Shown: positions 1-64,000 of the stretch, in pieces | Layout of the letters: each line of letters starts with the position of its first letter | How positions within the stretch are numbered: position 1 is the first letter of the stretch | Source: an uncultured Actinomycetes bacterium | Lineage (GTDB): Bacteria > Actinomycetota > Thermoleophilia > Gaiellales > JAICJC01 | Length of the DNA stretch: 64,000 nucleotides | NCBI GenBank assembly: GCA_963843705.1 | Contig: CAWJLQ010000010.1 | Location: 489 to 64,488, forward strand | Direction: 5' to 3' | Position numbers and translations under genes: made by a program | Notes under the pieces: generated by a model | Told to the model about the DNA's origin: nothing | The model's database searches: none | Seen by the model: only the letters and a program-made list of their open reading frames with translations

Positions 1-673
1 CCTTCAGGCAGCGCTCGACATGGTGGCCGGGATAGGTCTCGTGGGCGAGCAGCCGGATCAGGTCGATGACGGACAGCGGCAGGTCGCCGTTGATCGAGAT
101 CAGGCTGCGAAGACCACCCGTGTACCGGCAGTAGCCGAGCCACGGAACGTCGTGCACGATCTCCAGGTCCACCACCTCGCCGTCGGGTAGGTCGAGGAGC
201 TCGCGGGTGCGGGCGCGGGCTGCCTCGATCGCCCGGCCGGCCACCTGCTCCACGCGCTCGGGGGGCACGAATGCCGACCGCCGGAAGGCGGCGTAGCGCT
301 CGGCGAGCGTGCCTGCGCCGGGGAGCAGCTCTTCGAGCCGTTCGTGCACCTCCGCGAAGACGCCCTCGTCGGTGTGCGTCGGCCGCACCAGGTAGCACGC
401 CTCCACCTCGTCGGCGTACGGCCGCGACGCGCCCGCCGTCACCTGTGCGAACGCGTGCAGCGCCGCCGCCTGGTCGCGCAGCCAACCGTCCGCCAGCTCG
501 GCGAGCAGCGCACCCGCCGACGCCGCGATCTGCGCGGGCGCGACCGGCTCTGCGGCCTCCACCGCGGCCGCCAGCTCGGGCGGGCCGAAGTAGGCATCGA
601 CGACGTCGTCCGAGTGGCGGCCGAGCTCGAGCCCCAGCCGCAGGTAGCGCTCCGCCTGGGCGTCGGTGTGCAC
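1..673 (-). CDS. Hypothetical protein, C-terminus cut by window edge; contains HETYPGHH motif (DUF885-like / metallopeptidase-like, uncertain)
   Basis: GTG at 673 is preceded by an in-frame TAG. The frame stays open to position 1 with GC-rich third positions. It starts 10 nt after the stop of the upstream same-strand gene. Not in the ORF track because no stop lies inside the window. Confidence 0.55.
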   Translation of the reverse strand, partial: MHTDAQAERYLRLGLELGRHSDDVVDAYFGPPELAAAVEAAEPVAPAQIAASAGALLAELADGWLRDQAAALHAFAQVTAGASRPYADEVEACYLVRPTHTDEGVFAEVHERLEELLPGAGTLAERYAAFRRSAFVPPERVEQVAGRAIEAARARTRELLDLPDGEVVDLEIVHDVPWLGYCRYTGGLRSLISINGDLPLSVIDLIRLLAHETYPGHHVERCLK

Positions 674-682
674 GCCGCCAGC

Positions 683-2062
683 CTACCGGCCGGGTCGCGG
701 CGCGTAGATGGGCACGCCCGCGACCGTCGCCGCCAGCCGGTAGTCGCGGGCGATGATCGCCGCGGTGGCACCGGACGCGTCCATCGACCCCGGCGAGTTG
801 ACCTCGACGACGAGCGCGGGCCGGCGCGGGCCGGCCAGCATCCGCCGCGCCTGGGCGAGCGCGCCCGGGATGGCCTGGATGTTGCGGAACCACATGTACC
901 GGAACGACGGGTCGCGGTCGGCCAGGTAGTAGATGTCGGCCGCGGCCCACATGACGAAGATGCGCTGGCCGGGGCGCGTGTGGGCATCGACGTAGCGGAT
1001 CACGGCGGCATCCGTCTGCAGGTGGGGGTCGGACGGGAAGACCGCTTGCGCCTGGGCCGCCGGCGAGTCGAACCAGAGCGGCACCGTCCCGGCGATCGTC
1101 GCGGCGACGGCGGCGGCGACCGCGCCGGCGGCATAGACACGCCGCCGGCGCAGGATGTCGGCGCCGCCGATGCCGGCGAGCAGGCCGAGCGGCGGCACGA
1201 GCTGCTGGTAGTAGTGGTCGTGGAAGTTGCCGCCGCCGAGCACGCCGAGCAGCGCGAATCCCAACCACAACGCCGGCAGCAGCGGCGGCCGCCGCCAGGC
1301 GAGGACGGCGAGCAGGACGAGCACGCCCAGGCCGCGCTCGGCCGCCGGCAGCGAGGAGCGAAGCTGGGAGAAGCGCTCGTGCAGCGATCCCGTCACGATC
1401 GAGTCCGCCTGGTCGCGGTAGGTGACCATCGCGTACCACCAGTCGTGAAAGCTCGGCGCGGAGAGGGCGGCCGCGACGACCGGGACGAATGCCGCGCCGG
1501 CGAGGGCGGCGACCGGGCCGAGCGCGGCCCGGCGGCGCGTCCACAGGAGGTAGACGGCGGCGGCGGCGCCGGCGTCGAAGGCGGACTGCTTCACGAGCAC
1601 CGCGCAGCCCGTGAGCAGCCCCGCGGCCACGAGCCAGGCCAGCCGGTCGTGCTCGAGGTAGAGCACGAACGCGAGCATCGACGCGACGGCGAAGACGGAC
1701 GCCAGCAGCTCGCCCGACAATGTGAACGATTCAATAAACGGCCCCCCGCCGACGGTTGCGATGGCGAGCCCGGCCACCGTTGCGGGTATCCTCCCCGCGA
1801 GCCTGGCGGTGACGACCATGGTGAGTGCCACCACCACCGCGGCCACAACGGCCGCCAGCGCGTGCAGCGCCTCCGCGGAGCCGCCATCGACATGGAGCAT
1901 CGCCCGAAAGACGAGCAGCAGGCCCTGCGGGCGATCGACCCAGGCGCCGTGGTAGAGGACGGCGCCCCGGCTCCAGAGGCGCGCGACCTCACCGTACCCG
2001 CCTTCGTCGGCGGTCAGCGGCGCGTGCAGGAAGGGCAGCCGGACGGCGGCGGCCAGGATCAT
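683..2062 (-). CDS. Polytopic GT-C type glycosyltransferase (ArnT/PMT-like)
   Basis: C-terminal 460 aa of ORF 683..2320. Many hydrophobic helices, an N-terminal LPFLHAPLTADEGGYGE loop and a large C-terminal soluble part. The first ~86 codons of the ORF look like antisense of the neighbouring gene; ATG 2062 is the first plausible start. Confidence 0.65.
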   Translation of the reverse strand: MILAAAVRLPFLHAPLTADEGGYGEVARLWSRGAVLYHGAWVDRPQGLLLVFRAMLHVDGGSAEALHALAAVVAAVVVALTMVVTARLAGRIPATVAGLAIATVGGGPFIESFTLSGELLASVFAVASMLAFVLYLEHDRLAWLVAAGLLTGCAVLVKQSAFDAGAAAAVYLLWTRRRAALGPVAALAGAAFVPVVAAALSAPSFHDWWYAMVTYRDQADSIVTGSLHERFSQLRSSLPAAERGLGVLVLLAVLAWRRPPLLPALWLGFALLGVLGGGNFHDHYYQQLVPPLGLLAGIGGADILRRRRVYAAGAVAAAVAATIAGTVPLWFDSPAAQAQAVFPSDPHLQTDAAVIRYVDAHTRPGQRIFVMWAAADIYYLADRDPSFRYMWFRNIQAIPGALAQARRMLAGPRRPALVVEVNSPGSMDASGATAAIIARDYRLAATVAGVPIYAPRPGR

Positions 2063-2164
2063 CGCAGCGGCGACGGCGAGCGCTGGGGGCCACCACGGCG
2101 CGGCGTCGACCGTCCCACCGCCATCCTGGCGGGCGTCGCGTTCACGGCTGCGCTGCTCGCGCAG

Positions 2165-2980
2165 GTGTTCACGTTCGGGCTCTCGCTCACGCCCGACCGC
2201 TACCTGCTCGTGCTGCTCGCCCCCGCCCTCGTGCTGGGCCGGGGCCGCCGGTTTCTGCTCGATTGGGTCCCCTTCGTGGCGCTGATCGTGCTCTACGAGG
2301 AGTGTCGCGGACTCGCGCACACCCTAAACCCCAGCCCGTACTACCAGCCGCAGATCGACGCCGAGAAGTTCCTGTTCTTCGGGCACGTGCCGACGGTGAC
2401 CATGCAGAACTGGCTGTGGACGGGCCACCTGCAGTGGTACGACGAGTTCCTCTCGTCGATGACACGGGTGCACTTCATCGTCCCGCCGACGCTGGCGTTC
2501 TTCCTCTGGCTGAAGCGGCGTGCGCTGTTCTACCGGTTCGCGGCGACGCTGCTGGCGCTCTCCTACGCCGGCGCGCTCACGTTCGCGCTCTTCCCCGCGG
2601 CGCCGCCCTGGGCGGCCGCCGAGGTGGGCCTGCTTCCCCCGCTCGCGAGCCCGGCCAGCGTGCAGGCGGCCGACTCGCCGCTCCCGACCGACTCGGGGCC
2701 GCTCTACCACCTCGTCGCGGGCAATCCCTACGCCGCCATCCCCTCGCTGCACGAGGGCTACTCGATGCTCGTGTTCCTGTTCGTCGTGCTGCTCGCGTGG
2801 AACACCCGCTGGCGCTGGCCCGTCTTCGGGGTCGCGCTGCTGTATCCGATCATCCAGTCGATCGCCGTCGTGTACACGGCCAACCACTACGTGATCGACC
2901 TCCTGATCGGCGCCGTGTACGCATTCGTCGCGGTGTTCGGGATGCAGCGCCTGTGGCGGCGGCTGGGGTGGCCGGAGTGA
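2165..2980 (+). CDS. PAP2 superfamily membrane phosphatase/phosphotransferase (PAP2_3-like)
   Basis: C-terminal part of ORF 344..2980. Multi-TM with PSLHEGY and NHYVID motifs resembling PAP2 C2/C3. GTG 2165 is the first canonical start and lies divergent from the GT-C gene. Confidence 0.7.
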   Translation: MFTFGLSLTPDRYLLVLLAPALVLGRGRRFLLDWVPFVALIVLYEECRGLAHTLNPSPYYQPQIDAEKFLFFGHVPTVTMQNWLWTGHLQWYDEFLSSMTRVHFIVPPTLAFFLWLKRRALFYRFAATLLALSYAGALTFALFPAAPPWAAAEVGLLPPLASPASVQAADSPLPTDSGPLYHLVAGNPYAAIPSLHEGYSMLVFLFVVLLAWNTRWRWPVFGVALLYPIIQSIAVVYTANHYVIDLLIGAVYAFVAVFGMQRLWRRLGWPE

Positions 2981-4140
2981 GCGACACGCTCGTCGCCGAG
3001 CCGGCGGCGCCCGAGCCCGAACGGCCGGCGCGCGTCGACGTCCGCGGCCTGCTCGCCTCGCTCCGCTATCCGCTCACCGTCTTCGCGGTCAGCCGCCTGG
3101 CCGTGTACGGGCTGATCGCCGCGGCCGGCTGGACGTCACGCGTGCCGCGCGAGTCCGGCGTCTCCTACCACGCGTTCTTCGGGCCGCTGGGGCAGTGGGA
3201 TGCGGTCTGGTACCGGTGGGTCGCCGAGCACGGCTACGACCCGGCGATCGGCCACGGGAACGCGGCCGCGTTCTTCCCGCTGTTCCCCATGGTGTGGAGG
3301 GTCGTCGGCGTCATCCCCGGGCCGATGCCGCTGTGGGGCAGCCTCGCGTCGACGGCCCTGTTCGGCGCGGCGCTGTGCCTGCTCTATGCGGTCACGGAGC
3401 GCCGCTACGACGCGCGCCTCGCGCGGCGGACGGTGCTCTACCTGGCGATCTTCCCGCTCACCTTCGTGTTCTCGCTCCCCTACGCCGAGAGCCTCTTCCT
3501 CCTGCTCTCGCTGGCGGCGTTCGTGCTCACCTGGCACGGCCGCTGGTGGTGGGGCAGCGTCGCCGGCGCGCTCGCCGTGCTGGCGCGCCCGGTCGGCCTG
3601 GCGCTCCTCCCCGCGCTCGCCTGGCGCCGGTACCGCAGCGACGGCGGGCGCATCTGGGCGTACCTGCCGCTGCTGCTCCTGCCGCTGGCCGAGCTCGGGT
3701 TCTTCCTGTACCTGGGCTGGCGCACCGGGAACTTCATGGCCAGCCCCGACGCGCAGGAGCGCGGCTGGGGGCGCGGCGTCTCGGCGCTCCCGGTCGTGCT
3801 CGTGTACACGCTGTGGCACGACGTGGTCGAGGGCGGCCACCTGCGCTTCCTCATCCACGTCGTCTTCACCCTGCTCTGGTGCGCCCTCTTCTACAAGGCG
3901 TGGCGCATGCGCATGCCCGGCGAGTATCTGATCTACGCCGCGCTGCTCGTGCTGCTGCCGACGAGCGGCGGCCTGCTGGTGTCGATGGGCCGGTTCGGGA
4001 TGGTCGCCTTCCCGCTGTTCTGGGCGCTGGCCGCGTGGGGCGAGGACGAGCGGGTGGACACGCTGGTGAAGACCAGCTTCCCGCTGCTCCTGGGGGCGCT
4101 GGTGATGATCACCTACACGGCGCGCACGTTCACGCCGTGA
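2977..4140 (+). CDS. PIG-V-like / GT-C mannosyltransferase family membrane protein
   Basis: C-terminal 387 aa of ORF 1825..4140. GTG 2977 overlaps the upstream TGA (GTGA). Contains WDAVWYRWVAEHGY, FFPLFP and about 9 TM helices. Confidence 0.7.
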   Translation: MSDTLVAEPAAPEPERPARVDVRGLLASLRYPLTVFAVSRLAVYGLIAAAGWTSRVPRESGVSYHAFFGPLGQWDAVWYRWVAEHGYDPAIGHGNAAAFFPLFPMVWRVVGVIPGPMPLWGSLASTALFGAALCLLYAVTERRYDARLARRTVLYLAIFPLTFVFSLPYAESLFLLLSLAAFVLTWHGRWWWGSVAGALAVLARPVGLALLPALAWRRYRSDGGRIWAYLPLLLLPLAELGFFLYLGWRTGNFMASPDAQERGWGRGVSALPVVLVYTLWHDVVEGGHLRFLIHVVFTLLWCALFYKAWRMRMPGEYLIYAALLVLLPTSGGLLVSMGRFGMVAFPLFWALAAWGEDERVDTLVKTSFPLLLGALVMITYTARTFTP

Positions 4141-4963
4141 CCGAGGGCACCAGGAGGTAGTGCACCGCCAGGTTCGCGTGCCCGCCGAACGCGGCGCACG
4201 CGTCGCGCACACGCTCCTCCGGCCAGATCGGCTCCTCCGAGTACCAGCGCGCGACGGCCTTGCGCACGCCCAGGTCGCCGGGCGCGAACGCATCCGGACG
4301 GCCGAGGCAGCGGGCCAGGAACCAGTCGACCGTCCAGTGGCCGATGCCGGGCAGGGCCACCAGCCGCTCGCGCACCCGCGCGTCGTCAAGGCCGGTCAGG
4401 TCGAGGTCGGCCTCGCCCAGCGCGCGGATCGCCCGGATCTTCGCCCGCGAGAGGCCGAGCCCGTCGAGGCCGGCGCCGACGACGTCCTCCTGCCGCGGGA
4501 AGCGCCAGACCTCGACGCCGTCCAGCTCGTGGCGGACGCCGTGCCGGCGCACGAAGCGGCTGCGCATGGCGCATGCCGACTGGAGGGACACCTGCTGCGC
4601 GGTGACCGAGGTGACGAGCGCCTCGAAGGGGTCGGCGACGAGCGGGGGCCGGAATCCGGGGGCGCGCGCCGCGATCTCCGGCTGCGCCCGCGAGAACCCG
4701 GCCAGGTCGAACCCGGCCCCGACGATGTGGTGCAGCTCGGCGCGGTCGGCGGCGCTCGCCGGCCCGTCGGCGCGGACGCCGTCCGCCGCGATCCGCACCG
4801 CGCGGCCCGACCCGAGCACGCGGTAGAGGGCGCCGTCATGCCAGGCGCTGGCCGCGTCCTGCCCGAACGTGCGGAAGCGGAACGTCGAGCGGTGGAAGTC
4901 CCACGGAGCGGGCAGGTCGATGCGCACGTCCGGCACGCTACCGGGCGGTAGGCTAGGCGGCAT
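4130..4963 (-). CDS. HhH-GPD DNA glycosylase (AlkA-like 3-methyladenine glycosylase II)
   Basis: ORF 4130..5101. Shows VTAQQVSLQSA, GIGHWTVDWFL (HhH-GPD) and a catalytic-region D. The start is ambiguous: ATG 4963 or GTG 4936. Confidence 0.8.
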   Translation of the reverse strand: MPPSLPPGSVPDVRIDLPAPWDFHRSTFRFRTFGQDAASAWHDGALYRVLGSGRAVRIAADGVRADGPASAADRAELHHIVGAGFDLAGFSRAQPEIAARAPGFRPPLVADPFEALVTSVTAQQVSLQSACAMRSRFVRRHGVRHELDGVEVWRFPRQEDVVGAGLDGLGLSRAKIRAIRALGEADLDLTGLDDARVRERLVALPGIGHWTVDWFLARCLGRPDAFAPGDLGVRKAVARWYSEEPIWPEERVRDACAAFGGHANLAVHYLLVPSVTA

Positions 4964-6044
4964 GCCAGACCGCACCCTTGCCCTGCTCGGCCGCCTCGAC
5001 GCGGCCACCGGCGTCTCCGGCGACGAGTCGGCGATCGCCGACATCATCGCCGACGAGCTGGCCGGCCACCACGACCGCCACGAGTCCGACGCCCTCGGCA
5101 ACCACTACTTCTTCCACACCGGCTCGGACGGCGCGCCGACCGTCATGCTGTGCGCGCACATGGACGAGCTCGGCTTCGTCGTCCAGCACGTCGAGGACGA
5201 GGGCTTCGTCCGCATCGCGCCGGTCGGCTACCACGACGACCGCATGGTGATCGACCAGGACCTGCGTATCCACGGCCGCAACGGCCCGGTCGACGGCGTC
5301 ACCGGCGCGAAGCCGGCGCACGTCCTGCCGCCCGAGGAGGCGAAGAAGGCCATCCCGCTCGAGGAGCTCTTCATCGACGTCGGCACGTCGAGCCGCGAGC
5401 AGACCGACGCGCTGGGTGTGCGCGTCGGCGATCTGGTGACGTTCGCCCGGCCGGCCGGCGTCCTGAACGGCACGCGCGTCTTCACCGGCAAGGCCGTCGA
5501 CGACCGTTCCGGCTGCGCCGTCATGGTGGAGGTGATGCGGCGCCTGCCGGCCGACACGGCGGCCACCGTCTGCGCGACCGCGGCGGTCCAGGAGGAGCTG
5601 GGCATCCGGGGCGCCGGCGTCGCCGGGACGCGCATCCAGCCCGATGTGGCGCTCGCGATCGACGTGACCCTCTGCGGCGACACGCCCGGGGTCGAGTTCT
5701 CGCGGCTGCCGATCAGCCTCGGCGCCGGGCCGGCGATCAAGTACTTCGACTGGGCGCCGGCGATGGGCTTCGGCACCGCCGTGCCGCGCCGCCTGACCGA
5801 CCGCCTCGAACGGGCGGCGGAGTCGGCCGGCATCGCCTATCAGCGCGAGGTGCTGATGGGCGGCGCCACCGACGCGTGGGGCATCCAGCTGTCGGGGCTG
5901 GGTGTGCTGACCGGCTGCGTCTCGGTGCCGTCCCGCTACATCCACTCGGCCGTCGGCTGCGTGCACCTGGACGACGTGGAGCGTGCGGTCGAGCTGATCC
6001 TGGCCTTCATCGCCGACATCGACGCCAACGGCGTGCCCGACTAG
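4962..6044 (+). CDS. M42 family aminopeptidase (FrvX/CelM-like)
   Basis: From MPDRTLALLGRLDAATGVSGDE onward in ORF 4869..6044. Also has CAHMDELGF and DDRSGCAV motifs. Confidence 0.85.
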   Translation: MPDRTLALLGRLDAATGVSGDESAIADIIADELAGHHDRHESDALGNHYFFHTGSDGAPTVMLCAHMDELGFVVQHVEDEGFVRIAPVGYHDDRMVIDQDLRIHGRNGPVDGVTGAKPAHVLPPEEAKKAIPLEELFIDVGTSSREQTDALGVRVGDLVTFARPAGVLNGTRVFTGKAVDDRSGCAVMVEVMRRLPADTAATVCATAAVQEELGIRGAGVAGTRIQPDVALAIDVTLCGDTPGVEFSRLPISLGAGPAIKYFDWAPAMGFGTAVPRRLTDRLERAAESAGIAYQREVLMGGATDAWGIQLSGLGVLTGCVSVPSRYIHSAVGCVHLDDVERAVELILAFIADIDANGVPD

Positions 6045-6110
6045 CGCCGTCGCCATCGGCTCGCGCGCCGGGAAGCCGGCGGCCGGCGAATCGTTGTTAC
6101 GATTGCGACC

Positions 6111-7160
6111 ATGTCACGCATGTGGCGTCCGGCGCTGGTCGCGGCGCTGACGTCCGCGCTCGTCCTGGCCGGGGCCGGCAGCGGGCGCGCCGCCGCCGGC
6201 TGGTCGCTCGAGCGCTCCCCGCTGCAGACGACGCTCCTGGGCGTGCTCGCGGCCGGCCCGTCCTCGACCTGGGCCTTCGGGTTCGGCGCGGAGCGCTGGA
6301 CGGGCGCCGTGTGGCAGCTCGTGCCGACCGCCCGGCTCGGCCCGGACAGCGACCTGTGGAGCGCGACGCCCGCCTCGCCGGCGAGCCTCGTCGCCGTCGG
6401 GCAGTCGCCGGTCGGGGGCAGCGGGCACGGCATGATCGCCTTCTGGGACGGGATCCGCTGGCACCGCACCGGCGTGCTCGGAGTCGTGTCGGGCCTGCGG
6501 GCGGTCGCGCGCGTCCCGGGGACGGCGCGGCTCTGGGCGGTCGGATGGCGCGCGCACGCCGGTGCATCCGTACCGCTGGTCGAGCACCGCGACGCGAGCG
6601 GCTGGCATCCGGTCGCCGTCCCCGCCGCCGGCACCGGGATCCTGAACGGCGTCGCCACCGTGGCGCCCCACGAGGCGTGGGCGGTCGGCGGAGGGGGCGG
6701 CGCGGCGCTGGCGCTGCATCGCACCGGTGGACGGTGGACGGCGACGGCGGTGCCGCGGGCGGGCGGCGTCTCGCTGCTCGCCGTCGCGCGCGTCCCCGGG
6801 ACGCGGCGCGTGCTCGCGGTCGGGTCGCGCACGGCGTCGGGGCAGTCGCACCCGGTTGCGTACCGCTGGGACGGCACGCGCTGGCACGCGATGGCGATCG
6901 ACACCGGCTCGCGGCAGGGGGAGCTCGACGGCGTGGTCTCCATCGCCCCCGGCGAGGCATGGGCGGTCGGATCGGCGGGCGCCCGGCCGCTGGCCCTGCA
7001 CTGGCTGCGCGGGCCGGCGTGGACGCGCACGCCGGTGCCCCAGCCGAGCGGGAGCTGCGGATTGACGCTGCACGCCGTCGCGGCCGCGCCGGGCGGGCGC
7101 GCCCTGTGGGCCGTGGGCGACGACGGCTGCGGCCTGGCCGCGATCGTGCACCACGGCTGA
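6111..7160 (+). CDS. Secreted repeat protein, beta-propeller-like (6-7 units ending in WAVG)
   Basis: Signal peptide MSRMWRPALVAALTSALVLAGAGSGRAAA. Recurrent ~45-aa units such as LRAVARVPGTARLWAVG and LLAVARVPGTRRVLAVG. Confidence 0.7.
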   Translation: MSRMWRPALVAALTSALVLAGAGSGRAAAGWSLERSPLQTTLLGVLAAGPSSTWAFGFGAERWTGAVWQLVPTARLGPDSDLWSATPASPASLVAVGQSPVGGSGHGMIAFWDGIRWHRTGVLGVVSGLRAVARVPGTARLWAVGWRAHAGASVPLVEHRDASGWHPVAVPAAGTGILNGVATVAPHEAWAVGGGGGAALALHRTGGRWTATAVPRAGGVSLLAVARVPGTRRVLAVGSRTASGQSHPVAYRWDGTRWHAMAIDTGSRQGELDGVVSIAPGEAWAVGSAGARPLALHWLRGPAWTRTPVPQPSGSCGLTLHAVAAAPGGRALWAVGDDGCGLAAIVHHG

Positions 7161-7176
7161 CGGGACTTAAACGGCT

Positions 7177-7203
7177 GAGGCCCGGGGCCAGGCCCCGGGC
7201 CTC
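7177..7203 (+). terminator. GC hairpin GAGGCCCGGGGCC-A-GGCCCCGGGCCTC downstream of the propeller gene
   Basis: 13-bp perfect inverted repeat 17 nt after the TGA at 7160. No U tract (I-shaped type). Confidence 0.5.
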
Positions 7204-7238
7204 TCACCAGACGTAACGAGTGCCCCATGAGGGGGCCC

Positions 7239-7260
7239 ACGGGGGAGCCTGCTCCCCCGT
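7239..7260 (-). terminator. Hairpin ACGGGGGAGC-CT-GCTCCCCCGT just after the groEL stop
   Basis: 10-bp inverted repeat 7 nt downstream of the groEL stop (7267). Confidence 0.5.
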
Positions 7261-7266
7261 GATCGC

Positions 7267-9209
<1,943 letters not shown>

Positions 9210-9244
9210 GCATCCCTCCTCAGAGATGATCCGACGTCTCGATT

Positions 9245-9271
9245 CTGGCACTCTCATATCGGGAGTGCCAG
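9245..9271 (-). promoter_or_regulatory. CIRCE operator 1 (HrcA site): CTGGCACTC-N9-GAGTGCCAG
   Basis: Matches CIRCE consensus TTAGCACTC-N9-GAGTGCTAA in 14 of 18 arm positions. Lies 36 nt upstream of the groES ATG. Confidence 0.85.
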
Positions 9272-9276
9272 TAGCC

Positions 9277-9305
9277 AGCATAGCAGGGCCCCGAGCGGCG
9301 TTCAA
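9277..9305 (-). promoter_or_regulatory. Candidate sigmaA promoter of groES-groEL (-35 TTGAAC, 17-nt spacer, -10 TATGCT)
   Basis: Read on the minus strand between the two CIRCE copies. The predicted TSS falls at the edge of CIRCE 1. Confidence 0.5.
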
Positions 9306-10465
9306 ACGGAAGGTTGGCACTCTTTGTACGAGAGTGCCAACGGCCGCAGCGCGACCGCGACGACGAGCGAGACGGCGACGAGCACGAGGTAGGTGACGCC
9401 GTCGGAGGTGGCCTGGGCAAGGGCCGCCCCTGCGGCCGGGCCGACCAGGAAGCCGGCGCCCCAGGCCAGGTTCAGCAGTCCGAAGACGTTCGCATGGGCG
9501 AGTCCGACGGCGTCGGCGCCGTCGGCGCAGAGCGGAAAGGCGACGGCGTACTGGCCCGTGATCGCGGGCGTGGCGGCGACGAAGATCACCGCCAGGGCCA
9601 ACCCCGTCGGCGCCGCCGCCAGCGCCGCGACGAAGATCGCCATGCCGACGATCGAGACGAGCGCGATCGTGATCCCGCCGAAGCGGTCGAAGATCCTCCC
9701 GACGCCGTAGTTCGAGGCGCTCGCGAGCACGCCCGACGCCGTCAGCACGACCGTGATGGCCGGTGCCGAATAGCCGTCGATGCCCAGCCGCAGCGGCACC
9801 AACGTGTCCAGCGTCCCCGACACCGTGGCGACGAGCAGCATCATCACCAGCGCGGCGACCACCGCGTGGCTGCGCCGCACGGCGCGCGCGAGCGGGCGCA
9901 GCCCCACCGGCGGCGGCGCCTGCGCGCCCGCGGGCGCACGCACCACGAAGGCCATCAGCCCGAGCGTGATGGCGCCGAGCAGGAGGAACGGCGCCCGCAG
10001 GCTGTAGGCGCCGCCCAGCAGGCCGCCGGCGACCGGCCCGAGCAAGCTGCCGACGGTGGCGAACGACATCGCCGTCCCCAGCACCCGGCCGCGGCTGCCC
10101 GGCTCGCTCGCCTCCGAGAGCCAGGCCATCCCCGCGGTCCACGAGACCGCCGAGGAGAGCCCCTGCCCGGTACGCGCCGCCAGCAGCACCCAGAACCCGT
10201 TCGCGAACGCGCACCCGAACGTCGCCACGGCCAGCAACCCGACGCCGAAGATCGTCAGGCGGCGGGCGCCCACGTGCGCCGCCAGGTAGCCGACCGGCAG
10301 CGAGCCGACCAGCACGGCGCCGCTGTAGATGCCCACGACGAGGCCGGCCTGGGTCTTGGACAGGTGCAGGTCGTGCACGTAGCCCGGCAGGAGCGGCACG
10401 ATCGCGAACATGAGCAGGGCGTCCAGGAAGACGACCCAGTAGACGGCACGTGGCTGCCTCGGCAT
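9302..10465 (-). CDS. MFS transporter (12-TM type)
   Basis: 387-aa ORF with alternating TM helices and a GxLaDrxGrR-like motif (AAHVGARR). Confidence 0.85.
9314..9340 (-). promoter_or_regulatory. CIRCE operator 2: TTGGCACTC-N9-GAGTGCCAA
   Basis: Perfect 9-bp arms with 9-nt spacer. Lies just upstream of the -35 and inside the last codons of the MFS ORF. Confidence 0.85.
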
Positions 10466-10509
10466 CCGTGCGAGCGTAGCGGAGCCGCGCCCGGGCGGCC
10501 GGAGAAGGC

Positions 10510-10878
10510 ATGGTTATGATGCACCCGCACGTGAACGCCATCAACTTCTACTCGCCCGTCGTCGCCGACCAGCTGCGCCACCATCGCAAGACGGCGACCA
10601 TCAGGCTCGGCGACAAGAGCGGCAAGTACAAGAAGGGGCAGGTCGTCATGGTGCTCGTCGGGCAGCGCTTCGGCGTGCGCGAGAAGGTCTTCGACGCCGT
10701 GATCGACAAGGTCGAGGTGAAGCCGCTGCGCGAGGTCTCGCCGCGCGAGATCCAGCACGACAACCCCGAGATCCGCCACATCGACGAGTTCACGCACTTC
10801 CTCGGGCAGCTCTACAACCGCGACGTGACCGAGGACGACACGGTCACCGTCATCCACTTCTCCGAGATCCGCGGGTAG
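10510..10878 (+). CDS. ASCH (PUA-like) domain protein
   Basis: 122 aa. KTATIRLGD...KKGQVVMV...[11 protein letters not shown] pattern typical of ASCH. Confidence 0.65.
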
Positions 10879-12472
10879 GCGCCCGGGCGCTCGCGGGTCG
10901 GTGCGTCGGCAGGCTCGCACGCGGCGGCCGGGCCGGCGTGGGCGCCTGCCGCCCGGCGGAGGCCCTGCCGGGAATCGTCACGAGTGCGATCGCCGCCCCC
11001 GCGAGCGCGACGGCCGCCGCCGTGACCAGTCCCAGGTGCGCTCCGCTCATGAAGCCGGAGCTGGCGGCATGGGCGATGCGCGCTCCCGTGGCGCCGCCCA
11101 TCCGCTGCCCGACCTCGAGCGCGGCGCCGAGCGAGCCCCTCATCGTCTGCTCGAGCGCGGAGGGAACGTGCAGCGGTGCGACAACGGTCGCGAGGTGATG
11201 GTCGTAGCGGTTGGAGAGCAGGCTGCCGATCACGGCGACCCCGAGGGCGCCGCCCGTCTGGATGATGGTGCCGTTCGTGCCTCCGCCGACGCCCGTGTGC
11301 TCGCCGGGCACCGAGCCCATGACGGATCCCGTGGCGGACGGGATGACCAGGCCTGCGCCCACGCCGATCATCACCATGCCGAGGACGATCCCGGTGTAGG
11401 TGGTGGAGATGGTCGCACCGGAGACCTGCCACAGACCGCCCGCCACGGAGAGCATGCCGGCCGCGATCGTCAGCCGGGTGCCCAGGAACCGCACGAGCAG
11501 GCTCGAGAGCGGGGCGACGAGAGCGATCGCCCCGGCGGCCGGCAGCATCCGCACACCGGCCTGGAGCGGCGTGTAGCCGAGCTGGAACTGGAGGAACTGC
11601 GTCAGGATGAAGAGCGACCCGAAGAGGCCGAACATCGTCAGCCCGACCGACACGATCGGCGCCGAGAAGCTGCGGTCGCGGAAGAACGCCAGGCGCAGCA
11701 TCGGATGCGTCGTCGTGCCCTCCCAGCCGACGAAGGCGGCGAGAACGGCCGCGCCGCCGAGACCGGCCGCCAGCACGCGCGCGGACGTCCACCCGTGCGC
11801 GGGCGCCTCGATGATCGCGTAGAGCACGAGCCCGAGACCGGCGATCGAGAGCAGCGATCCGGCCAGGTCGGGCGGCTGCGCCGCCGGGTTCTTCGAGTCC
11901 GGCACGAAGCGCAGCGCGAGGACGAACCCGGCCGCGGCCACCGGGACGTTCACGAGGAACACCGAGCCCCACCGGAAGTGCTCGAGCAGCAGTCCGCCCA
12001 CGATCGGGCCGAGGGCGATGCCCGCCCCGCTGGTCGCCGCCCACAGCCCGATCGCCCGCTGGCGCTCGCCGGCGGCGGTGAAGGTGGTCGTGATGATCGC
12101 GAGGGTGGAGGGCATGATCAGCGCCGCGCCGACGCCCATGCTGGCCCGGGCGGCGATCAGCGAGCCCACCGAGCCCGAGAACGCGGCCCAGGTGGAGCAG
12201 GCGGCGAACGCGACCAGGCCGGCGAGGAAGGTGCGCCGGCGCCCGATCCGATCCGCCAGGCTTCCGGCCACCAGCAGAAGGCCGGCGAACACCAGCACGT
12301 AGGCGTCGACGATCCACTGCAGGTCGCTCGAGCTGGCGTGCAGCTTCTCGACCAGCGTCGGCAGGGCGACGTTCAGGACGGTGTTGTCGAGCGTGACGAT
12401 CAGAAGCGACACGCACAGCACCGCCAGCGCCGGCCAGCGCCGCACATCCGCGTGAGCAGAGACCGTTGTCAT
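10850..12472 (-). CDS. MFS transporter, DHA2 (EmrB/QacA, 14-TM) family
   Basis: MTTVSAHADVRRWPALAVLCVSLLIVTLDNTVLNVALP and LADRIGRRR. Start taken at the internal ATG of ORF 10850..12538. Confidence 0.85.
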   Translation of the reverse strand: MTTVSAHADVRRWPALAVLCVSLLIVTLDNTVLNVALPTLVEKLHASSSDLQWIVDAYVLVFAGLLLVAGSLADRIGRRRTFLAGLVAFAACSTWAAFSGSVGSLIAARASMGVGAALIMPSTLAIITTTFTAAGERQRAIGLWAATSGAGIALGPIVGGLLLEHFRWGSVFLVNVPVAAAGFVLALRFVPDSKNPAAQPPDLAGSLLSIAGLGLVLYAIIEAPAHGWTSARVLAAGLGGAAVLAAFVGWEGTTTHPMLRLAFFRDRSFSAPIVSVGLTMFGLFGSLFILTQFLQFQLGYTPLQAGVRMLPAAGAIALVAPLSSLLVRFLGTRLTIAAGMLSVAGGLWQVSGATISTTYTGIVLGMVMIGVGAGLVIPSATGSVMGSVPGEHTGVGGGTNGTIIQTGGALGVAVIGSLLSNRYDHHLATVVAPLHVPSALEQTMRGSLGAALEVGQRMGGATGARIAHAASSGFMSGAHLGLVTAAAVALAGAAIALVTIPGRASAGRQAPTPARPPRASLPTHRPASARAPTRGSRRSG

Positions 12473-12594
12473 CGCTCTCGCCCCCTCGGGCACCGGGATC
12501 GTGTGCTTCAGGATCGCTTCGCACGGCACCGGTCGCATCGGGGACGGCCCCTATGCCGCCCTCGGGATTCGCGCACCCCGCGCCGGGGTGCCGC

Positions 12595-13248
12595 TCAGCC
12601 GCGGTGGTACCAGGGCGGCGCCGCAGCGGCCGCTGCGAGCGCCGCATGCCCGTCGCCGACGACCGGCGGGCCGTGGGTGGCCAGCACGTGGTCGAACCGG
12701 TCGGCCAGGATCGGGCCGAGCGTGGGCGCGAACCGGTCGGCGTAGAAGCGCCGCCGGCGCTCGTCCACCGGCTCGTTGCACCACATGCGCAGGCCCTCGG
12801 GCGTGCCGACCACCGCATCGCCGAACGCAACCGCCGCGTGCGACTCCACCAGCACGGGCAGCTCCGCCCGCCGCGGCCTGCCGATGGCGTACGCGCGCAC
12901 CCCCTCGGGGGCGCTCGCCGGCGAGAGCTCGCGAAACGGGCCGCGGTCGCGCATCCGCCTGCCGACGTTGCGGTGCCCCCACACCGTGGCGCCCGGGTGG
13001 CGCGCGCAGACCTCCTCGGCGCTGCGCAGGTGGTAGCCGATCGTGATCAGGCAGGTGACGACGCCCTCGACGGCGCCGTCGAGCCGGTCCCAGAAGCCCG
13101 CGTCGCCCTCCGGCGCCAGGGGATCGATGAGGACGGTGCGGCCGCCGCCGACGAGGGCGTAGCAGCCCACCTCCGCGCCCCACTCGCCCGGATGCCACTC
13201 GGGATGACGCGCCGTCCACCGCCAGATGCCGTCGGCGATCCGCTCCAC
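12595..13248 (-). CDS. MBL-fold-like protein with degenerate metal motif
   Basis: 217-aa ORF with good GC3. VLIDPL...LITIGYHLRS sits where THxHxDH is expected. Confidence 0.5.
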   Translation of the reverse strand: MERIADGIWRWTARHPEWHPGEWGAEVGCYALVGGGRTVLIDPLAPEGDAGFWDRLDGAVEGVVTCLITIGYHLRSAEEVCARHPGATVWGHRNVGRRMRDRGPFRELSPASAPEGVRAYAIGRPRRAELPVLVESHAAVAFGDAVVGTPEGLRMWCNEPVDERRRRFYADRFAPTLGPILADRFDHVLATHGPPVVGDGHAALAAAAAAPPWYHRG

Positions 13249-13293
13249 GCCCCCAGCATACGCACCGGCGCGCGGGATTGGCCGCCGGCCCGG

Positions 13294-13788
13294 TCAGGGC
13301 GGATCGGCGGCCAGATCGCGCTCGTACCACGTGCCCCGCTTCCCGCCGATGTGGGCCGGGTCGGCCGGGCCGGCGGGGACGAAGCCCGCTCCCGTCAGCA
13401 CCCGCCGGGATGCCGCGTTCTCGCACGCGGTGGCGGCCCGCAGCGTGCGCAGCCCGTACCGCGTGGCTGCCAGGCGGCACAGCTCCCGGACAGTGGCGGT
13501 CGCCACACCCCGGCCGGCGATGCGCTCCGCCACGCGGTACCCGAGCTCCGCCGTGCCGTCCCCGCCGAAGATGAGGTTGAACCGGCCGACGACCGCGCCG
13601 TCGTCGTCGACGAGCACGTGGAATGCCCCGGCTCCGGCGTCCTGCTCGGCCAGGAGGGCGGCGTGCCGGTCGGCGAACTCGGCGAAGTAGGCATCGCCGC
13701 GGTCGGAGATCGAGGCGGCGAAGTAGGCCCGGTTCTCCAGCTCGAAGGCGAGCACGGCGCCGGCGTGGTCGGCTCGCAGCAGCTGCAG
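13294..13788 (-). CDS. GNAT N-acetyltransferase (RimJ/RimL-like)
   Basis: AELGYRVAERIAGRGVATATVRELC and ENAASRRVLTGAGF. No ATG/GTG near the domain start, so the start codon is uncertain (CTG 13788 used). Confidence 0.65.
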   Translation of the reverse strand: MQLLRADHAGAVLAFELENRAYFAASISDRGDAYFAEFADRHAALLAEQDAGAGAFHVLVDDDGAVVGRFNLIFGGDGTAELGYRVAERIAGRGVATATVRELCRLAATRYGLRTLRAATACENAASRRVLTGAGFVPAGPADPAHIGGKRGTWYERDLAADPP

Positions 13789-13804
13789 ATCGAGGCCGGG
13801 ACGG

Positions 13805-14449
13805 CTACTCGTCGTCGTCCCAGACGGCCATCGCCACCGGCACCGTGCCGGGCTTGACGGGCTCGTCGCGGACGGCGCGGCGGGCGCTGCGAAGGGCGGA
13901 ACCGGCCCGCTCCACCAGCTCCTCGAACGACTCGGCATGGGCGGGGCAGGCGGCGATGCCGACCGCCGCCTGGGGCGTGGAGCCGCCCTCGGTGCGGGCG
14001 CGGGCGATCGCGCGCAGCACGCGCTCCGACGCGACCGACGCCGACCGGCTGTCGGTCTCCGGCATGATCACCCCGAACTCGGTTGTCCCGACCCGGCAGG
14101 CGACGTCCAGTGCGCGGACGCTGCCCCCGATCGCGGCGCCCAGCGTGCGCATCGAGGTCTCCACCTCGTCGACGGCGACGTCGTCCACGCTCGCGAGCGC
14201 GAGCGCCACCGGCCGGTCGTACGCGCGCGAGCGCTCGATCTCGCGCGTCAGCGCCTCGACGAAGAAGCGGCTGTTGTAGAGGCCGGTGTGGTCGTCGCGG
14301 CGCTCGAGCAGCGATGCCTCGGTGCGGGCGAGGGCGAGCTCGTCGGCGAGGCCGTGCGCGCGCCGGTGCTCACGCACCGCCACGAGGGTGGTCGCGATGA
14401 GTGCTCCCACGGTGAGGACGAGTATGGGGAGGGCGATCGCGAGGGTCAC
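13805..14449 (-). CDS. Membrane-anchored GGDEF-domain protein with degenerate active site (GTTEF) and intact RxxD I-site
   Basis: N-terminal TM, DHTGLYNSRFF, RALDVACRVGTTEFGVIM. The GTG start overlaps the upstream stop (GTGA). Confidence 0.8.
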   Translation of the reverse strand: MTLAIALPILVLTVGALIATTLVAVREHRRAHGLADELALARTEASLLERRDDHTGLYNSRFFVEALTREIERSRAYDRPVALALASVDDVAVDEVETSMRTLGAAIGGSVRALDVACRVGTTEFGVIMPETDSRSASVASERVLRAIARARTEGGSTPQAAVGIAACPAHAESFEELVERAGSALRSARRAVRDEPVKPGTVPVAMAVWDDDE

Positions 14450-14760
14450 AACCTGGTCCTCTCGTTATCGCGCGAAGAGCGGCGCGCGTCAAGCCGCCGA
14501 TGCCGTTCCGGCTTGCGCCGGATCTCGGTGCCGAAGAGCTCCGCCGGGCGCAGCTGCTCGCCGCAGTCCGCGCACGTGAGCGCCATGAGCGAGCGGATGC
14601 CGCCGCCGCAGCTCGGGCACGCCGTGATCACCTCGCCGCCGCAGTCGGGACACTCGCGCGGGAGTGCGTCCGAGTTGGGCGCCATGAACCGCCGCCCCCA
14701 CCCGCACCGCAGGCAGAACCCGCACCGGTCCCCGAGCTCGCGGCTGCGGTCGTATCCCAT
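14446..14760 (-). CDS. Double zinc-ribbon protein
   Basis: 104 aa from ATG 14760. Cys pairs CGFCLRC, CPDC and CPSC...CADC. Confidence 0.6.
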   Translation of the reverse strand: MGYDRSRELGDRCGFCLRCGWGRRFMAPNSDALPRECPDCGGEVITACPSCGGGIRSLMALTCADCGEQLRPAELFGTEIRRKPERHRRLDARRSSRDNERTRL

Positions 14761-14878
14761 CGCTCGATTCTTGCACACGAGCCTCCGCGCCGACCGAACG
14801 CCCGGCGCCCGGGTGCGCGGGCGTGCCGCGATCGGGTGATGTGGCGCGTCGCGACCACCCGATACACTGCGTCGAAGC

Positions 14879-15925
14879 ATGGCGGTAGCCCGTGAAGCCA
14901 CGCCGGTTGCCTCGGCGGCGGACATCAAGCAGGCGGACCTCGACCGTGAGGACCTCCTCACCATCTACCGCAACATGCTGATCACCCGCGGCATCGAGGA
15001 GCGCGGGCACATCCTCTACCGCCAGGGCAAGATCCCGGGGAGCTTCTACACGGGGCGCGGCAACGAGGGCGCCTCGGTGGGGGTCGCGACGGCCATGCGC
15101 GCCGACGACGTCGGCACGCCGATCCAGCGCGACATGGGCGTGCACGTCGCCCGCGGCACCGAGCCGTGGCGGATCTTCGCCCAGTACATGGGCCGCGCCG
15201 ACGGGCTGGCCGCGGGCAAGGACGGGAACGTCCACATGGCCGACTTCCGGCTCGGCCTGATCGCGATGGTCAGCCACCTGCCGGCGCTGATGCCGGTGGC
15301 CGTGGGCTGCGCGCTCGCGTTCAAGATCCGCGCCGAGCACCGCGTGGCCGTGGCGTGGAGCGGCGACGGCGCGATGGCCCGCGGCGACGCCCACGAGGCG
15401 ATGAACCTGGCCGGCGTGCACAAGCTGCCCGTCGTCTTCATCTGCGACAACAACCAGTACGCGTACTCGACCCCGAACCGGTCGGAGTTCGCGGTCGACC
15501 ACCTCGCCGACCGCGCCGCCGCCTACGGCTTCGAGGGCGTGGTCTGCGACGGCACCGATGTCCTCACCGTCTACCGCGAGGCGCACGCGGCCATCGAGCG
15601 CGCCCGCGCCGGCGGCGGCCCCACGCTGCTCGAGCTGGTGACCCTGCGGATGGAGGGCCACGCCGTCCACGACGACGCCTTCTACGTGCCCCGCGAGCTG
15701 CTCGAGGCGTATGCGAAGAAGGACCCGATCGAGCGCTACCGGAGGTGGCTGAAGGAGCAGGGCGTGCTCGACGAGGTGCGCGACGACGAGATCAACGTCG
15801 AGGTCAAGCGGCTCCTGAACGAGGCGATGAAGCGGGCCGAGGAGAGCCCGATGCCCGAGCCGGACACGCTCGCGGCCGGCGTCTACGCGGAGCCCGACGA
15901 GCTGGACACCCCCCACCACCGATAG
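14879..15925 (+). CDS. 2-oxoacid dehydrogenase E1 component alpha subunit (TPP-dependent, PDH/BCKDH family)
   Basis: GKIPGSFYTGRGNEG, SGDGAMARGDAHEAMNLAG, VVFICDNNQYA. Confidence 0.92.
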   Translation: MAVAREATPVASAADIKQADLDREDLLTIYRNMLITRGIEERGHILYRQGKIPGSFYTGRGNEGASVGVATAMRADDVGTPIQRDMGVHVARGTEPWRIFAQYMGRADGLAAGKDGNVHMADFRLGLIAMVSHLPALMPVAVGCALAFKIRAEHRVAVAWSGDGAMARGDAHEAMNLAGVHKLPVVFICDNNQYAYSTPNRSEFAVDHLADRAAAYGFEGVVCDGTDVLTVYREAHAAIERARAGGGPTLLELVTLRMEGHAVHDDAFYVPRELLEAYAKKDPIERYRRWLKEQGVLDEVRDDEINVEVKRLLNEAMKRAEESPMPEPDTLAAGVYAEPDELDTPHHR

Positions 15926-15934
15926 CGAGGCCCA

Positions 15935-16912
15935 GTGGCGACGAAGACCTACCTGCAGGCGATCTCCGACGGGCTCCGCGAGGAGATGCGGCGCGACTCG
16001 CGCGTCTTTTTGATCGGCGAGGACATCGCCGTCTACGGCGGGGCGTTCAAGGTCACACAGGGCTTCCTGCAGGAGTTCGGCGAGGATCGCGTGATCGACT
16101 CGCCGCTCTCCGAGACCGCGATCGTGGGCTCCTGCACGGGGGCGGCGCTGATGGGCATGCGGCCGGTGTGCGAGATGCAGTTCTCCGACTTCGTCTCGTG
16201 CGCGTTCGACCAGCTCGTCACCGTCGCCGCCAAGCAGCACTACCGCGTCGGCACGCCGGTGCCGATGGTGGTGCGGCTGCCGTCCGGCGGCGGCTTCTCG
16301 GGCGGCCCGTTCCACTCCCAGAACCCGGAGGGCTTCTTCGCGCACTGCCCGGGGCTCAAGATCGCCTGCCCGGCCACGCCGGCCGACGCCAAGGGCCTCC
16401 TGATCCAGGCCATCCGCGACCCCAACCCGGTGCTCTACTTCGAGCACAAGCACCTGTACCGCCGCATCAAGGGCGAGGTGCCGGAGGGTGAGCACACGGT
16501 CGAGTTCGGCCGCGCCCGCACGCACCGCGCGGGCACCGACCTGACTATCGTGACCTACGGCGCGATGGTGTACACCGCCGAGGAGGCCGCCGACGCGGTC
16601 GCCGAGAAGGACGGCACCTCGGTCGAGATCGTCGACCTGCGCACGGTCACGCCGTGGGACAAGCAGGCGGTGCTGGAGTCGGTGGCGAAGACCGCAAAGG
16701 TGATCGTGCTGCACGAGGACACCCATACGTCAGGCTTCGGGGCCGAGATCGCCGCCACGATCGCCGAGGAGGCGTTCGAGCTCCTGGACGGCCCCGTCGT
16801 CCGCGTCACCGCGCCCGACACACCGGTACCGTTCTCGCCGCCGCTCGAGAAGGCATACCTGCCCCAGGTGGCCGACGTGGCCGCCGCGATCGAGAAGCTG
16901 TCCGCGTATTAG
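15935..16912 (+). CDS. 2-oxoacid dehydrogenase E1 component beta subunit
   Basis: FLIGEDIAVYGGAFKVT, DSPLSETAIVG, EMQFSDF. Confidence 0.93.
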   Translation: MATKTYLQAISDGLREEMRRDSRVFLIGEDIAVYGGAFKVTQGFLQEFGEDRVIDSPLSETAIVGSCTGAALMGMRPVCEMQFSDFVSCAFDQLVTVAAKQHYRVGTPVPMVVRLPSGGGFSGGPFHSQNPEGFFAHCPGLKIACPATPADAKGLLIQAIRDPNPVLYFEHKHLYRRIKGEVPEGEHTVEFGRARTHRAGTDLTIVTYGAMVYTAEEAADAVAEKDGTSVEIVDLRTVTPWDKQAVLESVAKTAKVIVLHEDTHTSGFGAEIAATIAEEAFELLDGPVVRVTAPDTPVPFSPPLEKAYLPQVADVAAAIEKLSAY

Positions 16913-16927
16913 GAGGAGCTGACCCCC

Positions 16928-18376
16928 ATGGCTACTGGAACGCTCGTCGAGGTCGTCATGCCCCAGATGGGCGTGAGCGTCTCCGAGGGAACGATCACAC
17001 GCTGGACGAAGGCCGTCGGCGAGGCGATCGAGGCCGACGAGACGATCGTCGAGATCTCGACCGACAAGGTCGACACCGAGGTTCCGTCACCGGCCACGGG
17101 CGTGGTGCGCGAGCTCTTCGCCGGCGAGGGCGACACGGTGCCGGTGAACACGAAGATCGCCGTCATCGACACCGGCGGCGGCTCCGCCCCCGAGCCGGAG
17201 TCCGAGTCCGAGGGTGGTGGAGATGGAGCAGTGTCGGTGCCAGGCACCGGCGATAGCGCGAGTGAAAGCGGCGGCGAGGTCGCGGCTTCCGTGCCGGCCG
17301 GCGGCGACGAGGGACCGGTGCCCGGCACCCGCTCTGGGAGTGGCAATGGCGATGCCAACGGGCGGACGTTCGTGAGCCCGGTCGTGGCGCGCATGGTGGC
17401 CGAGCACGGCCTGGACATCGACCGCATTCCCGGCACCGGCCGCGGCGGCCGTGTGACGAAGAAGGACGTGCAGCAGTTCATCGAGTCGGGCGCGGCGGCT
17501 GCGCCCGCCCAGCCCGAGGTGCACGACGTGCCCCACTTCGCGCCGCCGCCCGAGGCGCCCGAGACCGCAGCCCCGGCGGCGCCGGCACCCGCTCCCCCGG
17601 CCGCGCCGGCGGAGCGCACCGTCGAGGTGGTCGCGGCAGGCGCGGCCGGCCCCGGCGAGGAGCTCTACCGCTTCAACACGATCCGCAAGGTGATCGCCCG
17701 GCACATGCGCCAATCGCTCGAGACGGCTGCCCAGGTGACGACGGTGATCGAGGTCGACATGACGGGCGTCGTCAACCTGCGCAAGAAGTGGAAGCCGGAG
17801 TACCAGCGCCGGTACGGCGTCAACCTGACCTACGTCCCGTTCGTCGCCCGCGCCACCATCGACGCCATCGGCCGCTGGCCGTGGGTGAACGCCGAGGTGA
17901 TGGAGGGGGGCGAGTCCGCCCTCGTGAAGCGGTACGTGAACCTGGGCATGGCGGTCGCCGTCGACGACGCCAAGGGCCTGATGGTGCCGGTGATCCACCA
18001 GGCCGAGGAGAAGAACCTCGTCGGCCTGTCGCGGTCCGTCATCGAGCTGGCGGACAAGGCGCGGACGAAGACTCTCACGAACGACGAGATGAGCGGCGCC
18101 ACGTTCACGATCACGAACCCGGGCGTCTTCGGCGCGCTGATCGGCACCCCGATCATCCCCGAGGGCCAGGTCGCGATCCTGGACGTGGAGGCGATCGTGA
18201 AGCGGCCGATGGTGGTCGCCGACGAGCACGGCAACGACGCGATCGCGATCCGGCACATGATGTTCCTGTGCCTCTCCTACGACCACCGGCTGGTCGACGG
18301 GGCCTACGCCGCCCAGTTCATGGCCCAGGTGAAGCAGAACCTGGAGTCCTGGGACGAGCACGCCTTCGGGCTCTAG
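16928..18376 (+). CDS. Dihydrolipoamide acyltransferase E2 (lipoyl domain + PSBD + catalytic domain)
   Basis: EISTDKVDTEVPSP lipoyl-Lys motif, Ala/Pro linkers, SPVVARMVAEHGLD, DHRLVDGA. SD AGGAGG upstream. Confidence 0.93.
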   Translation: MATGTLVEVVMPQMGVSVSEGTITRWTKAVGEAIEADETIVEISTDKVDTEVPSPATGVVRELFAGEGDTVPVNTKIAVIDTGGGSAPEPESESEGGGDGAVSVPGTGDSASESGGEVAASVPAGGDEGPVPGTRSGSGNGDANGRTFVSPVVARMVAEHGLDIDRIPGTGRGGRVTKKDVQQFIESGAAAAPAQPEVHDVPHFAPPPEAPETAAPAAPAPAPPAAPAERTVEVVAAGAAGPGEELYRFNTIRKVIARHMRQSLETAAQVTTVIEVDMTGVVNLRKKWKPEYQRRYGVNLTYVPFVARATIDAIGRWPWVNAEVMEGGESALVKRYVNLGMAVAVDDAKGLMVPVIHQAEEKNLVGLSRSVIELADKARTKTLTNDEMSGATFTITNPGVFGALIGTPIIPEGQVAILDVEAIVKRPMVVADEHGNDAIAIRHMMFLCLSYDHRLVDGAYAAQFMAQVKQNLESWDEHAFGL

Positions 18377-19066
18377 ATGGCCGAGGGCGCGTACCTGTAC
18401 GACCTGCGCGGCCTGACGCCGTACCGGAAGGCGCTTGCGCTGCAGCAGGAGCTGGCCGCGGCGCGCTCGCAGCAGGCCATCCCCGACACCGTGATCGTGC
18501 TCGAGCACGAGCCGGTGATCACGCTCGGGTCGCGGGCGGTGCGCGCCGAGGAGCTGCCGCTCGCCGACGACGTCTACGCCGAGCGCGGGATCGAGATCGT
18601 CGAGGTGCCGCGCGGCGGGCGCTCGACCTACCACGGCCCCGGGCAGCTGGTCTGCTACCCCATCCTCGACCTCACCGGGCGCGGGCGCGACCTGCGCCGG
18701 CACGTGCGCGGCCTGGAGGCGGCCGTCGTCGCCACGCTGGCCGAGCTCGGCGTCGAGGGCCGCGCGCTCGAGGAGCCGCACCAGAGCGGCGTGTGGGTGG
18801 ACGACCGCAAGATCGCGTCAATTGGCGTTCGCTGCGCGCGCTGGGTGACGAGCCACGGCCTGGCCGTCAACGTCGACCTCGACCTCGGCGTCTACGACCT
18901 CTTCGACGCATGCGGGCTCGGGAACGCGCGCTTCACGTCGATCGCGGCGGAGACCGGGCGGCCGGTGACGACCGACGACGTGCGCGGGCCGCTCCTGCGC
19001 GCGATCGGCGAGGCATTCGAGCTCGAGCTCGACCCGCTGCCGGAGACGGCCGATGCCGTGGTCTGA
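18377..19066 (+). CDS. lipB: Octanoyltransferase LipB
   Basis: RGGRSTYHGPGQLVCYPILDL and KIASIGVRCARWVTSHG. The ATG directly follows the E2 stop. Confidence 0.9.
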   Translation: MAEGAYLYDLRGLTPYRKALALQQELAAARSQQAIPDTVIVLEHEPVITLGSRAVRAEELPLADDVYAERGIEIVEVPRGGRSTYHGPGQLVCYPILDLTGRGRDLRRHVRGLEAAVVATLAELGVEGRALEEPHQSGVWVDDRKIASIGVRCARWVTSHGLAVNVDLDLGVYDLFDACGLGNARFTSIAAETGRPVTTDDVRGPLLRAIGEAFELELDPLPETADAVV

Positions 19067-19979
19067 CCTGCAGAAGCAGCGGCCGGAGTGGATGACGGTG
19101 CGGGCACCGTCGGCGAACGGTCGGTTCCACGAGCTGCGCGGGCTGATGCGGGCCGGCGGCCTGCACACGGTCTGCGAGGAGGCCCGCTGCCCGAACATCG
19201 GCGAGTGCTGGGGCCGGGGCACGGCGACCTTCCAGATCATGGGCGACGTCTGCACGCGCGCCTGCCGCTACTGCGCCGTCACCTCCGGGAGGCCGCCGTC
19301 GGAGCCCGAGCCGCTCGAGCCGCTGCGGGTCGCCCGCGCGGTCGAGCGGATGGGCCTGCGTCACGTGGTGATCACCTCGGTCGATCGCGACGACCTGCCC
19401 GACCGCGGCGCCGGGCACTTCGCCGCCACCATCCGGGCCATCCGCCGCGCGAGCCCCGAGTGCGGAGTCGAGGTGCTCGTCCCCGACTTCCTCGGCTTCC
19501 GCGAGGAGGCGCTGCGAGTGGTGCTCGCGGCGGCGCCCGACGTCTTCAACCACAACATCGAGACGGCCGAGCACCTGTACCGGCGCGTGCGGCCGAAGGG
19601 CGACTACCGAAAGGCGCTCGACCTGCTCGACCGGGCGAAGGACGTGTGGGCCGCGCTGCAGCCGGCCCGGCCGCCGCTCATGACCAAGTCGGGCATCATC
19701 GTCGGCATGGGCGAGAGCGACGAGGACGTGCTGGCGGTGATGCGCGACCTGCGCGCGCACCGCGTCGACGTGGTCACGATCGGCCAGTACCTGCAGCCGA
19801 CCGAGCGCCACCTGCCGCTCGACCGCTGGGTCACGCCGGAGCAGTTCCGCGGGTACCGCGAGGCGGGCGAGGCGATGGGCTTCGGGACGGTGTTCGCCGG
19901 CCCGCTGGTGCGGTCGAGCTACCGGGCCGAGGAGCAGCGGCTGGCCGCAGAGGGCGGATCGCGCGCCGTCGCGCACTGA
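19053..19979 (+). CDS. lipA: Lipoyl synthase LipA (radical SAM)
   Basis: CEEARCPNIGECW and CTRACRYCAV cluster motifs. Confidence 0.95.
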   Translation: MPWSDLQKQRPEWMTVRAPSANGRFHELRGLMRAGGLHTVCEEARCPNIGECWGRGTATFQIMGDVCTRACRYCAVTSGRPPSEPEPLEPLRVARAVERMGLRHVVITSVDRDDLPDRGAGHFAATIRAIRRASPECGVEVLVPDFLGFREEALRVVLAAAPDVFNHNIETAEHLYRRVRPKGDYRKALDLLDRAKDVWAALQPARPPLMTKSGIIVGMGESDEDVLAVMRDLRAHRVDVVTIGQYLQPTERHLPLDRWVTPEQFRGYREAGEAMGFGTVFAGPLVRSSYRAEEQRLAAEGGSRAVAH

Positions 19980-20428
19980 CGACCGCGATCCGGCCGGCCC
20001 GGCCGGACGATGCTGCGGCTCTCCACGCGCTCGCCCTCGCGTCGAAGGGGATCTGGGGCTACGCACCCGAGAGGATCCGCGCGTGGGGGGAGACGCTCGA
20101 CATCGCCGCCGCGCTGGCTGACGAGGGCGAGGCCGTCGTCGCCGAGATCGACGGTCGCATCGCCGGTTGGGCGCGGGTGCTCGCGCCGCGCGACGGCGTC
20201 TCGGTGCTCGACCACCTCTGGGTGGAGCCCGGCTCGATGCGAATGGGAGTGGGCTCCGCGCTCTTCCGGTACGCGGCGGGGTCGGCGCTCGCGATGGGCG
20301 CGCGGACGATGGAGTGGGAGGCCGAGCCGAACGCGGCCGGCTTCTACGCCAGGATGCGCGGGCGGGTCGTGCGAGCGACGACATCCGAGTGGGGACGAAC
20401 GCTCGACGTCATGGCCGTCGACCTGTGA
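19976..20428 (+). CDS. GNAT acetyltransferase
   Basis: C-terminal 150 aa of ORF 19088..20428 (IRPARPDDAAAL...LWVEPGSMRMGVGSALF). No ATG/GTG nearby; CTG 19976 overlaps the lipA TGA, so the start is uncertain. Confidence 0.6.
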   Translation: MTTAIRPARPDDAAALHALALASKGIWGYAPERIRAWGETLDIAAALADEGEAVVAEIDGRIAGWARVLAPRDGVSVLDHLWVEPGSMRMGVGSALFRYAAGSALAMGARTMEWEAEPNAAGFYARMRGRVVRATTSEWGRTLDVMAVDL

Positions 20429-20461
20429 CGAACGTGCCACGCCGGTGTGATGGCCGGCGTT

Positions 20462-20513
20462 CGGGGTCAGACCCCGGGTTGGGGCCTGGCCCCGTCCGGC
20501 GGGGCCAGGCCCC
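20462..20513. repeat. Tandem array of three GC palindromes (CGGGGTCAGACCCCG, GGGGCCTGGCCCC, GGGGCCAGGCCCC) at a convergent gene junction
   Basis: Read directly. The same 13-15-mers recur at 7184, 45962, 52570 and 57625. Likely bidirectional terminators. Confidence 0.6.
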
Positions 20514-21219
20514 AATCCTCGAGCGACGCTCCCGCGAGCGCCGTCCGCAGCCCCGCCGAGCGCAGCCGCTCGGCGATCGCCGGGAGCGCGGCGGCCGTGC
20601 GCCGCCACGACCCCCTCGCCGAATAGGCGTCCGAGTCGTGCAGCAAGAGGATGTCGCCCGCGCGCACGCCGTCGGCGACGCGGCGCGCGATCGTCTCGGG
20701 GGTGGCCCGGCGCTCCCAGTCGCGCCCCCAGCGCGACCAGCTGACGAGCGGCAGCCCGGCGCCGGTCGCGTAGCGGAGCGTCGCCAGGCTCGCCGCCCCG
20801 AACGGGGCGCGCACGCTGTGCACCTCGGCGCCGGCGAGATCCTCGATCTCGGCCCGGGCGCGGGCGAGCATCCGCTCCACCGCGAGCGGCGGCACCAGGG
20901 CGTGCGGGAGGTGCCGGCCGCCGTGCACGCCGAGCTCGTGCCCGGCCGCGACGACGGCCCGCAGAGCCTCGGGGTGCCGGCGCGCCTGTGACGAGACGAC
21001 GTAGAAGGTCGCCGGCAGGCCGAGCCGCTCGAGCTCGTCGAGCACCGCGATCGTGCCCTCGGGATGGGGCCCGTCGTCGAAGGTGACCGCGACGGCGCCG
21101 GAGCGCGCATCGAGCCGGCGGACGACGCCCGGGAAGCGCAGCCCACCGACGGCGCCGAGACCGGGCGACGCATAGGCCGCCAGGGCGGCCGCCGCGGCTG
21201 CTGCTAGCGCCCTTCCCAC
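20467..21219 (-). CDS. Polysaccharide deacetylase (NodB/CE4 domain) with N-terminal hydrophobic anchor
   Basis: VAVTFDDGPHPEGT, HELGVHG and the LLHD region. GTG 21219 overlaps the upstream gene end by 16 nt. Confidence 0.8.
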   Translation of the reverse strand: MGRALAAAAAAALAAYASPGLGAVGGLRFPGVVRRLDARSGAVAVTFDDGPHPEGTIAVLDELERLGLPATFYVVSSQARRHPEALRAVVAAGHELGVHGGRHLPHALVPPLAVERMLARARAEIEDLAGAEVHSVRAPFGAASLATLRYATGAGLPLVSWSRWGRDWERRATPETIARRVADGVRAGDILLLHDSDAYSARGSWRRTAAALPAIAERLRSAGLRTALAGASLEDWGLAPPDGARPQPGV

Positions 21220-22421
21220 ACGTGGACGATCGGCGTCGCGTGGCTGGGCGCCGGCACCACCGCGACGGCGTCGGCCACCCTGTCGACCATCCCCAGCGCC
21301 ATGACCGTGGCCGTCAGCGCGGCCACCCGCCGGGCCCGCACAAGGGCGCGCGTCGGAACCGCCGCCGGCCGCACGCCGGCCAGGCATTCGGCCGTCGAGG
21401 GGCGCTCGAACAGCGCGGACGCGGCGGCGGCGGTCGTCGGCGCCGTCACCTCCCAGAACCGCTCGTCGGCGAGCAGGCCGCACATCGCCTCGGCGGACGC
21501 CGGGCACGTCACCATCCCCGCCCGCTCCATGTGCCGGCTGTTGTCCTCGCCGTGGCCGGGCAGCGGCTCGAACATCACGACCGGCAGGCCGGCGGCGAAG
21601 GCCTCGAGACACGTCAGCCCGCCCGCGTTGGCGATCAGGACGTCGCTCGCCGCCATGAGGCCCGGCATGCGATCCGTGAACCCGAGCACGACCGCGTCCG
21701 CGAGCTGCTCGTCCTGCTCGAGCCGCGCCTTCAGGCCGGCGTTCAGGCCGGTGACGACAACCGGCCGCACGCCCGGCAGCGACGCGACCGCCCGGGCCGC
21801 ACCGTGCAGGTTCCCCACCCCCCACGCGCCGCCGACGATCAGGGCCATGCGCTCCCCGGCACCGATCCCGAGCCGGCGGCGGGTGTGCATGCCGACGCCG
21901 GCGGCGACACGGAGGACGGGTACCGGCGGTCGCACCGACCGCATGCCGGGCAGGCCGGCGTGGCCGACGCCGAAGTTGTCGTCGAGCTCGCAGTGCACCC
22001 ACGCCGGGTGCGGGTCGAAGTCGGTGATCAGCGCACAGCACGGGACGTTCAGCCGGCCGGTGCGGCGCAGGCGCGCCAGCACCATCGACACGACCGGGTA
22101 CGCCGACACGACGCGGTCGTACCCGCCGGCCTCGATCCGCTCGAGCAGCGGCGCGCCGCCGCGCACCGCGAGGCCGGCGCCGAAGAGCCGGATCAGGCGC
22201 CGGGAGCGGGTGCCGCGGTAGAGCACCCGCCACGACCAGGCGGCGTGCTCGATCTGGCAGTGGTAGCCGTCGACGACGAGCCTGTGCACGCCGCGCCCGA
22301 GGAGCGCCAGACCGTCGTCGATCTCGACCTCGTGCCCGCGCGCGCGGAGCTCGGCCGCGACGCCGCGCGCGGCCGCGTCGTGCCCAGCCCCCACGGGGGC
22401 GGAAAGGATGAGGACCCGCAT
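21204..22421 (-). CDS. GT28 family glycosyltransferase (MGDG-synthase / UgtP-like diacylglycerol glycosyltransferase)
   Basis: MRVLILSAPVGAGHDAAARGVAAEL and DVLIANAGGLTCLEAFAAGLPVV. Confidence 0.85.
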   Translation of the reverse strand: MRVLILSAPVGAGHDAAARGVAAELRARGHEVEIDDGLALLGRGVHRLVVDGYHCQIEHAAWSWRVLYRGTRSRRLIRLFGAGLAVRGGAPLLERIEAGGYDRVVSAYPVVSMVLARLRRTGRLNVPCCALITDFDPHPAWVHCELDDNFGVGHAGLPGMRSVRPPVPVLRVAAGVGMHTRRRLGIGAGERMALIVGGAWGVGNLHGAARAVASLPGVRPVVVTGLNAGLKARLEQDEQLADAVVLGFTDRMPGLMAASDVLIANAGGLTCLEAFAAGLPVVMFEPLPGHGEDNSRHMERAGMVTCPASAEAMCGLLADERFWEVTAPTTAAAASALFERPSTAECLAGVRPAAVPTRALVRARRVAALTATVMALGMVDRVADAVAVVPAPSHATPIVHVWEGR

Positions 22422-22490
22422 ACTGGCCCTAGCGCGGCCTCGACCGCGGACGCACCGGCATGGGCGCAGAGCTTAGACGCTGGCCCGGGC

Positions 22491-23333
22491 ATGCGGGTGA
22501 CCACCCGGGCGGACGTCAACATTGCCTTAAACTCCGGCATCGTGAGCAGGTTCCGCATCCTGGAGTGGGGAGCCGGCGACCTGCCCGCGCTGGTGTGCCT
22601 GCACCGCGCCCGCGGGCACGCCCGCCGCTTCGAGCGCCTGGCACGGATGGTCGGCCGGCACCGCCGGGTGATCGCGTACGACCTGCGCGGGCACGGCCGC
22701 TCGCCGTGGTCGGGCCCGCACACTCTCCACCAGCACTCGCTCGACCTCGCAGAGGTGCTGGACGCCGCCGGGGTCGAGCAGGCCGCCCTGCTCGGCGACG
22801 GCTTCGGCTGCCGGGTTGCGCTCCATCACGCGGCGGCGCACGGCGAGCGCGTGACCGGCCTCGTCCTGCTCGACCCGCCCCTCGCTCCCGACCCGCAGCT
22901 GATGCTCGACCTGGCGGCGGTCGAGCGCAGGGCGCCGGCCTTCGCGAGCGCCGACGCCGCGCTCGCCGCCTGGGCCGGATACGCCGGCCTCGAGCACGCG
23001 CCGCGCTTCCTCCTCGAGGAGGACGTCGCCGAGCATCTGGTCGTCGACCAGGACGGCCGTCTGCGCTTCCGCTACTCGCACGACGCGGCGGCGGCGGCGC
23101 TCGAGGCGATGGCCGAGCCCGCCGGGAGCCTGAAGGAGATCGTCTGCCCCGTCCTGCTCGTGCACGGCCGTGGCTCGGCGCTGCTGTCGGCCGCAGACGT
23201 GGAGCGGGCCGCCCTGGAGCTGCGCCGATGCCGGGTCGCGACCGTACCGGGCGGCCACGCGCCGCTCTGGGACGCGCTGGCCGAGGCCGGCGCGCACGTG
23301 AAGGGCTTCGTCTCCACCCGCAGCCGCGCCTAG
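22491..23333 (+). CDS. Alpha/beta hydrolase fold protein (nucleophile position reads GDGFG)
   Basis: C-terminal 280 aa of ORF 21222..23333. YDLRGHGRS, LLGDGFGCRVAL, GGHAP. Confidence 0.75.
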   Translation: MRVTTRADVNIALNSGIVSRFRILEWGAGDLPALVCLHRARGHARRFERLARMVGRHRRVIAYDLRGHGRSPWSGPHTLHQHSLDLAEVLDAAGVEQAALLGDGFGCRVALHHAAAHGERVTGLVLLDPPLAPDPQLMLDLAAVERRAPAFASADAALAAWAGYAGLEHAPRFLLEEDVAEHLVVDQDGRLRFRYSHDAAAAALEAMAEPAGSLKEIVCPVLLVHGRGSALLSAADVERAALELRRCRVATVPGGHAPLWDALAEAGAHVKGFVSTRSRA

Positions 23334-23617
23334 CGCACGAGCGCGTAGACGATCACGCCGAGCAGGACGAGCACGAGCGCCGCGATCGGCACCGCCTGGG
23401 AGCCGGTGCGGGTGTCCACCACCCGCTGGTCGGGCGCCGGCGGCGGGTACATCGGCTCCTCCCCGGAGGCGATGCGGTGCGCGACCGCCTGGGCGGCGTC
23501 CGCCTTGACCAGCGCGGCGACCGCCTCGGGCTCGACGCCGAGCTCCGCGGCGATCTCGGCCTCGCCGGCGCCGCGATCGCGCAGCTCGATGAACCGGCGC
23601 ACCTGGTCGTCCTCCAT
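23330..23617 (-). CDS. Small tail-anchored membrane protein, function unknown
   Basis: ATG 23617. Soluble acidic N-terminus and C-terminal TM IAALVLVLLGVIVYALV. Its stop shares CTAG with the convergent gene. Confidence 0.45.
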   Translation of the reverse strand: MEDDQVRRFIELRDRGAGEAEIAAELGVEPEAVAALVKADAAQAVAHRIASGEEPMYPPPAPDQRVVDTRTGSQAVPIAALVLVLLGVIVYALVR

Positions 23618-23666
23618 GCCGAAGTCGGTCGCGTCCTGCGCGGCGAAGCGCAGGGCGAGGAAGCGG

Positions 23667-24392
23667 CTATCGGGCGGCGGGGACGGCAAGTTCGGCCCAG
23701 CGCTCGAAGATGCTGCGCCCGGTCGTCCGCATCGCCGCCTGGGCGGCGTCGAACTCACCCATCAGCCGTCCCATCCCGCCGTCGCCGAGGACACGGTCGG
23801 CGTAGGCCGCGTACTCGGGCACGAGCGCCCACTCGCGCGCCATCTCCGGGAGCACCTCGACGTGGAACTGGACGCCGTAGGCGCCGCGGCCGACGCGGAA
23901 GGCCTGGTGTGGATAGGCGGGCGACGAGGCGAGCAGCGTCGCGCCCTCGGGCAGGTCGAACGTATCGCCGTGCCACTGCAGGGTGGGGAACGACCGCGGC
24001 AGGCCGGCGAAGAGGGGGTCGGCCGCTCCCTCGTCCGTCAGCGTCACCGGCAGCACGCCGACCTCGGGGTCGGGGCCGGAGTAGACGCGCGCACCGAGGC
24101 TGGCCGCCAGCAGCTGCACGCCCAGGCAGGCGCCGAAGTAGGGCATGCCGGCGCGGACGGCATCGCCGATCGCGCGCTTCTCGGCGGTCAGCCACGGCAG
24201 GTCGGCGTCGTCGTTCACGCTCATCGGGCCGCCCATGGCGACGATGGCGTCGAAGCGGTCGAAGGACGGCAGCGGGTCGCCCTCGTCGAGCTCCACCCGG
24301 TGCAGGCGTGCGCCGCGTTCGAGGAGCACGGCCTCGTACTCGCCGGGCGGCTCGCAGGCGATGTGCTGCAGGACGACGACGTCCACGCTCAC
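23667..24392 (-). CDS. Class I glutamine amidotransferase (GATase1) domain protein
   Basis: GACLGVQLL nucleophile elbow and QFHVEV. The GTG overlaps the fumC TGA (GTGA). Confidence 0.8.
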
Positions 24393-25729
24393 GCCTCGCC
24401 CGTGTTGCTGCCGTGCGCCATCGCGTGCAGGTCGAGCGCCTTGTCCAGGATCTCGTCCGAGACGCCGTGCTCGCGAGCGACCTCGCGCAGCGAGCGGCCC
24501 GACGCGGCCGCGTCCTTCACGATCGCCGTCGCCGCGTCGTAGCCGATGTACGGGTTCAGGGCCGTCGCCACGGCGAGCGAGGCCTCGGCGTGGCGCTCGT
24601 TCTGCTCGCGGTTGGCCTCGATGCCGCGCACGCAGCGGGTGTCGAGCAGCCCGCAGGCGGAGGCGAGCAGGCCGACCGACTGCAGCAGGTTGCGGGCCAT
24701 GAGCGGGATCTGGACGTTCAGCTCGAAGTTCCCCTGCATGCCCCCGACGGCGATGGCGGCGTCGTTTCCGATCACCTGCGCGGCCACCTGGCAGCACACC
24801 TCGGGGATGACCGGGTTCACCTTGCCCGGCATGATCGAGCTGCCCTTCTGCAGCTCGGGCAGGAAGATCTCGGCCAGCCCGGCGCGCGGGCCGGAGCCCA
24901 TCCAGCGCAGGTCGTTCGCGATCTTCGTCAGCGACACGGCCACCGACCGCAGCCCACCCGAGGCCTCGACCAGCCCGTCGCGGTTGGCCTGCGCCTCGAA
25001 CGGGTCGGCCGGCGGATGGATCTCGAGTCCGGTCTCCTCGCTCAGCCGCGCACGCACGCGGGCGGCGAACTCGGGATGCGTGTTCAGGCCGGTGCCCGTG
25101 GCGGTGCCGCCGAGCGGGATCTTGCCCAGCCGCTCGAGCGTCGATCCGACGCGCGCGCGTCCCTCGCGGATCTGGGCCGCGTAGCCCCCGAACTCCTGGC
25201 CGAGCGTCACCGGGACGGCGTCCATCAGGTGCGTGCGGCCGGACTTGACGATGTCCTTGAACTCGTCGGCCTTCGCGGCGAGCGCGTCCGCGAGCAGCTC
25301 GAGCGCCGGATCGAGGTCGTGCACGATCCGGTCGAGGGCCGCCAGGTGGACGGCCGAGGGGAAGACGTCGTTCGACGACTGGCCCATGTTGACGTGGTCG
25401 TTCGGGTGCACGCCCTCGCCCGCGAGCGTGGCGATCACCTCGTTGGCGTTCATGTTCGACGACGTGCCCGATCCGGTCTGGAAGACGTCGATCGGGAACT
25501 GCTCGTCGTAGTCGCCGGCGGCGACGCGGTCGGCCGCCTCGGCGATGCGCGCGGCGACGCCGGCGTCGAGCAGCCCGAGGTCGGCGTTCACCCGTGCGGC
25601 TGCGGCCTTGATGCGCCCCAGCCAGTGGATCACGGCGGCCGGGATCGGCTCGCCGGACACCGGGAAGTTGTCGACCGCCTTGCGCGTCTCCGCGCCCCAA
25701 AGCTCTTGTTCATGCGTGATCTCGGCCAT
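24389..25729 (-). CDS. fumC: Class II fumarate hydratase
   Basis: [18 protein letters not shown] and [11 protein letters not shown] signature. Confidence 0.92.
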
Positions 25730-25750
25730 GGCATGGACATTACTCCGCGA

Positions 25751-26238
25751 CTACGGCGGCTGGGTGAGCCAGCGGCGTTGGGCGTGCCAGCGTTGGAGGG
25801 TGCGGCGGCTGGGGGTGTGGGCGGTGCAGGTGGTGCAGGCCGGGTGGGTGTGGAGGTGTGAGGGGTGCAGGGGTGGTGTGCCTTGGGCGTATCGGGCTTC
25901 GAGTTGGCGGCGCAGTTCGGGCCAGGAGTAGCTGCCCGGGCGTTTCCGTGGGGCGGGGGCGCGGAGGCTTGCAGGTGCGCGTCCAGCGCGTGGTGGCGGG
26001 CCTGGGTCATGCACCCGTTGGCCTGCCAGACGCCCCACAGGGTGCGGACGAAGTCTCTGCCGCCTCGGCGCGTCTGGAAGGCGTGGGAGGCGTGGCCGGG
26101 GCACAGCCACACCGTCACCCGGTAGCCGAGCCGGATTTCCTCGGTGCGGCCGCGGGTACGCTCGACACAGATCGCGCACACGGGTCGTTTCAGCGGCAGG
26201 TTGCGGGCTTTGTACAAGGTGGGCAGGGCGTCGGACAT
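25751..26238 (-). pseudogene. Cys/His-rich hypothetical ORF, apparently split by a 1-nt frameshift
   Basis: ATG 26238 gives MSDALPTLYKARNLPLKRPVCAICVER...WLCPGHASH. Protein-like sequence then continues in the +1 frame (KRPGSYSWPELRRQLEARYAQ...) to TAG 25751. Confidence 0.4.
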
Positions 26239-26319
26239 CGCGCAGATGAGTGTGACCGACGAACCGTCACGCGTGGGTGTCGAGGTGTGGCGAGAGTGTG
26301 GGGGAACTGCGACTGTCAC

Positions 26320-27698
26320 GAGCCTGCGCGTTTTTCTGTGTATCGGTGGGTGGTTAGGCATTGTCAGGGATGCGGTCTCCGAAGTGGATGCGCAGGACTG
26401 CCATCGCCTGTGTCCAGTTGTAGCAGGTGCGCCAGTTGGTCTTGGCGCGCATGATCGCGAGCCAGATCAACCTGAGGGCGGCGTCGTCGTTGGGGAAGTG
26501 GCCTCGGGTCTTGACCGTCTTGCGGATCTGCATGTGCAGGCTCTCGACCGTGTTTGTCGTGTAGACAACGCGGCGGATCTCCTGCGGGAAGGCGAGGAAG
26601 GGGATGAACCGCTCCCAGGCGCGTTCCCACACCTGCAGCGCCGCCGTCTTGGTCGTGCTGTCCGCCCAGGCAGCGGTCAGTTCGTCGAGCACCTGGCGGG
26701 CCTGGTCGGCGTCGGCGGCCGTGTACAGGCGGCGTAGCTCGCCGGCGCAGGTCTTGCGCTCCTTCCAGGACAGGTAGCGCAGGCTCTGCCTGGTCAGATG
26801 GACAACGCAGGTCTGGTTGACCGCCTCCGGGAAGACGGCGTCGATCGCCTCCGGGAAGCCGGTGAGGCCGTCGGTGCAGACGAACAGGACGTCGGTGACG
26901 CCGCGGTTGCGCAGCTCGGTCAGGACGCTCGTCCAGAAGCGGGCGCCCTCGGTCTTCTCAATCCAGAGGCCGAGGCAGTCGCGCTCGCCGTCGACGGTGA
27001 CGCCGATGGCCGAGTAGACGGCCTTCTTGCGGACGACCTGCTGGTCGCGGATCGCGACCTGGAGCGCGTCCAGGTACACGACGACATACAGCTCCTCCAG
27101 CGGCCGACTCTGCCAGGCGCGCACGTCGTCTTGGATCGAGGTGGTCACCTCCGACACCAAGCCGTCGGAGACGTCGACGCCGTACACCTCGCGCAGGTGC
27201 CGCTGGATCTCCCTGGTCGTCATCCCGCCCGCGTACAGGGCCAGGATCTGCTCGTCGAAGCCGTCGAACGAACGGCTGTGCTTGGGCACAATCCGCGGCT
27301 CGAAGCTGCCCTGTCGATCCCGGGGCAGCTCGACCGTCACCGGCCCGTCGACCGTCCGCAACGTCTTGCGCGAGCTGCCGTTGCGCCGGTTCGGCTGCTC
27401 CTGCGGCGCCTCACCGCCGGCAGGGTAACCGAGATGCTGCCCCAGCTCGGCGCCCGCGGCGCGCTCGATCAGCCGCTTCCGCAGCCGGTTGATCAAGCCA
27501 TCCGGACCGGTCAACTGCTCCGGCCCCTCATACCCCCCCAGCAGCTGATCGATCAGCTCGTCCGGGATCTCTCTGTGCTCGGCCATCAGGGCCTCCTTCC
27601 GGGCCGCCCGGCCCGGTCGCTCCGCTCACGGCTACGCCGCGAGCATCACGACCAGGCCGGACAGACCAGTCAGATACACAGAAATCCGCGCGGACTGC
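26320..27698 (-). mobile_element. IS256-family insertion sequence (about 1.38 kb) with imperfect terminal IRs and a 9-bp direct repeat GACTGTCAC
   Basis: Inner IR cores TTTCTGTGTATC (26333-44) and GATACACAGAAA (27673-84). Flanking GACTGTCAC at 26311-19 and 27699-07. Single mutator-type transposase inside. Confidence 0.85.
26354..27586 (-). CDS. IS256 family (mutator-type) transposase
   Basis: 410 aa. PRDRQGSFEPRIVPK, YLDALQV, VCTDGLTGFPEAI, VYTTNTVES. Confidence 0.95.
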   Translation of the reverse strand: MAEHREIPDELIDQLLGGYEGPEQLTGPDGLINRLRKRLIERAAGAELGQHLGYPAGGEAPQEQPNRRNGSSRKTLRTVDGPVTVELPRDRQGSFEPRIVPKHSRSFDGFDEQILALYAGGMTTREIQRHLREVYGVDVSDGLVSEVTTSIQDDVRAWQSRPLEELYVVVYLDALQVAIRDQQVVRKKAVYSAIGVTVDGERDCLGLWIEKTEGARFWTSVLTELRNRGVTDVLFVCTDGLTGFPEAIDAVFPEAVNQTCVVHLTRQSLRYLSWKERKTCAGELRRLYTAADADQARQVLDELTAAWADSTTKTAALQVWERAWERFIPFLAFPQEIRRVVYTTNTVESLHMQIRKTVKTRGHFPNDDAALRLIWLAIMRAKTNWRTCYNWTQAMAVLRIHFGDRIPDNA

Positions 27699-27750
27699 GA
27701 CTGTCACATGCCACCAGCGCCAACCGCCGTCTCCAGTTTGAATGCTTCGA

Positions 27751-27822
27751 CCTGGCTCCGAGGCCGGCCGGCGCGCCTCATTCAGCGCAGGCCGGCAGGC
27801 CTCGGGCGGCCCGCAGGGCCGC
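27751..27822 (+). repeat. 72-bp direct repeat, copy 1 (two-hairpin unit)
   Basis: Identical base for base to 29172-29243. Confidence 0.95.
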
Positions 27823-27966
27823 ATCGCCCCGGTGCTTTCGCCCATAGCGGCGCTGGGCGCCGCCCGCCGCAGCTCCGCCAGCTTCGAAAGGAGCGCTGTG
27901 CTGCGGCGGAAGAACCTCGCCCGCCCGAGACTGACGCATGCCAACGGCGCCAATCGGACGCTCCGC

Positions 27967-28980
27967 TCAGGGGAGCAGGCGCTCGAGACCGATCCCGCTC
28001 GTGAAGAGGTGCTCTCGGCGATCGGAGAGCAGGCGGGCCGCCCAGTCGACCGAACCACCATCTGCGAGCTCCCACTCCTCTCCGCGCAGCTCTGCGTCGA
28101 TGCGAAGCTGCAGGCCGTCGTAGTACCTGATGCCGTCCGTCCGGGTCAGGTCGATGAGCAGACGGCCGTCGGACGCCGCCGCGATCGGCGCCAGCGCCTC
28201 GGTCGCGGCTTCAAGGCGGCGCATGCGGCGGCCCAATCGGCGAGCCAGATCCGGAGGAAGGGCATCGCGGGGGCTGAGAACGTCAGGCATAACGGCCGCG
28301 CCAACACCAGTAGCTGCCAGGTGGATCGCCGTGTCGGAAATGCGCACAGCTGTTCGTCCGAGGGGGACGCCGAGCTCGCGCGCGGCCGCCACGATCGCAA
28401 GGTGGGCGCGGACGTGCTCCGCCATCGCATCGACCTCGGAACCGTGATCGGATCGCGATCGGGCGCCGGTTACCAGCGCGAAGATCACGAAATGCTGGAG
28501 GGCCGGCGGCTCGAATGCCTGTTGTCGCAGAACGCGGTGGGCCGCGCACATCCGCACCACGTCGACCCCCTCACGTCGTCGCCACGCCGCGCCGAGTGCC
28601 AGCGGCACGGTCGGGTCGGCGACCACTTCGGTCGCGCGCACCGTGGCCAGGACGTTGTTCTGATCGATCCCCGCAAGCACCGAGTTCGTCCCAACCGGCT
28701 CGACCGGAGCGAGCTCGACCGCCTCGTAGTCGGACACGGCGTCAAACGCCTCGACAACCAACCGTCCGAGCGCCCGTGCATCGATGCGACCGGCCTCGGT
28801 CGTGCGGTCGCGCCCGTACTGCGCCATCAGGTCGGTCGGCTTCCGACTCGCCGCTCGCGCGCGAGCCAGCTCCAGAAGGAGCGCTTGCACGTCGCTCGGT
28901 GAGGCGCGCTCCGAGAGGCGCTCAAGAAGGTCGGGAACGCCAACGTCTCGGCACACCCTCCGAACGACTGGACTCTCCAT
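27967..28980 (-). CDS. Orphan class II aminoacyl-tRNA synthetase core paralog (HisRS/HisZ-like), no anticodon-binding domain
   Basis: IDLTRTDGIRYYDGLQLRI, ADGGSVDW and FTSGIGLERLL match the HisRS/HisZ C-terminal motifs. Weaker motif 1 and 2 equivalents. Many A/T-ending codons, unlike neighbouring genes. Confidence 0.55.
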   Translation of the reverse strand: MESPVVRRVCRDVGVPDLLERLSERASPSDVQALLLELARARAASRKPTDLMAQYGRDRTTEAGRIDARALGRLVVEAFDAVSDYEAVELAPVEPVGTNSVLAGIDQNNVLATVRATEVVADPTVPLALGAAWRRREGVDVVRMCAAHRVLRQQAFEPPALQHFVIFALVTGARSRSDHGSEVDAMAEHVRAHLAIVAAARELGVPLGRTAVRISDTAIHLAATGVGAAVMPDVLSPRDALPPDLARRLGRRMRRLEAATEALAPIAAASDGRLLIDLTRTDGIRYYDGLQLRIDAELRGEEWELADGGSVDWAARLLSDRREHLFTSGIGLERLLP

Positions 28981-29171
28981 CCGCGCCGACCCTACATCGT
29001 GTCGGAGTTACGCGACATAGGCGCGATTTCGCCGAGCATCGAGCCCTGCGGTCAAGGGTCGTCGGCGCATCTTGAGAGAGCACCAGCACCATCGACACCT
29101 GACACATGCTGACGGCGCGAATTGCCGCGGCAAGGCCGCGACATCCGCCACCGGCCCAGCGTGGGAGCAGC

Positions 29172-29243
29172 CCTGGCTCCGAGGCCGGCCGGCGCGCCTC
29201 ATTCAGCGCAGGCCGGCAGGCCTCGGGCGGCCCGCAGGGCCGC
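29172..29243 (+). repeat. 72-bp direct repeat, copy 2
   Basis: Identical to 27751-27822. Confidence 0.95.
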
Positions 29244-29334
29244 GCTGTTCGCCCACAGGGGGCCGCGCAGCCCGTCCGCGGAAACGGGGAATGACACATG
29301 CGATGGAGCCAAGTGTCGCCATGGGACGCCCGAC

Positions 29335-29841
29335 GTGAGCGCGCCGCCCATCATTCTCGAGCCGTGGAGCGACGGCGACCTGCCGTTGCTCGAGCGGCCG
29401 CTGGGCGATCCGCGAACGACCGAGCACCTCGGAGGCCCCGAGAGCCCGCAGCAGCTGCGCGAGCGTCAGCGACGCTACGAGCGCCTCGAGGGCAGCGACC
29501 GCATGTTCAAGATCGTCGAGGCCGCGAGCGGTGAGGGGGTGAGCTCGGTCGGGGGCTGGACGAAGACGTGGCGGGACGCTGAGGTCTACGAAGTCGGCTG
29601 GATGGCCCTGCCCGGGTTCCAGGGCGGCGGCATCGCGGCGAGGGCGACGGCCGAGGCGATCGCCCTCGCCAGGCGCGACGGCGCGCACAGGTTCGTGCAC
29701 GCCTTCCCGAGCGTCGAGAACGCGCCGTCGAACGCGATCTGCCGCAAGCTCGGCTTCGAGCTGGTCGAGGCGTGCGAGTTCGAGTATCCCAGGGGACAAC
29801 TGATGACCTGCAACGACCGGCGCCTCGACCTGGGCGGCTGA
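29335..29841 (+). CDS. GNAT acetyltransferase (Acetyltransf_3 / RimJ-like)
   Basis: GTG 29335. EVGWMALPGFQGGGIAARA and ENAPSNAICRKLGF. Confidence 0.75.
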   Translation: MSAPPIILEPWSDGDLPLLERPLGDPRTTEHLGGPESPQQLRERQRRYERLEGSDRMFKIVEAASGEGVSSVGGWTKTWRDAEVYEVGWMALPGFQGGGIAARATAEAIALARRDGAHRFVHAFPSVENAPSNAICRKLGFELVEACEFEYPRGQLMTCNDRRLDLGG

Positions 29842-29851
29842 ACCGGCGGCG

Positions 29852-30208
29852 CTACTCGACCGGCGGGCCCCGGCGGGCCGATCGCCACACCAGACCGACC
29901 ACGAGGTCGACCATGATGCCGAGGACCGCGACGGCGAAGAGCAGGAGTATCAGGACACCGGTCCCGATCTCGCGGCCCGTCGGCCCGGGAGAGGCCGCGA
30001 GATCACGGTTGCTCGAGACGGCCAGCGCGGCCATCGCCAGTGCCAGGGCAAGCGCCCCGGCCCGGCTCAGGAAGAACGCCGCGCACAGCGCCACGACGAG
30101 AAACGACACGAACTCCGGGAACGCCGCCGCGCCCCCGGCGGTGAGCGACACCAGCGCGCCGATCGCGAGTACGACCAACGCGGTCGTCCGCCGGGCGCGC
30201 CGCGCCAA
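29852..30208 (-). CDS. Small 4-TM membrane protein
   Basis: 118-aa ORF with four hydrophobic segments. Confidence 0.5.
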   Translation of the reverse strand: MARRARRTTALVVLAIGALVSLTAGGAAAFPEFVSFLVVALCAAFFLSRAGALALALAMAALAVSSNRDLAASPGPTGREIGTGVLILLLFAVAVLGIMVDLVVGLVWRSARRGPPVE

Positions 30209-30209
30209 C

Positions 30210-31208
30210 CTACTCCGTCGAGTACTTCGGCTGCGCCTTCTCGCCGCGGATCCGCGCGACGGCGTGGTTCGCGGCCAGGGCCGCCTCGGCGAACCCCACG
30301 GTGATCAGCGTGATCTTGCCCTCGAACCCGGCGACATCCCCCGCCGCATACACCCCCGGCAGGTTCGTCTCGCAGGTCTGGTTCACCCTGATCTGGCGCT
30401 TGTTCGCGAACTCGAGTCCCCAGTTGGCGATCGGGCCGAGATGGGAGACGAACCCGAGCAGCGTCACGAGCTCGTCGCAGGCGACCTCGACCATCTCGCC
30501 GGTCTCGGTGTTCTCGACCGTGATCTGCTCGACGCGCCCGTTGCCGGCGGCCGCGCGCACCTCGCACGGCACCATGATCTCGACGAGGCCCTCCGCCGCG
30601 AGACGGCGCACCTCGTTGACCGACGACTCGAGGCCGCGGAAGCGGTCGCGGCGGTGGATCAGCCGGATCGGGGTCTCGGCCGTGTCCTGGAGCCCCATCG
30701 CCCAGTCGAGCGCGGAGTCGCCGCCGCCGACGAGCGCCACCCGCCGCCCGGCGAACGCCTCCTTGCGCTTCACGAAGTAGTGCAGGCCGTTGCCCTCCCA
30801 CCGCTCCAGGTCGGGCAGGTCGAGCTTGCGCGGGTTGAACGCCCCGTGGCCGGCCGTGATGATCACGGTGCGCGTGAGCAGCGTCTCGCCGGCGGCCGTG
30901 TGCAGCTCGATCACCTCGTCCTCGCGGTGCGTGATCGTCTCGATCACCTCGCCCAGCCGCACCTCGGGCTCGTACTGCATCGCCTGGTCGGTGAGCCGGT
31001 CGATCAGCTCCTGGCCGTTGATCCTGGGGTATCCGGCCACGTCGAAGATGTGCTTCTCGGGGTAGACGGCCGACACCTGGCCGCCCAGCTGCTCGAGGCT
31101 TTCGACGATGCGGACGCTCGCGTCGCGGTGGCCGCCGTAGTAGGCCGCCGCCAGGCCGGTCGGGCCACCGCCGACGATGGTGATGTCGATGATCTGCTCG
31201 GTGGCCAC
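30210..31208 (-). CDS. Ferredoxin-NADP+ reductase, thioredoxin-reductase-like type (YumC-like)
   Basis: IVGGGPTGLAAAYY, VALVGGGDSALDWA, GVYAAGDV. GTG 31208 within ORF 30210..31502. Confidence 0.85.
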   Translation of the reverse strand: MATEQIIDITIVGGGPTGLAAAYYGGHRDASVRIVESLEQLGGQVSAVYPEKHIFDVAGYPRINGQELIDRLTDQAMQYEPEVRLGEVIETITHREDEVIELHTAAGETLLTRTVIITAGHGAFNPRKLDLPDLERWEGNGLHYFVKRKEAFAGRRVALVGGGDSALDWAMGLQDTAETPIRLIHRRDRFRGLESSVNEVRRLAAEGLVEIMVPCEVRAAAGNGRVEQITVENTETGEMVEVACDELVTLLGFVSHLGPIANWGLEFANKRQIRVNQTCETNLPGVYAAGDVAGFEGKITLITVGFAEAALAANHAVARIRGEKAQPKYSTE

Positions 31209-31308
31209 CAACGGCAGTCTAGAAGACGGAGCTTGTGACAGCCGCCACCCCGCGAGAACCCGCTCGAATACAGGGATCCCGGCCGATCTGAGGCCGCGAT
31301 TGTGAGCG

Positions 31309-31318
31309 GTGCTATAGT
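31309..31318 (+). promoter_or_regulatory. Candidate extended -10 (TGcTATAGT) 8 nt upstream of the nuoA GTG; possible leaderless nuo transcript
   Basis: An AT-rich hexamer in otherwise GC-rich sequence. No SD between it and the start. Confidence 0.4.
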
Positions 31319-31326
31319 CGGCCTCG

Positions 31327-31689
31327 GTGCTCGGCGACTGGGCAGCATTCCTGGTCTTTGCGGCGATCGCATTCGTGATCCCGTTCAGCCTGCTCGTGGC
31401 GACGTTCACGCTCTCGACCCGAACGTCGCGGCACGCCGGTGACAAGAGCATCCCGTTCGAGTCCGGCGTGTCGTCGCACACGTTCACGGCCGGCCGGTTC
31501 ACCGTCAGCTACTACATGACCGCCCTGCTCTTCATCGTGTTCGACATCGAGATCGTCTTCCTCTACCCGCTGGCACTGGAGCTGCACGCGCTCAAGTGGT
31601 TCGGGCTGACCGAGATGGTCACGTTCGTCGTGCTCCTGGTCGTCGCGTACGCCTACGTCTGGCGGAGGGGGGCGCTGGAATGGCGGTGA
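31327..31689 (+). CDS. nuoA: NADH-quinone oxidoreductase subunit A
   Basis: PFESG...[20 protein letters not shown]. Confidence 0.9.
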
Positions 31690-32207
31690 CGCCGGTTCAC
31701 ATCGACCGCGCCGTGCGGTCGGAGGATCTCGAGCAGTACGTCATGCTGACGACCGTGGAGAAGGCGCTCGCGTGGGCGCAGTCGAACTCGATCTGGCCGG
31801 CCGGCTTCGGCCTGGCCTGCTGCGCGATCGAGATGATGTCGCTGCCCTCCCCGCGCTACGACATCGCCCGCTTCGGCGCCGAGGTGTTCCGCAGCTCGCC
31901 CCGCCAGTCCGACCTCCTGATCGTCTCGGGGCGGGTGTCGCACAAGATGTCGGCGCCGCTGCGGCAGGTGTACGACCAGATGCTCGTGCCCAAGTGGGTG
32001 ATGGCGATGGGAGCGTGCTCGAGCTCGGGCGGGATGTTCGCGAACTACGCCATCCTGCAGGGCGTGGACAAGATCGTGCCCGTGGACGTGCACGTGCCCG
32101 GCTGCCCCCCGCGGCCCGAGGCCGTGCTCGACGGGCTGCGCCTGATCCAGCGCAAGATCCGGGCCGGCATCCCGCCGGCGTACGAGCAGGAGAAGTCGAA
32201 GGCGTGA
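31680..32207 (+). CDS. nuoB: NADH-quinone oxidoreductase subunit B
   Basis: [25 protein letters not shown]. Confidence 0.93.
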
Positions 32208-32776
32208 CGGCGGCGCAGCTTGCGGCGGCGGTCCGAAAGGCCGTGCCCGGATCCGTCGTCTCGCACGAGAAGGGCATCGACATGCCGACGCTGACCGTGA
32301 AGCCGGAGAAGCTCGTCGAGGTGTGCACCTACCTGCGCGATGAGCAGGGCAAGAACTTCCTCTCGGCAGTCTCGGCCGTCGACCACCTCGGCTACGGCGA
32401 CGAGGTGTCCGGCTACTTCGGCACGGAGCGCGGCCGCGACCTGAACGCGACCGGGAGCTGGGGCGCGGCCGAGACGCCGGCGCAGCCGCCGAAGCGCTTC
32501 GCCGTCCGCTACCACGTCGCCCACGTCGGCGACGGCCCGCCCGAGCGCGTGCGCGTGCAGGTGTGGCTGGACGACGGCCAGGAGGTGGCGAGCGTCGTCC
32601 CGGTGTGGCCGACGGCCGACTGGCACGAGCGCGAGCAGTACGACCTGATGGGCATCGTCTTCGCCGGCCATCCCAACCTGCGCCGGCTGATCCTGCCGAC
32701 CGACTGGGACGGCCATCCCCTGCGCAAGGACTATCCGATCGGCGGCGAGCCGGTCCAGTTCACGGACGCCGTATGA
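32204..32776 (+). CDS. nuoC: NADH-quinone oxidoreductase subunit C
   Basis: [18 protein letters not shown]; GTGA overlap with nuoB. Confidence 0.9.
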
Positions 32777-34035
32777 GCATCGTCGAGCGCCCACCCGCCC
32801 CGGTCGAGCCGCTCTACACGCCCGCGCGCATCCCGCCCGGCGCGCCGTCGAAGGTCGACCCGCCGCCGGGCGAGGATCTGATCACCGTCAACTTCGGGCC
32901 CAACCACCCGTCGACGCACGGGGTGCTGCGCCTGATCGTGACCCTCGACGGCGAGGTGGTCGTCGGCCTCGACGCCGACATCGGCTACGTCCACACCGGC
33001 TTCGAGAAGAACTTCGAGCAGAAGACCTACTGGAAGTGCATCCCGTACGCGCCGCGGATGGACTACGTCGCCTTCTTCGCGAACGAGCTGGCCTATGTCG
33101 GCGCCGTGGAGAAGCTGATCGGGATCGAGGTGCCGGAGCGGGCGCAGTGGATCCGCACGCTCTTCGCCGAGCTGAACCGCATCCACAGCCACCTCATCTA
33201 CCTGGGCACGTCCGGGGTCGAGATGGGCGCGATGTCGGTGTTCTTCTACTGCCTGCGCGAGCGCGACGCGGTGCTCGACCTGTTCGAGATGGCCACCGGC
33301 GTGCGCATGCACGACCGCTACCCGCAGATCGGCGGCGTGGCCGAGGACCTGCCGAAGGGCTTCTACGCCGAGTGCCGCAAATTCTGCGAGATGATGCCCA
33401 AGCGCATCGACGAGTACCTCGACCTCCTGGCCGGGAACCCGGTCTGGAAGTCGCGCTACCACGGCATCGGCGCCATCACGGCAGACACGGCGATCGCGAT
33501 GGGGCTGTCCGGCCCGAACCTGCGCGCGAGCGGCGTCGCCTACGACCTGCGCCGCGTCGAGCCCTACCTCGTCTACGACCAGGTGGACTTCGACGTCATC
33601 CTCGGCGAGCGCGGCGACGCCTACGACCGCTTCCTGTGCCGGACGAAGGAGATGTACGAGTCGGTCAGGATCATCGAGCAGTGCCTCGACAAGATGCCCT
33701 CCGGGCCGGTGATGGCGACCGATCGCAAGTACGTGCTGCCGCCGCGGGCGGAGCTGCACACGTCGATGGAGTCGCTGATCCACCACTTCAAGCTCGTCAC
33801 CGAGGGCTTCCGTGTGCCGCCCGGCCAGGTGTATTACCCGGTCGAGTCGCCGCGGGGCGAGTTCGGCTGCTACCTCGTCTCCGACGGCGGCCCGAAGCCG
33901 TGGCGGGTGCACTTCCGCGCGCCGAGCTTCGTCAGCCTGCAGGTGACGGCGATGATGTCGGTCAACCGCTACATCGGCGACATGATCGTCGTCGTCGGCT
34001 CGCTCGACGGCGTCATGGGCGAGGCGGACCGGTAA
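32773..34035 (+). CDS. nuoD: NADH-quinone oxidoreductase subunit D
   Basis: NFGPNHPSTHGVLRL, ESPRGEFG; ATGA overlap with nuoC. Confidence 0.95.
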   Translation: MSIVERPPAPVEPLYTPARIPPGAPSKVDPPPGEDLITVNFGPNHPSTHGVLRLIVTLDGEVVVGLDADIGYVHTGFEKNFEQKTYWKCIPYAPRMDYVAFFANELAYVGAVEKLIGIEVPERAQWIRTLFAELNRIHSHLIYLGTSGVEMGAMSVFFYCLRERDAVLDLFEMATGVRMHDRYPQIGGVAEDLPKGFYAECRKFCEMMPKRIDEYLDLLAGNPVWKSRYHGIGAITADTAIAMGLSGPNLRASGVAYDLRRVEPYLVYDQVDFDVILGERGDAYDRFLCRTKEMYESVRIIEQCLDKMPSGPVMATDRKYVLPPRAELHTSMESLIHHFKLVTEGFRVPPGQVYYPVESPRGEFGCYLVSDGGPKPWRVHFRAPSFVSLQVTAMMSVNRYIGDMIVVVGSLDGVMGEADR

Positions 34036-34176
34036 AGATGGTCGACTCCGAACTCAACGCGCGCCCGGACGCACGACGGTCAGACGCCAGTTCAGCCACT
34101 ATGGCCGCTTCCTGCGTCCTTGCGCCGCTCGGTTCTCGCCCCCCAGGACATCACGTGAATTCGGAGTCGACCATCT
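34036..34176 (+). repeat. 141-nt hairpin element with perfect 17-bp terminal inverted repeats, filling the nuoD-nuoE gap
   Basis: AGATGGTCGACTCCGAA (34036-52) and TTCGGAGTCGACCATCT (34160-76). Inner pair GGACGCA (34067-73) / TGCGTCC (34113-19). Confidence 0.85.
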
Positions 34177-34177
34177 A

Positions 34178-34732
34178 GTGGACCCGGCCACCGCAGAGAC
34201 GCTCCGCGGCGCGCTCGAGACGCGCCCCGACATGCCCGCGCCGCTGCCGCCGGACGACACGAGCGCGCCGCTGCGCGACCGCATCCTGGCCGTCGTCGCG
34301 CTCTACCCGGAGCCGCGCTCGGCGCTGATCCCGGCGTTGCGCCTGGCCCAGGAGGAGTACGGCTGGCTGACGACCGAGGCCTACGAGCTGGTGGCCGACG
34401 CGACCGGGTTCACACCCGCTCTCTGCAAGTCGGTGGCATCGTTCTACGACATGTTCCGGCTGCAGCCGGTGGGCCGGCACGAGATCTGCGTGTGCACCAA
34501 CATCTCGTGCGCGCTCGTCGGCGCCGGCGAGACGGTGCGCGCGTTCGAGCGCGAGCTCGGCATCCAGGCCGGCGAGACGACGGCCGACGGCGCCTTCACG
34601 CTGCGCACCGTCGAGTGCTACGGCGGCTGCGGCTGGGGCCCGGTCGTCTCGGTCGACGAGCGCTACCACGAGCCCTTCGGCCCCGACCGCGTGAAGCCGC
34701 TCGTGGACGAGCTGCGGGGCGACGCGGGATGA
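34178..34732 (+). CDS. nuoE: NADH-quinone oxidoreductase subunit E
   Basis: CTNISCALVGA...ECYGGCGWGP 2Fe-2S motif. Confidence 0.9.
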   Translation: MDPATAETLRGALETRPDMPAPLPPDDTSAPLRDRILAVVALYPEPRSALIPALRLAQEEYGWLTTEAYELVADATGFTPALCKSVASFYDMFRLQPVGRHEICVCTNISCALVGAGETVRAFERELGIQAGETTADGAFTLRTVECYGGCGWGPVVSVDERYHEPFGPDRVKPLVDELRGDAG

Positions 34733-36039
34733 GCGAGCTGCGCAGGATCCTGCTCGACTTCGAGGGCGACCACCGCGACGTGCACGCCTACGAGCAGGCC
34801 GGCGGCTACGCGTCGCTGCGCAAGGCGCTCGGGATGGACACCGGCGACGTGGTCGCGGCGGTGGACGCCTCCGGCCTGCGCGGCCGCGGCGGCGCCGGCT
34901 TCCCGACCGGCCGCAAGGCCTCGTTCCTGCCCAAGGGGCGCACGCCGGCCTACCTGTGCGTGAACGCGGACGAGTCGGAGCCGGGCACGTTCAAGGACCG
35001 CGAGATCATGCTGCGCAACCCGCACGCGCTGATCGAGGGCATCGTGATCATGAGCTACGGGATCTCGGCCACCTCGGCGTTCATCTACATCCGCGGCGAG
35101 TACCGCACCGAGTTCGAGGTGCTGAAGCGGGCGCTCGAGGAGGCCCACGGCCGAGGCTATGTGGGCCGCAACGTGCTCGGGTCGGGCTACGACGCGACGA
35201 TCGTCCTGCACCGCGGCGCGGGCGCCTACATCTGCGGTGAGGAGACGGCGCTCCTGACCTCGCTCGAGGGCGAGCGCGGCCAGCCGCGCTCGAAGCCCCC
35301 GTTCCCGGCCGTCGCCGGCCTGTACGCGGCGCCGACGCTCGTGAACAACGTCGAGACGCTCGCGTCGGTGCCGTACATCCTGGAGATGGGCGGCGAGGCC
35401 TACGCCGCGATCGGCACCGAGCGCTCCAAGGGCACGCGCGTGTTCTCGCTGTCGGGCAACGTGAAGCGGCCCGGGAACTACGAGCTCCCGCTGACTGCCA
35501 CGTTGCGCGACCTGATCGAAGGCCGCGGCGGCGGAGCGCCGGACGGGCGCTCGATCAAGGCCATCATCCCCGGCGGCTCCTCGACGCCGCTGCTCATGCC
35601 CGACCAGCTCGACACCGGCATCGACTACGAGTCGATCGCGGCGGCGGGCTCGATGGCGGGCTCCGGAGCGGTGGTCGTGATCGACGACCGCGCCTGCATG
35701 GTGCAGCTCGCGCTGCGGGTGGCGCAGTTCTACCGCCACGAGAGCTGCGGCAAGTGCACGCCCTGCCGCGAGGGCACGAAGTGGGGCGTCGACATCATCC
35801 AGCGGATCGAGGACGGCACCGCCTCGCAGGGCGACCTCGACCTGCTCCTGAACGTGTGCGACCGCATCCTGGGCAAGTGCCTGTGCCCGCTGGGCGACGC
35901 GATGGCGATGCCGGTGGCGAGCTACGTCACCCACTTCCGCGAGGAGTTCCAGCGGCACATCGACGAGGGCGGCTGCCCGTTCGTCGAGCAGAGCCCGATC
36001 GCGAGCCTCTACCACGACACGGGCGGAGTGCCGGCGTGA
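34729..36039 (+). CDS. nuoF: NADH-quinone oxidoreductase subunit F
   Basis: GLRGRGGAGFPTG and ESCGKCTPCREG. Confidence 0.95.
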   Translation: MSELRRILLDFEGDHRDVHAYEQAGGYASLRKALGMDTGDVVAAVDASGLRGRGGAGFPTGRKASFLPKGRTPAYLCVNADESEPGTFKDREIMLRNPHALIEGIVIMSYGISATSAFIYIRGEYRTEFEVLKRALEEAHGRGYVGRNVLGSGYDATIVLHRGAGAYICGEETALLTSLEGERGQPRSKPPFPAVAGLYAAPTLVNNVETLASVPYILEMGGEAYAAIGTERSKGTRVFSLSGNVKRPGNYELPLTATLRDLIEGRGGGAPDGRSIKAIIPGGSSTPLLMPDQLDTGIDYESIAAAGSMAGSGAVVVIDDRACMVQLALRVAQFYRHESCGKCTPCREGTKWGVDIIQRIEDGTASQGDLDLLLNVCDRILGKCLCPLGDAMAMPVASYVTHFREEFQRHIDEGGCPFVEQSPIASLYHDTGGVPA

Positions 36040-36194
36040 ACACCTTCCACGACGCCTTCATGGACGTGCGCCGGCGCATCGAGGAGGGCGAGGACCCCGA
36101 GCTGATCGTCCCGGAGCTCCTGCGCCTGGCCTCCGCCCAGGACGAGATCGACATGGCCGAGGCGCTGTACGAGGACGAGGGCGACGATGAATAA
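36036..36194 (+). CDS. 52-aa acidic protein encoded between nuoF and nuoG (unassigned)
   Basis: The GTG overlaps the nuoF TGA (GTGA). All but one sense codon (50 of 51 after the GTG start) end in G or C. Sequence VNTFHDAFMDVRRRIEEGEDPELIVPELLRLASAQDEIDMAEALYEDEGDDE. Confidence 0.6.
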   Translation: MNTFHDAFMDVRRRIEEGEDPELIVPELLRLASAQDEIDMAEALYEDEGDDE

Positions 36195-36233
36195 CCGGTG
36201 CCTGGCACCGGGTGTTCACGAGGGGGCGTGCTG

Positions 36234-38528
36234 ATGGCGACCGTCGAGACGACCACGGTCACGCTGACGATCAACGGCCGCGAGGTGACCGTCCCGAAGG
36301 GCCTCTCGGTGGTCGAGGCGGCCGCCGAGGCGGGCGTCGAGATCCCCGTCTTCTGCTACGAGCCGCGCCTGGGTGCGGGCATCGGCGCCTGCCGCATGTG
36401 CCTGTGCGAGATCGAGGGCATGCCGAAGCTGCAGACCGCGTGCACGACCCCGGCCGCCGACGGCATGGTGATCGACTCCCACAGCGCCCGGGCGCGCGAG
36501 GGCCACGACGCCGTGCTCGAGTTCCTGCTGCTGAACCACCCGCTCGACTGCCCGGTGTGCGACAAGGGCGGCGAGTGCCCGCTGCAGGACCTGACCTTCC
36601 GCTACGGCCCGGGCGTCACCCGCATGACCCTGCCCAAGCGCACGCAGGAGAAGCCGGTCCCGATCTCGCCGCTGATCAAGCTCGACCGGGAGCGCTGCAT
36701 CCTCTGCTACCGCTGCACCCGGTTCTCGGAGGACGTCTCCGGCGACATGCAGCTCGTGCCGGAGAACCGCGGCGCCAACTCGGTGATCACCACCTTCGAG
36801 GGCCGCCCGTACACGAACGAGTTCTCCGGCAACGTCACCGAGCTGTGCCCGGTCGGCGCGCTCACCTCGACCACGTACCGGTTCCGGGCGCGGCCGTGGG
36901 AGATCCAGAACGTGCCCACGGTCTGCACCGGCTGCGCCGTCGGCTGCAACACCTACTCCACGATCCGCGAGGGCCAGGTCGCCCGTGTCCTCTCCCGCAA
37001 CCATCCCGGGGTGGACGAGGGCTGGCTGTGCGACCGCGGCCGCTACGCGCTCGGCCATCTGCGCGCCCCCGACCGCGTCACCCAGAACCTGATCCGCGGC
37101 GGCCGCGGGCTCGAGGCGGTGTCGACGGCAGAGGTGCTCGACCACGTCGCCGACCGCCTGCGCGCCACCGTCGAGCGCTTCGGCGCCGGCTCGGTGGCCG
37201 TGCTCGCCTCGGGCGAGCAGACGAACGAGGAGGCGTATGCCTGGGCGCGGATCCTGGAGGCGCTCGGCGGCGGGGTGAGCGTCGCCGGGCCGGAGAGCGG
37301 CCCCTGGTGGGACGACCTGGCGCCCTACGCGGCCTCGATCGAGGACGTCGGCCGCGCGCGCACGATCGTCGTCGCCGGCGACCCCGACCTCGGCCACCGC
37401 GCGCCCGTCATCGAGCTCTGGATCCGCAAGGCCGTGCGCGGGGGCGCCCGCGTGGTCACCGTCGGCCCCGGCGCCACCCGCCTCGACACGCTGCGCGGCG
37501 CCACGAACATCCCGGCCGCCCCCGGCACCGCCCACGCGGCGCTGCTCGAGGCCGCGGCCGCCGACGGCGCTCTGGCCGGGCCGCTGGGCGAGGACGGCGC
37601 CGTCGTCATCTGGGCCGGGCCGATGCGGGCGGAGGTGGCGTCGGTGCTCGCGCACGTCGCCCACGCGACCGGCTGCGCGGTGCTGCGGACGCCCCGGGCC
37701 GCGAACGAGGTCGGCTCCCGTGCCGCCGGTCTGGGCGGCGTCACCGCCGAGCAGGCGCTGCAGCAGGCGGAGGCCGGCGAGGTGCGCGCGATGATCATCC
37801 TCGGCGCCGACCCCGTCGGCGACTGGAGCGCCGGCGAGCGCTGGCGCGCCGCCCTGGCGCGCTGCTTCTTCGCGCTCCAGGTGACGGCGTTCCAGAACGA
37901 CTCGTCCGGCTGGGTGACGACGATGGTGCCCGAGGCGGCCGGCCTCGAGAAGGACGGCACGGTCACGAACCTCGAGGGCCGGGTGCAGCGCGTGCGCGGC
38001 GCCGCCCGCGCACCCGAGGGCGTCTCGGACGGCTACGCCTGGGCGGCCGAGCTGGCGGACCGGCTCGGCCTCGACCTGCCCCACGACCCGCCGGCGGCCT
38101 TCACCGAGATGGCGGCGCGGCTGCCCGCGTTCGCCGGCATGTCGTGGTCGGAGATCGGCGAGCGTGCGCCGCTCGGCGAGCGGCCCGCGGCGGCCGCCGC
38201 CCCGGCGGCGCCGCAGATGGCGCCGGCCGCCGTGCCCCAGACGGTCGTCGTCGGCTACCGCGAGCTGATGTCCGGGCCTGCGGTCGACCACACCGAGGAG
38301 CTCCAGTTCCAGCGCCGCAGGGGGATCGAGATCTCGTTCGAGGACGCCGAGCGGCTCGGCGTCGCCACCGGCGACCGCATCGCCGTCACGCAGGACGGAA
38401 GCACCGTGGCCGGGCCGGCGCTCGTGCAGCGGCGGCTGCGGCCGGGGGTCGTGCGCATGGCGGCACGCGTCCCCCACGTCGGCCCGGGCGCGGTGGCCGT
38501 CGCGCCCGCGGAGGCGGCCGGTGCCTGA
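36234..38528 (+). CDS. nuoG: NADH-quinone oxidoreductase subunit G
   Basis: CRMCLCEIEG, HPLDCPVCDKGGECPLQD, CILCYRCTRF. SD GAGGGGG upstream of ATG 36234. Confidence 0.93.
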   Translation: MATVETTTVTLTINGREVTVPKGLSVVEAAAEAGVEIPVFCYEPRLGAGIGACRMCLCEIEGMPKLQTACTTPAADGMVIDSHSARAREGHDAVLEFLLLNHPLDCPVCDKGGECPLQDLTFRYGPGVTRMTLPKRTQEKPVPISPLIKLDRERCILCYRCTRFSEDVSGDMQLVPENRGANSVITTFEGRPYTNEFSGNVTELCPVGALTSTTYRFRARPWEIQNVPTVCTGCAVGCNTYSTIREGQVARVLSRNHPGVDEGWLCDRGRYALGHLRAPDRVTQNLIRGGRGLEAVSTAEVLDHVADRLRATVERFGAGSVAVLASGEQTNEEAYAWARILEALGGGVSVAGPESGPWWDDLAPYAASIEDVGRARTIVVAGDPDLGHRAPVIELWIRKAVRGGARVVTVGPGATRLDTLRGATNIPAAPGTAHAALLEAAAADGALAGPLGEDGAVVIWAGPMRAEVASVLAHVAHATGCAVLRTPRAANEVGSRAAGLGGVTAEQALQQAEAGEVRAMIILGADPVGDWSAGERWRAALARCFFALQVTAFQNDSSGWVTTMVPEAAGLEKDGTVTNLEGRVQRVRGAARAPEGVSDGYAWAAELADRLGLDLPHDPPAAFTEMAARLPAFAGMSWSEIGERAPLGERPAAAAAPAAPQMAPAAVPQTVVVGYRELMSGPAVDHTEELQFQRRRGIEISFEDAERLGVATGDRIAVTQDGSTVAGPALVQRRLRPGVVRMAARVPHVGPGAVAVAPAEAAGA

Positions 38529-39520
38529 CGGCTTCATCGTCACCCTGATCAAGGCGATCGTCCTGGCCAACCTCGTGATGGGCGTCTTCGCGCTGCTGAC
38601 CTGGGCCGAGCGGCGCCTGCTGGGCCGCTTCCAGGTCCGCCTGGGACCGAACCGGGTCGGCCCCTTCGGCCTGCTGCAGCCCATCGCCGACCTGGTCAAG
38701 CTGATCCGCAAGGAGAGCCTGATGCCGGTCGGCGTGAACCCGCTGCTCTACCTGACGGCGCCGCTCGTCTCGCTCTTCGCGTCGCTGGCCGTGTTCGCGG
38801 TGATCCCCTTCGGCGGCCAGGCGACGATCCCCGGCACCGACTACAAGATCTTCCTGTGGATCTCCAACCCGGGCGTCGCGCTGCTGGTCGTCTTCGCGCT
38901 CGGCTCGCTCAGCTTCTACGGGTTCCTGGTCGGCGGCTGGTCGTCGAGCTCGAAGTACAGCCTGCTCGGCTCGATGCGGGCCGTGTCGCAGCTGATCTCC
39001 TACGAGGTCAGCCTGGCCCTCGCGGTGATCGGGGTGGTCATGATGAGCCACTCGCTCTCGCTGACCCGGATCGTCGCCTCGCAGCACCAGGGCAGCAGCC
39101 TGCCCTACATCATCCCGCAGTTCCTCGGGTTCCTCGTGTACGTGGTGGCCTCGACCGCGGAGACGAGCCGCATCCCCTTCGACCTGCCCGAGGCGGAGGG
39201 CGAGCTGGTCGCCGGCTACCACACCGAGTACGGCGGCATGCGCTTCGCGATGTTCCAGAACGCCGAGTACGTGGCGCTGATCGCCTTCTCTGCCGTGGCG
39301 TCCATCCTCTTCCTCGGCGGCTACGGCTGGCCGTGGCTGCCCGGCCCGATCTGGATGGTGCTCGAGATGTCCGATCTTCATCTTCGTGGCGATGTGGCTG
39401 CGGGCGACCCTGCCGCGCGTGCGCTATGACAAGCTCATGGTGATCGGCTGGAAGGTGCTCCTGCCGCTGGCCACCGTCAACCTGCTGGTCACGTCAGTGA
39501 TCGTCGCCTGGAGGGCATAG
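38521..39520 (+). pseudogene. nuoH: nuoH, interrupted as assembled: conserved C-terminus ([31 protein letters not shown]) lies in the +1 frame from about 39374
   Basis: Frame A reads NuoH-like sequence to [11 protein letters not shown], then nonsense to TGA 39429. Frame A+1 from 39374 to TAG 39520 gives the canonical NuoH end. Confidence 0.7.
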
Positions 39521-39521
39521 T

Positions 39522-39676
39522 GGGCCTTCTCGCGATGTCAGGCCCGTTCTGGCGGCTGCAAACCATCGCGCTGAGGCGTCCTCGGACGGCGTCGTGCAAA
39601 GCACTGCCGCCGTCCGTCGTCCTTTCATCGCTCGGTTTTCGCTCGCCATCTCCAAACCACCATCACGAGAAGGTCC
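39522..39676 (+). repeat. 155-nt structured spacer between nuoH and nuoI, related to the 34036 element
   Basis: Terminal pairing GGGCCTTCTCG (39522-32) with CGAGAAGGTCC (39666-76, one G-U). Inner hairpin CGGACGGCG (39583-91) / CGCCGTCCG (39608-16). CGCTCGGTTTTCGC matches the 34126-39 segment of the nuoD-nuoE element at 13 of 14 positions. Confidence 0.65.
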
Positions 39677-39683
39677 ACTGACG

Positions 39684-40178
39684 ATGCCGGTCACCGATTC
39701 GGTCAAGGGCTTCGGCGTCACGTTCCGACACCTGTTCCGCAAGCCCGTCACCCAGCAGTACCCCGAGTACAAGCGCCCCGTCTACCCGCGCTTCCGCGGC
39801 CGCCACCGCCTGCACCGGCACGAGAACGGCCTCGAGAAGTGCGTCGGCTGCTCGCTCTGCGCCGCCGCCTGCCCGGCCGACTGCATCCGCGTCGTCGCGG
39901 CGGAGAACACCGAGCAGGAGCGCTACTCGGCGGGCGAGCGCTACGCCCGCATCTACGAGATCAACATGAGCCGCTGCATCTTCTGCGGCTACTGCGAGCT
40001 GGCCTGCCCCTTCGACGCGATCACGCTCGGCCACGACTACGAGCTGGCCGAGATGTCGCGCGACGCGATGGTCTACACGAAGGACATGCTGCTCGAGCCG
40101 ATGCACCCGAGCCGGACGACGCCGGTCGCCCCCTCCGACCCGTTCGACGTGGTGGAGCCGGCGGGAGGCGAGGCGTGA
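39684..40178 (+). CDS. nuoI: NADH-quinone oxidoreductase subunit I
   Basis: [12 protein letters not shown] and [12 protein letters not shown]. Confidence 0.93.
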
Positions 40179-40819
40179 CCTACGACATCGTCTTCGTCGT
40201 CGCGTCGGTGGTCGCGATCGTCGCGGCGCTGACCGTGGTGCTGTCCGGCAACCCGTTCATCTCGTCGCTGTCGCTGATCGCGAACCTGATCGCGCTCGCC
40301 ACCTTCTACCTGCTGCTGCAGTCCGACTTCCTGGCCGCCGCGCAGGTGATCGTGTACGCCGGGGCGGTGATGATCATGTTCCTGTTCGTCACCGCCTACC
40401 TGGGCGGCAGAGCCGACGAGCCGACCCGTGAGCGGCCGGTCTGGCAGACGCTCGGGGCGCTCGCCGCCGCCGCCGCGGTCGCGGCCGAGATCGTGTTCGG
40501 CGTCGCCCGCCAGAGCTTCCTGCACGGCCCCGTCGTGAGCGACGCCTTCGGCGCCCCGCAGGCGATCGCCGGCCGCTTCCTGGGCCGCTACCTGCTCGCG
40601 TTCGAGGGCACCTCGATCCTGCTCCTGATCGCGGCGGTCGGCGGCGTCGTCCTGGCCACCCGCCGGCCGGCGCCGCGCGGCGCGGACGAGCCGGGTGCGT
40701 TCGAGGTCGTCCGGGCCGAGCCGGTGCCGTCGCTGCAGTCGTCGGTGATGGACCGCGAGACTCGCTTCGACGTCGTGCACACGGGGGCGCCCGCCGAGGA
40801 CGAGCAGGCGGACGCCTGA
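40175..40819 (+). CDS. nuoJ: NADH-quinone oxidoreductase subunit J
   Basis: [19 protein letters not shown]; GTGA overlap with nuoI. Confidence 0.9.
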
Positions 40820-41124
40820 TGCACGTCGGTATCCAGTGGTTCATCTTCGTGTCGGCCGTCCTCTTCGGGATCGGCCTGTACGGCGTCTTCACCCGCCGCA
40901 GCCCGCTGATCCTGCTGCTCTCCGTCGAGATCATGCTGAACGCCTGCAACCTGGCGCTGATCTCCTTCTCGCGCTACCTGGGCGAGCAGTCGGGGCAGGT
41001 GTTCGCGCTGGTCGTGATGGCCGTGGCCGCGTCCGAGGTCGTCGTCGGGCTCGGGCTGGTGGTCGCCGTCGCCAGGCGCAAGGCCGACCTCGACGTCGAC
41101 CGGATGACGGGGCTGAGGCATTGA
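40819..41124 (+). CDS. nuoK: NADH-quinone oxidoreductase subunit K
   Basis: LLSVEIMLNACNLALI...AASEVVVGL. Confidence 0.93.
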   Translation: MHVGIQWFIFVSAVLFGIGLYGVFTRRSPLILLLSVEIMLNACNLALISFSRYLGEQSGQVFALVVMAVAASEVVVGLGLVVAVARRKADLDVDRMTGLRH

Positions 41125-41143
41125 TGGCGGAGACGGCCGTCTG

Positions 41144-43042
41144 ATGGAGACGCTCGCCTGGATCTGCCTGTTCGCGCCGCTGGCCGGCGTCGTGCTGCTG
41201 ACGCTGGCCGGCTCGCGCATCTCCCGCACCGCCGCCGCCTGGGCGGGGACGCTGCTCGCGTTCGCGGCGTTCGCCGCCGCCGTCGCCGAGTTCGTCCAGA
41301 TCCTGGGCGAGAACGCCTCGCAGCGCGCCCACACCTACACGCTCTACACCTGGGCCGGGTCGCCGACGTTCAAGGTGCCGCTGGCGGTGCTCGTCGACCC
41401 GCTCTCGGTCACCGAGATGCTGATCGTCGCCGGGGTCGGGGCCGTGATCGTCATGTACTCGATCGGCTACATGCACGGCGACCCGAAGGAGCGCCGCTTC
41501 TTCGTCTACCTCGACCTGTTCCTGTTCTCGATGCTGCTCCTGGTGATGTCGGCCAACTTCGTGCTGCTCCTGGCCGGCTGGGGCCTGGTCGGCCTCTCGT
41601 CGTACCTCCTGATCGGGTTCTGGCACGAGCGGCCGGAGCCGGTCGCGGCGGCCAAGAAGGCGTTCGTGATGAACGCGATCGGCGACGTCGGCATCGTCGT
41701 GGCGATCTTCTTCATGGTGCGCGACCTCGGCACGACCGACTTCGCCGCGGTCTTCCACCTCGGCCCGCAGCACTGGGCGAAGGGCTCCGCCGACGCCAAC
41801 TGGGTGGCCGCGGGGCTGCTGATCGGAGCGATCGCCAAGTCGGCCCAGATCCCGCTCCACACCTGGCTTCCCGACGCGATGGAGGGCCCCACCCCGGTCT
41901 CCGCCCTGATCCACGCCGCCACCATGGTGACCGCCGGCGTCTACCTGGTCGCGCGCACGCACGTGCTGTTCGCAAACGCCCCGGACATCCAGGCGCTGGT
42001 GGCGCTGCTCGGCCTCGCCACCCTGCTCATGGCCGGCGTCATCGCCCTCGTCCAGACCGACATCAAGCGGATCATCGCCTACTCCACGATGAGCCAGATC
42101 GGCTACATGTTCACCGCGGTCGGCGTGGGCGCCTACGCGGCGGGCATGTTCCACCTGCTGACGCACGCCTTCTTCAAGGCCCTGCTCTTCCTCGGAGCCG
42201 GCATCGTCATCCACGCGCTGGGCGGCGAGCAGGACGTGCGCCGCATGGGCGGGCTCGGCTCGGCGCTGCCGAAGACGAAGTGGCTGATGTGGGTCGGCAC
42301 CGTCGCGCTGATCGGGTTCTGGCCGCTCTCCAAGGACGGCATCCTGGCCGGCGCGCTGCAGAAGGGCGGGACGACGGCGATCCTGGTCTGGGCCGGCGGT
42401 CTGGTGGGCGCCTTCTTCACCGGCGTCTACGCCACCCGCCTGATGCGGCTGACCTTCTACGGCGAGCGCTCGCATTACGCGACGGAGCACCTGCACACCG
42501 ACCACGGCGAGGCGCCGTGGGTGATGTTCTGGCCGGTGCTCGCGCTCGCCGTCGGCGCCGTCCTCTCCGGCTTCCTCGCCATCGGCTTCGGGATCAACAC
42601 GACGTTCGGGACATGGCTCGAGCGCGTGGCGCCAGCGATCGAGCCGACGACGCCGCAGGACCTGCTGACGACGGCGATCGCGTGGTCGGCCGGCGGCGCG
42701 GGCGCCCTGCTCACCTGGCGCGCCTACGCCGACCCCGGCCTGCTCGAGCGGCTGAAGCGCCCGTTCGGGGCGCTCATCACCGCGTCGGAGCACAAGTTCT
42801 ACTGGGACGAGGCGTACGACCGGTTCGCCTACGCCCCCGCCGCGGCGGTGGCCTCGGGGCTCTACCGCTTCGTCGAGCGGTGGCTGATCTGGGGCACGGT
42901 CGACCTGGTCGCGTGGATCGTGGGGGCGTTCGCCCGCGGCACCGCAGATGCGCAGTCCGGCGTGGTGCGCGAGTACGCGGCCGTGCTCGCGGCCGGCGCC
43001 GCGGTTCTCGGGGTCTACTTCCTGTCGAGGGCGACGCTGTGA
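41144..43042 (+). CDS. nuoL: NADH-quinone oxidoreductase subunit L
   Basis: 632 aa; WLPDAMEGPTPVSALIHAATMVTAG. Confidence 0.95.
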   Translation: METLAWICLFAPLAGVVLLTLAGSRISRTAAAWAGTLLAFAAFAAAVAEFVQILGENASQRAHTYTLYTWAGSPTFKVPLAVLVDPLSVTEMLIVAGVGAVIVMYSIGYMHGDPKERRFFVYLDLFLFSMLLLVMSANFVLLLAGWGLVGLSSYLLIGFWHERPEPVAAAKKAFVMNAIGDVGIVVAIFFMVRDLGTTDFAAVFHLGPQHWAKGSADANWVAAGLLIGAIAKSAQIPLHTWLPDAMEGPTPVSALIHAATMVTAGVYLVARTHVLFANAPDIQALVALLGLATLLMAGVIALVQTDIKRIIAYSTMSQIGYMFTAVGVGAYAAGMFHLLTHAFFKALLFLGAGIVIHALGGEQDVRRMGGLGSALPKTKWLMWVGTVALIGFWPLSKDGILAGALQKGGTTAILVWAGGLVGAFFTGVYATRLMRLTFYGERSHYATEHLHTDHGEAPWVMFWPVLALAVGAVLSGFLAIGFGINTTFGTWLERVAPAIEPTTPQDLLTTAIAWSAGGAGALLTWRAYADPGLLERLKRPFGALITASEHKFYWDEAYDRFAYAPAAAVASGLYRFVERWLIWGTVDLVAWIVGAFARGTADAQSGVVREYAAVLAAGAAVLGVYFLSRATL

Positions 43043-44496
43043 CGACCGCGCTCGTCGTCCTCCCGCTCGCCGGCGCGCTCGTCGTCGGGCTGCTGCCGCT
43101 GGGGCGCCGCCAGACCGAGGCGCTCGCGCTGCTGGTGGCGCTGGCGGAGGTCGTGCTGGGCGCGGTGGCGCTGGTGGGCTTCAAGGTCGGCGGCGGCATC
43201 CAGTACGTCCAGAACACGCAGTGGGTCTCCCACTTCGGCGACGCCGCACCCATCCGCTACCACGTCGGCATGGACGGCCTCTCGCTCTTCATGATGCTGC
43301 TCACCGCCGTGGGCATCGCCGCGGCGATCGGCGCGGCGATGGTGGCCGGGCGCGCGCGCCCGCGCGCCTACATGGGCCTCCTGCTCCTGCTCGAGTCGGC
43401 CCTCGTCCTGCTCTTCACCGCCCAGGACCTGGTGCTGTTCTACGTCGGCTGGGAGGTGATGATGATCCCGCTCTACATCCTGATGGGCGTGTGGGGCGGG
43501 GACGGCCGCCGCCGGGCGACGCTCCAGTTCGTCGTCTACACGATGGTCGGGTCGCTCCTCATGCTGACCGCGATCGCGGTGCTGGGCGTGTCGGCGCACT
43601 CGTTCGAGCTCGACGCGCTGACGGCGTCGCCGCACGAGTCGACCTGGCTCTTCCTGGCCTTCGCGGCGGCGTTCTGCATCAAGGCGCCGCTCTTCCCCCT
43701 GCACGGGTGGCTGCCCTCCGCCTACCGCGAGTCGACGCCCGAGGTGACCGCGCTCCTCTCCGGAGTCATCTCCAAGGCCGGCGCCTACGGCCTGCTGCGG
43801 TTCGCGCTGCCGCTGTTCCCGAAGGTCGCCCACGACTGGCGCTGGGTCTTCCTGGGGCTCGGCCTGGCGGGGCTCCTGTACGGGGCGCTGGTGGCGTTCC
43901 GCCAGCCGGACGCCCGCGGCGTCGTCGCCTACTCGAGCCTGTCGCAGATGAACCTGATCGTGATCGGGATCTTCGTCTTCAACGTGAACGGCGTCACCGG
44001 CGCGACGCTGCAGATGGTGAATCACGGCGTCGTCTCGCTGGCCGCGTTCCTGCTGATCGGCCTGATCGAGCTGCGCGCCGGCAGCGACGGCTTCCGCGTC
44101 CTCGGCGGGCTCTCGAACCGCCGCCCGGTGATGTCGACGGTGCTCCTGATCGCCGCGCTATGGGCGCTCGCGGTGCCGGGGTCGAGCATCTTCGTGTCCG
44201 AGCTCTACATCCTGATCGGCGCGTTCCAGCAGCAGGCGGTGCTGGGCGCCGCGGCGGCGTGCGGGATCGTGCTCGCGGCCATGTACATGCTGCGCTGGTA
44301 CTCGGCGCTGGCGCACGAGGACAACGGGGAGCGCGTCAGCGACGAGACGCCCGACCTGCGCCTGCCCGAGCTCGCGATCGCGGTGCCGCTCGTCCTGATC
44401 CTGCTCGCGATGACCGCCTATCCGTACGGCGTCATGCGCCGGATCGCGGACTCCCAGGTCGGCTTCGGCGTCCCGGCGAAGGTGCAGAAGCTGTGA
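43039..44496 (+). CDS. nuoM: NADH-quinone oxidoreductase subunit M
   Basis: FYVGWEVMMIPLY and HGWLPSAY; GTGA overlap with nuoL. Confidence 0.95.
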   Translation: MTTALVVLPLAGALVVGLLPLGRRQTEALALLVALAEVVLGAVALVGFKVGGGIQYVQNTQWVSHFGDAAPIRYHVGMDGLSLFMMLLTAVGIAAAIGAAMVAGRARPRAYMGLLLLLESALVLLFTAQDLVLFYVGWEVMMIPLYILMGVWGGDGRRRATLQFVVYTMVGSLLMLTAIAVLGVSAHSFELDALTASPHESTWLFLAFAAAFCIKAPLFPLHGWLPSAYRESTPEVTALLSGVISKAGAYGLLRFALPLFPKVAHDWRWVFLGLGLAGLLYGALVAFRQPDARGVVAYSSLSQMNLIVIGIFVFNVNGVTGATLQMVNHGVVSLAAFLLIGLIELRAGSDGFRVLGGLSNRRPVMSTVLLIAALWALAVPGSSIFVSELYILIGAFQQQAVLGAAAACGIVLAAMYMLRWYSALAHEDNGERVSDETPDLRLPELAIAVPLVLILLAMTAYPYGVMRRIADSQVGFGVPAKVQKL

Positions 44497-45947
44497 TCCA
44501 CACGATCCCCGTCTCGTTCACTGCCATCGGCCCGGAGATCATCCTGCTGGGGACGGCGGCGGTCCTGCTCGTGACGATGATCTTCCTGCCGGACGAGCCG
44601 GCCCGGCTCCTCTCCGCCGGGGCGACCGTCGCGGCCTTCACGGCGGCGACGGTGTGGGCGGCGGCCTCGTTCCACGACCATGCCCGGGCGCCGTTCGACC
44701 ACACGCTGCGCATCGACGCCTTCGGGCAGGGCGGCCGCATGCTCGTGTTCGTGGCGGCGATCGTCGCGGTGGCGTTCTCGTGGGGGATGCGCGACCTGCG
44801 CGAGCGCGGCGTCGAGTACCACGTCCTGCTCCTGACCGCGGGCGCCGGCATGTCGCTGCTCTGCGTCGCCAACAGCTTCGTGACGGCGTTCGTCGCGCTC
44901 GAGCTCTTCTCGCTCGCCCTCTACGTGCTGGTGGCGATCGAGACCGACGACCTGCGCTCGCTCGAAGGCGGCCTCAAGTACCTGATCATCGGCTCGATCG
45001 GAGCGGCCTTCCTGCTCTACGGAGCGGCGCTCACCTACGGCGCCAGCGGGCAGCTCGAGTTCGACCGCATCCACTCGGCCCTCGCGGCCGGCGACCGCCA
45101 CGACGTGCTCGTGCTGATCGGCCTGACGCTCGTGCTCGTCGGCCTCGGCTTCAAGGCCAACGCGGCGCCGTTCCACATGTGGACGCCGGACGCCTACGAG
45201 GGCGCGCCGACGCCGGTGACGGCGTTCATGTCGGCGGCGACGAAGGTCGTCGCGCTCGTGTTCGCGCTGCGGGTGCTCGTGACGGCGTTCCCGCGCCAGT
45301 CCGACGTGTGGCAGATCGGCGTGGCCGGGATCGTGATCGCCTCGTTCGCCGTGGGCAACCTGGGCGCCCTGCGCCAGGCGAACGTGAAGCGGATGCTCGC
45401 CTACTCGACCGTCGGCCACTCGGGCTTCCTGCTCACCGCCGTGGCCGCCCACAGCGTGCTCGGCACGCGGGCGCTGCTCTACTACCTGACGGTCTACGGG
45501 GCGATGAACCTGGGCGCCTTCGGCATCGTGGCGGTGCGCGAGCGCGAGATCGGCCGGCCCGTCGAGATCGCCGACTTCGGCGGCTGGGGCTACCGGCGGC
45601 CGCTGCTTGGGGCCTGCATGCTCGTGTGCATGCTCTCGCTGGCGGGCTTCCCGCCGACGGGCGGCTTCCTGGGCAAGCTCTACATCTTCTCCGCCGCCGC
45701 CCAGAACGGCCAGGCCTGGCTCGCCGTGGCCGGCGTCGTGGCGACGATGGTCGGGCTCGTGTACTACCTGAAGGTGCCGTTCGCCCTCTACGACCGCGAC
45801 GCGACCGTGCCCCAGGCGACGCCGGGGCCGGCCTTCGGCCTGACCGCCTCGGCGGCGGCGCTCGCGACCCTGGCCGTGCTCGTGCTCGGCATCGTGCCGA
45901 CGCCGCTGATCGACCTGGCGCGCACCGCGTCGAGCTCGCTGTTCTAG
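44493..45947 (+). CDS. nuoN: NADH-quinone oxidoreductase subunit N
   Basis: FHMWTPDAYEGAPTPVTAF; GTGA overlap with nuoM. Confidence 0.93.
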   Translation: MIHTIPVSFTAIGPEIILLGTAAVLLVTMIFLPDEPARLLSAGATVAAFTAATVWAAASFHDHARAPFDHTLRIDAFGQGGRMLVFVAAIVAVAFSWGMRDLRERGVEYHVLLLTAGAGMSLLCVANSFVTAFVALELFSLALYVLVAIETDDLRSLEGGLKYLIIGSIGAAFLLYGAALTYGASGQLEFDRIHSALAAGDRHDVLVLIGLTLVLVGLGFKANAAPFHMWTPDAYEGAPTPVTAFMSAATKVVALVFALRVLVTAFPRQSDVWQIGVAGIVIASFAVGNLGALRQANVKRMLAYSTVGHSGFLLTAVAAHSVLGTRALLYYLTVYGAMNLGAFGIVAVREREIGRPVEIADFGGWGYRRPLLGACMLVCMLSLAGFPPTGGFLGKLYIFSAAAQNGQAWLAVAGVVATMVGLVYYLKVPFALYDRDATVPQATPGPAFGLTASAAALATLAVLVLGIVPTPLIDLARTASSSLF

Positions 45948-45957
45948 CCGCGTGTGC

Positions 45958-45978
45958 CGGCGGGGCCAGGCCCCGCCG
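45958..45978. terminator. Bidirectional GC hairpin CGGCGGGGCC-A-GGCCCCGCCG after nuoN
   Basis: 10-bp inverted repeat between convergent stops 45947 and 45980. Confidence 0.55.
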
Positions 45979-45979
45979 C

Positions 45980-46237
45980 TCAGAGCGCACCGACGGCGGC
46001 GGCGATGCCGGCGACGATGACCACCCCGCCCTGGACGGGGATGCCGATCACGACCATGCAGAGGCACATCGCGCCGAGCCGGTGCAGGCGGGCGTGAACC
46101 CCCGTGCTGCGGCGAGGCGGCCCGATCTGCTCCTGCGCCCAGCGATACAGACCGGTGCGCGTCGAGATCCAGTACACCACCCCGACGTCCGCTCCAAGGA
46201 GCGCGATGACGACGACCGCCGCGACGACTGCACTCAC
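45980..46237 (-). CDS. Small membrane protein (2-3 TM)
   Basis: 85-aa ORF with hydrophobic segments and moderately good GC3. Confidence 0.45.
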   Translation of the reverse strand: MSAVVAAVVVIALLGADVGVVYWISTRTGLYRWAQEQIGPPRRSTGVHARLHRLGAMCLCMVVIGIPVQGGVVIVAGIAAAVGAL

Positions 46238-46274
46238 CGTTCCACTCTACGGCCGGACGCCGGAGTTGTGATGG

Positions 46275-47024
46275 TCAGGCGGGGTCGGAGACGACGATCC
46301 GAAGGCCCGTGTCCAGGTGGGCGAGGCGGCGCAGGTGGCCGTGACGGGCGTCCCACGCGCCGGACGCAAGGTCGCGGCGCAGGCGGGCGACCCCGACGGC
46401 CGCCTGCCGCCCGGGAAGCAGCCGGAAGGCCGAGATGTTGCGCCGCACCTGCGGGTCGAGGTAGGCCTCCGGCCGGGCCAGGAACGCTTCCGGGAAGCCG
46501 TCGAGGCAGTCGACCGGGACTCGCAGCGGCGTGATCTCGGTACGCCCACCAAGCCGCTCGGCGATCGCCTCCGGCCGCAGCTCGCGCCGGGCGGCGAAGG
46601 CCATGCCGGGGAAGTACTCGGCGGTCAGCCACAGCCGGTCGATCACCTGCGCGTCGCCCGCCACCACGACCACGCGCCGGGCGACTCGGCGCAGCTCGCC
46701 CAGACCGGCCGCCGGGTCGTCCCAGTGATGCACCGTGTGCAGCGCCATCGCGGCGTCGAAGCTGCCGTCGACGAACGGCAGCCGCTCGGCCGCCGCCAGC
46801 ACCGCCGGGGCGGCGTCCGCCGGCCGCTGGGCGACCATCACGGGCGACGGCTCGACCGCCAGCACGGTGCGGTCGTGCGGCTCGTACGCGCCGGCGCCGG
46901 CGCCGACGTTGAGGAGCGTGCGGCCGTCGCCCAGGGCGGCGTGGATCTGGACCGCGAGCTGGGGATCCTCGCGGCGGGTCGCGGTGTAGGTGGTCCCCAA
47001 CCGGTCGTACCACGGCATATCCAT
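46275..47024 (-). CDS. Class I SAM-dependent methyltransferase
   Basis: From MDMPWYDRLG. LLNVGAGAGAYE motif I and FDAAMALHTVHHW. Confidence 0.8.
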   Translation of the reverse strand: MDMPWYDRLGTTYTATRREDPQLAVQIHAALGDGRTLLNVGAGAGAYEPHDRTVLAVEPSPVMVAQRPADAAPAVLAAAERLPFVDGSFDAAMALHTVHHWDDPAAGLGELRRVARRVVVVAGDAQVIDRLWLTAEYFPGMAFAARRELRPEAIAERLGGRTEITPLRVPVDCLDGFPEAFLARPEAYLDPQVRRNISAFRLLPGRQAAVGVARLRRDLASGAWDARHGHLRRLAHLDTGLRIVVSDPA

Positions 47025-47026
47025 AG

Positions 47027-47050
47027 CGCGCGTACTATATAGCACGCGCG
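47027..47050. promoter_or_regulatory. 24-bp near-perfect palindrome CGCGCGTACTATATAGCACGCGCG abutting the methyltransferase ATG (possible -10 / operator)
   Basis: 11 of 12 mirrored pairs are complementary. AT-rich core TATATA/TATAGT lies 9 nt upstream of ATG 47024 on the minus strand. Confidence 0.4.
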
Positions 47051-47070
47051 TGATGGAGGCTCGGAGAGAG

Positions 47071-47259
47071 CTAGCCGGCGGGGCGGCGCCGCCAGCGGAC
47101 GAGGCCGGCCTGATGACAGGCGCCGAACACCAGCACGAAGGCGAGCGCCGCGCTGACGGCGCCTCCGACTCCCGCCGAGATCGCCCCGATCTCGACCGCG
47201 ATCGCCGCCGGGAGGGCGACGACCGCCGAACGACGCTTGCTGGGCTGCCGGGTGTGCAT
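47071..47259 (-). CDS. 62-aa membrane protein
   Basis: Strong SD AAGGAGG 6 nt upstream of ATG 47259. High GC3 and one long hydrophobic stretch. Confidence 0.55.
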   Translation of the reverse strand: MHTRQPSKRRSAVVALPAAIAVEIGAISAGVGGAVSAALAFVLVFGACHQAGLVRWRRRPAG

Positions 47260-47641
47260 GTACCGCCTCCTTCTGGGTGACGCCGGTCGCTCTCGACGAT
47301 AGGAGCCCGCCGGACGCCCGTCATCGGCGCCGCGGCGGAACCGGACCCCGTCGCGAGGAGGATCTGCGGCTCGCCCGCCCGGCGGATGCGCGGCGGGCGG
47401 TCGGGCGGTACGGTTGGAGCGATGGAGGAGTCGGTGCGGCAGGCGGTTCGCTCCGAACGTGTGCGCCGCGCTGCCGGCGCCCGATCGGCGCGATGATCGC
47501 CGTCACCGCCTCGGGCGGCCTGCTGGTCGCCGTCGCCTCTCCCCACCAGGCGCCGTTCGAGGTGTTCGTCGGCTCCGTCCTCGCCGCCTACTCGATCGGC
47601 GCGCACGTCGCCGGGCGGCGTGCCTACGTGGCGCCGGGCTG

Positions 47642-48460
47642 ATGTTCGCGGTCGGCCTGCCGTTCATGGTCGTCGCGCACAACCGGGGCATGACGACCGG
47701 GAATGCGCTCGCTCCGATCGCCTGGATCACGGGCTTTTGGGCCGTCGGCGCGATCATCCGCGGCCGGCGGGTGCGGACGGCCGAGCTGGAGCTCCTGACC
47801 CGGGAGCTGGCCCGGTCGCGCGACCTGCAGGCGCAGGCCGCGGTGGCGCTCGAGCGCGGACGCATCGCCCGCGAGCTGCACGACGTCGTCGCCCACAACG
47901 TGTCGATGATGGTCGTCCAGGCTGGCGCCGCCGACCGCGTCCTCGAGGGCGACCAGCCGGACGTGCGCCACGCGCTGCGGGCGATCTCGAACACGGGGCG
48001 CGAGACGATCGACCAGATGCGCCTGCTGCTGGGCGTCCTGCGCCGCGAGGACGACCCGGCGCTCGGCCCCCAGCCGGGGCTGCGCGACCTCCCGGCGCTC
48101 GTCCGCAACGTGTCGCGCACCGACGTCCACGTCGACCTGCACGTCGAGGGGTCGCCCGTGCCGCTGCCGCCCGGTGTCGACCTGTCCGCCTACCGGATCG
48201 TGCAGGAGGCGCTCACGAACGTCCACAAGCACGCGCGCCCCGCGACCGCCGCGGTGACGGTGCGCTACGGCGCGGACGGCGTCGAGGTCGAGGTGCGCGA
48301 CGACGGCCGGGCGCGCGTCCCCGACGGCGGCTCGGGCAACGGCCTGATCGGCATGCGCGAACGCGTCGCCATGCTCGGCGGCCAGCTCGACGCCGGCCCG
48401 GGCGCGGCGGGCGGCTTCACGGTGCGTGCGCGGCTTCCGATCTCCCGGCCGGCGACGTGA
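47642..48460 (+). CDS. Sensor histidine kinase, HisKA_3 / NarL-partner type; N-terminal TM part appears split off in another frame
   Basis: ARELHDVVAHNVS H-box, EALTNVHKHA, GNGLIGMRERV. ATG 47642 overlaps the TGA of upstream fragment 47493..47642. Confidence 0.85.
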   Translation: MFAVGLPFMVVAHNRGMTTGNALAPIAWITGFWAVGAIIRGRRVRTAELELLTRELARSRDLQAQAAVALERGRIARELHDVVAHNVSMMVVQAGAADRVLEGDQPDVRHALRAISNTGRETIDQMRLLLGVLRREDDPALGPQPGLRDLPALVRNVSRTDVHVDLHVEGSPVPLPPGVDLSAYRIVQEALTNVHKHARPATAAVTVRYGADGVEVEVRDDGRARVPDGGSGNGLIGMRERVAMLGGQLDAGPGAAGGFTVRARLPISRPAT

Positions 48461-49104
48461 TCGACCTGCTCCTCGCCGACGACCAGCCGCTCGTGCGGGC
48501 GGGCCTGCGCCTCATCCTGAGCGCCGAGCCCGACCTGCGCGTCGTCGCCGAGGCCGGCGACGGGGGCGAGGCGGTGTCCGAGGCGGAGCGCACACACCCG
48601 CACGTGGCGCTGATGGACGTCCGCATGCCCGGGCTCGACGGCATCGCCGCGACCCGCGCGATCCTGGCCGCCGTCCCGGCGGTCCGCGTGCTCGTGCTGA
48701 CCACCTTCGATCTGGACGAGTACGTCATCGAGGCGTTCCGGGCCGGAGCGTCGGGGTTCCTGCTGAAGACCGCCCCGCCGGCGCAGCTGGTGGCCGCGGT
48801 GCACACGGTGCACGAGAGCGACGCGCTGCTGGCGCCGGCGAGCACCCGCCGGCTGATCGAGGAGCACAGGCAGCGCGGCGCGGAGCCGCCCGAGCTGGCC
48901 GCGCTCACCCCGCGGGAGCGCGTCGTGCTCGAGCTGCTCGCGCAGGGCGTGACGAACGCCGAGATCGCCGACGCGCTGGTGATCGAGCCCTCGACGGTCA
49001 AGTCGCACGTGGCCCGCGTGCTCGCGAAGCTCGGCCTGCGCGACCGTGTGCAGGCGGTCGTGTTCGCCTACGACCACGGGATCGTGCGCCCGGCCCGCCG
49101 CTGA
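48457..49104 (+). CDS. Response regulator, NarL/FixJ (LuxR HTH) family
   Basis: LLADDQPLVR...ALMDVRMPGLDG and TPRERVVLELLAQGVTNAEIA; GTGA overlap with the kinase. Confidence 0.92.
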   Translation: MIDLLLADDQPLVRAGLRLILSAEPDLRVVAEAGDGGEAVSEAERTHPHVALMDVRMPGLDGIAATRAILAAVPAVRVLVLTTFDLDEYVIEAFRAGASGFLLKTAPPAQLVAAVHTVHESDALLAPASTRRLIEEHRQRGAEPPELAALTPRERVVLELLAQGVTNAEIADALVIEPSTVKSHVARVLAKLGLRDRVQAVVFAYDHGIVRPARR

Positions 49105-49110
49105 CACGAC

Positions 49111-49124
49111 CGAACATATGTTCG
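49111..49124. promoter_or_regulatory. LexA SOS box (Cheo-type) CGAACATATGTTCG, next to -10-like TATGAT (49126-31)
   Basis: Perfect 14-bp palindrome matching CGAAC-N4-GTTCG. The -10 hexamer ends 6 nt before ATG 49138. Confidence 0.7.
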
Positions 49125-49137
49125 CTATGATCCGGGC

Positions 49138-50076
49138 ATGGACGAGGCGCAGCTGCCGCTCTTCCCCGAGCTCGACGGCATGGGCGACGGCCGCTCGCTG
49201 CGTGATGTCGAATACTTGCACGTCCGGGCGAAGCGCATCATCAACAGGGTGCCCGAGGCCTCGCGGATGCCGTTCCGCTTCACGATCAACGCCTACCGCG
49301 GCTGCTCGCACGCGTGCACGTACTGCTTCGCCCGGCCGACGCACGCCTTCCTGGGCATGGACACGGGCGAAGACTTCGAGCGCCGGATCGTCGTCAAGGT
49401 GAACGCGGCCGAGCGGCTCGCCGCCGAGCTGCGCGACCCGCGCTGGGGCGGCGAGCACATCGCGATGGGCACCAACACCGACCCCTACCAGCCCGCGGAG
49501 GGCCGCTACCGGCTCACCCGGCGGCTGGTCACGGAGCTCCTGCGGGCCGGGAACGAGTTCTCGATCCTGACGAAGTCCCCCATGATCCTGCGCGACGTGG
49601 ATGTGCTCGCCGAGGCGGCGCGGGCGGGGCTCGTGCGCTGCAACCTCTCGATCGGCACCCTCGACGAGGGCGTATGGCGGGCGAGCGAGCCGGGCACGCC
49701 GCCGCCGCGGCGGCGGGTCGAGGCGGTCGAGCGCCTGAACGCCGCCGGCATCCCCACCGGCGTCCTGATCGCGCCTGTCCTGCCCGGCATGTCGGACGCC
49801 CCTGGACAGCTGGCCGAGGTCGTCTCGGCCTGCGTCGACGCCGGCGCCGTCTCGGTCAGCCCCATCCTGCTGCACCTGCGGCCGGGTGTGCGCGAGGTGT
49901 TCATGCCCTGGCTCGAGGGCTACCGGCCCGACCTGGTCGCCCGCTACCGCGTGCTGTATCCGTCGTCCTACGCCTCACCCGGCGCCCGGGCGCGGCTCGC
50001 ACAGGCCGTCGACGACATCGTCGACCGGGTCGGAGGGGTCGCCGTCCCGCCGTCGCGCACCCGCGACGCGGCCTGA
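49138..50076 (+). CDS. Radical SAM protein (SplB-like / DNA repair photolyase-type COG1533 family)
   Basis: YRGCSHACTYCFAR CxxxCxxC motif; 312 aa. Confidence 0.85.
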   Translation: MDEAQLPLFPELDGMGDGRSLRDVEYLHVRAKRIINRVPEASRMPFRFTINAYRGCSHACTYCFARPTHAFLGMDTGEDFERRIVVKVNAAERLAAELRDPRWGGEHIAMGTNTDPYQPAEGRYRLTRRLVTELLRAGNEFSILTKSPMILRDVDVLAEAARAGLVRCNLSIGTLDEGVWRASEPGTPPPRRRVEAVERLNAAGIPTGVLIAPVLPGMSDAPGQLAEVVSACVDAGAVSVSPILLHLRPGVREVFMPWLEGYRPDLVARYRVLYPSSYASPGARARLAQAVDDIVDRVGGVAVPPSRTRDAA

Positions 50077-50104
50077 GTCCGCCCGATCCCGCCCTCCTAC
50101 GTGC

Positions 50105-50455
50105 TCAGTGCACGTGCCGGCGCAGCGTGCCCAGCCGGTCCCACACGGTGCGCGGGCGGTGGCGGCGGCCGGACGGCTCGAGCAGGAAACGGGCGAGGCG
50201 GTCGGCCTCGGCCTCGTCGAGCGAGATGGCGGCCTCGGCCACGCCGTCGTCGTCCCAGACGCTGAAGCGGACGTGGCGTTCGTCCGCGCGCGCGCCCAGG
50301 TAGCGGGAGACACGCAGCGCCCGGCCGTGGTCGGACTCGACGTCCGGGTGGGGGCGGAAGAACTCGACCAGCTTGGACCGCAGCGGCGAGGCGCACCATG
50401 GACAGAACCGGTACCGACCGTCGATGCGGTTTCCACACCGCCCGCACGCCTGCAT
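50105..50455 (-). CDS. Zinc-ribbon hypothetical protein
   Basis: MQACGRCGNRIDGRYRFCPWC N-terminal ribbon. Confidence 0.55.
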   Translation of the reverse strand: MQACGRCGNRIDGRYRFCPWCASPLRSKLVEFFRPHPDVESDHGRALRVSRYLGARADERHVRFSVWDDDGVAEAAISLDEAEADRLARFLLEPSGRRHRPRTVWDRLGTLRRHVH

Positions 50456-50512
50456 GCGTCACTCCTCGTCGACCCTCCGAGCATAGAGCCCGGGTGGCGG
50501 CGATGCTAGGGC

Positions 50513-50929
50513 TCAGGTGCGGCGGATGACGCGGGCGATGCCCTCGTCGCGCAGGCTCACGAGCTCGCGCAGGTGCGCTCGGGCGACCGACGCGGCGGCA
50601 GCGGCGGCGGCCACCGCCAGCGCCAGCCACGCGAGCTTGACGGCCGCCGACGGCGTCTCGCCGGCGATGACGGCGGGGAAGCGCAGGCTGGTGCCGGCGA
50701 GCGTGAGCAGCGCGGCGACGGTGCACGCGCCGAGCTCGAAGACGGCCCACTCGTGTGGATCGTCGACGACGGCCAGATAGGCGGCGAACGCAGCGCCCAG
50801 GAGGACGGCAACGGCCATCAGCGACACGTAGAAGCCGATCAGAGTGGGTACCGTGGCGGCCGCCACCGCGGCGAGCGCGGCGCAGGCGGCGACGCGGGCT
50901 GGTGTGATCTGGCGGCGCAGGCGGGGCAT
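50513..50929 (-). CDS. Membrane protein (4 TM), unknown function
   Basis: 138-aa ORF with alternating hydrophobic helices. Confidence 0.5.
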   Translation of the reverse strand: MPRLRRQITPARVAACAALAAVAAATVPTLIGFYVSLMAVAVLLGAAFAAYLAVVDDPHEWAVFELGACTVAALLTLAGTSLRFPAVIAGETPSAAVKLAWLALAVAAAAAAASVARAHLRELVSLRDEGIARVIRRT

Positions 50930-51012
50930 CTCCCCGGTGTGTTCTCGACCGGCCGAGCGAGTCCTTCTCGGCTATCTTCTGCACCGTCCTTGCGACCCAC
51001 GAAGGAGCCCCA

Positions 51013-51732
51013 ATGCCTCTCGGTAACGGCGTCAAGCTCACCTGGTTCGGCCACGCGACGTTCCGGCTCGAAACGCCGGGCGGCAAGCGCGTCATGATCG
51101 ACCCCTGGATCACCGGGAACCCGAAGTGTCCGGAGGCGTTGCAGGATCCGGGCGACCTCGACCTCATCCTCCTGAGCCACGGCCACGGCGACCACACGGC
51201 CGACGCCGCCCGGCTGGCGAAGGAGAAGGGCGCGACCGTGCTCGGCATGGTCGAGTTGGCCGACTGGATCGAGCACCAGGGCGTCGAGAACGCGGTCGGC
51301 TTCAACAAGGGCGGCTCGCACACGGCCGCGGGGATCAGGGTCACGCTCGTGGACGCCCACCACTCCTCCAGCGTCGAGGGTGACGGCGGCCCGATCTACA
51401 CCGGCGAGCCCGCCGGCCTGATCATCACGCTCGAGAACGGCTTCAAGATCTACTTCGCGGGCGACACGTGCGTGTTCGGGGACATGGCGCTGATCGGCGA
51501 GCTCTACGCGCCCGACCTGGCCATGCTCCCGATCGGCGACTTCTTCACGATGGGGCCGTTCGAGGCGGCGAAGGCCGTCGAGCTGCTGGGTGTGAAGCGC
51601 GTGCTCGGCATGCACTACGGCACCTTCGACCTGCTCGACGGAACGCCGCAGGCCCTACGCGACGAGCTCGGCAAGCGCGGGCTCTCCGATGTCGTGGTGG
51701 AGGAGCTCACCCCCGGGGACACGCTCGAGTGA
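51013..51732 (+). CDS. UPF0173-type metal-dependent hydrolase (MBL fold)
   Basis: LTWFGHATF, LLSHGHGDH, FAGDT; SD GAAGGAG. Confidence 0.85.
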   Translation: MPLGNGVKLTWFGHATFRLETPGGKRVMIDPWITGNPKCPEALQDPGDLDLILLSHGHGDHTADAARLAKEKGATVLGMVELADWIEHQGVENAVGFNKGGSHTAAGIRVTLVDAHHSSSVEGDGGPIYTGEPAGLIITLENGFKIYFAGDTCVFGDMALIGELYAPDLAMLPIGDFFTMGPFEAAKAVELLGVKRVLGMHYGTFDLLDGTPQALRDELGKRGLSDVVVEELTPGDTLE

Positions 51733-52550
51733 CCTTCTCGCTGGTCGCGTTCGACCGCGCGTCGGGACAGCACGGCGTCGTCGTGGCGTCGAAGTTCCTC
51801 GCCGTCGGGGCGGTCGTGCCCTGGGCTCGGGCCGAGGCCGGAGCCGTCGCCACGCAGGCGTTCGCGAACATCACCTACGGGCCGGACGGGCTCGACCTGC
51901 TCGCGGGGGGCGCGAGCGCGCAGGAGACGCTCGACCGGCTCCAGGCCGGCGACCCGGAGTACGAGCAGCGCCAGATCGGCATCGTCGACGCCACGGGCGC
52001 GAGCGCCGGCTACACCGGCCCCGGCTGCTTCGAGTGGGCCGGCGACCGCACCGGCGACGGCTACGCCGCCCAGGGCAACCTGCTCGCCGGGCCGGAGGTC
52101 GTCGAGGCGCTCGCCGCGACGTTCGAAGCGACCGAAGGGCCGCTGGTGGAGCGCATGCTGGCCGCGCTCGCGGCCGGCGACGAGGCCGGCGGCGACCGCC
52201 GCGGACGCCAGTCGGCGGCCGTCATCGTGCGCCAGACGGGCGGCGGCTACGGGGGCAACAACGACCTGCTGATCGACCTGCGCGTCGACGACCATCCCGA
52301 CCCGGTGACCGAGCTACAGCGCCTGTACGCGATCCAGGACCTGCTCTTCGGGACGACGCCCGACGACCGGCTGATCCCGATCGAACAGGTGCAGGCCGAG
52401 CTGGCCGAGCTGCTCGGCAAGGTCGGCTACGAGGGCGACGTCGACACCGGCCTGCGCCACTGGGCGGGGATGGAGAACCTCGAGGAGCGGCTCTATGACG
52501 GCCGCGTCGACCCGGTCGTCCTGCGCGAGCTGCGCCGCCGGGCGGAGTGA
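51729..52550 (+). CDS. DUF1028 (Ntn-hydrolase-like) protein with C-terminal PG-binding-like tail
   Basis: VTFSLVAFD...GAVATQA...GDRRGRQSAA; GTGA overlap upstream. Confidence 0.8.
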   Translation: MTFSLVAFDRASGQHGVVVASKFLAVGAVVPWARAEAGAVATQAFANITYGPDGLDLLAGGASAQETLDRLQAGDPEYEQRQIGIVDATGASAGYTGPGCFEWAGDRTGDGYAAQGNLLAGPEVVEALAATFEATEGPLVERMLAALAAGDEAGGDRRGRQSAAVIVRQTGGGYGGNNDLLIDLRVDDHPDPVTELQRLYAIQDLLFGTTPDDRLIPIEQVQAELAELLGKVGYEGDVDTGLRHWAGMENLEERLYDGRVDPVVLRELRRRAE

Positions 52551-52592
52551 GCGGCGGACGGTCCGCCAAGGGGCCCGGCCCCGGTGGCGGGG

Positions 52593-53702
52593 CTACCGCA
52601 CGCTGAGCCGGTGCTCGATGCGCAGGGCGCCCGAGCGCGGCTGAAGGGCGCCGGGCAGGGCGGCCGCCACCTCGGCGATCGCCCGCGCCGACGGCGCATC
52701 CGCGTCGGAGAGCACCAGCGGCCGGCCCTCGTCGGCGGCGATCCGCAGCGGCTCGTCGAGCGGCACCTCGCCCAGCAGGGGCACGCCGAGCCGCGCCGCC
52801 AGCTCGCGACCGCCTCCCTGCCCGAACGGGTGCGACGCCTCGCCGCAGCACGGGCAGATCACCGCGCTCATGTTCTCGATCACGCCGGCCACGTGCATCC
52901 CGGTCTTCGCGGCCACCTCGGCCGAGCGCTCCGCCACCTGCTGCGCGGCCGGCTGCGGCGTCGTCACGATGACGACGTCGGGGGACGGCAGCAGCTGGCC
53001 GAGCGAGATCGAGACGTCGCCCGTGCCGGGCGGCATGTCGACGACGAGGTAGTCGAGCTCGCCCCAGTGGACGTCGGTCAGGAACTGCTCGAGCGCCTTG
53101 TGCAGCATCGGTCCGCGCCAGACGACCGCCTGGTCGGGCTCGAGGAAGAAGCCGATCGACATGATCCGGATGCCGTGGTTCACCGGCGGCACGATCATGC
53201 TGTCGACCACCACCGGCCGGCGGGTGATCCCGAGCATGCGCGGGATCGAGTAGCCGTAGATGTCGGCGTCGACGACGCCCACCTCGGCCCCACCTGCAGC
53301 GAGCGCCGCCGCCAGGTTCGCGGTCAGGGTCGATTTGCCGACGCCGCCCTTGCCGGAGGCGACCGCCACCACGCGCGTGCGCTTGGAGAGCGAGATCTGC
53401 TTCGCCTCTCCGGCGGCACCGCCGTGGAGGCGCTGGCGCAGCGCGGCCTTCTGCTCGGGCGTCATCACGTCGAAGCTCACCGAGACGGCGGAGACGCCGT
53501 CCACCGCCCCGACGTGGCGGCGCACCTGCGACTCGAGCTCGGCCTTCATCGGGCAGCCGGCCACGGTGAGCGCGATCGTGACGTCGACGTCGGCGCCGCG
53601 CACGTCCACGCGGCGCACCATGTCGAGCTCCACCACGCTGCGGCGCAGCTCCGGGTCGATCACCTGCACGAGCGCCTCGCGGATCGCGGATTCGGAAACC
53701 AT
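52593..53702 (-). CDS. Fe-S cluster carrier ATPase Mrp/ApbC (N-terminal DUF59)
   Basis: VIDPEL...VAVASGKGGVGKST and the CPCCGE region. Confidence 0.92.
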   Translation of the reverse strand: MVSESAIREALVQVIDPELRRSVVELDMVRRVDVRGADVDVTIALTVAGCPMKAELESQVRRHVGAVDGVSAVSVSFDVMTPEQKAALRQRLHGGAAGEAKQISLSKRTRVVAVASGKGGVGKSTLTANLAAALAAGGAEVGVVDADIYGYSIPRMLGITRRPVVVDSMIVPPVNHGIRIMSIGFFLEPDQAVVWRGPMLHKALEQFLTDVHWGELDYLVVDMPPGTGDVSISLGQLLPSPDVVIVTTPQPAAQQVAERSAEVAAKTGMHVAGVIENMSAVICPCCGEASHPFGQGGGRELAARLGVPLLGEVPLDEPLRIAADEGRPLVLSDADAPSARAIAEVAAALPGALQPRSGALRIEHRLSVR

Positions 53703-53737
53703 GCCTGCAGTCTAGATGCCCACCCGCGCGACCCGGG

Positions 53738-54553
53738 TCACGCGGGCTCGCCGGCGTAGACCAGGTCGGCGAGCCGCGTGCTCATCGACCGGTCGCGGGC
53801 GGCCACCGCCCGGGTGCGGGAGTGCAGGTCGAGCGGCAGGGCGGGGTCGTCGACGAGCAGGACGTCGGCGCCGGCCTCGCGCACGATCAGCCACGCGGCG
53901 GCCAGGTCGACCGAGCGCGACGGCTTCAGGGTCGCCACGCCGTCGACGCGGCCGTCCGCCAGCTGGCACATGGCGAGCGCGAGCGCCCCCAGCATCCGGA
54001 TCCGCCCCACGCTGCCGTCGAGGCGTGCGGCGGCGGTGGCGACGAGCGCGGCGTTCGTCGCCTCGAAGTCGACGATGCCGAGCCGGTCCTTCGGGCGCAC
54101 GCCGCCAAGCGGGCGCCCGTTCACCGCCGCCCCCTGGCCGGCCTCGGCCACCCACTCCTCGCCGCTGCCGAAGTCGCGCACGAAGCCGAAGCGGACGTCC
54201 GCGATCGTCGGGCCGTCGGCGAACGCGATCGAGAGGCAGTAGAACGGCAGCCGCCGCTTCGCATTCAGCGACCCGTCGATCGGGTCGACGACCACCACCC
54301 ACGGGCCGCCCGTCCCGAACGAGCGCTCGCCGAGCTCCTCCGAGACGAGCCGGAAGTCGATCCCGCGGGCGTGCAGCGCCTCGAGCTGGGCGACGGCAGC
54401 GCGCTCGGCCCGGTCATCCATCACGGTGGTGTCGTCGCCGCCGCTGCCACGGCCGACGACGGGCTCGCGGTCGTCCCGGGTGGGCATGCCCTCGAGCGCG
54501 GACTCAACGTCCGCCGACACCCTTCGGCAGAAGTCGAGCCAGTCCGCGCGCAT
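53738..54553 (-). CDS. Inositol monophosphatase / FBPase family protein
   Basis: WVVVVDPIDGSLN and the WLIVREAG region. Confidence 0.85.
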   Translation of the reverse strand: MRADWLDFCRRVSADVESALEGMPTRDDREPVVGRGSGGDDTTVMDDRAERAAVAQLEALHARGIDFRLVSEELGERSFGTGGPWVVVVDPIDGSLNAKRRLPFYCLSIAFADGPTIADVRFGFVRDFGSGEEWVAEAGQGAAVNGRPLGGVRPKDRLGIVDFEATNAALVATAAARLDGSVGRIRMLGALALAMCQLADGRVDGVATLKPSRSVDLAAAWLIVREAGADVLLVDDPALPLDLHSRTRAVAARDRSMSTRLADLVYAGEPA

Positions 54554-55842
54554 CAGGCGTCCAGGGGATTGATCAGGAAGCCGCAGTGCAGCTTCGGGAA
54601 GAAGTAGGTCGACTTCTGCGGCATGACCGCTCCGGCCGCCGCGACGGCCTGCACCTGCTCCACCGTCGGCGGCCGCAGGAGGAACGCCGCCGAGGCGTCG
54701 CCGCGGTCGACCGGCGCCGTCGCAGCGCCGAGCTCGCGCACGTACCGGATGCTGTCGGTGGTCGCGAACTGCGCCGGGTCGAGCAGGCCCAGGAGCGGCG
54801 CGAGGACGACCGCCTCGAGCACGGCCGAGTCGATCTGCCGCACCGGCGCCGGCGCGCCCATCATCGCCATGCTGACCGCGCCGCGGTCGCGCAGCGTGCA
54901 CAGCAGCGCGGGCCGGCCGCCGCCGCGCCACACGGCGAAGGCGATCGTCTGCGCCGGCACCTCGTGCAGCGCCGCCTCGACCTGGGCCGGCGGGGCGTCG
55001 AGCTCGCGCACGTCGAAGGCGTGCAGCACCTCGTCGGTCACCTGGCGGCTGCCCATGACGACCCGGTGGGTGGGGTAGATCACGAGCCCCTCGCCGTGCA
55101 GGTTCACGAGGTGCATGAGGATGAAGTCGTAGGGCTGATCCCCCTCGGGGTGGCCGTCGCGCTCGCGCCGCTCGCCGCGGTAGGCGAGGGCGGTCTCGTA
55201 GCGGTGGTGGCCGTCGGCGATCACGATCGGGCGGCCGGCCATCGCCTCCTGCACCGCCGCGATCGCCGCGGCGTCGGTCACCGGCCAGAAGCGGTGCGTC
55301 GTGCCGTCGGCATCCTTCATCTGCATCGCCGGAGCGCCGTCCGCCAGCGGCCGCAGGGCCTCACCGGGGGTGCCGTCCGGGTCGTCGTAGAGGCCGAAGA
55401 CGGGCGAGAGGTTCGCGGCCACGGCCCGGGTCAGCTCGAGCCGGTCGGCCCGCGCGGAGGCGTGCGTCATCTCGTGGGGGCGCACCCGGCCTTCGGAGTA
55501 GTCCGACAGCCGCACGGCGGACAGGAACCCCGACCGGCTGCCCTCGGCGCCGTCGGGGCCGACGTAGTCCTGGACGTGCCACCAGAGCGTGGGCCGGGCG
55601 TCCTGCCGGAGGATGCCGGCGCGCCGCCACTCGTGCAGGAGACGGCCGGCGCGGCTGGGCGAGTCGGGCAGCACCAGGTGCACGGCGGAGTACTCGCTCC
55701 TGGCCGCGTAGCGCTCGCGGTCGGACGGTGCGATCACGTCGTAGGGGGGCACGACGACGTCGTCGAGGCGGACGCGCTCGGAGTCGTAGCGCAGCGCCTG
55801 GAGCGGTCGCAGCGCTGCGCGCGTCGCGGGGGTCGATGCCAT
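54553..55842 (-). CDS. DUF1015 family protein
   Basis: PPYDVI, IADGHHRYETA, MPQKSTYFFPK. Confidence 0.85.
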   Translation of the reverse strand: MASTPATRAALRPLQALRYDSERVRLDDVVVPPYDVIAPSDRERYAARSEYSAVHLVLPDSPSRAGRLLHEWRRAGILRQDARPTLWWHVQDYVGPDGAEGSRSGFLSAVRLSDYSEGRVRPHEMTHASARADRLELTRAVAANLSPVFGLYDDPDGTPGEALRPLADGAPAMQMKDADGTTHRFWPVTDAAAIAAVQEAMAGRPIVIADGHHRYETALAYRGERRERDGHPEGDQPYDFILMHLVNLHGEGLVIYPTHRVVMGSRQVTDEVLHAFDVRELDAPPAQVEAALHEVPAQTIAFAVWRGGGRPALLCTLRDRGAVSMAMMGAPAPVRQIDSAVLEAVVLAPLLGLLDPAQFATTDSIRYVRELGAATAPVDRGDASAAFLLRPPTVEQVQAVAAAGAVMPQKSTYFFPKLHCGFLINPLDA

Positions 55843-55923
55843 CCGCGGCAGTCTAGTGGGGTCGCTGGCGGCCCCCGGCAGGCCCGGTTGACATACCCGC
55901 TGCAACCAGGTACCTTGTACTGC

Positions 55924-56271
55924 ATGGTAGATGTCCGGGATGCGGCGATCTCACAGCTGCGGCGGGGCGCGATCGAGCTCTGCGTGCTCGCGCTCCTGCG
56001 CGACGGCGAGCGCTACGGGTTCGAGCTGGTGCGCACGCTCGCGACGGTCGACGGGATGGTCACGACCGAGGGGACGCTCTACCCGCTGCTGGGACGGCTG
56101 CGGCGCGAGGGCGTGGTCGAGACCACATGGCGCGAGTCGCCCTCGGGCCCACCCCGGCGCTACTACCGGCTCACCGCCGACGGACGCCGCGCGCTCGACG
56201 CGTTCATCCAGGAGTGGCGCCGCTTCCGCGACGGCGTCGACACGGTCCTCGGGATTGGAGACCGACCATGA
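55924..56271 (+). CDS. PadR family transcriptional regulator
   Basis: LCVLALLRDGERYGFELV...GTLYPLLGRLRREG. Confidence 0.88.
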   Translation: MVDVRDAAISQLRRGAIELCVLALLRDGERYGFELVRTLATVDGMVTTEGTLYPLLGRLRREGVVETTWRESPSGPPRRYYRLTADGRRALDAFIQEWRRFRDGVDTVLGIGDRP

Positions 56272-56719
56272 CCACGCCTCCTCTGCACCCACTCGCCAAA
56301 GCCGCCCCGGCCGGTGCGACCGACGCCGAGGCGCGCACGGCGCTCGACCGCCTGGGCGACCCCGACCAGATCGTCGCCGCCGAGCGCGCGGACGGCGGCG
56401 AGCGACGCCGGCGCGGCCGGCTCGAGGGGGGTGCGATCACGCTGCTCCTGGCCGGAGGCGTCGTCATCCCCGTGGCCGGCTGGTTCGTGGGGGCGCTGTT
56501 CCTGTGGGTCTCGCGCGCCTGGACGCTGCGCGACAAGCTGATCGGAACGCTGACCCGCACCAGAAGTGCGTGACCCAGCCCAATGGTCTCCGCACCTGCC
56601 ACGTCGCGTTCGGGAGCGCGGGCGCCCTGCTGGTCACGCTCCTGATCGTCGTCCTCGTGCTCCCGCTGCTCACCTCGCTCTACCTCGCCCGGCGGGCGGA
56701 CTCGCTGCCCGCCGCCTGA
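56268..56719 (+). pseudogene. PadR-associated membrane protein, apparently split by a 1-nt deletion in a C run (56554-56)
   Basis: The ATG overlaps the padR TGA. The frame stops at 56573, but the last TM (GALLVTLLIVVLVLPLLTSLYL) continues in the -1 frame to 56719. Confidence 0.5.
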
Positions 56720-56736
56720 CCCCCCGTCCCGATACA

Positions 56737-57606
56737 GTGTCCGCCGTGGCTGGCGGCACCTACGTGGCCGATCTGAGCGAGGGGTCGATCGTCGACGCCA
56801 CGTTCGCCGTCCAGCGCAAGCAGCGGCGGCACACGCGCAACGGCGACCCGTTTCTCTCCATGGAGCTGGCCGACCGCACCGGCCGCGTCCCCGGCGTGGC
56901 CTGGAACGACGTCAACGTGCTTGCCGCCCGGTTCGACCAGGGCGACACGGTGCGCGTCCTCGGCCGCGTCGAGAGCTACGGCGGCCGGCTGCAGATCTCG
57001 GTGCGCGACGTGGAGAAGGTGGACGGCGGCGACCCGCTCGAGCTCGTCCCCGGCGCCCGCCGCGACGCCGAGACGCTGGACGGCTTCGTCGAGTTCCTGG
57101 CCGGCGAGATCGCCCATCCCGGGCTGCGCGCGCTGCTCGAGGCGTTCCTGACCGACCACGCCTTCCGCGAGCGCCTGCGCACGGCGCCGGCGGCCGAGAC
57201 GCACCACGACTACGCCGGGGGGCTGCTCGAGCACACCGTGGCCGTGGCCACGCTCTGCCGGGAGGCGGCCCAGCTGCACCCGAGGCTGAACGCCGACCTG
57301 CTCGTGTGCGCCGCCCTGCTACACGACGCGGGCCGCACCGAGACGTTCCGGCCGGGGGTGACGATCGCCGTCTCCGAGGAGGGCCGGCTGATCGGCCACG
57401 TGCTCGCCGGCGTGCGCATGATCGACGCGGCCGCGCGCAAGACGGACCTGGCCGACGAGGTGCTGCTGCCGCTCCTGAACGCGGTAGCAGGTCACCACGG
57501 CCCGCTCGAAGGCCGCCGCCTGGAGACACCGGAGGCGGTCGCGCTCTTCCATGCGAACGCCCTGGACGCCCGGCTGGGCGAAGCGCTCTCGGCGCCGAAG
57601 GCCTAG
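56737..57606 (+). CDS. OB-fold + HD-domain nuclease (YhaM-like 3'-5' exoribonuclease)
   Basis: FAVQRKQRRHTRNGDPFLSMELADRTG OB part, and HHDYAGGLLEHT...LLHDAG HD part. Confidence 0.75.
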   Translation: MSAVAGGTYVADLSEGSIVDATFAVQRKQRRHTRNGDPFLSMELADRTGRVPGVAWNDVNVLAARFDQGDTVRVLGRVESYGGRLQISVRDVEKVDGGDPLELVPGARRDAETLDGFVEFLAGEIAHPGLRALLEAFLTDHAFRERLRTAPAAETHHDYAGGLLEHTVAVATLCREAAQLHPRLNADLLVCAALLHDAGRTETFRPGVTIAVSEEGRLIGHVLAGVRMIDAAARKTDLADEVLLPLLNAVAGHHGPLEGRRLETPEAVALFHANALDARLGEALSAPKA

Positions 57607-57624
57607 CAACGGGGTCCTGAGAAC

Positions 57625-57639
57625 CGGGGTCAGACCCCG
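57625..57639 (+). terminator. GC palindrome CGGGGTCAGACCCCG
   Basis: Identical 15-mer to 20462-76. Lies 19 nt after the stop at 57606. Confidence 0.45.
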
Positions 57640-57690
57640 AACGCAACGCGTGGCGAAGTTGTCACGCCTTCGTGACTAGCATCCTCCGGC

Positions 57691-58404
57691 ATGGCCGACC
57701 GCGTGCTCTTCATCACCGGCGCCTCGACGGGGATCGGCGCCGCCACCGCCCGCCGGGCGGTCGCAGCACGCGACCTCGTCGTCCTGCTCGCACGCCGCCG
57801 CGAGGCGCTCGACGCGCTTGCCGCCGAGCTCGGGGCCGACCGCGCCCACGCCCTGGCCTGCGACGTGACGGAGTGGAATCAGGTCGAGTCCGCCGCCGCC
57901 ACGGCGCTCGAGCGCTTCGGCCGCATCGACGTCGTCTTCGCCAACGCCGGCTTCGGCGCCGCCCGCGGCTTCCTGAAGGAGTCGCCCGAGCACTGGCGCT
58001 CCATGGTGCTGACGAACGTGCTCGGCGTCGCCCACACCATCCGGGCGACGCTCCCGCACCTGCTGGAGCGCGGCACCGGCCACTACGTGATCACGAGCTC
58101 GGTCGCCGGCCGCCGGTCGCTGCCGGGGTCGCTCTACTCGGCCACCAAGTGGGCCGCGACGGGCATCGGCCAGAGCCTGCGCGCCGAGCTGCGCGAGATG
58201 CACGGGAACACCGCCATCCGCGTCACGCTGGTCGAGCCGGGCGCGGTCGAGACGCCGTTCTTCGACAACCCCGGCGAGGGCCGGCTCGAGGCCGGCGACG
58301 TCGCCTCGGCCGTGATGTGGGCGCTCGACCAGCCGGCTCACGTCGACGTGAGCGAGCTCCTGATCCTGCCGACGGCGCAGGGCGGGCCGCCGCCGACACG
58401 CTGA
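57691..58404 (+). CDS. SDR family oxidoreductase
   Basis: ITGASTGIG, NAG, YSATKWA. Confidence 0.9.
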   Translation: MADRVLFITGASTGIGAATARRAVAARDLVVLLARRREALDALAAELGADRAHALACDVTEWNQVESAAATALERFGRIDVVFANAGFGAARGFLKESPEHWRSMVLTNVLGVAHTIRATLPHLLERGTGHYVITSSVAGRRSLPGSLYSATKWAATGIGQSLRAELREMHGNTAIRVTLVEPGAVETPFFDNPGEGRLEAGDVASAVMWALDQPAHVDVSELLILPTAQGGPPPTR

Positions 58405-58405
58405 C

Positions 58406-58756
58406 TCAGGCCCCGGCCCGCTGCGGCCGGGGGTGGGACGGCTCGTACAGGCCGATCTCGCCGGCGCCCGGCACCGTGATCGTGGTGACGCGGCCCCACG
58501 ACTCCACGTGCACCGGTCCGACCGTGACGCCCTTCGCGCCGAGCTCTGCCGTGGTCGCGTCGAGGTCGTCGCACATCAGGTACAGGCGGTGCGTCCCCGA
58601 TGCACCGGGATGCAGGGCGAGCTCTCCCGGCGGGAGCGCGAAGATCAGCCAGCCCTGACCGGCGTCCACCGCCGGGAAGCCCAGCACGTCGCGGAAGAAC
58701 GCGCGCGCGGCGTCGGCGTCGTCGGCGAGGAGGATGGTGTGCGCACCGGTGATCAC
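58406..58756 (-). CDS. VOC / glyoxalase-family protein
   Basis: 116 aa; AARAFFRDVLGF...LALH...GEIGLYEP. Confidence 0.8.
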   Translation of the reverse strand: MITGAHTILLADDADAARAFFRDVLGFPAVDAGQGWLIFALPPGELALHPGASGTHRLYLMCDDLDATTAELGAKGVTVGPVHVESWGRVTTITVPGAGEIGLYEPSHPRPQRAGA

Positions 58757-58760
58757 GGGC

Positions 58761-58959
58761 AGATGGTTGACCCTACGCCCCTGTGTGGTCTGTGCGGTTG
58801 CGAACCGAGCAGCGCGCGGACGCAGGGAGCGTTCATCGTGGGCGAACTATGGGCGCGACTGAGGACGCAGCGATGCGACGGTTCGCAACCGCAGCCCCAC
58901 CAACGCCCATACCGCGCCAACGGCCTGATGTCCAGACGCCCGGGTGGAATCAACCATCT
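58761..58959. repeat. 199-nt hairpin element between ychF and the VOC gene, same family as 34036-34176
   Basis: Outer IR AGATGGTTGA (58761-70) / TCAACCATCT (58950-59). Inner perfect 15-bp IR TGCGGTTGCGAACCG (58793-807) / CGGTTCGCAACCGCA (58879-93). Ends and core match the nuoD-nuoE element. Confidence 0.8.
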
Positions 58960-60037
58960 AGACGTTGAAGCGGATGTTCATGACGTCGCCGTCCTGCACG
59001 AGGTAGTCACGGCCCTCGACCCGCATCCACCCGTGCCGCTTGGCCTCGGCCTCCGAGCCGGCCTCGACCAGCTTCTGCCACTCGATCACCTCCGCCCGGA
59101 TGAACCCGCGCTCCAGGTCGGAGTGGATGCGGCCGGCCGCCTGCTGGGCGTTCTGGCCGCGGCGGATCGTCCACGCCCGCGTCTCCTTCGGGCCGGTCGT
59201 GAAGAAGGGGATCAGGTCGAGCAGCCGGTAGGCGGCCAGGGTGACGCGGTCGAGCGCCGGCCGCTCGATGCCCAGCTCCTCCAGGAACGCTGCGGCGTCC
59301 TCGTCGGGCAGCTCGCGCAGCTCGGCCTCGATCTTGGCGTTCAGCGCGATGCACTCGGTCCCGCGTTCGGCGGCGAACGCGGCCACCGCCTCGAGCTGGG
59401 CGGGATCGGGGTCGTCGCCGGTGTTGGCGACGTAGAGCGCCGGCTTGGCGGTGAGCAGGTCGACCGAGTCCGGGATCTCGACGCCGCTCGTCCGCGCCGG
59501 GCGGCCGTCCTCGAGCCACGCCGCCAGCCGCTCGAGCGCCTCGTGCTCGGCCGCCGCCGCCTTCTCGCCGCCCTTGGCCGCCTTGGCGACCCGCTCGGCC
59601 CGCCGCTCGATGGCGGCGAGGTCGGCGAACACCAGCTCGAGCTCGACCGTCTCGGCGTCCTCCTGCGGGTCGATCGCGCCCGACGGGTGGGCGACGGTCT
59701 CGTCCCCGAAGCAGCGCAGGACGTGGACGACGGCGTCGGTGTTGCGCAGGCTGCCGAGGAACTGGTTGCCGAGGCCCTCCCCCTGCGAGGCCCCGCGCAC
59801 GAGCGCAGCGATGTCGACCACCTCGAGCGTGGCCGGCACGATCTTCCCGGAGCGCGAGCTGGAGACGGCGTCGAGCGCCTCCAGCCGCGGATCGCGGACG
59901 TCGGCCACCCCGTGCACCGTCTCGACCGTCGAGAACATGTGCGGGGCGACGGTGGCGCCGCCGCCGGTGAGGGCGTTGAAGAGTGTCGAGCGGCCGCTGT
60001 TCGGCAGCCCGACCAGACCGACCTCGACGCCAGCCAT
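58958..60037 (-). CDS. ychF: Ribosome-binding ATPase YchF
   Basis: GLVGLPNSGRSTLFNALT and C-terminal YLVQDGDVMNIRFNV. Confidence 0.95.
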   Translation of the reverse strand: MAGVEVGLVGLPNSGRSTLFNALTGGGATVAPHMFSTVETVHGVADVRDPRLEALDAVSSSRSGKIVPATLEVVDIAALVRGASQGEGLGNQFLGSLRNTDAVVHVLRCFGDETVAHPSGAIDPQEDAETVELELVFADLAAIERRAERVAKAAKGGEKAAAAEHEALERLAAWLEDGRPARTSGVEIPDSVDLLTAKPALYVANTGDDPDPAQLEAVAAFAAERGTECIALNAKIEAELRELPDEDAAAFLEELGIERPALDRVTLAAYRLLDLIPFFTTGPKETRAWTIRRGQNAQQAAGRIHSDLERGFIRAEVIEWQKLVEAGSEAEAKRHGWMRVEGRDYLVQDGDVMNIRFNV

Positions 60038-60481
60038 CTACAGGGCCGCGGCCACGGATCCGGTCAGGACGCCGACCGCGACGCCGACCGCGACGTCGTC
60101 GGAGTGGTGGACGCCGGCGTAGACGCGGCTCCAGGCCATCGCCGCCGCCATCGCCACCCACACCGGCGCCAGCCGGGGCCGCTCGGTGCAGAGCACGACG
60201 GCGGCCGCCGCCGACATGGCGGCGTGGCTGGAGGGGAACGACGGCGACGCGGGGGCGGGCACGAGCGTGCCGGCCGCCGGCTCGACGGGCCGCTCGCGCC
60301 GGACCGCGAGCTTGACGGCGTAGTTCGCCGCGAGCGTGGCCCATACGGTCGCAGCCGTGCGCACCGGGCGGCCCGCTGCCATGCCGGCGGCGACCCAGAC
60401 CAGGCCGTAGTTCCCCGCGCGCGTGTACGGCCGCACGATCCGGTCGAGCCGGGGATGCGGCCGCTGCGCCGCCTCGGTCAG
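60038..60481 (-). CDS. PAP2 family phosphatase (short)
   Basis: KLAVRRERP, PSSH, SRVYAGVHHSDDV. Start uncertain (no ATG/GTG near 60481; GTG 60436 is the alternative). Confidence 0.7.
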   Translation of the reverse strand: MTEAAQRPHPRLDRIVRPYTRAGNYGLVWVAAGMAAGRPVRTAATVWATLAANYAVKLAVRRERPVEPAAGTLVPAPASPSFPSSHAAMSAAAAVVLCTERPRLAPVWVAMAAAMAWSRVYAGVHHSDDVAVGVAVGVLTGSVAAAL

Positions 60482-60696
60482 AACCCCACCCTCCCGAGGT
60501 GCGTCTCGTGCTTGACGTAGCTGATCTTGGAGACGTCGACGTGGTAGGCGGCCTCGTCGTCGCCGGCGAAGCGGACGACGCCCTTTCCCGATTCGAGCGC
60601 CTTCTCGAGGGTCGCCCACTCGGCGGCCGAGACCTTGGTGATCACGATCAGTCCCCCGTCGAAGCCGATCTCCACCCGCATCACGTCCGAAGCCAT
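60478..60696 (-). CDS. DUF3107-like small protein
   Basis: 72 aa; MRVEIGF...ending HLGRVGF. Confidence 0.7.
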   Translation of the reverse strand: MASDVMRVEIGFDGGLIVITKVSAAEWATLEKALESGKGVVRFAGDDEAAYHVDVSKISYVKHETHLGRVGF

Positions 60697-60706
60697 CCCG
60701 CCTCCT

Positions 60707-61108
60707 TCAGTATTGGACGTACTCGACCAGCACCCCGGCGACGCTGCTGGGGTGGATGAACGCCACCTCGAGGCCGAAGAGCCCCTCGCGCGGCTCGGCG
60801 TCGATCAGCTCGGCGCCCGCCTCCGCGGCCGCTGCGAGGGCGGCGCGGATGTCCGAGACCTGGTAGGCGACGTGGTGCATCCCCGGCCCGCGGCTCTGGA
60901 GGAACCGCCCCACCGGCGTGTCGCCGGCCAGCGGCCAGAGCAGCTCGACACGGCCGTCGCCGACGAGCAGGGTGACCGCCTCGACGCCCTGACCGGGGAC
61001 GACCTCGCGGTGCTCGACCTGCGCCCCGAACAGGCGGACGTACGTGTCCACCGCGCCCGGCAGGTCGTCGACGGCATGACCGATATGATGGATCCCTCGC
61101 AGATGCAC
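60707..61108 (-). CDS. mce: Methylmalonyl-CoA epimerase (VOC family)
   Basis: IHHIGHAV...VELLWPL...GPGMHHVAYQV...AFIHP. Confidence 0.85.
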   Translation of the reverse strand: MHLRGIHHIGHAVDDLPGAVDTYVRLFGAQVEHREVVPGQGVEAVTLLVGDGRVELLWPLAGDTPVGRFLQSRGPGMHHVAYQVSDIRAALAAAAEAGAELIDAEPREGLFGLEVAFIHPSSVAGVLVEYVQY

Positions 61109-61149
61109 TGGACGGCATCCTACGAGAACACCGCACAGGGGGGATTGGC

Positions 61150-61545
61150 ATGGGATTCCTGGACAAGCTGAAGCAGGAGGCGACCGCGGTCGCCGGAACA
61201 GTCGCCGAGAAGACACAGGAGGTCGCGAAGACCGGCCAGCTGCAGGTGCAGCTGCGCAACCTGAACGGCGAGGAGCGCGACGCCGTGGCCGAGTTCGGGC
61301 GCGAGGCCTTCAACCTCTACGAGGCGAACGCGCTCGCGGAGCGCTCGGGCGAGCTGGCCGGAGCGGCGGCGAAGATCTCCGACCTGCGCGAGCAGATCGC
61401 GGCCAAGGAGGCCGAGATCGCCGCCGTGAAGAGCGACGGCGACGGTGCCGCGTCCGCGTCGTCGGACACGGTCGAGAGCTCGGCCGAGGAGGTTGCCGAC
61501 ACGCCCGCGGCGGACGCTGCGGACGGCGGCGCATCCGCGGGCTGA
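61150..61545 (+). CDS. Coiled-coil hypothetical protein with acidic Ala/Ser/Asp tail
   Basis: 131-aa ORF with good GC3. Confidence 0.6.
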   Translation: MGFLDKLKQEATAVAGTVAEKTQEVAKTGQLQVQLRNLNGEERDAVAEFGREAFNLYEANALAERSGELAGAAAKISDLREQIAAKEAEIAAVKSDGDGAASASSDTVESSAEEVADTPAADAADGGASAG

Positions 61546-61569
61546 CCGGTCGGCCGGCCGCCGCGGGGC

Positions 61570-63378
61570 TCACACAGGCGGCTCGGGCCGCCGCATCGCC
61601 AGCGCCTCGACGCCGATGTCGAGGGAGGAGTTCGACTCCGGCTCGAGCCCCTCGAGCAGCGCGTCGATCCGGGAGCGGCCGAGCGTCTCGGACTCGAGCA
61701 GCGCGCGTGCGAGCCGGTCGAGGTAGCCGCGGTGGTGCTCGACCAGCCGCAGCGCATCGCGGTACGCGGCGTCGGTGATCGCGCGCTGCTCGGCGTCGCG
61801 CATCCGCTTCGTCTCCTCTGACAGGGCGTAGTTGTCGGCCCGCATCTGCTGGTGCGGCATCGACTCGCCCATGCCCCACTCGAACACCATCGACCGGGCG
61901 ATCGCCGTCGCCCGCTCCAGGTCGTTCGCGGCGCCGTTCGTGATCCGCCCGAACACCACCTGCTCCGCCGCCCGCCCGGCCAGGATCACCTTCAGCCAGT
62001 CGCGCAGCTCCTCGGTCGAGTGCAGGTAGCGGTCCTCCTCGGGCAGGTTCATCGTGTAGCCGAGGGCCTGGCCGCGGGGCACGATCGTCACCTTGTGCAG
62101 CTGCATCGCATCGCCCATGAGCCGGGCCACGAGCGCGTGCCCGGCCTCGTGGTAGGCGATCACCCGCTTCTCTTTGTCGGTGATCAGCTTGCGCTGCTGA
62201 AGCCCCGCCACGACGCGCTCGAAGGCGTAGTCGAAGTCGGCCTGGGCGATCCGTTCGCGGCCCTCGCGGCCCGCGGCGATCGCGGCCTCGTTGGTGATGT
62301 TCGCCAGGTCGGCGCCCGTGAGGCCGGAGGTCTGGCGGGCGATGTCGGCGAGGCGCACGTCGTCGGCCAGCGGCTTTCCGCGCGTGTGCACCGCGAGGAT
62401 CTCCTCGCGTCCCTTGAGGTCGGGCGGGCTGACGCCGATGTGGCGGTCGAACCGGCCCGGGCGCAGCAGCGCCGTGTCGAGCGCTCCGAGCTGGTTCGAG
62501 GCGCCGATGATCACGAGCCGGTCGCTCTGGTCGAAGCCGTCCATCTCGACCAGCAGCTGGTTCAGCGTCTGGTCGTGCTCCTGCCCGCCCCCGCCCGGCC
62601 CGCCCCCGCCGCGGTGGCGGCCGACGGCGTCCAGCTCGTCGATGAAGATGATGGCCGGCTGGTTCTTGCGGGCCGTGCGGAAGAGGCGCCGGATCCGGGC
62701 GGCGCCGAGCCCGCTCCACATCTCGACGAACGACGAGGCACTCTGGAAGTAGAAGCTCGCGTCGGACTCGTTCGCCACCGCCTTGGCGAGCAGCGTCTTG
62801 CCCGTGCCGGGAGGGCCGTACAGGAGCACCCCTTTGGGCACGCGTGCGCCGAGCTTCTTGAAGCGGGCGGGGTCCTTGAGGAACTCGACCACCTCCTCGA
62901 GCTCGGCACGGGCCTCCTCGACGCCCGCCACCTCGTCCCAGCGCACGTCCGAGTCCTCGTGCGGCACGAGCTTGGCGGGCTTCACGTTCGGCATCATCTT
63001 GATGAACTTCCACGTCAGCCAGCAGATCAGGACGAGGAGGATCGGAAAGCCCCAGACGACGATGAAGGCCTGCAGCAGCCCGAGCGCGTCGCCGAGCCAG
63101 CGCACCGCCGTGTGCAGCAGGTCATGCAGGTTCCGCCGTGAGACCCAGTCCGGGCCGGCCGGCCCCACGCTCCGCAGCGTGGCGATCAGCTCCCACGCCG
63201 GCCACGCAAGCACCGCGAGCACGACGACCACCAGCCGCCACCCCTGCAGCCGGGAGAGCGCGCTGCCCAGCCCCCGCCACGCGTCGCGCAGCCGTCGCCG
63301 AAAGATCCAGTCCACCGGATTCCAGCGTACAGGCCTTGCCCGTGCCCGGATAGCTTGCGCCCGGTTGCCCGGAGGCAT
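61570..63378 (-). CDS. FtsH-like AAA+ zinc metalloprotease
   Basis: GPPGTGKT, IIFIDELDAVG, HEAGHAL. ATG 63378 within ORF 61570..63615. Confidence 0.9.
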   Translation of the reverse strand: MPPGNRAQAIRARARPVRWNPVDWIFRRRLRDAWRGLGSALSRLQGWRLVVVVLAVLAWPAWELIATLRSVGPAGPDWVSRRNLHDLLHTAVRWLGDALGLLQAFIVVWGFPILLVLICWLTWKFIKMMPNVKPAKLVPHEDSDVRWDEVAGVEEARAELEEVVEFLKDPARFKKLGARVPKGVLLYGPPGTGKTLLAKAVANESDASFYFQSASSFVEMWSGLGAARIRRLFRTARKNQPAIIFIDELDAVGRHRGGGGPGGGGQEHDQTLNQLLVEMDGFDQSDRLVIIGASNQLGALDTALLRPGRFDRHIGVSPPDLKGREEILAVHTRGKPLADDVRLADIARQTSGLTGADLANITNEAAIAAGREGRERIAQADFDYAFERVVAGLQQRKLITDKEKRVIAYHEAGHALVARLMGDAMQLHKVTIVPRGQALGYTMNLPEEDRYLHSTEELRDWLKVILAGRAAEQVVFGRITNGAANDLERATAIARSMVFEWGMGESMPHQQMRADNYALSEETKRMRDAEQRAITDAAYRDALRLVEHHRGYLDRLARALLESETLGRSRIDALLEGLEPESNSSLDIGVEALAMRRPEPPV

Positions 63379-63418
63379 AGGGTCAGCACCGGCGCTACCC
63401 CAGGGGAAAGGAGCAGCT

Positions 63419-64000
63419 GTGGGCGTCAGACAGGCACTGTGGACGCGCGTCCGGGGCGCGGTCCGGATCGGGGCGGTGGCCGCGATCGTCGCCGTCGGGG
63501 CGTCGGCGGGCACCGCCGGCGCGGTGGGGACGACGGCGCGCGTCGTCCCGAACGCGATGGGCGAGCTCGACTGCAACGGATTCAGCCCCATCCAGCGCTC
63601 CGTCAAGCTGACCATGCTGTGTCACGACCCGTCGCTGCCCGGGCCGGCACGGCTCGAGGATCACGAGCACTACATCGGCCACGACGAGCCGTCGATCCGG
63701 TTCCTCTCGTCGCGGCCCGGATCCGGGAACGACGTCACCTGGGTGGAAACGCTGGGCAAGGATCCGCGCGCGCTGCCAACGGTCAGGCATCCGGGACGCG
63801 ACGTCACGCACAACTTCGAGCTGACCGTGGCGCCCTGGTTCTCGATGGAGCTGTGCGACCCGAACTCCGACCCGCAGCTGCCCTGCCGGCCGCGCTCCGA
63901 TACGAACGCACCCCATGGCAGCTACCCGGGCGGCGGCAGCGCATTCATGGAGCTGCAGTTCTATCCGCCGGGCTTCGCGCCGTTCGTCGACTCGATCAGC
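63419..64000 (+). CDS. Secreted hypothetical protein, 3' end beyond the window
   Basis: SD AAGGAG 6 nt upstream of GTG 63419. Signal-like VRIGAVAAIVAVGASAGTAGA. Open to the window end with high GC3. Confidence 0.6.
   Translation, partial: MGVRQALWTRVRGAVRIGAVAAIVAVGASAGTAGAVGTTARVVPNAMGELDCNGFSPIQRSVKLTMLCHDPSLPGPARLEDHEHYIGHDEPSIRFLSSRPGSGNDVTWVETLGKDPRALPTVRHPGRDVTHNFELTVAPWFSMELCDPNSDPQLPCRPRSDTNAPHGSYPGGGSAFMELQFYPPGFAPFVDSIS

Follow-up and report, generated by a model that had tools for sequence, protein, structure and literature searches.

A perfect 72-nt direct repeat around a HisZ-like gene: candidate core of a partially duplicated, structured element upstream of a small conserved actinobacterial gene

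The locus described here lies in a 64-kb stretch of actinobacterial DNA (the whole stretch analysed, referred to below as the window). Along the + strand, the gene of a small conserved Cys/His-rich protein (geneX), whose reading frame shifts by -1 past codon ~89, is followed by an IS256-family insertion sequence, a first copy of a 72-nt repeat, a gene for a HisZ-like protein, the second repeat copy, a GNAT gene and a short hydrophobic ORF (Table 1). As had been predicted, the two copies are in direct orientation and identical at 72/72 nt, with 1,349 nt between them (1,421 nt from start to start), and the HisZ-like gene is the only convincing ORF in this interval. The 72-mer pair is the only long perfect repeat in the window; in the chance control a 72-mer match was obtained in 0/100 shuffles.

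Table 1. Features of the repeat locus (window coordinates)
Feature	Position	Strand	Remarks
geneX, small conserved Cys/His-rich protein gene	25751-26238	-	Normal partner of the element; 60 metagenomic relatives
Conserved proximal upstream region of geneX	26239-26319		nhmmer E 6.4e-17; by-eye alignment, ~45 loci
IS256-family insertion sequence	26320-27697	-	410-aa Transposase_mut; inserted into motif A1
Motif A1, right part	27695-27735	+	nhmmer, profile from other loci, E 3.2e-5; left part 26297-26319
Repeat copy 1 (putative original)	27751-27822		Exact repeat, fold, orthologous single copies in L009, L010 and L011; 7-nt leader, long hairpin hp1 27758-27805, short hairpin hp2 27806-27822
Diverged right-hand extension of the duplicated segment	27823-27872		Partner 29244-29282
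Second hairpin module, inverted	27847-27909		hp2' 27847-27863; two-tier hp3 27864-27909 (CCGCCGCAGC...GCTGCGGCGG)
Motif A2, direct repeat of A1 past the hairpin cluster	27930-27957	+	nhmmer E 5e-4; present in L009-L011
HisZ/HisRS-fold orphan paralogue gene	27967-28980	-	337 aa; sole gene between the copies
Motif A3	29097-29128	+	nhmmer E 9.5e-3; exact CTGACACATGC
Repeat copy 2, lineage-specific	29172-29243		hp1 29179-29226, hp2 29227-29243; CM 75.9 bits
Motif A4, weak copy	29290-29320	+	nhmmer E 0.1; CTGACACATGC with one mismatch
GNAT (RimJ/RimL-type) acetyltransferase gene	29335-29841	+	Part of the lineage-specific segment; P0096 identical
118-aa hydrophobic, small membrane ORF	29852-30208	-	Right end of the segment; abuts the TrxR-like stop codon

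Each copy folds into two hairpins, an 18-bp bulged hairpin (about 16 bp in the original prediction) and a 7-bp hairpin with a GCA loop. The fold energy calculated for DNA was -33.6 kcal/mol (z = -4.7); for RNA folded together with the flanking sequence, z was -2.8 for the + strand and -3.3 for the - strand. The window was scanned with a covariance model (CM R1), which matched only 27756-27824 (+), 29177-29245 (+) and 27845-27911 (-). The last of these (46.1 bits, E 2e-5) is the inverted module hp2'-hp3, of which hp3 is kept in three related genomes (L009-L011) as well as at many of the metagenomic loci. That the 72-mer or the flanking motif A might be coding was rejected, the substitutions being structure-preserving and codon periodicity absent. 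Rfam gave 0 matches on the window at gathering thresholds, and at E <= 10 chance-level matches only (miRNA models, 16-25 bits). A consensus promoter scan found nothing, terminator-like sites numbered 0 on either strand of 27600-29450, and a U-tract was found after none of the hairpins. A literature search for intergenic repeats of Gaiellales returned nothing relevant.

The similarity of the copies extends to the right of the 72-mer in diverged form. After an 11-nt indel, ~31/41 columns match (z = 6.2; 0/300 shuffles reach the score), so that the extension is ~76% identical over ~40 nt with ~10 differences. No similarity was found between the left flanks (z about 0), and on this side the duplicated segment ends abruptly.

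The hairpins are accompanied by a 30-nt motif, (C/A)TGACACATGCC-N5-GCGCCAAC, denoted motif A. It occurs four times in the window, always on the + strand and always at the repeat locus; in some lineages its 3' half is the dyad CGCCA-N2-TGGCG. Motif A2 abuts the stop codon of the HisZ-like gene, A3 lies 119 nt from the HisZ-like start and ~45-60 nt from copy 2, depending on the motif end chosen, and A4 precedes the start codon of GNAT (GTG 29335) by 15-44 nt. Both copies thus have the same architecture of hairpins, motif A and a minus-strand start codon, the successive spacings being 39 nt then 75 nt for geneX and about 60 nt then 119 nt for the HisZ-like gene. Motif A is probably a protein-binding site and would mark a putative operator. 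The interpretation preferred below accounts for no role of the distal motifs A2 and A4.

The IS256 element next to the first repeat was also confirmed, its end lying 53-56 nt from the repeat (52 nt had been given). Its terminal inverted repeats are imperfect, and it is flanked by a direct target duplication of 10-13 bp (26307/26310-26319 and 27695/27698-27707). With the element removed, the proximal region of geneX resumes at 27698-27735 and the sequence is restored as it stands in L009-L011. The insertion therefore separates geneX from its hairpin module in the window. No match for geneX or for the proteins of the lineage-specific segment described below was obtained with PADLOC or NCBIfam.

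Single orthologous copies were found at the same locus in the three related genomes L009, L010 and L011, in the order fumC <- geneX <- motif A - hairpins - hp3 - motif A. Each of them carries the geneX proximal region, motif A1, hp1-hp2, hp2'-hp3 and motif A2. As in the window, fumC and the TrxR-like gene are the neighbours in L009 and L010, but these two genomes lack copy 2 and the genes for the HisZ-like protein, GNAT and the 118-aa ORF; in place of the last they have 190-540 nt of other sequence. Nor was a counterpart of copy 2 found in L011 or in the 60 metagenomic geneX loci. The DNA specific to the window lineage is hence a segment of 2.25 kb (about 27956-30209) comprising the HisZ-like gene, copy 2, the GNAT gene and the 118-aa ORF. 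It exceeds the interval between the repeats, and copy 2 sits within it. The closest GNAT homologue (77% identity) is located in an unrelated operon.

The protein encoded between the copies had been called HisZ-like, a label that stands at the level of the fold but not of the sequence. The AF2 model (pLDDT 83.5) was compared using Foldseek; the best match was HisZ of the HisZG ATPPRT (8oy0; E 7.6e-12, TM about 0.54), followed by HisRS catalytic domains (about 1e-10). The 337-aa protein has the HisRS-type class II catalytic fold without the anticodon-binding domain. PF13393 scored 16.3 bits on the window protein, below the cut-off of 25, and gave weak matches (E <= 0.01) in 14/21 homologues, whereas a sequence-profile search of the PDB gave chance matches only. 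Neither his-gene neighbours nor a HisG partner was present in any context seen. Some homologues (e.g. P0077) carry a fused N-terminal GNAT domain with no detectable similarity to the GNAT of the window, so a functional pairing cannot be argued from the fusion.

The gene had further been singled out for its composition, and its GC3 is indeed 0.78, against 0.92 +/- 0.05 for the other ORFs of the window (fumC 0.96, GNAT 0.93). Homologues elsewhere have GC3 values of 0.77-0.81 beside neighbours at 0.88-0.95; low GC3 is consequently a trait of the family and not a sign of recent import.

These data bear on the proposal that the locus is a cassette or mini-island bounded by att-like sites. In one version, a circular DNA with the HisZ-like gene and one element copy on it would have integrated by a single crossover in the conserved core, either homologous or catalysed by a recombinase in trans, and left the gene bracketed. 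We consider this unlikely. The direct repeats do bracket exactly one gene, and relatives with one copy and no HisZ-like gene exist (L009 and L010), as looked for in an empty-site check. The right flank of the single copy in L009-L011 (hp2'-hp3-A2), however, matches the sequence after copy 1 and not that after copy 2. With the ancestral right flank following it, copy 1 is the intact ancestral site and not a hybrid attL, and the empty-site comparison agrees with a cassette only as far as copy number is concerned. The HisZ-like gene has evidently moved: elsewhere it is found in quite different contexts, between genes of an aldo-keto reductase and an SDR. Homology to the contig of the closest homologue (L012) stops at 27965 and 29005. 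Neither the 72-mer nor motif A could be traced in the HisZ-like homologue contexts L001-L008, L012 and L013. In an independent assembly (L046) a HisZ-like gene directly adjoins motif A1 of geneX, which implies that it landed at the element more than once, or in an ancestor. Against the cassette, the GNAT gene and the 118-aa ORF are also lineage-specific, yet lie outside the repeats; the 2.25-kb segment contains no recombinase gene; and no tyrosine or serine recombinase is encoded beside the repeats, where the ORFs are those of the HisRS-fold protein, GNAT, the 118-aa hydrophobic protein and the IS256 DDE transposase. ARAGORN found no tRNA target in 20000-36000, and no match to the hairpin junction was found in the viral contigs scanned. 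Moreover, the core is identical even at free positions, although it lies between left flanks that share no relationship and right flanks that are only ~76% identical. Donor and recipient would thus have been diverged, and conversion would still be needed for an identical core.

What the comparisons establish for the element is its anatomy, its conservation, substitutions that preserve the structure, the existence of single-copy orthologues and a lack of dispersal. The stems do not vary at any position within the clade of the window, compared with 73-74% identity at fumC third codon positions, and the differences are limited to the leader, the loops and one bulge; the leader CCTGG.T of the 72-mer is common to L009 and L010. 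Among the metagenomic geneX loci, motif A keeps a constant distance of 75 nt from the start of geneX, on its upstream side, in ~40/60, and GC-rich hairpins lie beyond it (about 50 loci). The two-hairpin module recurs in a second clade in which geneX is about 71% identical. Between the clades six base pairs are altered on both sides, and 95% of the cells are paired, against 22-48% with the 3' partners slid. These compensatory changes mostly separate two clades and so represent few independent events; they are compatible with an RNA or a DNA structure.

The compensatory pairs also fit the view that the module is all or part of a structured RNA, either a small RNA or an extended 5' leader, made from the motif-A region and now present in two paralogous copies, an explanation which we regard as distinctly unlikely. 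All wobble cells are G-U on the + strand of the window (3-4 independent cases), the second unit would put a structure in the GNAT leader, and in L010 and L011 a + strand ORF starts 48-59 nt past motif A2. As no Rfam family was matched, such an RNA would be new. A similar module in the opposite orientation lies 20 nt away, which removes the strand argument, and the strand call from the wobbles was dropped on account of this CM match. In addition, the downstream gene on the + strand is inconsistent between loci and often convergent, no promoter or terminator consensus is present, and the hairpins differ in number and sequence from lineage to lineage, the constant parts being motif A and the proximal region. 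When alifold was applied to the 105-nt proximal region the G-rich strand was favoured, for compositional reasons.

In 24/30 loci the first ORF upstream is co-directional with geneX and mostly ends 180-380 nt before it, which places the hairpins just past its stop codon; the hairpins are unchanged while the upstream gene differs between loci. In the remaining 6/30 loci the upstream neighbour is divergent from geneX (e.g. a surE-like gene ~25 nt beyond hp3). A terminator would have no obvious job there. Copy 2 is itself placed between the divergent HisZ-like (-) and GNAT (+) genes, where as a terminator it would block only transcripts running antisense through GNAT.

A further idea is that motif A and the hairpins beside geneX form a recombination landing pad which captures single genes, the HisZ-like paralogue among them, and from which these could later be lost when duplicated copies of the element recombine. 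If true, it would be an integrase-free cassette-exchange site in Gaiellales-type actinobacteria and would explain the synteny breakpoint on the far side, with a different neighbour in almost every lineage, as well as the HisZ-like genes abutting motif A in two lineages. We hold this to be quite improbable.

The original prediction would have been overturned by a high-copy dispersed REP, which is not what was found. The stem pattern was present in 3/185,579 species genomes, once in each and in every case at the orthologous locus; one of the three is a complete chromosome of 4.28 Mb. CM R1 matched only geneX-upstream regions within the 302 kb searched and nothing elsewhere in the window. Over this sequence the model places the module only upstream of geneX, so the repeat does not qualify as a dispersed REP. 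Local transposition of a REP/BIME-like element, or of a miniature mobile palindromic one, is very improbable for the same reasons and because neither terminal inverted repeats nor a target duplication surround the 72-mer; it would agree with the imperfect GC-rich intergenic palindrome, the two inverted modules, as in BIMEs, the sharp left edge and the IS256-family insertions that adjoin motif A at two independent loci (the window and L041). An assembly artefact, in which a graph loop arose from the shared 72-mer, is scarcely credible. The source is apparently metagenome-assembled, the identical proteins occur on one 283,648-bp contig only, and the geneX frameshift could be a sequencing error. 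The path crosses the 72-mer twice, however, with all four sides unique and coherent, the diverged right extension is unlike a graph collapse, and the independent assembly L046 also has a HisZ-like gene beside the geneX element.

Judged by the sequences covered here, the 72-nt repeat is neither a pair of mobile-cassette attachment sites nor a dispersed REP. On balance we think it probable that the two hairpins of the 72-mer form the core of a structured non-coding element that is specific to the locus upstream of geneX in Gaiellales-type actinobacteria, which was partially duplicated and is a candidate insulator. The other possibility raised originally, a duplicated 5' regulatory module ahead of two different minus-strand genes, therefore fits best, with the correction that the first gene is geneX and not the IS256 transposase. 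The ancestral layout on the + strand would have been the geneX start, a proximal region of ~105 nt ending in motif A, the GC-rich hairpin cluster and then any gene. Copy 1 would be this ancestral element, now split from a frameshifted geneX by IS256, and copy 2 a partial paralogue (A3, hp1-hp2, the start of the next hairpins and the weak A4) within the 2.25-kb segment, placed relative to the HisZ-like gene in the order and orientation of the original relative to geneX.

The history of the copies may be read from their pattern of identity. There are 0/72 differences between them, including about 20 unconstrained positions at which they differ from the orthologues. Seventy-two perfect bases next to ~40 nt at ~76% identity point to a partial duplication in the more distant past and to gene conversion more recently. 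In the first step at least 120 nt would have been duplicated and have since diverged to about 76% identity, and in the second a recent non-reciprocal recombination would have made the 72-nt core identical. Copy 1 was the likely source, its leader CCTGG.T being orthologous to the L009/L010 context. As for function, the hairpins would stop read-through from the upstream gene before it reached the promoter/operator region at motif A; a terminator-like insulator or regulatory module is the likely, candidate role suggested by their structure and position.

The case is chiefly of value as an example of how one gene of unusual composition can come to be bracketed by a perfect direct repeat when a constrained regulatory hairpin is duplicated locally and undergoes gene conversion. 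As a by-product, a previously undescribed structured intergenic element was obtained from ~50 loci of uncultured soil actinobacteria; it belongs to no Rfam family, shows compensatory base changes and accompanies a conserved gene whose function is unknown. Candidate roles are those of an insulator, a terminator or an operator module, and the phylum is one in which termination without a U-tract is still debated. Perfect identity over 72 bp is enough for RecA-dependent recombination, and the repeats could still release a 1,421-bp circle; they predict that the HisZ-like gene is deletable by recombination.

The locus was compared with several known systems. It resembles an attL/attR pair in the identical direct core (72/72) bracketing inserted DNA and in its single-copy relatives, but no integrase or tRNA gene lies at the locus, a tRNA/tmRNA target being common and not obligatory for att sites, and lineage-specific DNA runs past the distal copy. 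The att identity segments of actinomycete integrative elements in tRNA genes are 58-112 bp long, a size similar to that of the 72-mer. With the REP/BIME elements of proteobacteria it shares the imperfect intergenic palindrome and pairing in inverted orientation, but it is not dispersed, with one locus per genome, always at geneX, over the 64-kb window, the 302 kb searched and three genomes (one a complete chromosome). The ~70-nt hairpin site on each side of a single ORF, and a structure more conserved than the sequence between clades, recall integron attC sites and cassettes. Unlike these, the locus has no GTTRRRY/RYYYAAC core (GTT and AAC triplets do not occur in the 72-mer), no IntI gene and no array, with two copies only, and its hairpin site is also kept in relatives, at an orthologous locus that is no cassette. 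Nor are the copies a MITE or IS-derived element: terminal inverted repeats and a target duplication are missing around them, and the sole target-site duplication at the locus belongs to IS256. A canonical intrinsic terminator shares the hairpin but also has a U-tract. 'I-shaped' terminators, U-tract-less GC-rich intergenic hairpins, have been described for mycobacteria. The element is like them in the strong GC-rich stem-loop, usually placed after a co-directional stop codon and before the next promoter region, in the absence of a T-run, and in a structure kept through compensatory changes. It differs from them in travelling with the downstream geneX and not with the gene to be terminated, and in its pair of a long and a short hairpin, sometimes an inverted pair of modules, flanked by a conserved 30-nt motif.

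The two 72-nt direct repeats are identical, as originally claimed, and lie 1,421 nt apart from start to start. With up to three mismatches, a 48-nt core was found at these two sites only in the window and in 0 of 100 shuffles; the 64 kb hold no other long perfect repeat. Each copy contains the two hairpins described earlier, a bulged 18-bp hairpin (hp1) directly followed by a 7-bp hairpin with a GCA loop (hp2). The 72-mer folded as DNA gave -33.6 kcal/mol (z = -4.7); folded as RNA with its flanks, it gave z of about -3 on either strand. The repeat is real and non-random. Another direct repeat in the window (60 nt, 75% identity, 279 nt apart) is probably internal to a coding region.

Coordinates of features in the window and in related loci (E, profile or model value)
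Feature	Sequence	Position	Strand	E
60-nt repeat	window	6495-6554, 6774-6833		
geneX	window	25751-26238	-	
ORF of geneX C-terminal half	window	25751-26179		
geneX indel	window	near 25960-25975		
geneX-upstream region	window	26239-26319, 27698-27735		
Motif A1	window	26297-26319, 27695-27735	+	3e-5
IS256-family element (Transposase_mut)	window	about 26320-27697		6.6e-116
Copy 1	window	27751-27822		
hp2'-hp3	window	27845-27911		
Motif A2	window	27930	+	5e-4
Lineage-specific DNA	window	about 27956-30209		
HisZ-like gene	window	27967-28980	-	
Motif A3	window	29097	+	9.5e-3
Copy 2	window	29172-29243		
Motif A4	window	29290	+	0.1
118-aa ORF	window	29852-30208	-	
TrxR-like gene, longest ORF	window	30210-31502	-	
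3' remnant of 154-aa ORF	L009	6153-6365	+	
154-aa ORF	L010	4229-4693	-	
Second transposase gene	L041	171-1151		
HisZ-like gene	L046	1-805		

The hairpin stems were searched for in 185,579 species genomes and were found in three (one Gaiellales MAG and two 'uncultured Actinomycetes' MAGs, one of the three a complete 4.28-Mb chromosome), at one copy per genome. Their surroundings are those of copy 1 after in silico removal of the IS. The order is the start of geneX, a small conserved gene (MxxLPTLYKARNLPLKRPVCAIC...); a conserved proximal region with the 30-nt motif A at its end (...CTGACACATGCC-N5-GCGCCAAC); hp1-hp2; a variable spacer; a short hairpin hp2' and a two-tier hairpin hp3 (CCGCCGCAGC...GCTGCGGCGG); and a second motif A in direct orientation. 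Two of these loci, L009 and L010, are flanked as in the window by fumC (90% amino-acid identity) and the TrxR-like reductase gene (88-90%). They contain no HisZ-like gene, GNAT gene, 118-aa ORF or second hairpin copy, so that about 2.25 kb of the window, including copy 2, is lineage-specific.

The slot bounded by motif A2 and by the TrxR-like gene has a different occupant in each close relative: the HisZ-like, GNAT and 118-aa ORFs in the window, a 154-aa ORF (unmatched in Pfam) in L010 and just a 3' remnant of the latter in L009. The longest ORF of the TrxR-like (ferredoxin-NADP reductase-type) gene has 430 aa. The proteins of relatives (334 aa) start where residue 97 of this ORF lies; as the region upstream of this point is just 65-71% conserved at the amino-acid level, the true start is probably near 31214.

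In the original prediction the repeats were read as att-like sites bounding a cassette. A Campbell-type insertion would leave the right flank of the empty site after the distal copy. In the window it is copy 1 that is followed by the right flank conserved in the single-copy relatives (hp2'-hp3-A2), and no recombinase gene is present at the locus; this reading is not supported as stated, and the repeats cannot be shown to be an att pair. Left of the two copies the sequences are unrelated (z of about 0); to the right, homology extends for only about 40 nt, with about 76% identity once an 11-nt indel is allowed for (z = 6.2).

The 72-mer begins with a 7-nt leader, CCTGGCT. The orthologous context in L009 and L010 is CTGGTTCTT and GGTTTTTT, and copy 1 is therefore the source. 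At none of the approximately 20 positions that can vary between orthologues do the copies differ, whereas the adjoining 41 columns hold about ten differences and an indel. At this neighbour's divergence rate, the chance of zero changes at the free positions alone is about 0.76^20 = 0.004. From these values we infer that a segment of 120 nt or more was duplicated earlier and that its core underwent gene conversion recently; the invariant stems would favour such a conversion tract. We regard the element as locally duplicated and homogenised by recombination.

One convincing ORF (337 aa) lies between the copies, in agreement with the single gene proposed. Its protein matched Pfam tRNA-synt_His under threshold; weak matches to this model (E <= 0.01) were obtained for 14 of 21 homologues. 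Because its AlphaFold model (pLDDT 83.5) resembles HisZ of the HisZG ATP-phosphoribosyltransferase and HisRS catalytic domains (E of about 1e-11), 'HisZ-like' is a fair label at the fold level. Its GC3 is indeed low (0.78 versus 0.92 +/- 0.05 for other window ORFs), but this is a family trait and does not signal recent import: homologues in two unrelated contexts have 0.77-0.81 and their neighbours 0.88-0.95. The HisRS-fold orphan family (P0071, P0076 and P0077 among others) comprises about 95 homologues, mostly from soil metagenomes and all annotated 'hypothetical', with low GC3 in each genome examined. An N-terminal GNAT domain is fused in some members, such as P0077, and possible roles for the orphan, as a paralogue partnering an acetyltransferase, are amino-acid activation or regulation.

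The HisZ-like gene has moved between contexts. In other genomes it is flanked by aldo-keto reductase and SDR genes, and window homology to the contig of the closest homologue stops at 27965 and 29005. On an independent metagenome contig (L046), the end of a HisZ-like gene (80-87% amino-acid identity) is separated from motif A1 of geneX by about 60 nt that hold no hairpins; the gene has therefore been adjacent to the motif-A/hairpin element in more than one lineage. It may have been captured or lost at the element by recombination.

GC-rich hairpins beyond motif A occur in every lineage, in varying number and sequence. The hp1-hp2 pair is also present in a second clade (geneX about 71% identical) with different stems (CCGACGACGG.../...CGTCGTCGG and AGAGCCC/GGGCTCT). 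In a nine-sequence alignment both sides had changed in six of 26 pairs and 95% of cells were paired, compared with 22-48% with slid partners, so that the capacity to form hairpins is under selection. Members of the window clade show no stem differences, only changes in the leader, loops and a bulge, while fumC third positions are just 73-74% identical. When the window and 68 loci (302 kb in total) were searched with a covariance model for the module, geneX-upstream regions were the only matches, and a high-copy dispersed REP was rejected on this basis. In the window the model matched both 72-mers and, on the opposite strand, hp2'-hp3, which makes the latter an inverted relative of hp1-hp2. The element matched neither Rfam nor viral contigs, no tRNA was found at the locus and a consensus promoter/terminator scan of the element found none.

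A metagenome scan with a geneX alignment gave 60 loci. In about 40 of these, exactly 75 nt separate the beginning of motif A from the downstream start codon. The motif lies in a non-coding stretch of about 105 nt, whose conservation extends over about 45 metagenomic loci and which holds an inverted repeat (GTGTGAC-N9-GTCACAC) adjoining the start codon. This stretch looks like an operator/promoter region. A motif A profile built solely from non-window loci found four sites in the window, all on the same strand and all at this locus. The 3' half of the motif is a dyad (CGCCA-N2-TGGCG) in L011, the third single-copy locus, and in a distant clade; motif A resembles a protein-binding site, with the small Cys/His-rich geneX protein (no Pfam, NCBIfam or PADLOC match) as a candidate binder.

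The IS256-family element reported beside copy 1 is present, with a 10-13-bp target duplication. It was inserted inside motif A1 and cuts geneX off from most of the element. Past about codon 89, geneX is frameshifted by -1 compared with L009 and L010, and another frame reads through its C-terminal half. Either geneX is a pseudogene here or the shift is a sequencing error. Given both lesions, the original geneX unit may be decaying in this genome, unless the frameshift is a sequencing error. In L041 a second Mutator/IS256-type transposase gene, distant from that of the window (23% amino-acid identity), lies just past motif A upstream of geneX; the two are independent IS insertions at the same small element.

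Of 30 loci whose sequence extends far enough, 24 have a nearest upstream ORF that is codirectional with geneX; in most of the 24 it ends 180-380 nt before geneX, so that the hairpins lie just past a stop codon and just ahead of the motif-A region. As hp2'-hp3 is recognisably unchanged while the upstream gene differs, this position fits a putative terminator-like insulator belonging to geneX. Against this role, the hairpins have no U-tract, the neighbour is divergent in six of 30 loci and the distal motifs A2 and A4 are left without explanation. The alternative in the original prediction, a duplicated 5' module, agrees with the order at copy 2, where hairpins, motif A and a minus-strand start codon again precede a gene, the HisZ-like one. 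The element is uncharacterised yet of a conventional type of cis-element, a conserved, gene-associated hairpin and putative operator module.

Follow-up and report, generated by a model that had tools for sequence, protein, structure and literature searches.

Results

A palindromic element between nuoD and nuoE

The window, by which we mean the whole 64-kb stretch of DNA analyzed here (64,000 nucleotides), carries a complex I operon of a soil Gaiellales bacterium. The genes around the element described below were identified with Pfam as nuoA-G in their usual order, and those NuoE homologs that bear names come from Gaiellales or Thermoleophilia MAGs. With gene starts set as in relatives, the junction gaps along the operon are, in nt, -10 (A/B), -4 (B/C), -4 (C/D), +142 (D/E), -4 (E/F), -4 (F/orfX), +3 (orfX/G), -8 (G/H), +163 (H/I), -4 (I/J), -1 (J/K), +19 (K/L), -4 (L/M) and -4 (M/N). 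Besides D/E and H/I, all junctions overlap or have a gap of at most 19 nt. An earlier reading of this DNA from its letters (hereafter the sequence-only reading) had called the 142-nt D/E gap anomalous. This is borne out, the H/I gap being the other anomaly, also with a palindromic element. The nuoE start (GTG/ATG GAC CCG GCC) aligns with that of relatives, and a TAG at 34176-78, beginning with the last T of the right arm of the element, overlaps the nuoE GTG (Table 1).

The same reading had placed perfect 17-bp inverted repeats at 34036/34176, right after the nuoD TAA, and these coordinates were confirmed by a sequence check, with AGATGGTCGACTCCGAA at 34036-34052 and its exact reverse complement at 34160-34176. 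A repeat finder extended the arms to 21 nt (34036-56 / 34156-76), with 20/21 matches corresponding to 95% complementarity, and returned an inner pairing of 34061-76 with 34110-25. Repeat finder and RNA folding agree with the earlier claim that a second internal pairing makes the whole spacer one hairpin, and the only GGAG ahead of nuoE does lie inside the 3' arm (34163-66), as had been noted. Searching the window for the 17-mer arm with up to three mismatches gave three matches (the two arms and one 3-mismatch site) versus 0.11 expected from shuffles; hence, the arm pair is not due to chance. The left arm also matches the consensus of the family described below, AGATGGTCGAYTCCGAAYT, as well as the ends of IS982-type elements.

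The RNA of the element is predicted to fold as a single hairpin of about -67 to -69.5 kcal/mol with a z score of about -5 (z = -4.8 for -69.5 kcal/mol, a value equaled by 0 of 200 shuffles). Its uninterrupted stem comprises 17 perfect base pairs, or 21 with one mismatch, that is about two helical turns. The GC content of the element is 64%, as compared to 72% for the window. With 141 nt and no transposase gene, the element has the small size that is part of the definition of a MITE. In Rfam 15, no covariance model reached its gathering score anywhere in the window, and 33950-34260 had no match even at E ≤ 1. A terminator scan returned 0 terminator-like sites in 33800-34400, the stem being followed by AGTGGACCC and not by a T run, and a promoter scan of the element region found no promoter-like site on either strand. 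Transcription should therefore run through the element.

Two further assemblies of this species, a 1.03-Mb ENA contig (L001) and a Logan contig (L002), which are 99.2% and 99.9% identical to the window, respectively, have exactly the same element sequence, which shows that it is not an assembly artefact. On the other hand, the window contig and L001 differ here and there by single-base indels, which disrupt genes in either of them: as compared to L001, the window has an extra C at 39371, which puts the last ~50 codons of nuoH out of frame, and L001 has its own single-base indels at positions matching 38668 and 38800 of the window. These indels, including the nuoH frameshift, probably correspond to long-read consensus errors rather than to pseudogenisation.

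Two further features of the operon were observed. One is a 52-codon ORF (orfX, 36036-36194, + strand) between nuoF and nuoG, with a 4-nt overlap at the nuoF stop. Relatives L003-L009 have a called ORF of 49-58 aa in this position. The ORF belongs to no Pfam family and may be a conserved small subunit or a leader. The nuoH-nuoI junction is occupied by an element similar in architecture to that of the nuoD-nuoE junction, which is not a copy of the same family. Its arms are AGTGGGCCTTCTCGCGATG / CATCACGAGAAGGTCCACT, and it folds at -79 kcal/mol, its complement at -92. A GTG at 39520, within TAGTG, opens a 53-codon frame that ends at a TGA (39679-81), 2 nt before the nuoI ATG. This second element is absent from L001, the one assembly from which its absence is known, and its arm is also one end of a truncated copy found in a metagenome contig (L044).

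Table 1 Position of the putative MITE copies, their parts and the neighboring genes in the window
Feature	Position	Strand	Description
nuoD (420 aa)	32773..34035	+	PF00346; C-terminus ...VMGEADR* as in relatives
nuoD stop TAA	34033..34035	+	TA 34033-34 and TA 34176-77 are the only direct repeat flanking the insertion
MITE copy 1	34036..34176	+	141 nt, one long hairpin, occupies the entire nuoD-nuoE junction
Left terminal inverted repeat	34036..34056	+	17 nt perfect, 21 nt with one mismatch; holds ATG 34038
46-codon open frame	34038..34178	+	ATG 2 nt past the nuoD stop, TAG overlapping the nuoE GTG
Right terminal inverted repeat	34156..34176	+	Holds GGAG 34163-66
nuoE (184 aa)	34178..34732	+	PF01257; homologs of 184 aa; start same as relatives
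Different 161-nt palindromic element	39519..39679	+	Arms AGTGGRCCTTCTCG...; occupies the nuoH-nuoI junction
MITE copy 2	58761..58959	-	199 nt, degenerate arms, found with relaxed arm match; nhmmer 78 bits

Empty sites in relatives

The nuoD-nuoE spacing was compared in relatives, a check that the sequence-only reading had proposed. In all those examined (L003, L004, L006-L010, L011 and L012), the two genes overlap tightly, with nothing between them, and the element is absent from the junction. In the closest ones (L011 and L012; NuoE 87-89% identical), the junction reads GCGGACCGG-TAGTG-GACCCGGCC, the TAG of nuoD overlapping the GTG of nuoE. The junction is TGATG in L003 and L004 (NuoE 86% identical), and the overlaps are ATGA or GTGA in L006-L010 (NuoE 80-81% identical).

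Alignment of the empty site CGG-TA-GTGG of L011/L012 with the sequence of the window, CGG-TA-AAGATGG...CCATC-TA-GTGG, gives a net insertion of 143 nt. The lengths and termini of NuoD and NuoE are unchanged; nuoD now ends with TAA and the TAGTG motif is rebuilt at the right end. Judged by this comparison of sequences, the nuoD-nuoE spacer is an insertion. In an ancestor of this Gaiellales lineage, the element entered the TAG of a nuoD/nuoE overlap of the form CGG-TAGTG-GAC.

A dispersed family

Other copies of the element, for which the sequence-only reading had suggested a search, were found in the window itself, in Thermoleophilia MAGs and in soil metagenomes. Copy 2 lies in the window between the ychF stop codon (TAG 58960-58958) and the GTG of a glyoxalase-family gene (58756). 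In L086, whose YchF is 94% identical, the corresponding junction is empty and reads GTC-TGATG-ATC, again a stop/start overlap. Hence, presence/absence polymorphism with an intact empty site is seen at both the nuoD/nuoE junction (TAGTG or TGATG) and the ychF junction (TGATG).

Species-representative genomes and a metagenome collection were scanned for exact 19-mers of the arm AGATGGTCGACTCCGAAYT. The genome scan gave 13 single matches versus ~9 expected by chance. Eleven of them are chance or coding matches, and the other two, in a Thermoleophilia MAG (L014) and in a Solirubrobacteraceae MAG (L019), have a second arm, diverged but correctly spaced, and are copies of the family. The metagenome scan gave 54 matches, ~40 of which are chance or coding. 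Among the others are six complete elements of 165-201 nt (L031, L041, L046, L065, L069 and L074), elements cut at contig ends (L047 and L043) and the truncated copy in L044. L043 was not retained as a separate copy, being the same locus as L065. L036 was discarded as a family member, having no hairpin (z = +1.2), and the arm 19-mers of L015, L016, L022 (and L024/L025) were set aside as chance or coding matches, lying in coding genes. The coding 19-mers encode K-M-V-D-S-E-L-G-P in HsdS-like specificity subunits or lie in a Gordonia regulator. In total, the family comprises the two copies of the window and about ten independent loci elsewhere, with lengths of 141-201 nt.

An nhmmer profile built from ten copies scored all ten at 78-121 bits in one orientation (83 bits for copy 1) and at 17-36 bits in the other, which gives the family a polarity. 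Copy 1 is closest to L046 and to copy 2. Partial arm fragments adjoin two of the metagenome copies, at 124-140 of L047 (AGATGGTCGATCTAG) and at 4809-4825 of L041 (CGATGGTCGGGTG); these may have been left by insertions that were nested or recurred at the same site.

Insertion at stop codons

The sites occupied by the family share several features. Read in the polarity of the family, the left end of the element is abutted or overlapped by the stop codon of an upstream co-directional gene in seven of the ten copies, this codon being TAG in six and TAA in copy 1, and a co-directional start codon is found 2-21 nt beyond the right end in six of the ten. A T precedes at least one end in every copy, giving TAGATGG. 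All ten copies run in the direction of the adjacent genes, and the genes themselves are unrelated from one junction to another (e.g. ychF, Gfo/Idh/MocA genes, a rhomboid gene).

CTAG occurs 16 times in the window, as compared to 160 expected from base composition, and two of these 16 are ends of the element. For comparison, TAA occurs 10 times on the plus strand and 13 times on the minus strand versus 167 expected. The copy in L074 has CTAG...CTAG flanks, formally a TA duplication within CTAG, like the IS copies described below. Copy 1 is flanked by TA...TA, its left junction having two extra A's, and most of the remaining copies show TAG on one side only, the opposite side reading CGAG, CAG or similar. 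Models with duplication of TA, TAG, CTAG, 1 nt or none were tried, and none of them fits all copies.

Targets containing TA, and CTAG especially, are rare at 72% GC and concentrated at stop codons, which would direct insertions onto gene ends. Since most (C)TAG sites in such a genome are stop codons, a preference for this target suffices to account for the exact position of the element between nuoD and nuoE.

An IS982-type partner

The IS that could serve as the autonomous partner lies on contig L061, which carries, at 11728-12735, a 1008-bp unit with arms AGATGATTGATTCCGAATT and AGATGGTCGATTCCGAATT and a single ORF of 289 aa. The product scores 175.5 bits (cutoff 130) on the NCBIfam model of the IS982 family (NF033520) and also matches Pfam DDE_Tnp_1. 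It has thousands of close relatives, mostly on ~1-kb contigs, some of which are named IS982 family transposases from Actinobacteria. Three further independent IS copies with the same ends were identified (L080, also represented by L081 and L082; L083; L084), so that these IS982-type elements measure 984-1008 bp, with one 289-aa ORF and arms of ~20 nt. Their ends match the family arm at 16-19 of 19 positions in L061, L080, L083 and L084. At all four loci, CTAG stands on either side of the IS (CTAGATGRTTGATTCC...CATCTAG), as results from insertion into the middle of a CTAG; formally, this is a TA duplication.

The similarity between the two kinds of elements concerns the ends. The possibility that the interior of the MITE derives from the IS982-type element was rejected, as beyond the ~19-20-nt arms only chance-level matches of 7-12 nt were found. 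The IS982-type element was not found in the 64-kb window of the source genome and is known from other contigs. Its transposase presumably moves the short element in trans.

Another IS lies in the neighborhood. Two blocks of the window, 26320-27693 and 27823-29171, are absent from L001, and the first of them holds an intact IS256-family transposase ORF (26354-27586, - strand; NF033543, 390 bits). This IS256 was rejected as a source of the element, its transposase being of a different family and its ends unrelated.

The 46-codon frame and translation of nuoE

The element carries an open frame whose junctions with the two genes read TAA-AG-ATG ... 46 codons ... TAGTG. The sequence-only reading had taken the spacer as non-coding in spite of this frame, and our data uphold that view. 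GC3 is 0.67 in the frame, versus 0.90 in nuoD and 0.97 in nuoE, the 46-aa product has no Pfam match, and the frame is not conserved as coding sequence. Only the peptide ends, encoded by the terminal inverted repeats (MVDSEL...NSESTI), recur in other copies, and the interiors differ. Among the ten copies, the gene-sense frame is open to the end of the element in six and closed in four, and the length is a multiple of 3 in seven. It is thus extremely unlikely that this is a real 46-aa protein gene, for example that of a small complex I accessory subunit: the placement of its ATG just past the nuoD stop and of its TAG over the nuoE GTG speaks for such a gene, and the low GC3, the lack of a Pfam match, the ends that are translated repeats, the variable interiors and the absence of the frame in relatives speak against it.

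The frame could have another role. In the predicted fold of the mRNA, the terminal 17-21-bp stem buries the only GGAG upstream of nuoE. Ribosomes ending nuoD could re-initiate at ATG 34038 and read the 46 codons; in doing so, they could melt the hairpin that hides the GGAG and then re-initiate at nuoE, thereby relaying translational coupling across the insertion. The insertion would be tolerated since it brings no terminator and has its ATG and TAG placed for such a relay. This architecture follows largely from the arm sequence and the TAG target, and it is not constant across the family, the relay frame being open in six of ten copies. Therefore, the relay is a plausible reason for the toleration of copy 1, not a proven design. 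Cleavage of the terminal stem by RNase III, as with Correia elements, is possible by analogy.

The stem had also been proposed to gate nuoE translation or to mark a processing site at the boundary between the Q- and N-modules. Nothing requires such a role: the preference for TAG targets explains the position, the family occurs at unrelated junctions and relatives do without the element. A hairpin selected in cis, to control nuoE translation as a gate or to uncouple the Q-module from the N-module through an RNase III site, would account for the stability of the fold (-67 to -69.5 kcal/mol, z about -5), for the burying of the sole GGAG ahead of nuoE, for a stem whose 17-21 bp, judging from Correia elements (PMC10969869), suffice for RNase III, and for the constant co-orientation of the family with neighboring genes. 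However, the hairpin is absent from all relatives examined, where nuoD and nuoE overlap tightly, the same family sits at ychF, Gfo/Idh/MocA and rhomboid junctions, the mRNA-sense strand is the weaker-folding one (see below) and no Rfam match was found. We consider selection for a cis-regulatory role quite unlikely.

Conservation of the hairpin and strand asymmetry

Each copy of the family forms one long hairpin, with z scores from -5.5 to -10.9, and the interiors are only about 50-70% identical between subfamilies. Covariation was measured on an alignment of eight copies, using a 65-pair consensus structure predicted on the complement strand. In this alignment, 89.6% of the cells are paired, versus 77% after shuffling and 36-40% when partners are slid. 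Both sides have changed in 32 of the 65 pairs, as compared to 18 after shuffling and 6-13 after sliding, and 0 of 500 shuffles reached the observed pairing values. By these sequence comparisons, the hairpin of the family is maintained by compensatory changes.

The two strands are not equivalent. In eight of the ten copies, the fold of the gene-sense complement is more stable by 16-33 kcal/mol, with 6-11 G.U pairs per copy on the complement strand versus 1-4 on the gene-sense strand. Over the whole alignment, the G.U pairs amount to 64 on the complement strand and 8 on the gene-sense strand, a count that is biased, since the structure used was predicted on that same complement strand, and that comes from related copies. 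Hence, the better-folding, G.U-rich strand is antisense to the neighboring genes. This may be because insertions bringing the strong hairpin into the mRNA are eliminated; alternatively, the element itself may use the hairpin on the opposite strand, in an antisense RNA or a single-stranded intermediate. Deamination linked to transcription or replication was dismissed as the origin of the asymmetry, because by reasoning it predicts the opposite direction.

These data bear on a function of the opposite strand, in which a structured antisense RNA or a strand-specific ssDNA intermediate would keep the hairpin under selection. The better fold of the complement by 16-33 kcal/mol in 8/10 copies, with its more numerous G.U pairs, and the excess of pairs changed on both sides over shuffles (32/65 versus 18), together with the 64 versus 8 G.U pairs, are in line with this proposal. 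On the other hand, no promoter-like site is found on either strand, the G.U count depends on the strand of the prediction, the copies are not independent, and palindromes can persist through DNA-level processes. Such a function appears very unlikely for this element.

Discussion

Overall, the nuoD-nuoE spacer is, with high probability, a non-autonomous MITE of a Thermoleophilia family that shares its ends with an IS982-type IS, and most likely a tolerated passenger of the operon. The sequence-only reading had recognized the signature of a MITE in this small insertion bounded by inverted repeats. Other copies, empty sites and an IS982-family partner with the same ends have now been found. That reading had also named what would speak against it, namely a spacer with no other copies that is conserved as protein-coding sequence in relatives. 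We looked at both points: further copies exist, and the spacer is not conserved as coding.

Two features hint at more than a neutral insertion, the strong compensatory variation in the hairpin and the uniform co-orientation with genes. They could reflect an operon-compatible MITE under selection, which combines a self-healing relay (stop-ATG...TAG-GTG) with a hairpin kept on the antisense strand. We find this rather unlikely. If it were true, insertions into translationally coupled junctions would be self-healing, and the maintained strand would point to an antisense RNA or to an intermediate of IS982-type transposition. The uniform orientation relative to genes and the asymmetry between the strands of the conserved hairpin could be followed up.

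Identification of the MITE accounts for a 142-nt gap that is out of place in a complex I operon whose genes otherwise overlap tightly. It adds a new MITE family and its IS982-type partner to the Thermoleophilia, a class with almost no described mobile elements; we found no literature on such elements in this class. For the annotation of high-GC soil Actinomycetota, it serves as a warning that mobile elements can be behind such gaps and behind the small ORFs they contain. Three coupled junctions of a single 64-kb window carry palindromic insertions (nuoD/E, nuoH/I and ychF/glyoxalase), and strains with 99.2% identity differ in at least one of them, that at nuoH/I. These sites offer a natural experiment on how translational coupling may survive the insertion of a hairpin of -67 kcal/mol or stronger.

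The element is an ordinary MITE of a new family, since IS982-derived, operon-internal, hairpin-forming and coupling-preserving repeats are all already known. A MITE derived from the IS982 family has been described in the Cardinium endosymbiont cOegib (PMC9769881). Like the present one, it is short and non-coding, has inverted repeats matching those of an IS982-family IS that is present as intact copies, and occurs in many dispersed copies. In contrast, it measures about 240 bp, resides in a Bacteroidota endosymbiont and keeps an IS-derived interior (PMC9769881), whereas the Thermoleophilia element is a single hairpin, with an interior devoid of IS similarity, in high-GC hosts. [quoted passage not shown] 2008, as described in PMC10969869) is comparable in being recently active and located between cistrons of an operon left intact. 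According to this citing description (PMC10969869), Chunjie copies vary in size, as they do here; family and host are different.

Mycobacterial MIRUs are also repeats at gene boundaries, with an internal ORF that couples to the neighboring genes (PMC12548453), and this relay ORF has been proposed to preserve translation of the downstream gene (PMC12548453). However, MIRUs are direct or tandem repeats of 40-100 bp, without terminal inverted repeats or a known transposase (PMC12548453); here, the relay frame arises from the repeat sequence and the TAG target and is open in six of ten copies. Correia elements of Neisseria and ERIC elements of enterobacteria resemble the present family as palindromes of 100-200 nt bounded by terminal inverted repeats, which are co-transcribed and form long RNA hairpins; moreover, Correia elements insert at TA. 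Processing by RNase III or RNase E has been demonstrated for these elements, with cleavage of Correia stems by RNase III (PMC10969869), whereas the fold reported here is a prediction. In addition, the sequences are unrelated and neither an IHF site nor a promoter was found in our case. Finally, the Rickettsia palindromic elements are, like the MITE described here, palindromes of about 150 nt that keep frames open. Those elements make in-frame fusions within coding sequences, whereas the Thermoleophilia family inserts at stop and start codons, outside the proteins.

Follow-up and report, generated by a model that had tools for sequence, protein, structure and literature searches.

A small gene at the nuoF-nuoG junction

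We analyzed a stretch of 64,000 nucleotides (the window) in which Pfam assigned the genes around a small open reading frame (ORF) to NuoE, NuoF, NuoG and NuoH of respiratory complex I. The following features lie at the junction:

34729 to 36039, plus strand: nuoF, 436 aa (Pfam Complex1_51K, SLBB and NADH_4Fe-4S)
36036 to 36039, plus strand: GTGA overlap of the nuoF stop (TGA, 36037-36039) and the small-gene start (GTG, 36036-36038), kept as [AG]TGA in carriers of the gene
36036 to 36194, plus strand: small gene, 52 sense codons and a TAA stop (36192-36194), identified from sequence, composition, homologues, purifying selection and AlphaFold2 prediction
36220 to 36226, plus strand: Shine-Dalgarno sequence of nuoG, GAGGGGG, within an inserted segment (sequence and alignment of relatives)
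36234 to 38528, plus strand: nuoG, 764 aa, with an ATG start at 36234 (Pfam Fer2_4, NADH-G_4Fe-4S_3, Fer4_Nqo3, Molybdopterin and Molydop_binding; tblastn)

On re-reading, the coordinates and peptide of the small gene agreed exactly with the original prediction, as did the overlap of its GTG with the nuoF stop. Its Shine-Dalgarno sequence, GGAG (36025-36028), sits in the last codons of nuoF (GGC GGA GTG CCG GCG), 7 nt upstream of the GTG. The window NuoF is 92% identical by tblastn to that of a relative. The prediction also described the same coupling at other junctions of the operon, which holds, although we counted six 4-nt NTGA overlaps (B/C, C/D, E/F, I/J, L/M and M/N) rather than five. 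Similarly, the gene has the codon bias of its host, but two of its codons end in A or T and not one: 49 of the 51 sense codons after the start end in G or C, the exceptions (GAT and GAA) being the last two. The GC content at codon positions 1, 2 and 3 is 0.79, 0.29 and 0.96, compared to 0.72, 0.53 and 0.91 in nuoF and 0.74, 0.55 and 0.98 in nuoG. Further, the high-GC3 frame changes exactly at the GTGA, as expected of a new reading frame.

The gene encodes a protein of 6.0 kDa with a pI of approximately 4 and a GRAVY of -0.71, which includes the peptides IEEGEDPELIVPELLR (tryptic) and LASAQDEIDMAEALYEDEGDDE. As first described, the product is very acidic and has no membrane segment: its 18 Asp and Glu residues against 4 Arg give a net charge of -14, and sequence composition revealed no hydrophobic stretch. 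The gene had been called unassigned, which is not strictly so: the identical protein is already annotated as a hypothetical protein on 14 public contigs.

Conservation and selection

The small ORF was present at the nuoF-nuoG junction in all 28 distinct relatives examined (NuoF at least 74% identical). The [AG]TGA start overlap with nuoF was kept in each of the 28 distinct carrier loci, and the indels among relatives are whole codons confined to the acidic tail. Neither stops nor frameshifts interrupted the frame in any of these loci, bearing out the original prediction of a real cistron translationally coupled to nuoF. We recovered 49 close homologues of the small protein (42-58 aa) and 20 species-level genomes carrying its gene, with more distant carriers at L032, L034, L036 and L037. 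Family products are 52-62 aa long with net charges of -9 to -17, and the 62 family sequences are devoid of cysteines. Seven residues are invariant (F4, G18, V25, A32, E37, I38 and L44) and six more (A7, R12, D20, P26, L28 and A41) nearly so, in sequences down to 44% identity.

The dN/dS of the small gene was 0.35, consistent with purifying selection, compared to 0.20 for both nuoF and nuoG, and pN/pS was 0.50 over 14 independent pairs (Fisher p = 9e-10). Frame, start, codon-position bias and a dN/dS below 1 all fit a protein-coding gene under selection. By these comparisons, the ORF is a genuine lineage-specific gene of Gaiellales, an order of soil actinobacteria, and the amino-acid sequence of its product is under purifying selection. 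Coupling often extends downstream. The stop of the small gene overlaps or abuts the nuoG start in L017, L021-L027, L032, L034, L036 and L037, with junctions in the form TGATG, TAGTG, GTGA or TAG|TTG. Thus, as read from the aligned loci, the small gene is coupled both to nuoF and to nuoG in most of the clade. Where a spacer separates the two genes, a G-run upstream of nuoG is kept in every relative.

In the window and many of its relatives, nuoG shares the frame of the ORF (spacers of 36, 39, 48, 51 and 189 nt), and we considered stop-codon readthrough to a small protein-NuoG fusion. This possibility was rejected because the two frames differ in L014 (52-nt spacer), L015 (38-nt spacer) and all the loci with stop/start overlaps. 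The only two fusions in the data look unreliable and were, therefore, not counted as Rosetta-stone evidence. One (P0050, small protein-NuoG) is on contig L033, where nuoG is in separate pieces and shifting the frame by 1 nt within the GAC-repeat tail would recreate an overlap, TAATG; in the other (P0054, NuoF-small protein), the small-protein sequence is lost part-way.

Probable origin by insertion at an ancestral stop/start overlap

The small gene was absent from three outgroups (NuoF 68-73% identical). In these, nuoF and nuoG overlap directly, stop on start, in agreement with the earlier statement that canonical nuo operons have no cistron between these genes. In the basal relative L037, the outgroup nuoF-nuoG junction motif GTGAGCGCSCCCG occurs at both junctions of the small gene. 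The ancestral nuoG start is, thus, on both sides of the gene, suggesting an insertion with junction duplication. The small gene probably arose when ~185 nt were inserted just behind the ancestral nuoG start and the GTGA junction was duplicated. No paralogue or source sequence turned up when the window and outgroup loci were searched by profile in six frames, and the intact gene occurs solely at the nuoF-nuoG junction in the data examined. In a neighbor-joining tree of NuoF, the carriers were monophyletic with 27% bootstrap support and the non-carrier L031 was nested within them with 72%. For a single gain versus a gain and a loss, the order of L036, L031, L032 and L037 in this tree is weakly supported.

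Predicted structure and searches for relatives

AlphaFold2 predicted two helices (residues 4-16 and 21-49), joined by a G-x-D-P turn and followed by an acidic tail, with a mean pLDDT of 79. The small protein is, therefore, predicted to be a two-helix hairpin with an acidic tail. Searches of the predicted fold against the PDB with Foldseek returned no match at E < 5, and neither Pfam (E ≤ 10) nor NCBIfam produced a meaningful one. The profile of the family matched only designed repeat proteins, Rpo10 and an epimerase among all PDB chains (E ≤ 10). When 1.84 billion proteins were searched exhaustively by profile, 13 clusters were returned, none with a member of known function; those clearly related were proteins of 30-62 aa or fusions and chimeras with adjoining genes. 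We found no literature describing any cistron that separates nuoF from nuoG in Actinomycetota.

Several candidate identities were examined and set aside. A fragment split off from NuoE, NuoF or NuoG is contradicted by the lack of a Pfam match at E = 10 and by the complete domain sets of NuoF and NuoG. An origin from a duplicated C-terminal tail of NuoF (HVRARIEVP in the outgroup versus DVRRRIEEG) was rejected, as the family profile scored at most 3.7 bits against 123 NuoF sequences. Membership in the FdsD family was rejected based on the absence of Pfam and PDB sequence matches, the two predicted helices versus a four-helix bundle and the empty Foldseek search. Nqo15, Nqo16, NDUFV3, NDUFS4, NDUFS6, NDUFA2, NDUFA12 and MSMEG_2064 showed no similarity by PDB profile or Foldseek. 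The match to Rpo10 (RpoN/RPB10) is local, spanning 23 residues (E = 0.012; DaFldvRRRieeGeDpelvVpeL on the side of the small family), and the zinc-binding cysteines are absent in all 62 members.

A putative partner of the NADH-oxidizing end of complex I

The putative link to complex I is drawn from where the gene lies, from its translational coupling on both sides and from purifying selection. The small protein probably serves as an additional small partner of the NADH-oxidizing end of the complex, either an accessory subunit or an assembly factor. The reading that we favor, to which we give slightly less than an even chance as a whole, is that the gene is translated and lineage-specific and that its product is a supernumerary subunit of the N-module (NuoE, NuoF and NuoG). 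Ribosomes that end nuoF could reinitiate at the overlapping GTG, so that the small protein would be made in step with NuoF and NuoG and could bind the N-module. The conserved hairpin, with its R-R-R cluster and G-x-D-P turn, would serve as the docking element, whereas the variable acidic tail would stay exposed and either stabilize the module or tune its surface charge. Outgroup enzymes work without the small gene, which is, thus, not essential to the core mechanism. Also counting against a subunit are a constraint looser than that on the core subunits, the lack of homology to known accessory subunits or chaperones in the searches above, and a position inside the operon that is equally typical of dedicated chaperones.

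Known systems offer partial parallels, and two of them, MSMEG_2064 and FdsD, serve as precedents for the subunit reading. The hinge protein of complex III (QCR6/UQCRH) is likewise a small, highly acidic helical hairpin that carries an acidic tail and is believed to guide electrostatic docking. It has disulfides and belongs to another complex, whereas the small protein has no cysteines and no Pfam match, so this is an analogy only. The nuo cluster of Rhodobacter capsulatus has an extra gene, urf7, for a methyltransferase-like protein of 257 aa (PMC9036352). In Paracoccus, URF2 and URF3 lie between NQO1 and NQO3. Like the small gene, these alphaproteobacterial urf genes are extra cistrons in complex I operons that are conserved in other respects, some of them also at the F-G position, but they encode unrelated, larger proteins in a different phylum. 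Closer in lineage is MSMEG_2064 (Rv3143), a mycobacterial protein encoded in the nuo operon that cryo-EM identified as a complex I subunit (PMC10068793). Both proteins are specific to a lineage of Actinomycetota, and the gene for each is in the nuo operon but is not one of the 14 core genes. However, MSMEG_2064 has a response-regulator fold, its gene lies 5' of nuoA, its binding partner is NuoB, close to the membrane arm, and it has no sequence similarity to the small protein, a predicted acidic hairpin of 6 kDa.

Closer in size is FdsD, a 7 kDa helical subunit of FdsGBAD, a NuoEFG-like formate dehydrogenase that is NAD-dependent (PMC7171172). In this enzyme, FdsG, FdsB and FdsA are homologues of NuoE, NuoF and NuoG, and FdsD locks one domain of the homologue of NuoG (PMC7171172). 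FdsD resembles the small protein in being very small, all-helical (as predicted here), cofactor-free and encoded in the operon of its enzyme, but it is a 71-aa four-helix bundle and the product of the last gene of fdsGBACD. Bacterial supernumerary subunits also include Nqo15 and Nqo16 of Thermus thermophilus and the homologues of NDUFS4, NDUFS6 and NDUFA12 in Paracoccus denitrificans (PMC12361115, PMC10068793). As proposed for the small protein, these are restricted to a lineage and dispensable for the core mechanism. They are encoded outside the nuo/nqo operon, are larger and have other folds.

An alternative that we consider unlikely is a dedicated assembly or maturation factor, which would bind nascent NuoF or NuoG transiently, for example to hold the N-terminal Fe-S domains of NuoG or the C-terminus of NuoF during cofactor insertion, and would not be kept in the mature enzyme. 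Position and coupling fit this role as well as they fit a subunit; in-operon chaperones are common for redox enzymes, the weaker constraint relative to the core subunits would be accommodated, and this was also the role initially proposed for FdsD (PMC7171172). Yet the 62 sequences have no cysteine or other cofactor-binding residue, and searches in Pfam, NCBIfam, PDB profiles and Foldseek revealed no similarity to known maturation factors or chaperones. Moreover, the tight coupling to both neighbors suggests that the protein is made alongside NuoF and NuoG, a timing that a catalytic chaperone could do without.

Quite unlikely is a role unrelated to the structure of complex I, with the operon used for co-expression of a small acidic regulator or mimic, or of a docking tail for a basic partner protein. 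What the family conserves is the extreme negative charge and the presence of an acidic tail, whose sequence varies; such traits are typical of electrostatic decoys and docking tails, and the helix-turn-helix of Rpo10 bears a weak local likeness to the protein. The Rpo10 match is, however, the short, cysteine-less one described above, and the intact gene was never seen away from nuoF and nuoG. We also regard as decidedly improbable that an insertion-born ORF was kept mainly to relay coupling from nuoF to nuoG, so that its translation would matter but its peptide would not. The ORF sits exactly at the ancestral stop/start overlap, looks like an insertion with junction duplication and has a tail that is free to vary and that, in the window, is partly built from a later insertion. 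Against a mere relay, specific residues are invariant among divergent sequences, non-synonymous change is significantly suppressed, and the ORF is intact and conserved in the window subclade even though nuoG has there its own Shine-Dalgarno sequence behind a spacer. A chance open frame in DNA of 72% GC is hardly credible. In its favor, long ORFs that are spurious abound in this DNA: the frame in question is already open from position 35754, and the antisense strand has two ORFs across the region. Against it, GC3 periodicity shifts precisely at the start codon, the start overlap is kept, indels come in whole codons, pN/pS is 0.5 (p ~1e-9) and independent gene callers predict the gene.

Returning to the supernumerary subunit, a more specific scenario is possible but doubtful: a new protein without detectable relatives was inserted into the nuoF-nuoG stop/start junction of an operon that is among the most conserved known, became coupled on both sides through duplication of GTGA and was fixed as a fifteenth subunit bound to the N-module, where its tail would alter partner interactions or stability at the NADH tip. 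Bacterial complex I is usually regarded as a fixed machine of 14 subunits, and the few bacterial supernumerary subunits (Thermus, Paracoccus and Mycobacterium) each changed views on how the mitochondrial enzyme gained some 30 extra ones. If the scenario is correct, a 6 kDa protein born inside the nuoF-nuoG junction would show a conserved respiratory complex gaining a new subunit, in an unusually clean and datable case of recruitment with the scars of insertion still visible. Were it a mere passenger, the ORF would still be a useful case of small-gene birth at a stop/start overlap. Such a subunit would also be a concrete target when proteomics or heterologous expression is turned to Gaiellales, a soil order that is abundant yet barely cultured.

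A later palindromic insertion upstream of nuoG

Two further features mark the end of the small gene in the window:

36180 to 36188, plus strand: GGCGACGAT, left copy of the duplicated 5' end of nuoG, encoding the terminal G-D-D (alignment of relatives)
36188 to 36218, plus strand: 31-nt palindrome (RNA fold, alignment of 13 relatives and covariation)

The hairpin CCGGTGC-CTG-GCACCGG originally noted at 36195-36211 is exact and forms the inner 7-bp stem of the palindrome (36195-36201 and 36205-36211, loop CTG), flanked by the outer arms TGAATAA (36188-36194) and GTGTTCA (36212-36218). The palindrome includes the last codon of the small gene (GAA), its TAA and the last two bases of the preceding GAT. 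Pairing was retained in 86% of the cells compared, with GC<->UA and UA<->CG covariation, and the fold had a z-score of -1.4. An intrinsic terminator at 36195-36211 was rejected because the plus-strand tail, GTGTTCACGA, has no T-run; the terminator consensus scan reported the hairpin stem on the minus strand only. A search of the whole window against Rfam returned zero matches.

The right copy that matches the duplicated 5' end of nuoG, TGGCGACCGT, is at 36235-36244. The insertion is also present in L014, where it lies between copies of a 13-bp direct repeat, TAGTGGCSACGGT, and is absent from L017; the palindromic element is missing in L021-L027 as well. Based on this distribution, the hairpin is the core of a later palindromic insertion in one subclade and is not specific to the small gene. 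Recurrence, presence/absence polymorphism and flanking direct repeats are all as in dispersed palindromes of the REP/MITE type. Matches to the palindrome in the window numbered 10 versus 1.3 expected, and 2 versus 0.24 expected, and related palindromes lie at other gene ends in the window, at 7182, 17234, 17315, 20463 and 57626.

The small gene between nuoF and nuoG

The window has a GC content of 70-76% and carries a nuo operon at 31327-45947 on the + strand, organized as follows:

31327-31689, +, nuoA
31680-32207, +, nuoB
about 32204-32776, +, nuoC
32773-34035, +, nuoD
34178-34732, +, nuoE
34729-36039, +, nuoF
36036-36194, +, small ORF
36234-38528, +, nuoG
from 38521, +, nuoH
39684-40178, +, nuoI
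40175-40819, +, nuoJ
40819-41124, +, nuoK
41144-43042, +, nuoL
43039-44496, +, nuoM
44493-45947, +, nuoN

As originally predicted, the GTG of the small ORF (36036) overlaps the nuoF TGA; GGAG lies 7 nt upstream and the ORF translates exactly into the 52-residue peptide quoted, which is very acidic (18 acidic versus 4 basic residues, pI about 4). The GC content of codon positions 1, 2 and 3 is 0.79, 0.29 and 0.96, respectively, and near-100% GC3 passes to a new frame at the GTGA shared with nuoF. The bias toward codons ending in G or C also held, with a count of 49 of 51 instead of 50 (the last two, GAT and GAA, end in A/T), as did the recurrence of the 4-nt NTGA overlap in the operon, for which we counted six other junctions rather than five.

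A word-indexed search retrieved 49 homologues (42-58 aa, 71-94% identity), all unnamed or annotated as hypothetical proteins and some labelled Gaiellales; the exact protein of the window is already public on 14 contigs as a hypothetical protein. We examined genomic context by looking up the encoding contigs, by scanning one genome per species, which yielded 20 MAGs that carry the gene, with the labels Gaiellales, Thermoleophilia or Actinomycetota, and through distant NuoF-anchored loci, which added more distant carriers (L032, L034, L036 and L037). All carrier contexts checked place the ORF at the nuoF-nuoG junction, with an [AG]TGA overlap at its start. The reading frame is kept in these relatives; length changes are whole codons, nearly all within the acidic tail. 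In sequences as little as 44% identical, F4, G18, V25, A32, E37, I38 and L44 are invariant and A7, R12, D20, P26, L28 and A41 nearly so. The dN/dS was 0.35, compared to 0.20 for nuoF and nuoG (all pairs, same genomes), and the Ka/Ks check suggested originally gave a pN/pS of 0.50 over 14 phylogenetically independent pairs (Fisher p = 9e-10); these ratios are probably overestimates, because the extreme GC3 bias keeps dS low. From this conservation, the small ORF is almost certainly a real protein-coding gene.

Predicted structure and possible role in complex I

AlphaFold2 (50-sequence alignment) predicted a helix (residues 4-16), a G18-x-D20-P21 turn and a long helix (21-49), with a mean pLDDT of 79 that falls to about 50 in the tail. 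Family members contain 0 cysteines and have a net charge of -9 to -17; the 7-13 residues past the conserved L-[YW] are variable in sequence and 70% D/E. No meaningful match was found in Pfam, NCBIfam or the PDB by profile search, or by Foldseek. Residues 6-28 locally resemble the helix-turn-helix in Rpo10/RpoN, a subunit of archaeal RNA polymerase (PDB; 23 residues, E = 0.012), yet the cysteines that bind zinc in Rpo10 are absent and the resemblance is, therefore, probably a convergent helix-G-x-D-P-helix motif.

Purifying selection acts on the hairpin-forming core of the protein, and the acidic tail is conserved in property only. The start of the gene carries coupled reinitiation signals and its stop overlaps or abuts the nuoG start in most lineages. 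Hence, synthesis of the peptide would keep pace with that of NuoF and NuoG, and the peptide would bind the N-module, the NADH-oxidising NuoE/F/G end of complex I. Our tentative preference is for a stoichiometric accessory subunit. Precedents include the operon-encoded mycobacterial complex I subunit MSMEG_2064 (PMC10068793), FdsD, a 7 kDa helical subunit of a NuoEFG-like formate dehydrogenase (PMC7171172), and further bacterial supernumerary subunits (PMC12361115); alphaproteobacterial nuo clusters also hold extra urf genes (PMC9036352). A transient assembly factor would fit the position and the coupling as well, but we regard this role as unlikely. Less likely again is a role outside the structure of complex I, as an acidic regulator or a docking protein; the charge would suit it, and the invariant location between nuoF and nuoG speaks against it. 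The coupling signals could also describe a translated relay whose peptide is itself unimportant, a doubtful proposition under purifying selection on the core. That the ORF is not a gene is highly improbable given its preserved frame.

Conceptually, the small protein is a putative addition to the lineage-specific accessory proteins encoded with complex I and is unrelated to the known ones. Databases already predict the ORF, without name or family, and we found no literature on a nuoF-nuoG gene in Actinomycetota. The carrier lineage is largely uncultured, and the visible insertion scars add interest to the gene.

Distribution and origin

Loci carry the gene when their NuoF shares 74-94% identity with that of the window. 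In agreement with the claim that canonical operons have no cistron at this position, the nuoF stop directly overlaps the nuoG start in the outgroup loci L029, L030 and L031 (NuoF 68-73% identical). When 1.84 billion representative proteins were searched exhaustively with a profile, only 13 clusters were recovered at E <= 0.001; thus, as far as a profile of 54 positions is sensitive enough to tell, the family does not extend beyond one Gaiellales-like lineage. The matches formed four groups:

Group 1, free-standing proteins of 30-59 aa
Group 2, two fusions to neighbouring genes (P0050, P0054)
Group 3, chimeric or odd forms (P0053, P0057, P0058)
Group 4, three long proteins of repetitive sequence that match weakly over multiple stretches (P0060-P0062)

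The rare chimeras of group 3 (249, 187 and 56 aa, respectively) join half of the small protein to unrelated sequence, as in P0053, where residues 1-33 run into a stretch with no relation to the family; either misassembly or true rearrangement could account for these forms. A neighbor-joining tree of NuoF supported the crown group containing the window (98%) and did not settle how the basal carriers (L036, L032 and L037) and the non-carrier L031 branch, consistent with either a single gain or a gain and one loss. Some lineages without the gene (L029, L030, P0170, P0180, P0182) have a longer, histidine-rich NuoF C-terminal tail, e.g., APVDEHHAHVRARIEVPA, which is missing from carriers; tail and gene are not strictly complementary, because L031 lacks both.

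Outgroup nuoF/nuoG junctions read GTGAGCGCCCCCGAGCTCGTCACG, and NuoG there begins VSAPELVT. The basal carrier L037 has this motif at both junctions: nuoF/small reads GTGAGCGCGCCCG then CCGCAGCGACCTTCCGC, with the small protein beginning VSAPAAATFRDAY, and small/nuoG reads GTGAGCACCGGCGAGCTGGTGACG, with NuoG beginning VSTGELVT and the small-gene TGA inside this GTGA. The small-gene body therefore resembles an insertion of ~185 nt with junction duplication. Insertion would have occurred after nucleotide 13 of the ancestral nuoG, and an inserted length of 2 mod 3 would open the ORF at the left GTG and close it at the right TGA. From this one basal lineage, we infer insertion with junction duplication as the origin of the gene. 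Its source sequence was not found in the profile search of 1.84 billion proteins or in the window and outgroup loci. Kinship with outgroup NuoF tails was rejected by a profile search of NuoF homologues.

The hairpin and other intergenic insertions

The 7-bp hairpin after the small gene (36195-36211, +) and the nuoG SD match their original description. The hairpin is followed by no T-run on the + strand and its fold is unexceptional for the composition (z = -1.4). Neither spacer nor hairpin is found in L017, L021-L027, L032, L034, L036 and L037, where the small-gene stop overlaps the nuoG start or, in L034, directly abuts it. Most other carrier loci have a palindromic spacer (consensus TGAATAA-n-CGGGGTCTGACCCCG-n-TTATTCA, with a G-run between it and the start codon), of which the window has the CCGGTGCCTGGCACCGG variant; L028 has a different 189-nt spacer in its place. 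Pairing is kept in 86% of cells, with GC<->UA and UA<->CG double changes. Compared to L017, L014 gained 53 nt: 40 nt of insert, and a further copy of the nuoG start TAGTGGCSACGGT, which forms a 13-bp direct repeat. The last codons of the window's small gene (GGC GAC GAT GAA TAA) are the left repeat copy and a palindrome arm. Similar GC-rich palindromes (CCGGGGCCAGGCCCCGG, TCGGTGCCAGGCACCGG, GGGGTCAGACCCC) recur in the window at 7182-7198, 17234-17250, 17315-17331, 20463-20475 and 57626-57638, far more commonly than in shuffled sequence; those at 7182, 20463 and 57626 fall just past stop codons. The patchy distribution of the spacer, the similar palindromes elsewhere and the unexceptional fold thus identify the hairpin as a generic palindromic insertion, not a feature of the small-gene family. 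Judging from these alignments, the insertion separated nuoG from small-gene coupling and brought an SD.

Two separate insertions at the nuoG 5' end left 13-bp direct target duplications: TAGTGGCSACGGT flanks the palindrome in L014 (3157-3235; L017 for comparison) and GTGAGCRCSSSCG flanks the small-gene body in L037 (2711 and 2896). That both are 13 bp long may be chance, or may reflect a common mechanism of insertion.

The nuoD-nuoE spacer (34036-34177) is 142 nt, versus 22 nt in L001. Perfect inverted repeats of 17 bp (AGATGGTCGACTCCGAA ... TTCGGAGTCGACCATCT) bound the spacer, and its right end is native. Related copies occupy this gap in L020 and L002/L012, and positions 76-124 recur in the 189-nt small-gene/nuoG spacer of L028; the insertion resembles an intergenic element of a mobile or duplicating kind, lodged within the operon. 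The nuoH-nuoI spacer (39521-39683) is about 164 nt, versus 10 nt in L001, and ends in imperfect inverted repeats (GTGGGCCTTCTCG ... CGAGAAGGTCCAC). No other copies were found in the loci compared, and an internal CGCTCGGTT(C/T)TCGC motif is common to both insertions. Upstream, the nuoH ORF from 38521 stops early at 39429 (302 aa), and a relative's 331-aa NuoH aligns across two frames (38527-39372 and 39365-39517), with the break at 39365-39372. The window's nuoH thus appears frameshifted, either through an indel in the assembly or through a genuine lesion.

Follow-up and report, generated by a model that had tools for sequence, protein, structure and literature searches.

In a 64,000-nt stretch of DNA from an uncultured Actinomycetes bacterium (the window, meaning the whole stretch that was analysed), the nuoH stop codon (TAG, 39518-20) and the nuoI start codon (ATG, 39684) are set apart by a 163-nt spacer. 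What fills this junction of the complex I operon, and how can the operon accommodate it? An earlier note on this DNA had read the spacer as a structured element partly homologous to another one between nuoD and nuoE, and perhaps as an older or degenerate member of its family. Judged by sequence comparison, the element in the spacer, here called e2, is a canonical member of a dispersed and apparently undescribed repeat family of soil Thermoleophilia. The coordinates of e2 and its parts, of the other two copies in the window (e1 and e3) and of the genes beside e3 are collected in Table 1.

Table 1. Window coordinates of the three repeat copies, the parts of e2 and associated features.
Feature	Position	Strand	Remarks
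e2, complete 161-nt repeat copy (AGTGG...CCACT subfamily)	39519..39679	+	occupies the nuoH-nuoI junction
e2 left outer arm, AGTGGGCCTTCTCGCGATG	39519..39537	+	family helix 1
e2 left conserved core block, GGCGGCTGCAAACCATCGC ... GCGTCCTCGG	39551..39585	+	invariant or nearly invariant alignment columns; helices 2-4
e2 apical hairpin, CGGACGGCG-tcGTGCaaaGCACtgc-CGCCGTCCG	39583..39616	+	e2-subfamily version
e2 right conserved core block, CCGTCGTCCTTTCATCGCTCGGTTTTCGCTCGCC	39614..39647	+	bears the family-defining motif
e2 right outer arm, CATCACGAGAAGGTCCACT	39661..39679	+	carries the Shine-Dalgarno-like GAGAAGG (39667-73)
e2 through-ORF, 53 codons	39520..39681	+	GTG 39520 to TGA 39679-81
GGAGGG in the last nuoH codons (tgg AGG gca)	39510..39515	+	4 nt before the ORF GTG; putative function
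e1, 141-nt AGATGG...CCATCT copy	34036..34176	+	between nuoD and nuoE; perfect 17-nt inverted repeat
e3, 199-nt AGATGG-subfamily copy	58761..58959	-	between ychF and the 116-aa gene; ORF split into two frames
ychF	58958-60037	-	flanks e3
116-aa gene	58406-58756	-	flanks e3

The pairings that the earlier note had described in the spacer are present. GGGCCTTCTCG (39522-32) pairs with CGAGAAGGTCC (39666-76) through ten Watson-Crick pairs and one G.T, GATG (39534-37) and CATC (39661-64) prolong this outer stem beyond one C/A mismatch, and a central 9-bp stem of CGGACGGCG (39583-91) and CGCCGTCCG (39608-16) holds the nested GTGC-AAA-GCAC. A repeat search recovers the outer arms as 19-nt segments of 89% complementarity. 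Folded as RNA, e2 adopts a single long imperfect hairpin of -82.7 kcal/mol. The spacer is a genuine structured element by comparison with 200 dinucleotide shuffles of the whole spacer (-59.2 +/- 4.1 kcal/mol), none of which is as stable (z -5.7). A scan of 39300-39900 found no terminator-like site (a G+C-rich stem followed by a T run) and no promoter-like site. The spacer had also been placed directly downstream of a frameshift in nuoH. That position is inaccurate, as the extra C is at 39371/72, about 147 nt upstream of e2, where the window reads atgtccgatcttc and two related contigs (L001 and L128) read atgtcgatcttc / atggcgctcttc; no connection between the frameshift and e2 was found.

Kinship between e2 and the nuoD-nuoE element is borne out by several comparisons within the window. 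In the 3' half of e2 (39618-42), 20 of 25 positions equal those at 34115-39 in e1, and the local alignment score of the two elements (25) is reached by none of 1000 dinucleotide shuffles (12.8 +/- 2.3). A BLAST search with e1 (34036-34176) located the third copy, e3. All three share CGTCC-N7-GCTCGGTT exactly and at equal distance from their 3' ends. The corresponding core motif, CCKKCGTCC-N7-GCTCGGTTY, occurs three times in the window against zero expected, about 61-66 nt from the element 3' end; its exact match in e2 is at 39614-39638. A profile of 27 full-length copies picks exactly e2, e3 and e1 in the window (E 3.5e-26, 3e-15 and 4e-7, respectively), and when e2 and its closest paralogue are left out of the profile, 39519-39679 is still matched over profile positions 1-165 (nhmmer, E 3.3e-16). 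The suggestion of an older or degenerate member does not survive, as the arms of e2 are intact, its length falls in the canonical class and its through-ORF is unbroken. Its differing termini, which had been taken as a possible mark of age or decay, are the canonical AGTGG...CCACT ends of a larger subfamily (31 full-length copies). The shortened member is e1, a 141-nt version of the roughly 200-nt AGATGG subfamily with an ORF of 46 codons (ATG 34038 to TAG 34176-78) whose TAG overlaps the GTG of nuoE.

The family extends well beyond this window. A scan of species-representative genomes (one genome per species) with the 25-nt core motif returned at least 120 loci. About 80 of the 120 listed are true copies, and the remainder are chance matches inside genes of unrelated bacteria. 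Among the matches listed, the true copies belong almost entirely to Thermoleophilia metagenome-assembled genomes (MAGs), which are labelled Gaiellaceae, Gaiellales, Thermoleophilaceae, Solirubrobacterales, Thermoleophilia, or simply Actinomycetes/Actinomycetota. Family members range from 161 to 205 nt and fall into terminal types: AGTG[G/C]...[G/C]CACT, with the 31 full-length copies that include e2; AGATGG...CCATCT, of about 200 nt, which includes e1 and e3; and further arm types in Thermoleophilaceae. MAGs of Methylomirabilota/Rokubacteria carry a variant that consists of the core without outer arms. The apical hairpin of e2 is a subfamily-specific version common to L116, L128 and L127. A pattern for this hairpin gave 43 matches in metagenomes; only one was a real copy, on the contig already known as L127, and the other 42 were chance matches in coding sequence, so the e2 subfamily is low-copy. 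An Rfam 15 scan of e2 returned no match at E <= 10, and scans of e3, of the canonical copy L084 and of the Methylomirabilota-type copy L113 gave chance-level matches far below the gathering score. No description of a Thermoleophilia MITE, or of MITEs tied to translational coupling, was found in the searchable literature.

Family members share a conserved interior of GGCnGCTGCAAACC-TCGC...GCGTCCTCGGTCG, a variable apical hairpin, and then CTCCCTGCGTCCT-N6-GCTCGGTTTTCGC. The outer arms vary among subfamilies yet remain self-complementary. The core is asymmetric, with GCGTCCT present twice in direct orientation and each time in an internal loop, and its halves are not simple inverted copies of one another. 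In an alignment of e2 with 26 other full-length copies (A3), the RNAalifold consensus comprises 46 pairs in five helices. The compensatory changes that the earlier note had proposed looking for are abundant across the copies: 24 of the 46 pairs show compensatory double changes, and in helix 1 the changes affect 14 of 18 pairs. The consensus structure pairs 94.4% of alignment cells, compared with 80.6% after column shuffling and 33-41% with a slid partner, and double-change cells number 143 against 42.6 expected. Forty of the 46 consensus pairs are standard in e2 (37 Watson-Crick and three G.U). Mismatches of the G.U and A.C kinds occur in the stems at 19:18 in sense copies and 7:8 in antisense copies, and this balance means that pairing could be maintained at the RNA level, at the DNA level or at both. 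Comparison of e2 with its paralogue L116 gives about 96% identity in the interior and about 55% in the arms, which pair perfectly in each element. Such like interiors with unlike arms could result from gene conversion of the core or from exchange of arms.

Related genomes show the same junctions filled or empty. Searches for identical NuoI and NuoK proteins turned up a single further contig, and more distant relatives were gathered through NuoI homologues. The nuoH-nuoI junction lacks an element in four relatives (L123, L125, L126 and L001). In L123, L125 and L126, it reads ...IVAWRA*, followed by 8-13 nt and ATG; NuoI of L123 and L126 is 95% and 93% identical to that of the window, respectively, and L125 has the same NuoI protein as L123. 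In the soil metagenome contigs L128 and L127, whose NuoI is 97% identical, an orthologous e2-type copy occupies the same stop codon (161 nt, 83.9% identity, no indels, ORF open). A further relative, L124, shares its NuoI protein with L123 and L125, in which the junction is empty, and carries an element of another subfamily, gcgTAGATGGTC...GACCATCTGAggagaccacATG, at the same nuoH stop codon. This is an independent insertion, so that this stop codon was struck at least twice. L123 and L126 likewise lack an element at the e1 site, and their nuoD and nuoE adjoin directly. Filled and empty junctions in relatives thus identify the elements as gene-boundary insertions and not as operon-specific structures. 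For e2, the best explanation is insertion at the nuoH stop in or before the common ancestor with the L127/L128 lineage.

The contig most similar to the window, L001 (a 1.03-Mb MAG contig), is 99.2% identical to window 29507-52509 and has 10 nt in place of window 39517-39679. Within 38800-40760, it differs from the window only at 39371, 39504, 39513 and the junction itself. L001 was considered as a pristine empty site that would prove a recent insertion, and this was rejected, since its NuoH tail and junction are aberrant and L127/L128 carry an orthologous e2. The window has the conserved NuoH tail (IVAWRA*), whereas L001 reads IVRLDGA*, so either secondary loss or faulty assembly probably accounts for the L001 junction.

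Besides the hairpin, e2 contains an open reading frame that joins its two neighbours. The ORF starts within the nuoH stop (TAGTG, 39518-22) and stops 2 nt before the nuoI ATG. The Shine-Dalgarno-like GAGAAGG stands 10 nt before that ATG, and its hairpin partner is CCTTCTC (39525-31). The GGAGGG ahead of the ORF start arises from an AGG Arg codon, for which relatives have CGC or CGA. Across the family, the ORF measures 53-56 codons. Full-length AGTGG-type copies are 161 (6 copies), 164 (22), 167 (1) or 165 nt (2) long, so that 29 of 31 fall in one class modulo 3 (161/164/167), although these counts are non-independent, the copies being related and much of the 164-nt class being one subfamily. 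At least four distinct combinations of 1-nt indels sum to 164 (columns 24-27, 48, 85-86 and 132). Read from the boundary GTG, 30 of 31 copies contain no stop, compared with 20 and 14 of 31 for the other forward frames; open frames are common owing to the high G+C content, and such control frames are open in 45-65% of copies.

Orientation and context add to this pattern. With the strands of flanking genes inferred from codon-position G+C, 52 copies could be placed: 27 sense and 9 antisense (by core orientation) between co-directional genes, 11 between convergent genes and five between divergent genes. The consensus ends, CTAGTGG...CCACTAG, are palindromic, and the reverse strand likewise begins AGTGG. 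Eighteen copies of the AGTGG type lie between co-directional genes, and all 18 have an open frame when read the way the genes are transcribed, compared with 11 of 18 for the opposite strand (hypergeometric one-sided p ~0.004). In 14 of these 18, a long upstream ORF ends on the boundary T+AG, and 16 have a downstream start codon at -1 to +12 nt relative to the mini-ORF stop (CCACTGATG, CCACTGAGATG, CCACTAGTG), with stop/start overlaps that include TGATG and TAGTG. A motif of the GGAG/GAGG/AGGA/AAGG type precedes the downstream start by 11-17 nt in 13 of the 16, within 3' arms that are otherwise unrelated. The conserved core is read in differing frames (PCVLxLLGFRS versus SLRPRPARFSP) and the left block in three, which indicates that openness is conserved and the peptide is not. 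A Pfam scan of the e2 and e1 peptides gave no match. ORFs of the AGATGG subfamily, to which e1 and e3 belong, are often broken.

The reading favored here, with a probability of about 0.6, is that e2 is a non-autonomous MITE-like element tolerated in operons by relaying translation. The element would be co-transcribed within the nuo mRNA, and ribosomes ending nuoH at the TAG would restart at the overlapping GTG and go on to translate the 53-codon ORF, whose peptide presumably has no function of its own. In doing so, they would melt the long hairpin, in which the 5'-arm CCTTCTC would otherwise hold the 3'-arm GAGAAGG buried. Termination at the TGA, so close to the nuoI ATG, would then keep nuoI translationally coupled to nuoH. 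Models of translational coupling by RNA unfolding and by reinitiation are both established, as are the -1 nt (TGATG) and -4 nt spacing classes (PMC12548453). The element may have acquired this architecture by adaptation, or such an architecture may simply have filtered which insertions survived. A relay makes no sense for the 16 of 52 copies between convergent or divergent genes.

Those 16 copies would fit a wholly selfish MITE or palindromic repeat that plays no part in translation. Stop codons are the most frequent TA-containing sites at ~70% G+C. Were such a repeat to insert at their TA or T, its CTAG-like palindromic ends would recreate stops on both sides and the high G+C would keep frames open, making the stop/start geometry and the open frame by-products. 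The termini or the target alone can indeed supply TAG at both ends of CTAGTGG...CCACTAG, and the frequently open control frames, the broken ORFs tolerated in the AGATGG subfamily and the balanced G.U and A.C mismatches agree with this account. It leaves unexplained that several indel combinations converge on one modulo-3 length class (29 of 31 copies), that 30 copies keep the boundary frame open while the other two frames are open in 20 and 14, and that all 18 copies are open in the transcribed direction but 11 of them on the other strand. It likewise does not account for GGAG-like motifs at ribosome-binding-site distance in nearly all of the unrelated 3' arms. A selfish origin of the whole pattern is a real possibility, albeit one that is considered unlikely. 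Less probable again is a role in RNA processing or stability, with the ORF incidental. The hairpin would then serve as an RNase III cut site or an exonuclease block, so that the nuoA-H and nuoI-N segments of the mRNA differ in stability; REP, ERIC and Correia elements have been reported to act in this way. The very stable hairpin, its family-wide covariation, the position inside operons and the 3:1 bias toward sense orientation speak for such a role, and effects on mRNA are known for repeats that are transcribed along with operon genes (PMC3184786). Processing predicts neither the conserved reading frame nor the codon geometry at both ends, and the stems lack a strand-specific wobble signature, so that it is held to be improbable as the main explanation; it does not exclude the relay.

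Two readings specific to this locus fare worse. The ORF exactly spans the spacer and is retained in the orthologue L128, as would be expected of a genuine gene for a 53-aa small protein, such as an accessory subunit of complex I. The conserved nucleotides are read in two to three frames and so yield no conserved peptide, Pfam gives no match, the ORF is a near-palindrome at the DNA level, and close relatives with intact nuo operons do without it; a protein-coding role is very improbable. The strong fold at an operon junction might also suggest a nuo-specific cis-regulatory RNA (riboswitch, attenuator or leader). This is contradicted by the same junction being empty in L123, L125, L126 and L001, and the family is present at about 80 unrelated loci among the matches listed, has no Rfam match and shows no terminator- or promoter-like site. 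Such a regulator is scarcely credible here. Resemblances to attC sites, bridge RNAs, retrons and ribozymes were dropped because none of the defining motifs or neighboring genes appears to fit.

How the element moves is a separate matter. Its MITE features are the terminal inverted repeats, the many dispersed copies and the filled and empty orthologous sites. TA flanks e2 on the left and TG on the right; in the family, T precedes the element in 22 of 27 copies and A follows it in 16 of 27, so that duplications are not clean, and no multi-nucleotide duplication was seen. T/A-like flanks and termini conserved within subfamilies suggest IS630/Tc1-like insertion at TA. In a genome of such G+C content (~70%), TA is rare outside stop codons. 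A search of the 128 loci and the window for an autonomous insertion sequence, with matching termini 0.6-4 kb apart and a transposase, found none; the only pair that it returned consists of two inverted copies of the core in L003.

The combination of a conserved core and variable ends would suit a hairpin-recognizing enzyme as well. The family might accordingly be no DDE MITE at all, being instead a single-strand hairpin element moved by an HUH/tyrosine enzyme in the manner of REP/REPIN-RAYT or IS200/IS605, with the core as the recognition structure. Keeping the core while varying the termini is the reverse of what a typical MITE does, a clear target-site duplication is missing, the 5' flank is better conserved than the 3' flank, and the Methylomirabilota/Rokubacteria variant manages without outer arms. 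REPs are 21-65 bp long with a GTAG head, REPINs are inverted doublets of a conserved REP, and their transposases are the RAYTs. Like REPs, BIMEs and REPINs, e2 is intergenic, hairpin-forming and of a kind often found between cistrons, with pairing maintained. Unlike them, it is a 161-nt hairpin with asymmetric core halves and two direct GCGTCCT motifs, so it differs from REPs and REPINs in both size and motif. The family range of 161-205 nt far exceeds that of REPs, the GTAG head is absent, the terminal inverted repeats are well conserved inside each subfamily, and the TA-like flanks fit IS630/Tc1-type insertion. Movement by an HUH/tyrosine enzyme is regarded as rather doubtful. It would concern movement only and is compatible with the translational relay.

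Taken with their comparative signals, which point to translation through the element, the repeats resemble MITEs and mycobacterial MIRUs as intercistronic repeats. A review describes MIRUs as actinobacterial operon repeats that lie between cistrons within polycistronic mRNA, contain small ORFs whose ends overlap the flanking genes, occur at filled and empty sites, and are G+C-rich with internal inverted repeats (Supply et al., 1997; PMC3184786). The intercistronic position of e2 and its same-direction ORF, which overlaps the nuoH stop and ends just before the nuoI ATG, are very much alike. MIRUs as summarised there are units of 40-100 bp, often in tandem, confined to Mycobacterium (PMC3184786), and this sets e2 apart as a single 161-nt unit with no tandem array. 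The family also differs in being a 161-205-nt long hairpin with terminal inverted repeats, an asymmetric core and a Shine-Dalgarno-like motif in the arm. By analogy, then, MIRUs appear to be the closest functional counterpart, and e2 does not appear to be one of them.

Other repeats share parts of this design. Correia/NEMIS, ERIC/RU-1, RU-2, RUP and BOX elements are non-autonomous, 100-200 nt long, co-transcribed with genes, and form long hairpins with terminal inverted repeats; they are dispersed between genes, vary in presence among strains, and include some ORFs fused to neighbors (PMC3184786; PMC2759123). Their likeness to e2 lies in general MITE features. Unlike them, the present family has a conserved interior with termini that vary by subfamily, one modulo-3 length class, start/stop coupling geometry at each end, and no known cognate transposase. 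Rickettsia palindromic elements are palindromic mobile repeats that, as the review portrays them, survive in translated sequence through an open frame (Ogata et al., 2000; PMC3184786). They lie in-frame inside protein genes and become part of the protein, whereas e2 forms its own mini-cistron between genes. In the coupling hairpins of phage f1 genes VII/IX and the MS2 coat/lysis genes, a buried downstream ribosome-binding site is opened by ribosomes of the upstream cistron (PMC12548453). Their stop and start codons overlap or abut as they do here. The f1 and MS2 hairpins are permanently tied to particular genes, whereas a mobile repeat appears to carry the arrangement described here.

A stronger form of this idea would treat the family as a mobile translational coupling cassette, in which the asymmetric core is a factor-binding module of RNA or single-stranded DNA and insertion re-tunes operon stoichiometry. 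This is speculative and judged quite unlikely. If true, it would explain why near-identical interiors are combined with unrelated self-complementary arms, and insertion would re-tune the stoichiometry of the membrane and peripheral arms of complex I.

For Thermoleophilia genomes, the repeats are a recurrent source of mis-annotation in MAGs, where they give rise to spurious small ORFs, to N-terminally extended or fused genes, and to spacers that seem oversized. They also offer naturally occurring variants on which the unfolding and reinitiation models of coupling can be tested. If the relay proposal holds, the 1997 observation on MIRUs would extend to another actinobacterial class with much stronger comparative statistics. 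It would also mean that a mobile element can colonize tight, coupled gene junctions in essential operons, as at two places in the complex I operon here, by bringing its own restart codon, open frame, ribosome-binding site and stop codon.

The nuoH stop codon, beside which the hairpin repeat e2 lies in the window, is a recurrent target, because the metagenome contig L124 carries an independent insertion of the AGATGG-type subfamily there. The NuoI protein encoded by L124 is identical to that of two contigs with empty junctions. Among NuoI homologues from the protein database, six (P0061, P0108, P0044, P0047, P0051, and P0103) have an N-terminus that is 30-95 aa longer or an attached piece of NuoH (PF00146). 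A possible cause is that elements had inserted at this nuoH-nuoI junction and gene prediction ran on through them.

The repeat e2 is missing from L001, a MAG contig 99.2% identical to the window. In addition, one additional G, a C/G change, and a filler of 10 nt at the L001 junction give its NuoH an aberrant tail (IVRLDGA*); the tail is IVAWRA* in the window and in every relative other than L001. This junction has the appearance of either a secondary deletion accompanied by a repair of the frame or a mis-assembly. Within the window, nuoH is broken into two frames by a single surplus C (atgtccgatcttc versus atgtcgatcttc in L001). The surplus base may reflect faulty assembly, in view of the long-read MAG context, or a genuine mutation that turns the gene into a pseudogene. 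L001 also lacks a region of ~2 kb coding for a histidine kinase and a LuxR-type response regulator, and the adjoining methyltransferase-like region has only 92% identity to L001. Separately, a 52-56-aa ORF without a Pfam match is called at the nuoF-nuoG junction in two relatives.

Table. Coordinates of the repeat copies, junctions, and regions discussed
Feature	Locus	Position	Remark
e2	window	39519-39679	
Paralogue of e2	L116	4337-4497	minus strand
AGATGG-type insertion, ~200 nt	L124	3197-3410	same nuoH stop codon as e2
Junction without e2	L001	9970-10003	orthologous to window 39497-39686
Surplus C in nuoH	window	39371-39372	
Region missing from L001	window	47043-49101	
Methyltransferase-like region	window	46272-47043	
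nuoF-nuoG small-ORF region	window	~36040-36200	
nuoF-nuoG small-ORF region	L001	6500-6658	
nuoF-nuoG small-ORF region	L123	3526-3696	
Inverted left blocks	L003	54-866	
Armless core variant	L028, L091, L107, L113, L120, L003, L034, L068		

The interiors of e2 and its paralogue at L116 are ~96% identical, whereas their outer arms are only ~55% identical, and the arm pair is self-complementary within each copy. Compensatory change at a gradual pace seems too slow to account for this contrast; gene conversion of the core or exchange of the arms is possible. A core variant without outer arms (GATAACCGTCGC...GCGTCCTCGG...CTCCCTGCGTCCT...GCTCGGTTCTCGG) occurs in Methylomirabilota/Rokubacteria-type MAGs, where it starts immediately 3' of stop codons. 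At two of these loci, L028 and L107, it is flanked by 25-55-nt direct repeats of the target sequence.

At L003, the left block of the core occurs twice in inverted orientation, ~800 nt apart, which could be a composite arrangement. Six loci (L071, L064, L051, L012, L031, and L075) each hold two family copies per 8-kb block, and three are present in the 64 kb of the window, which suggests that the copy density of the family is high in some Thermoleophilia genomes.
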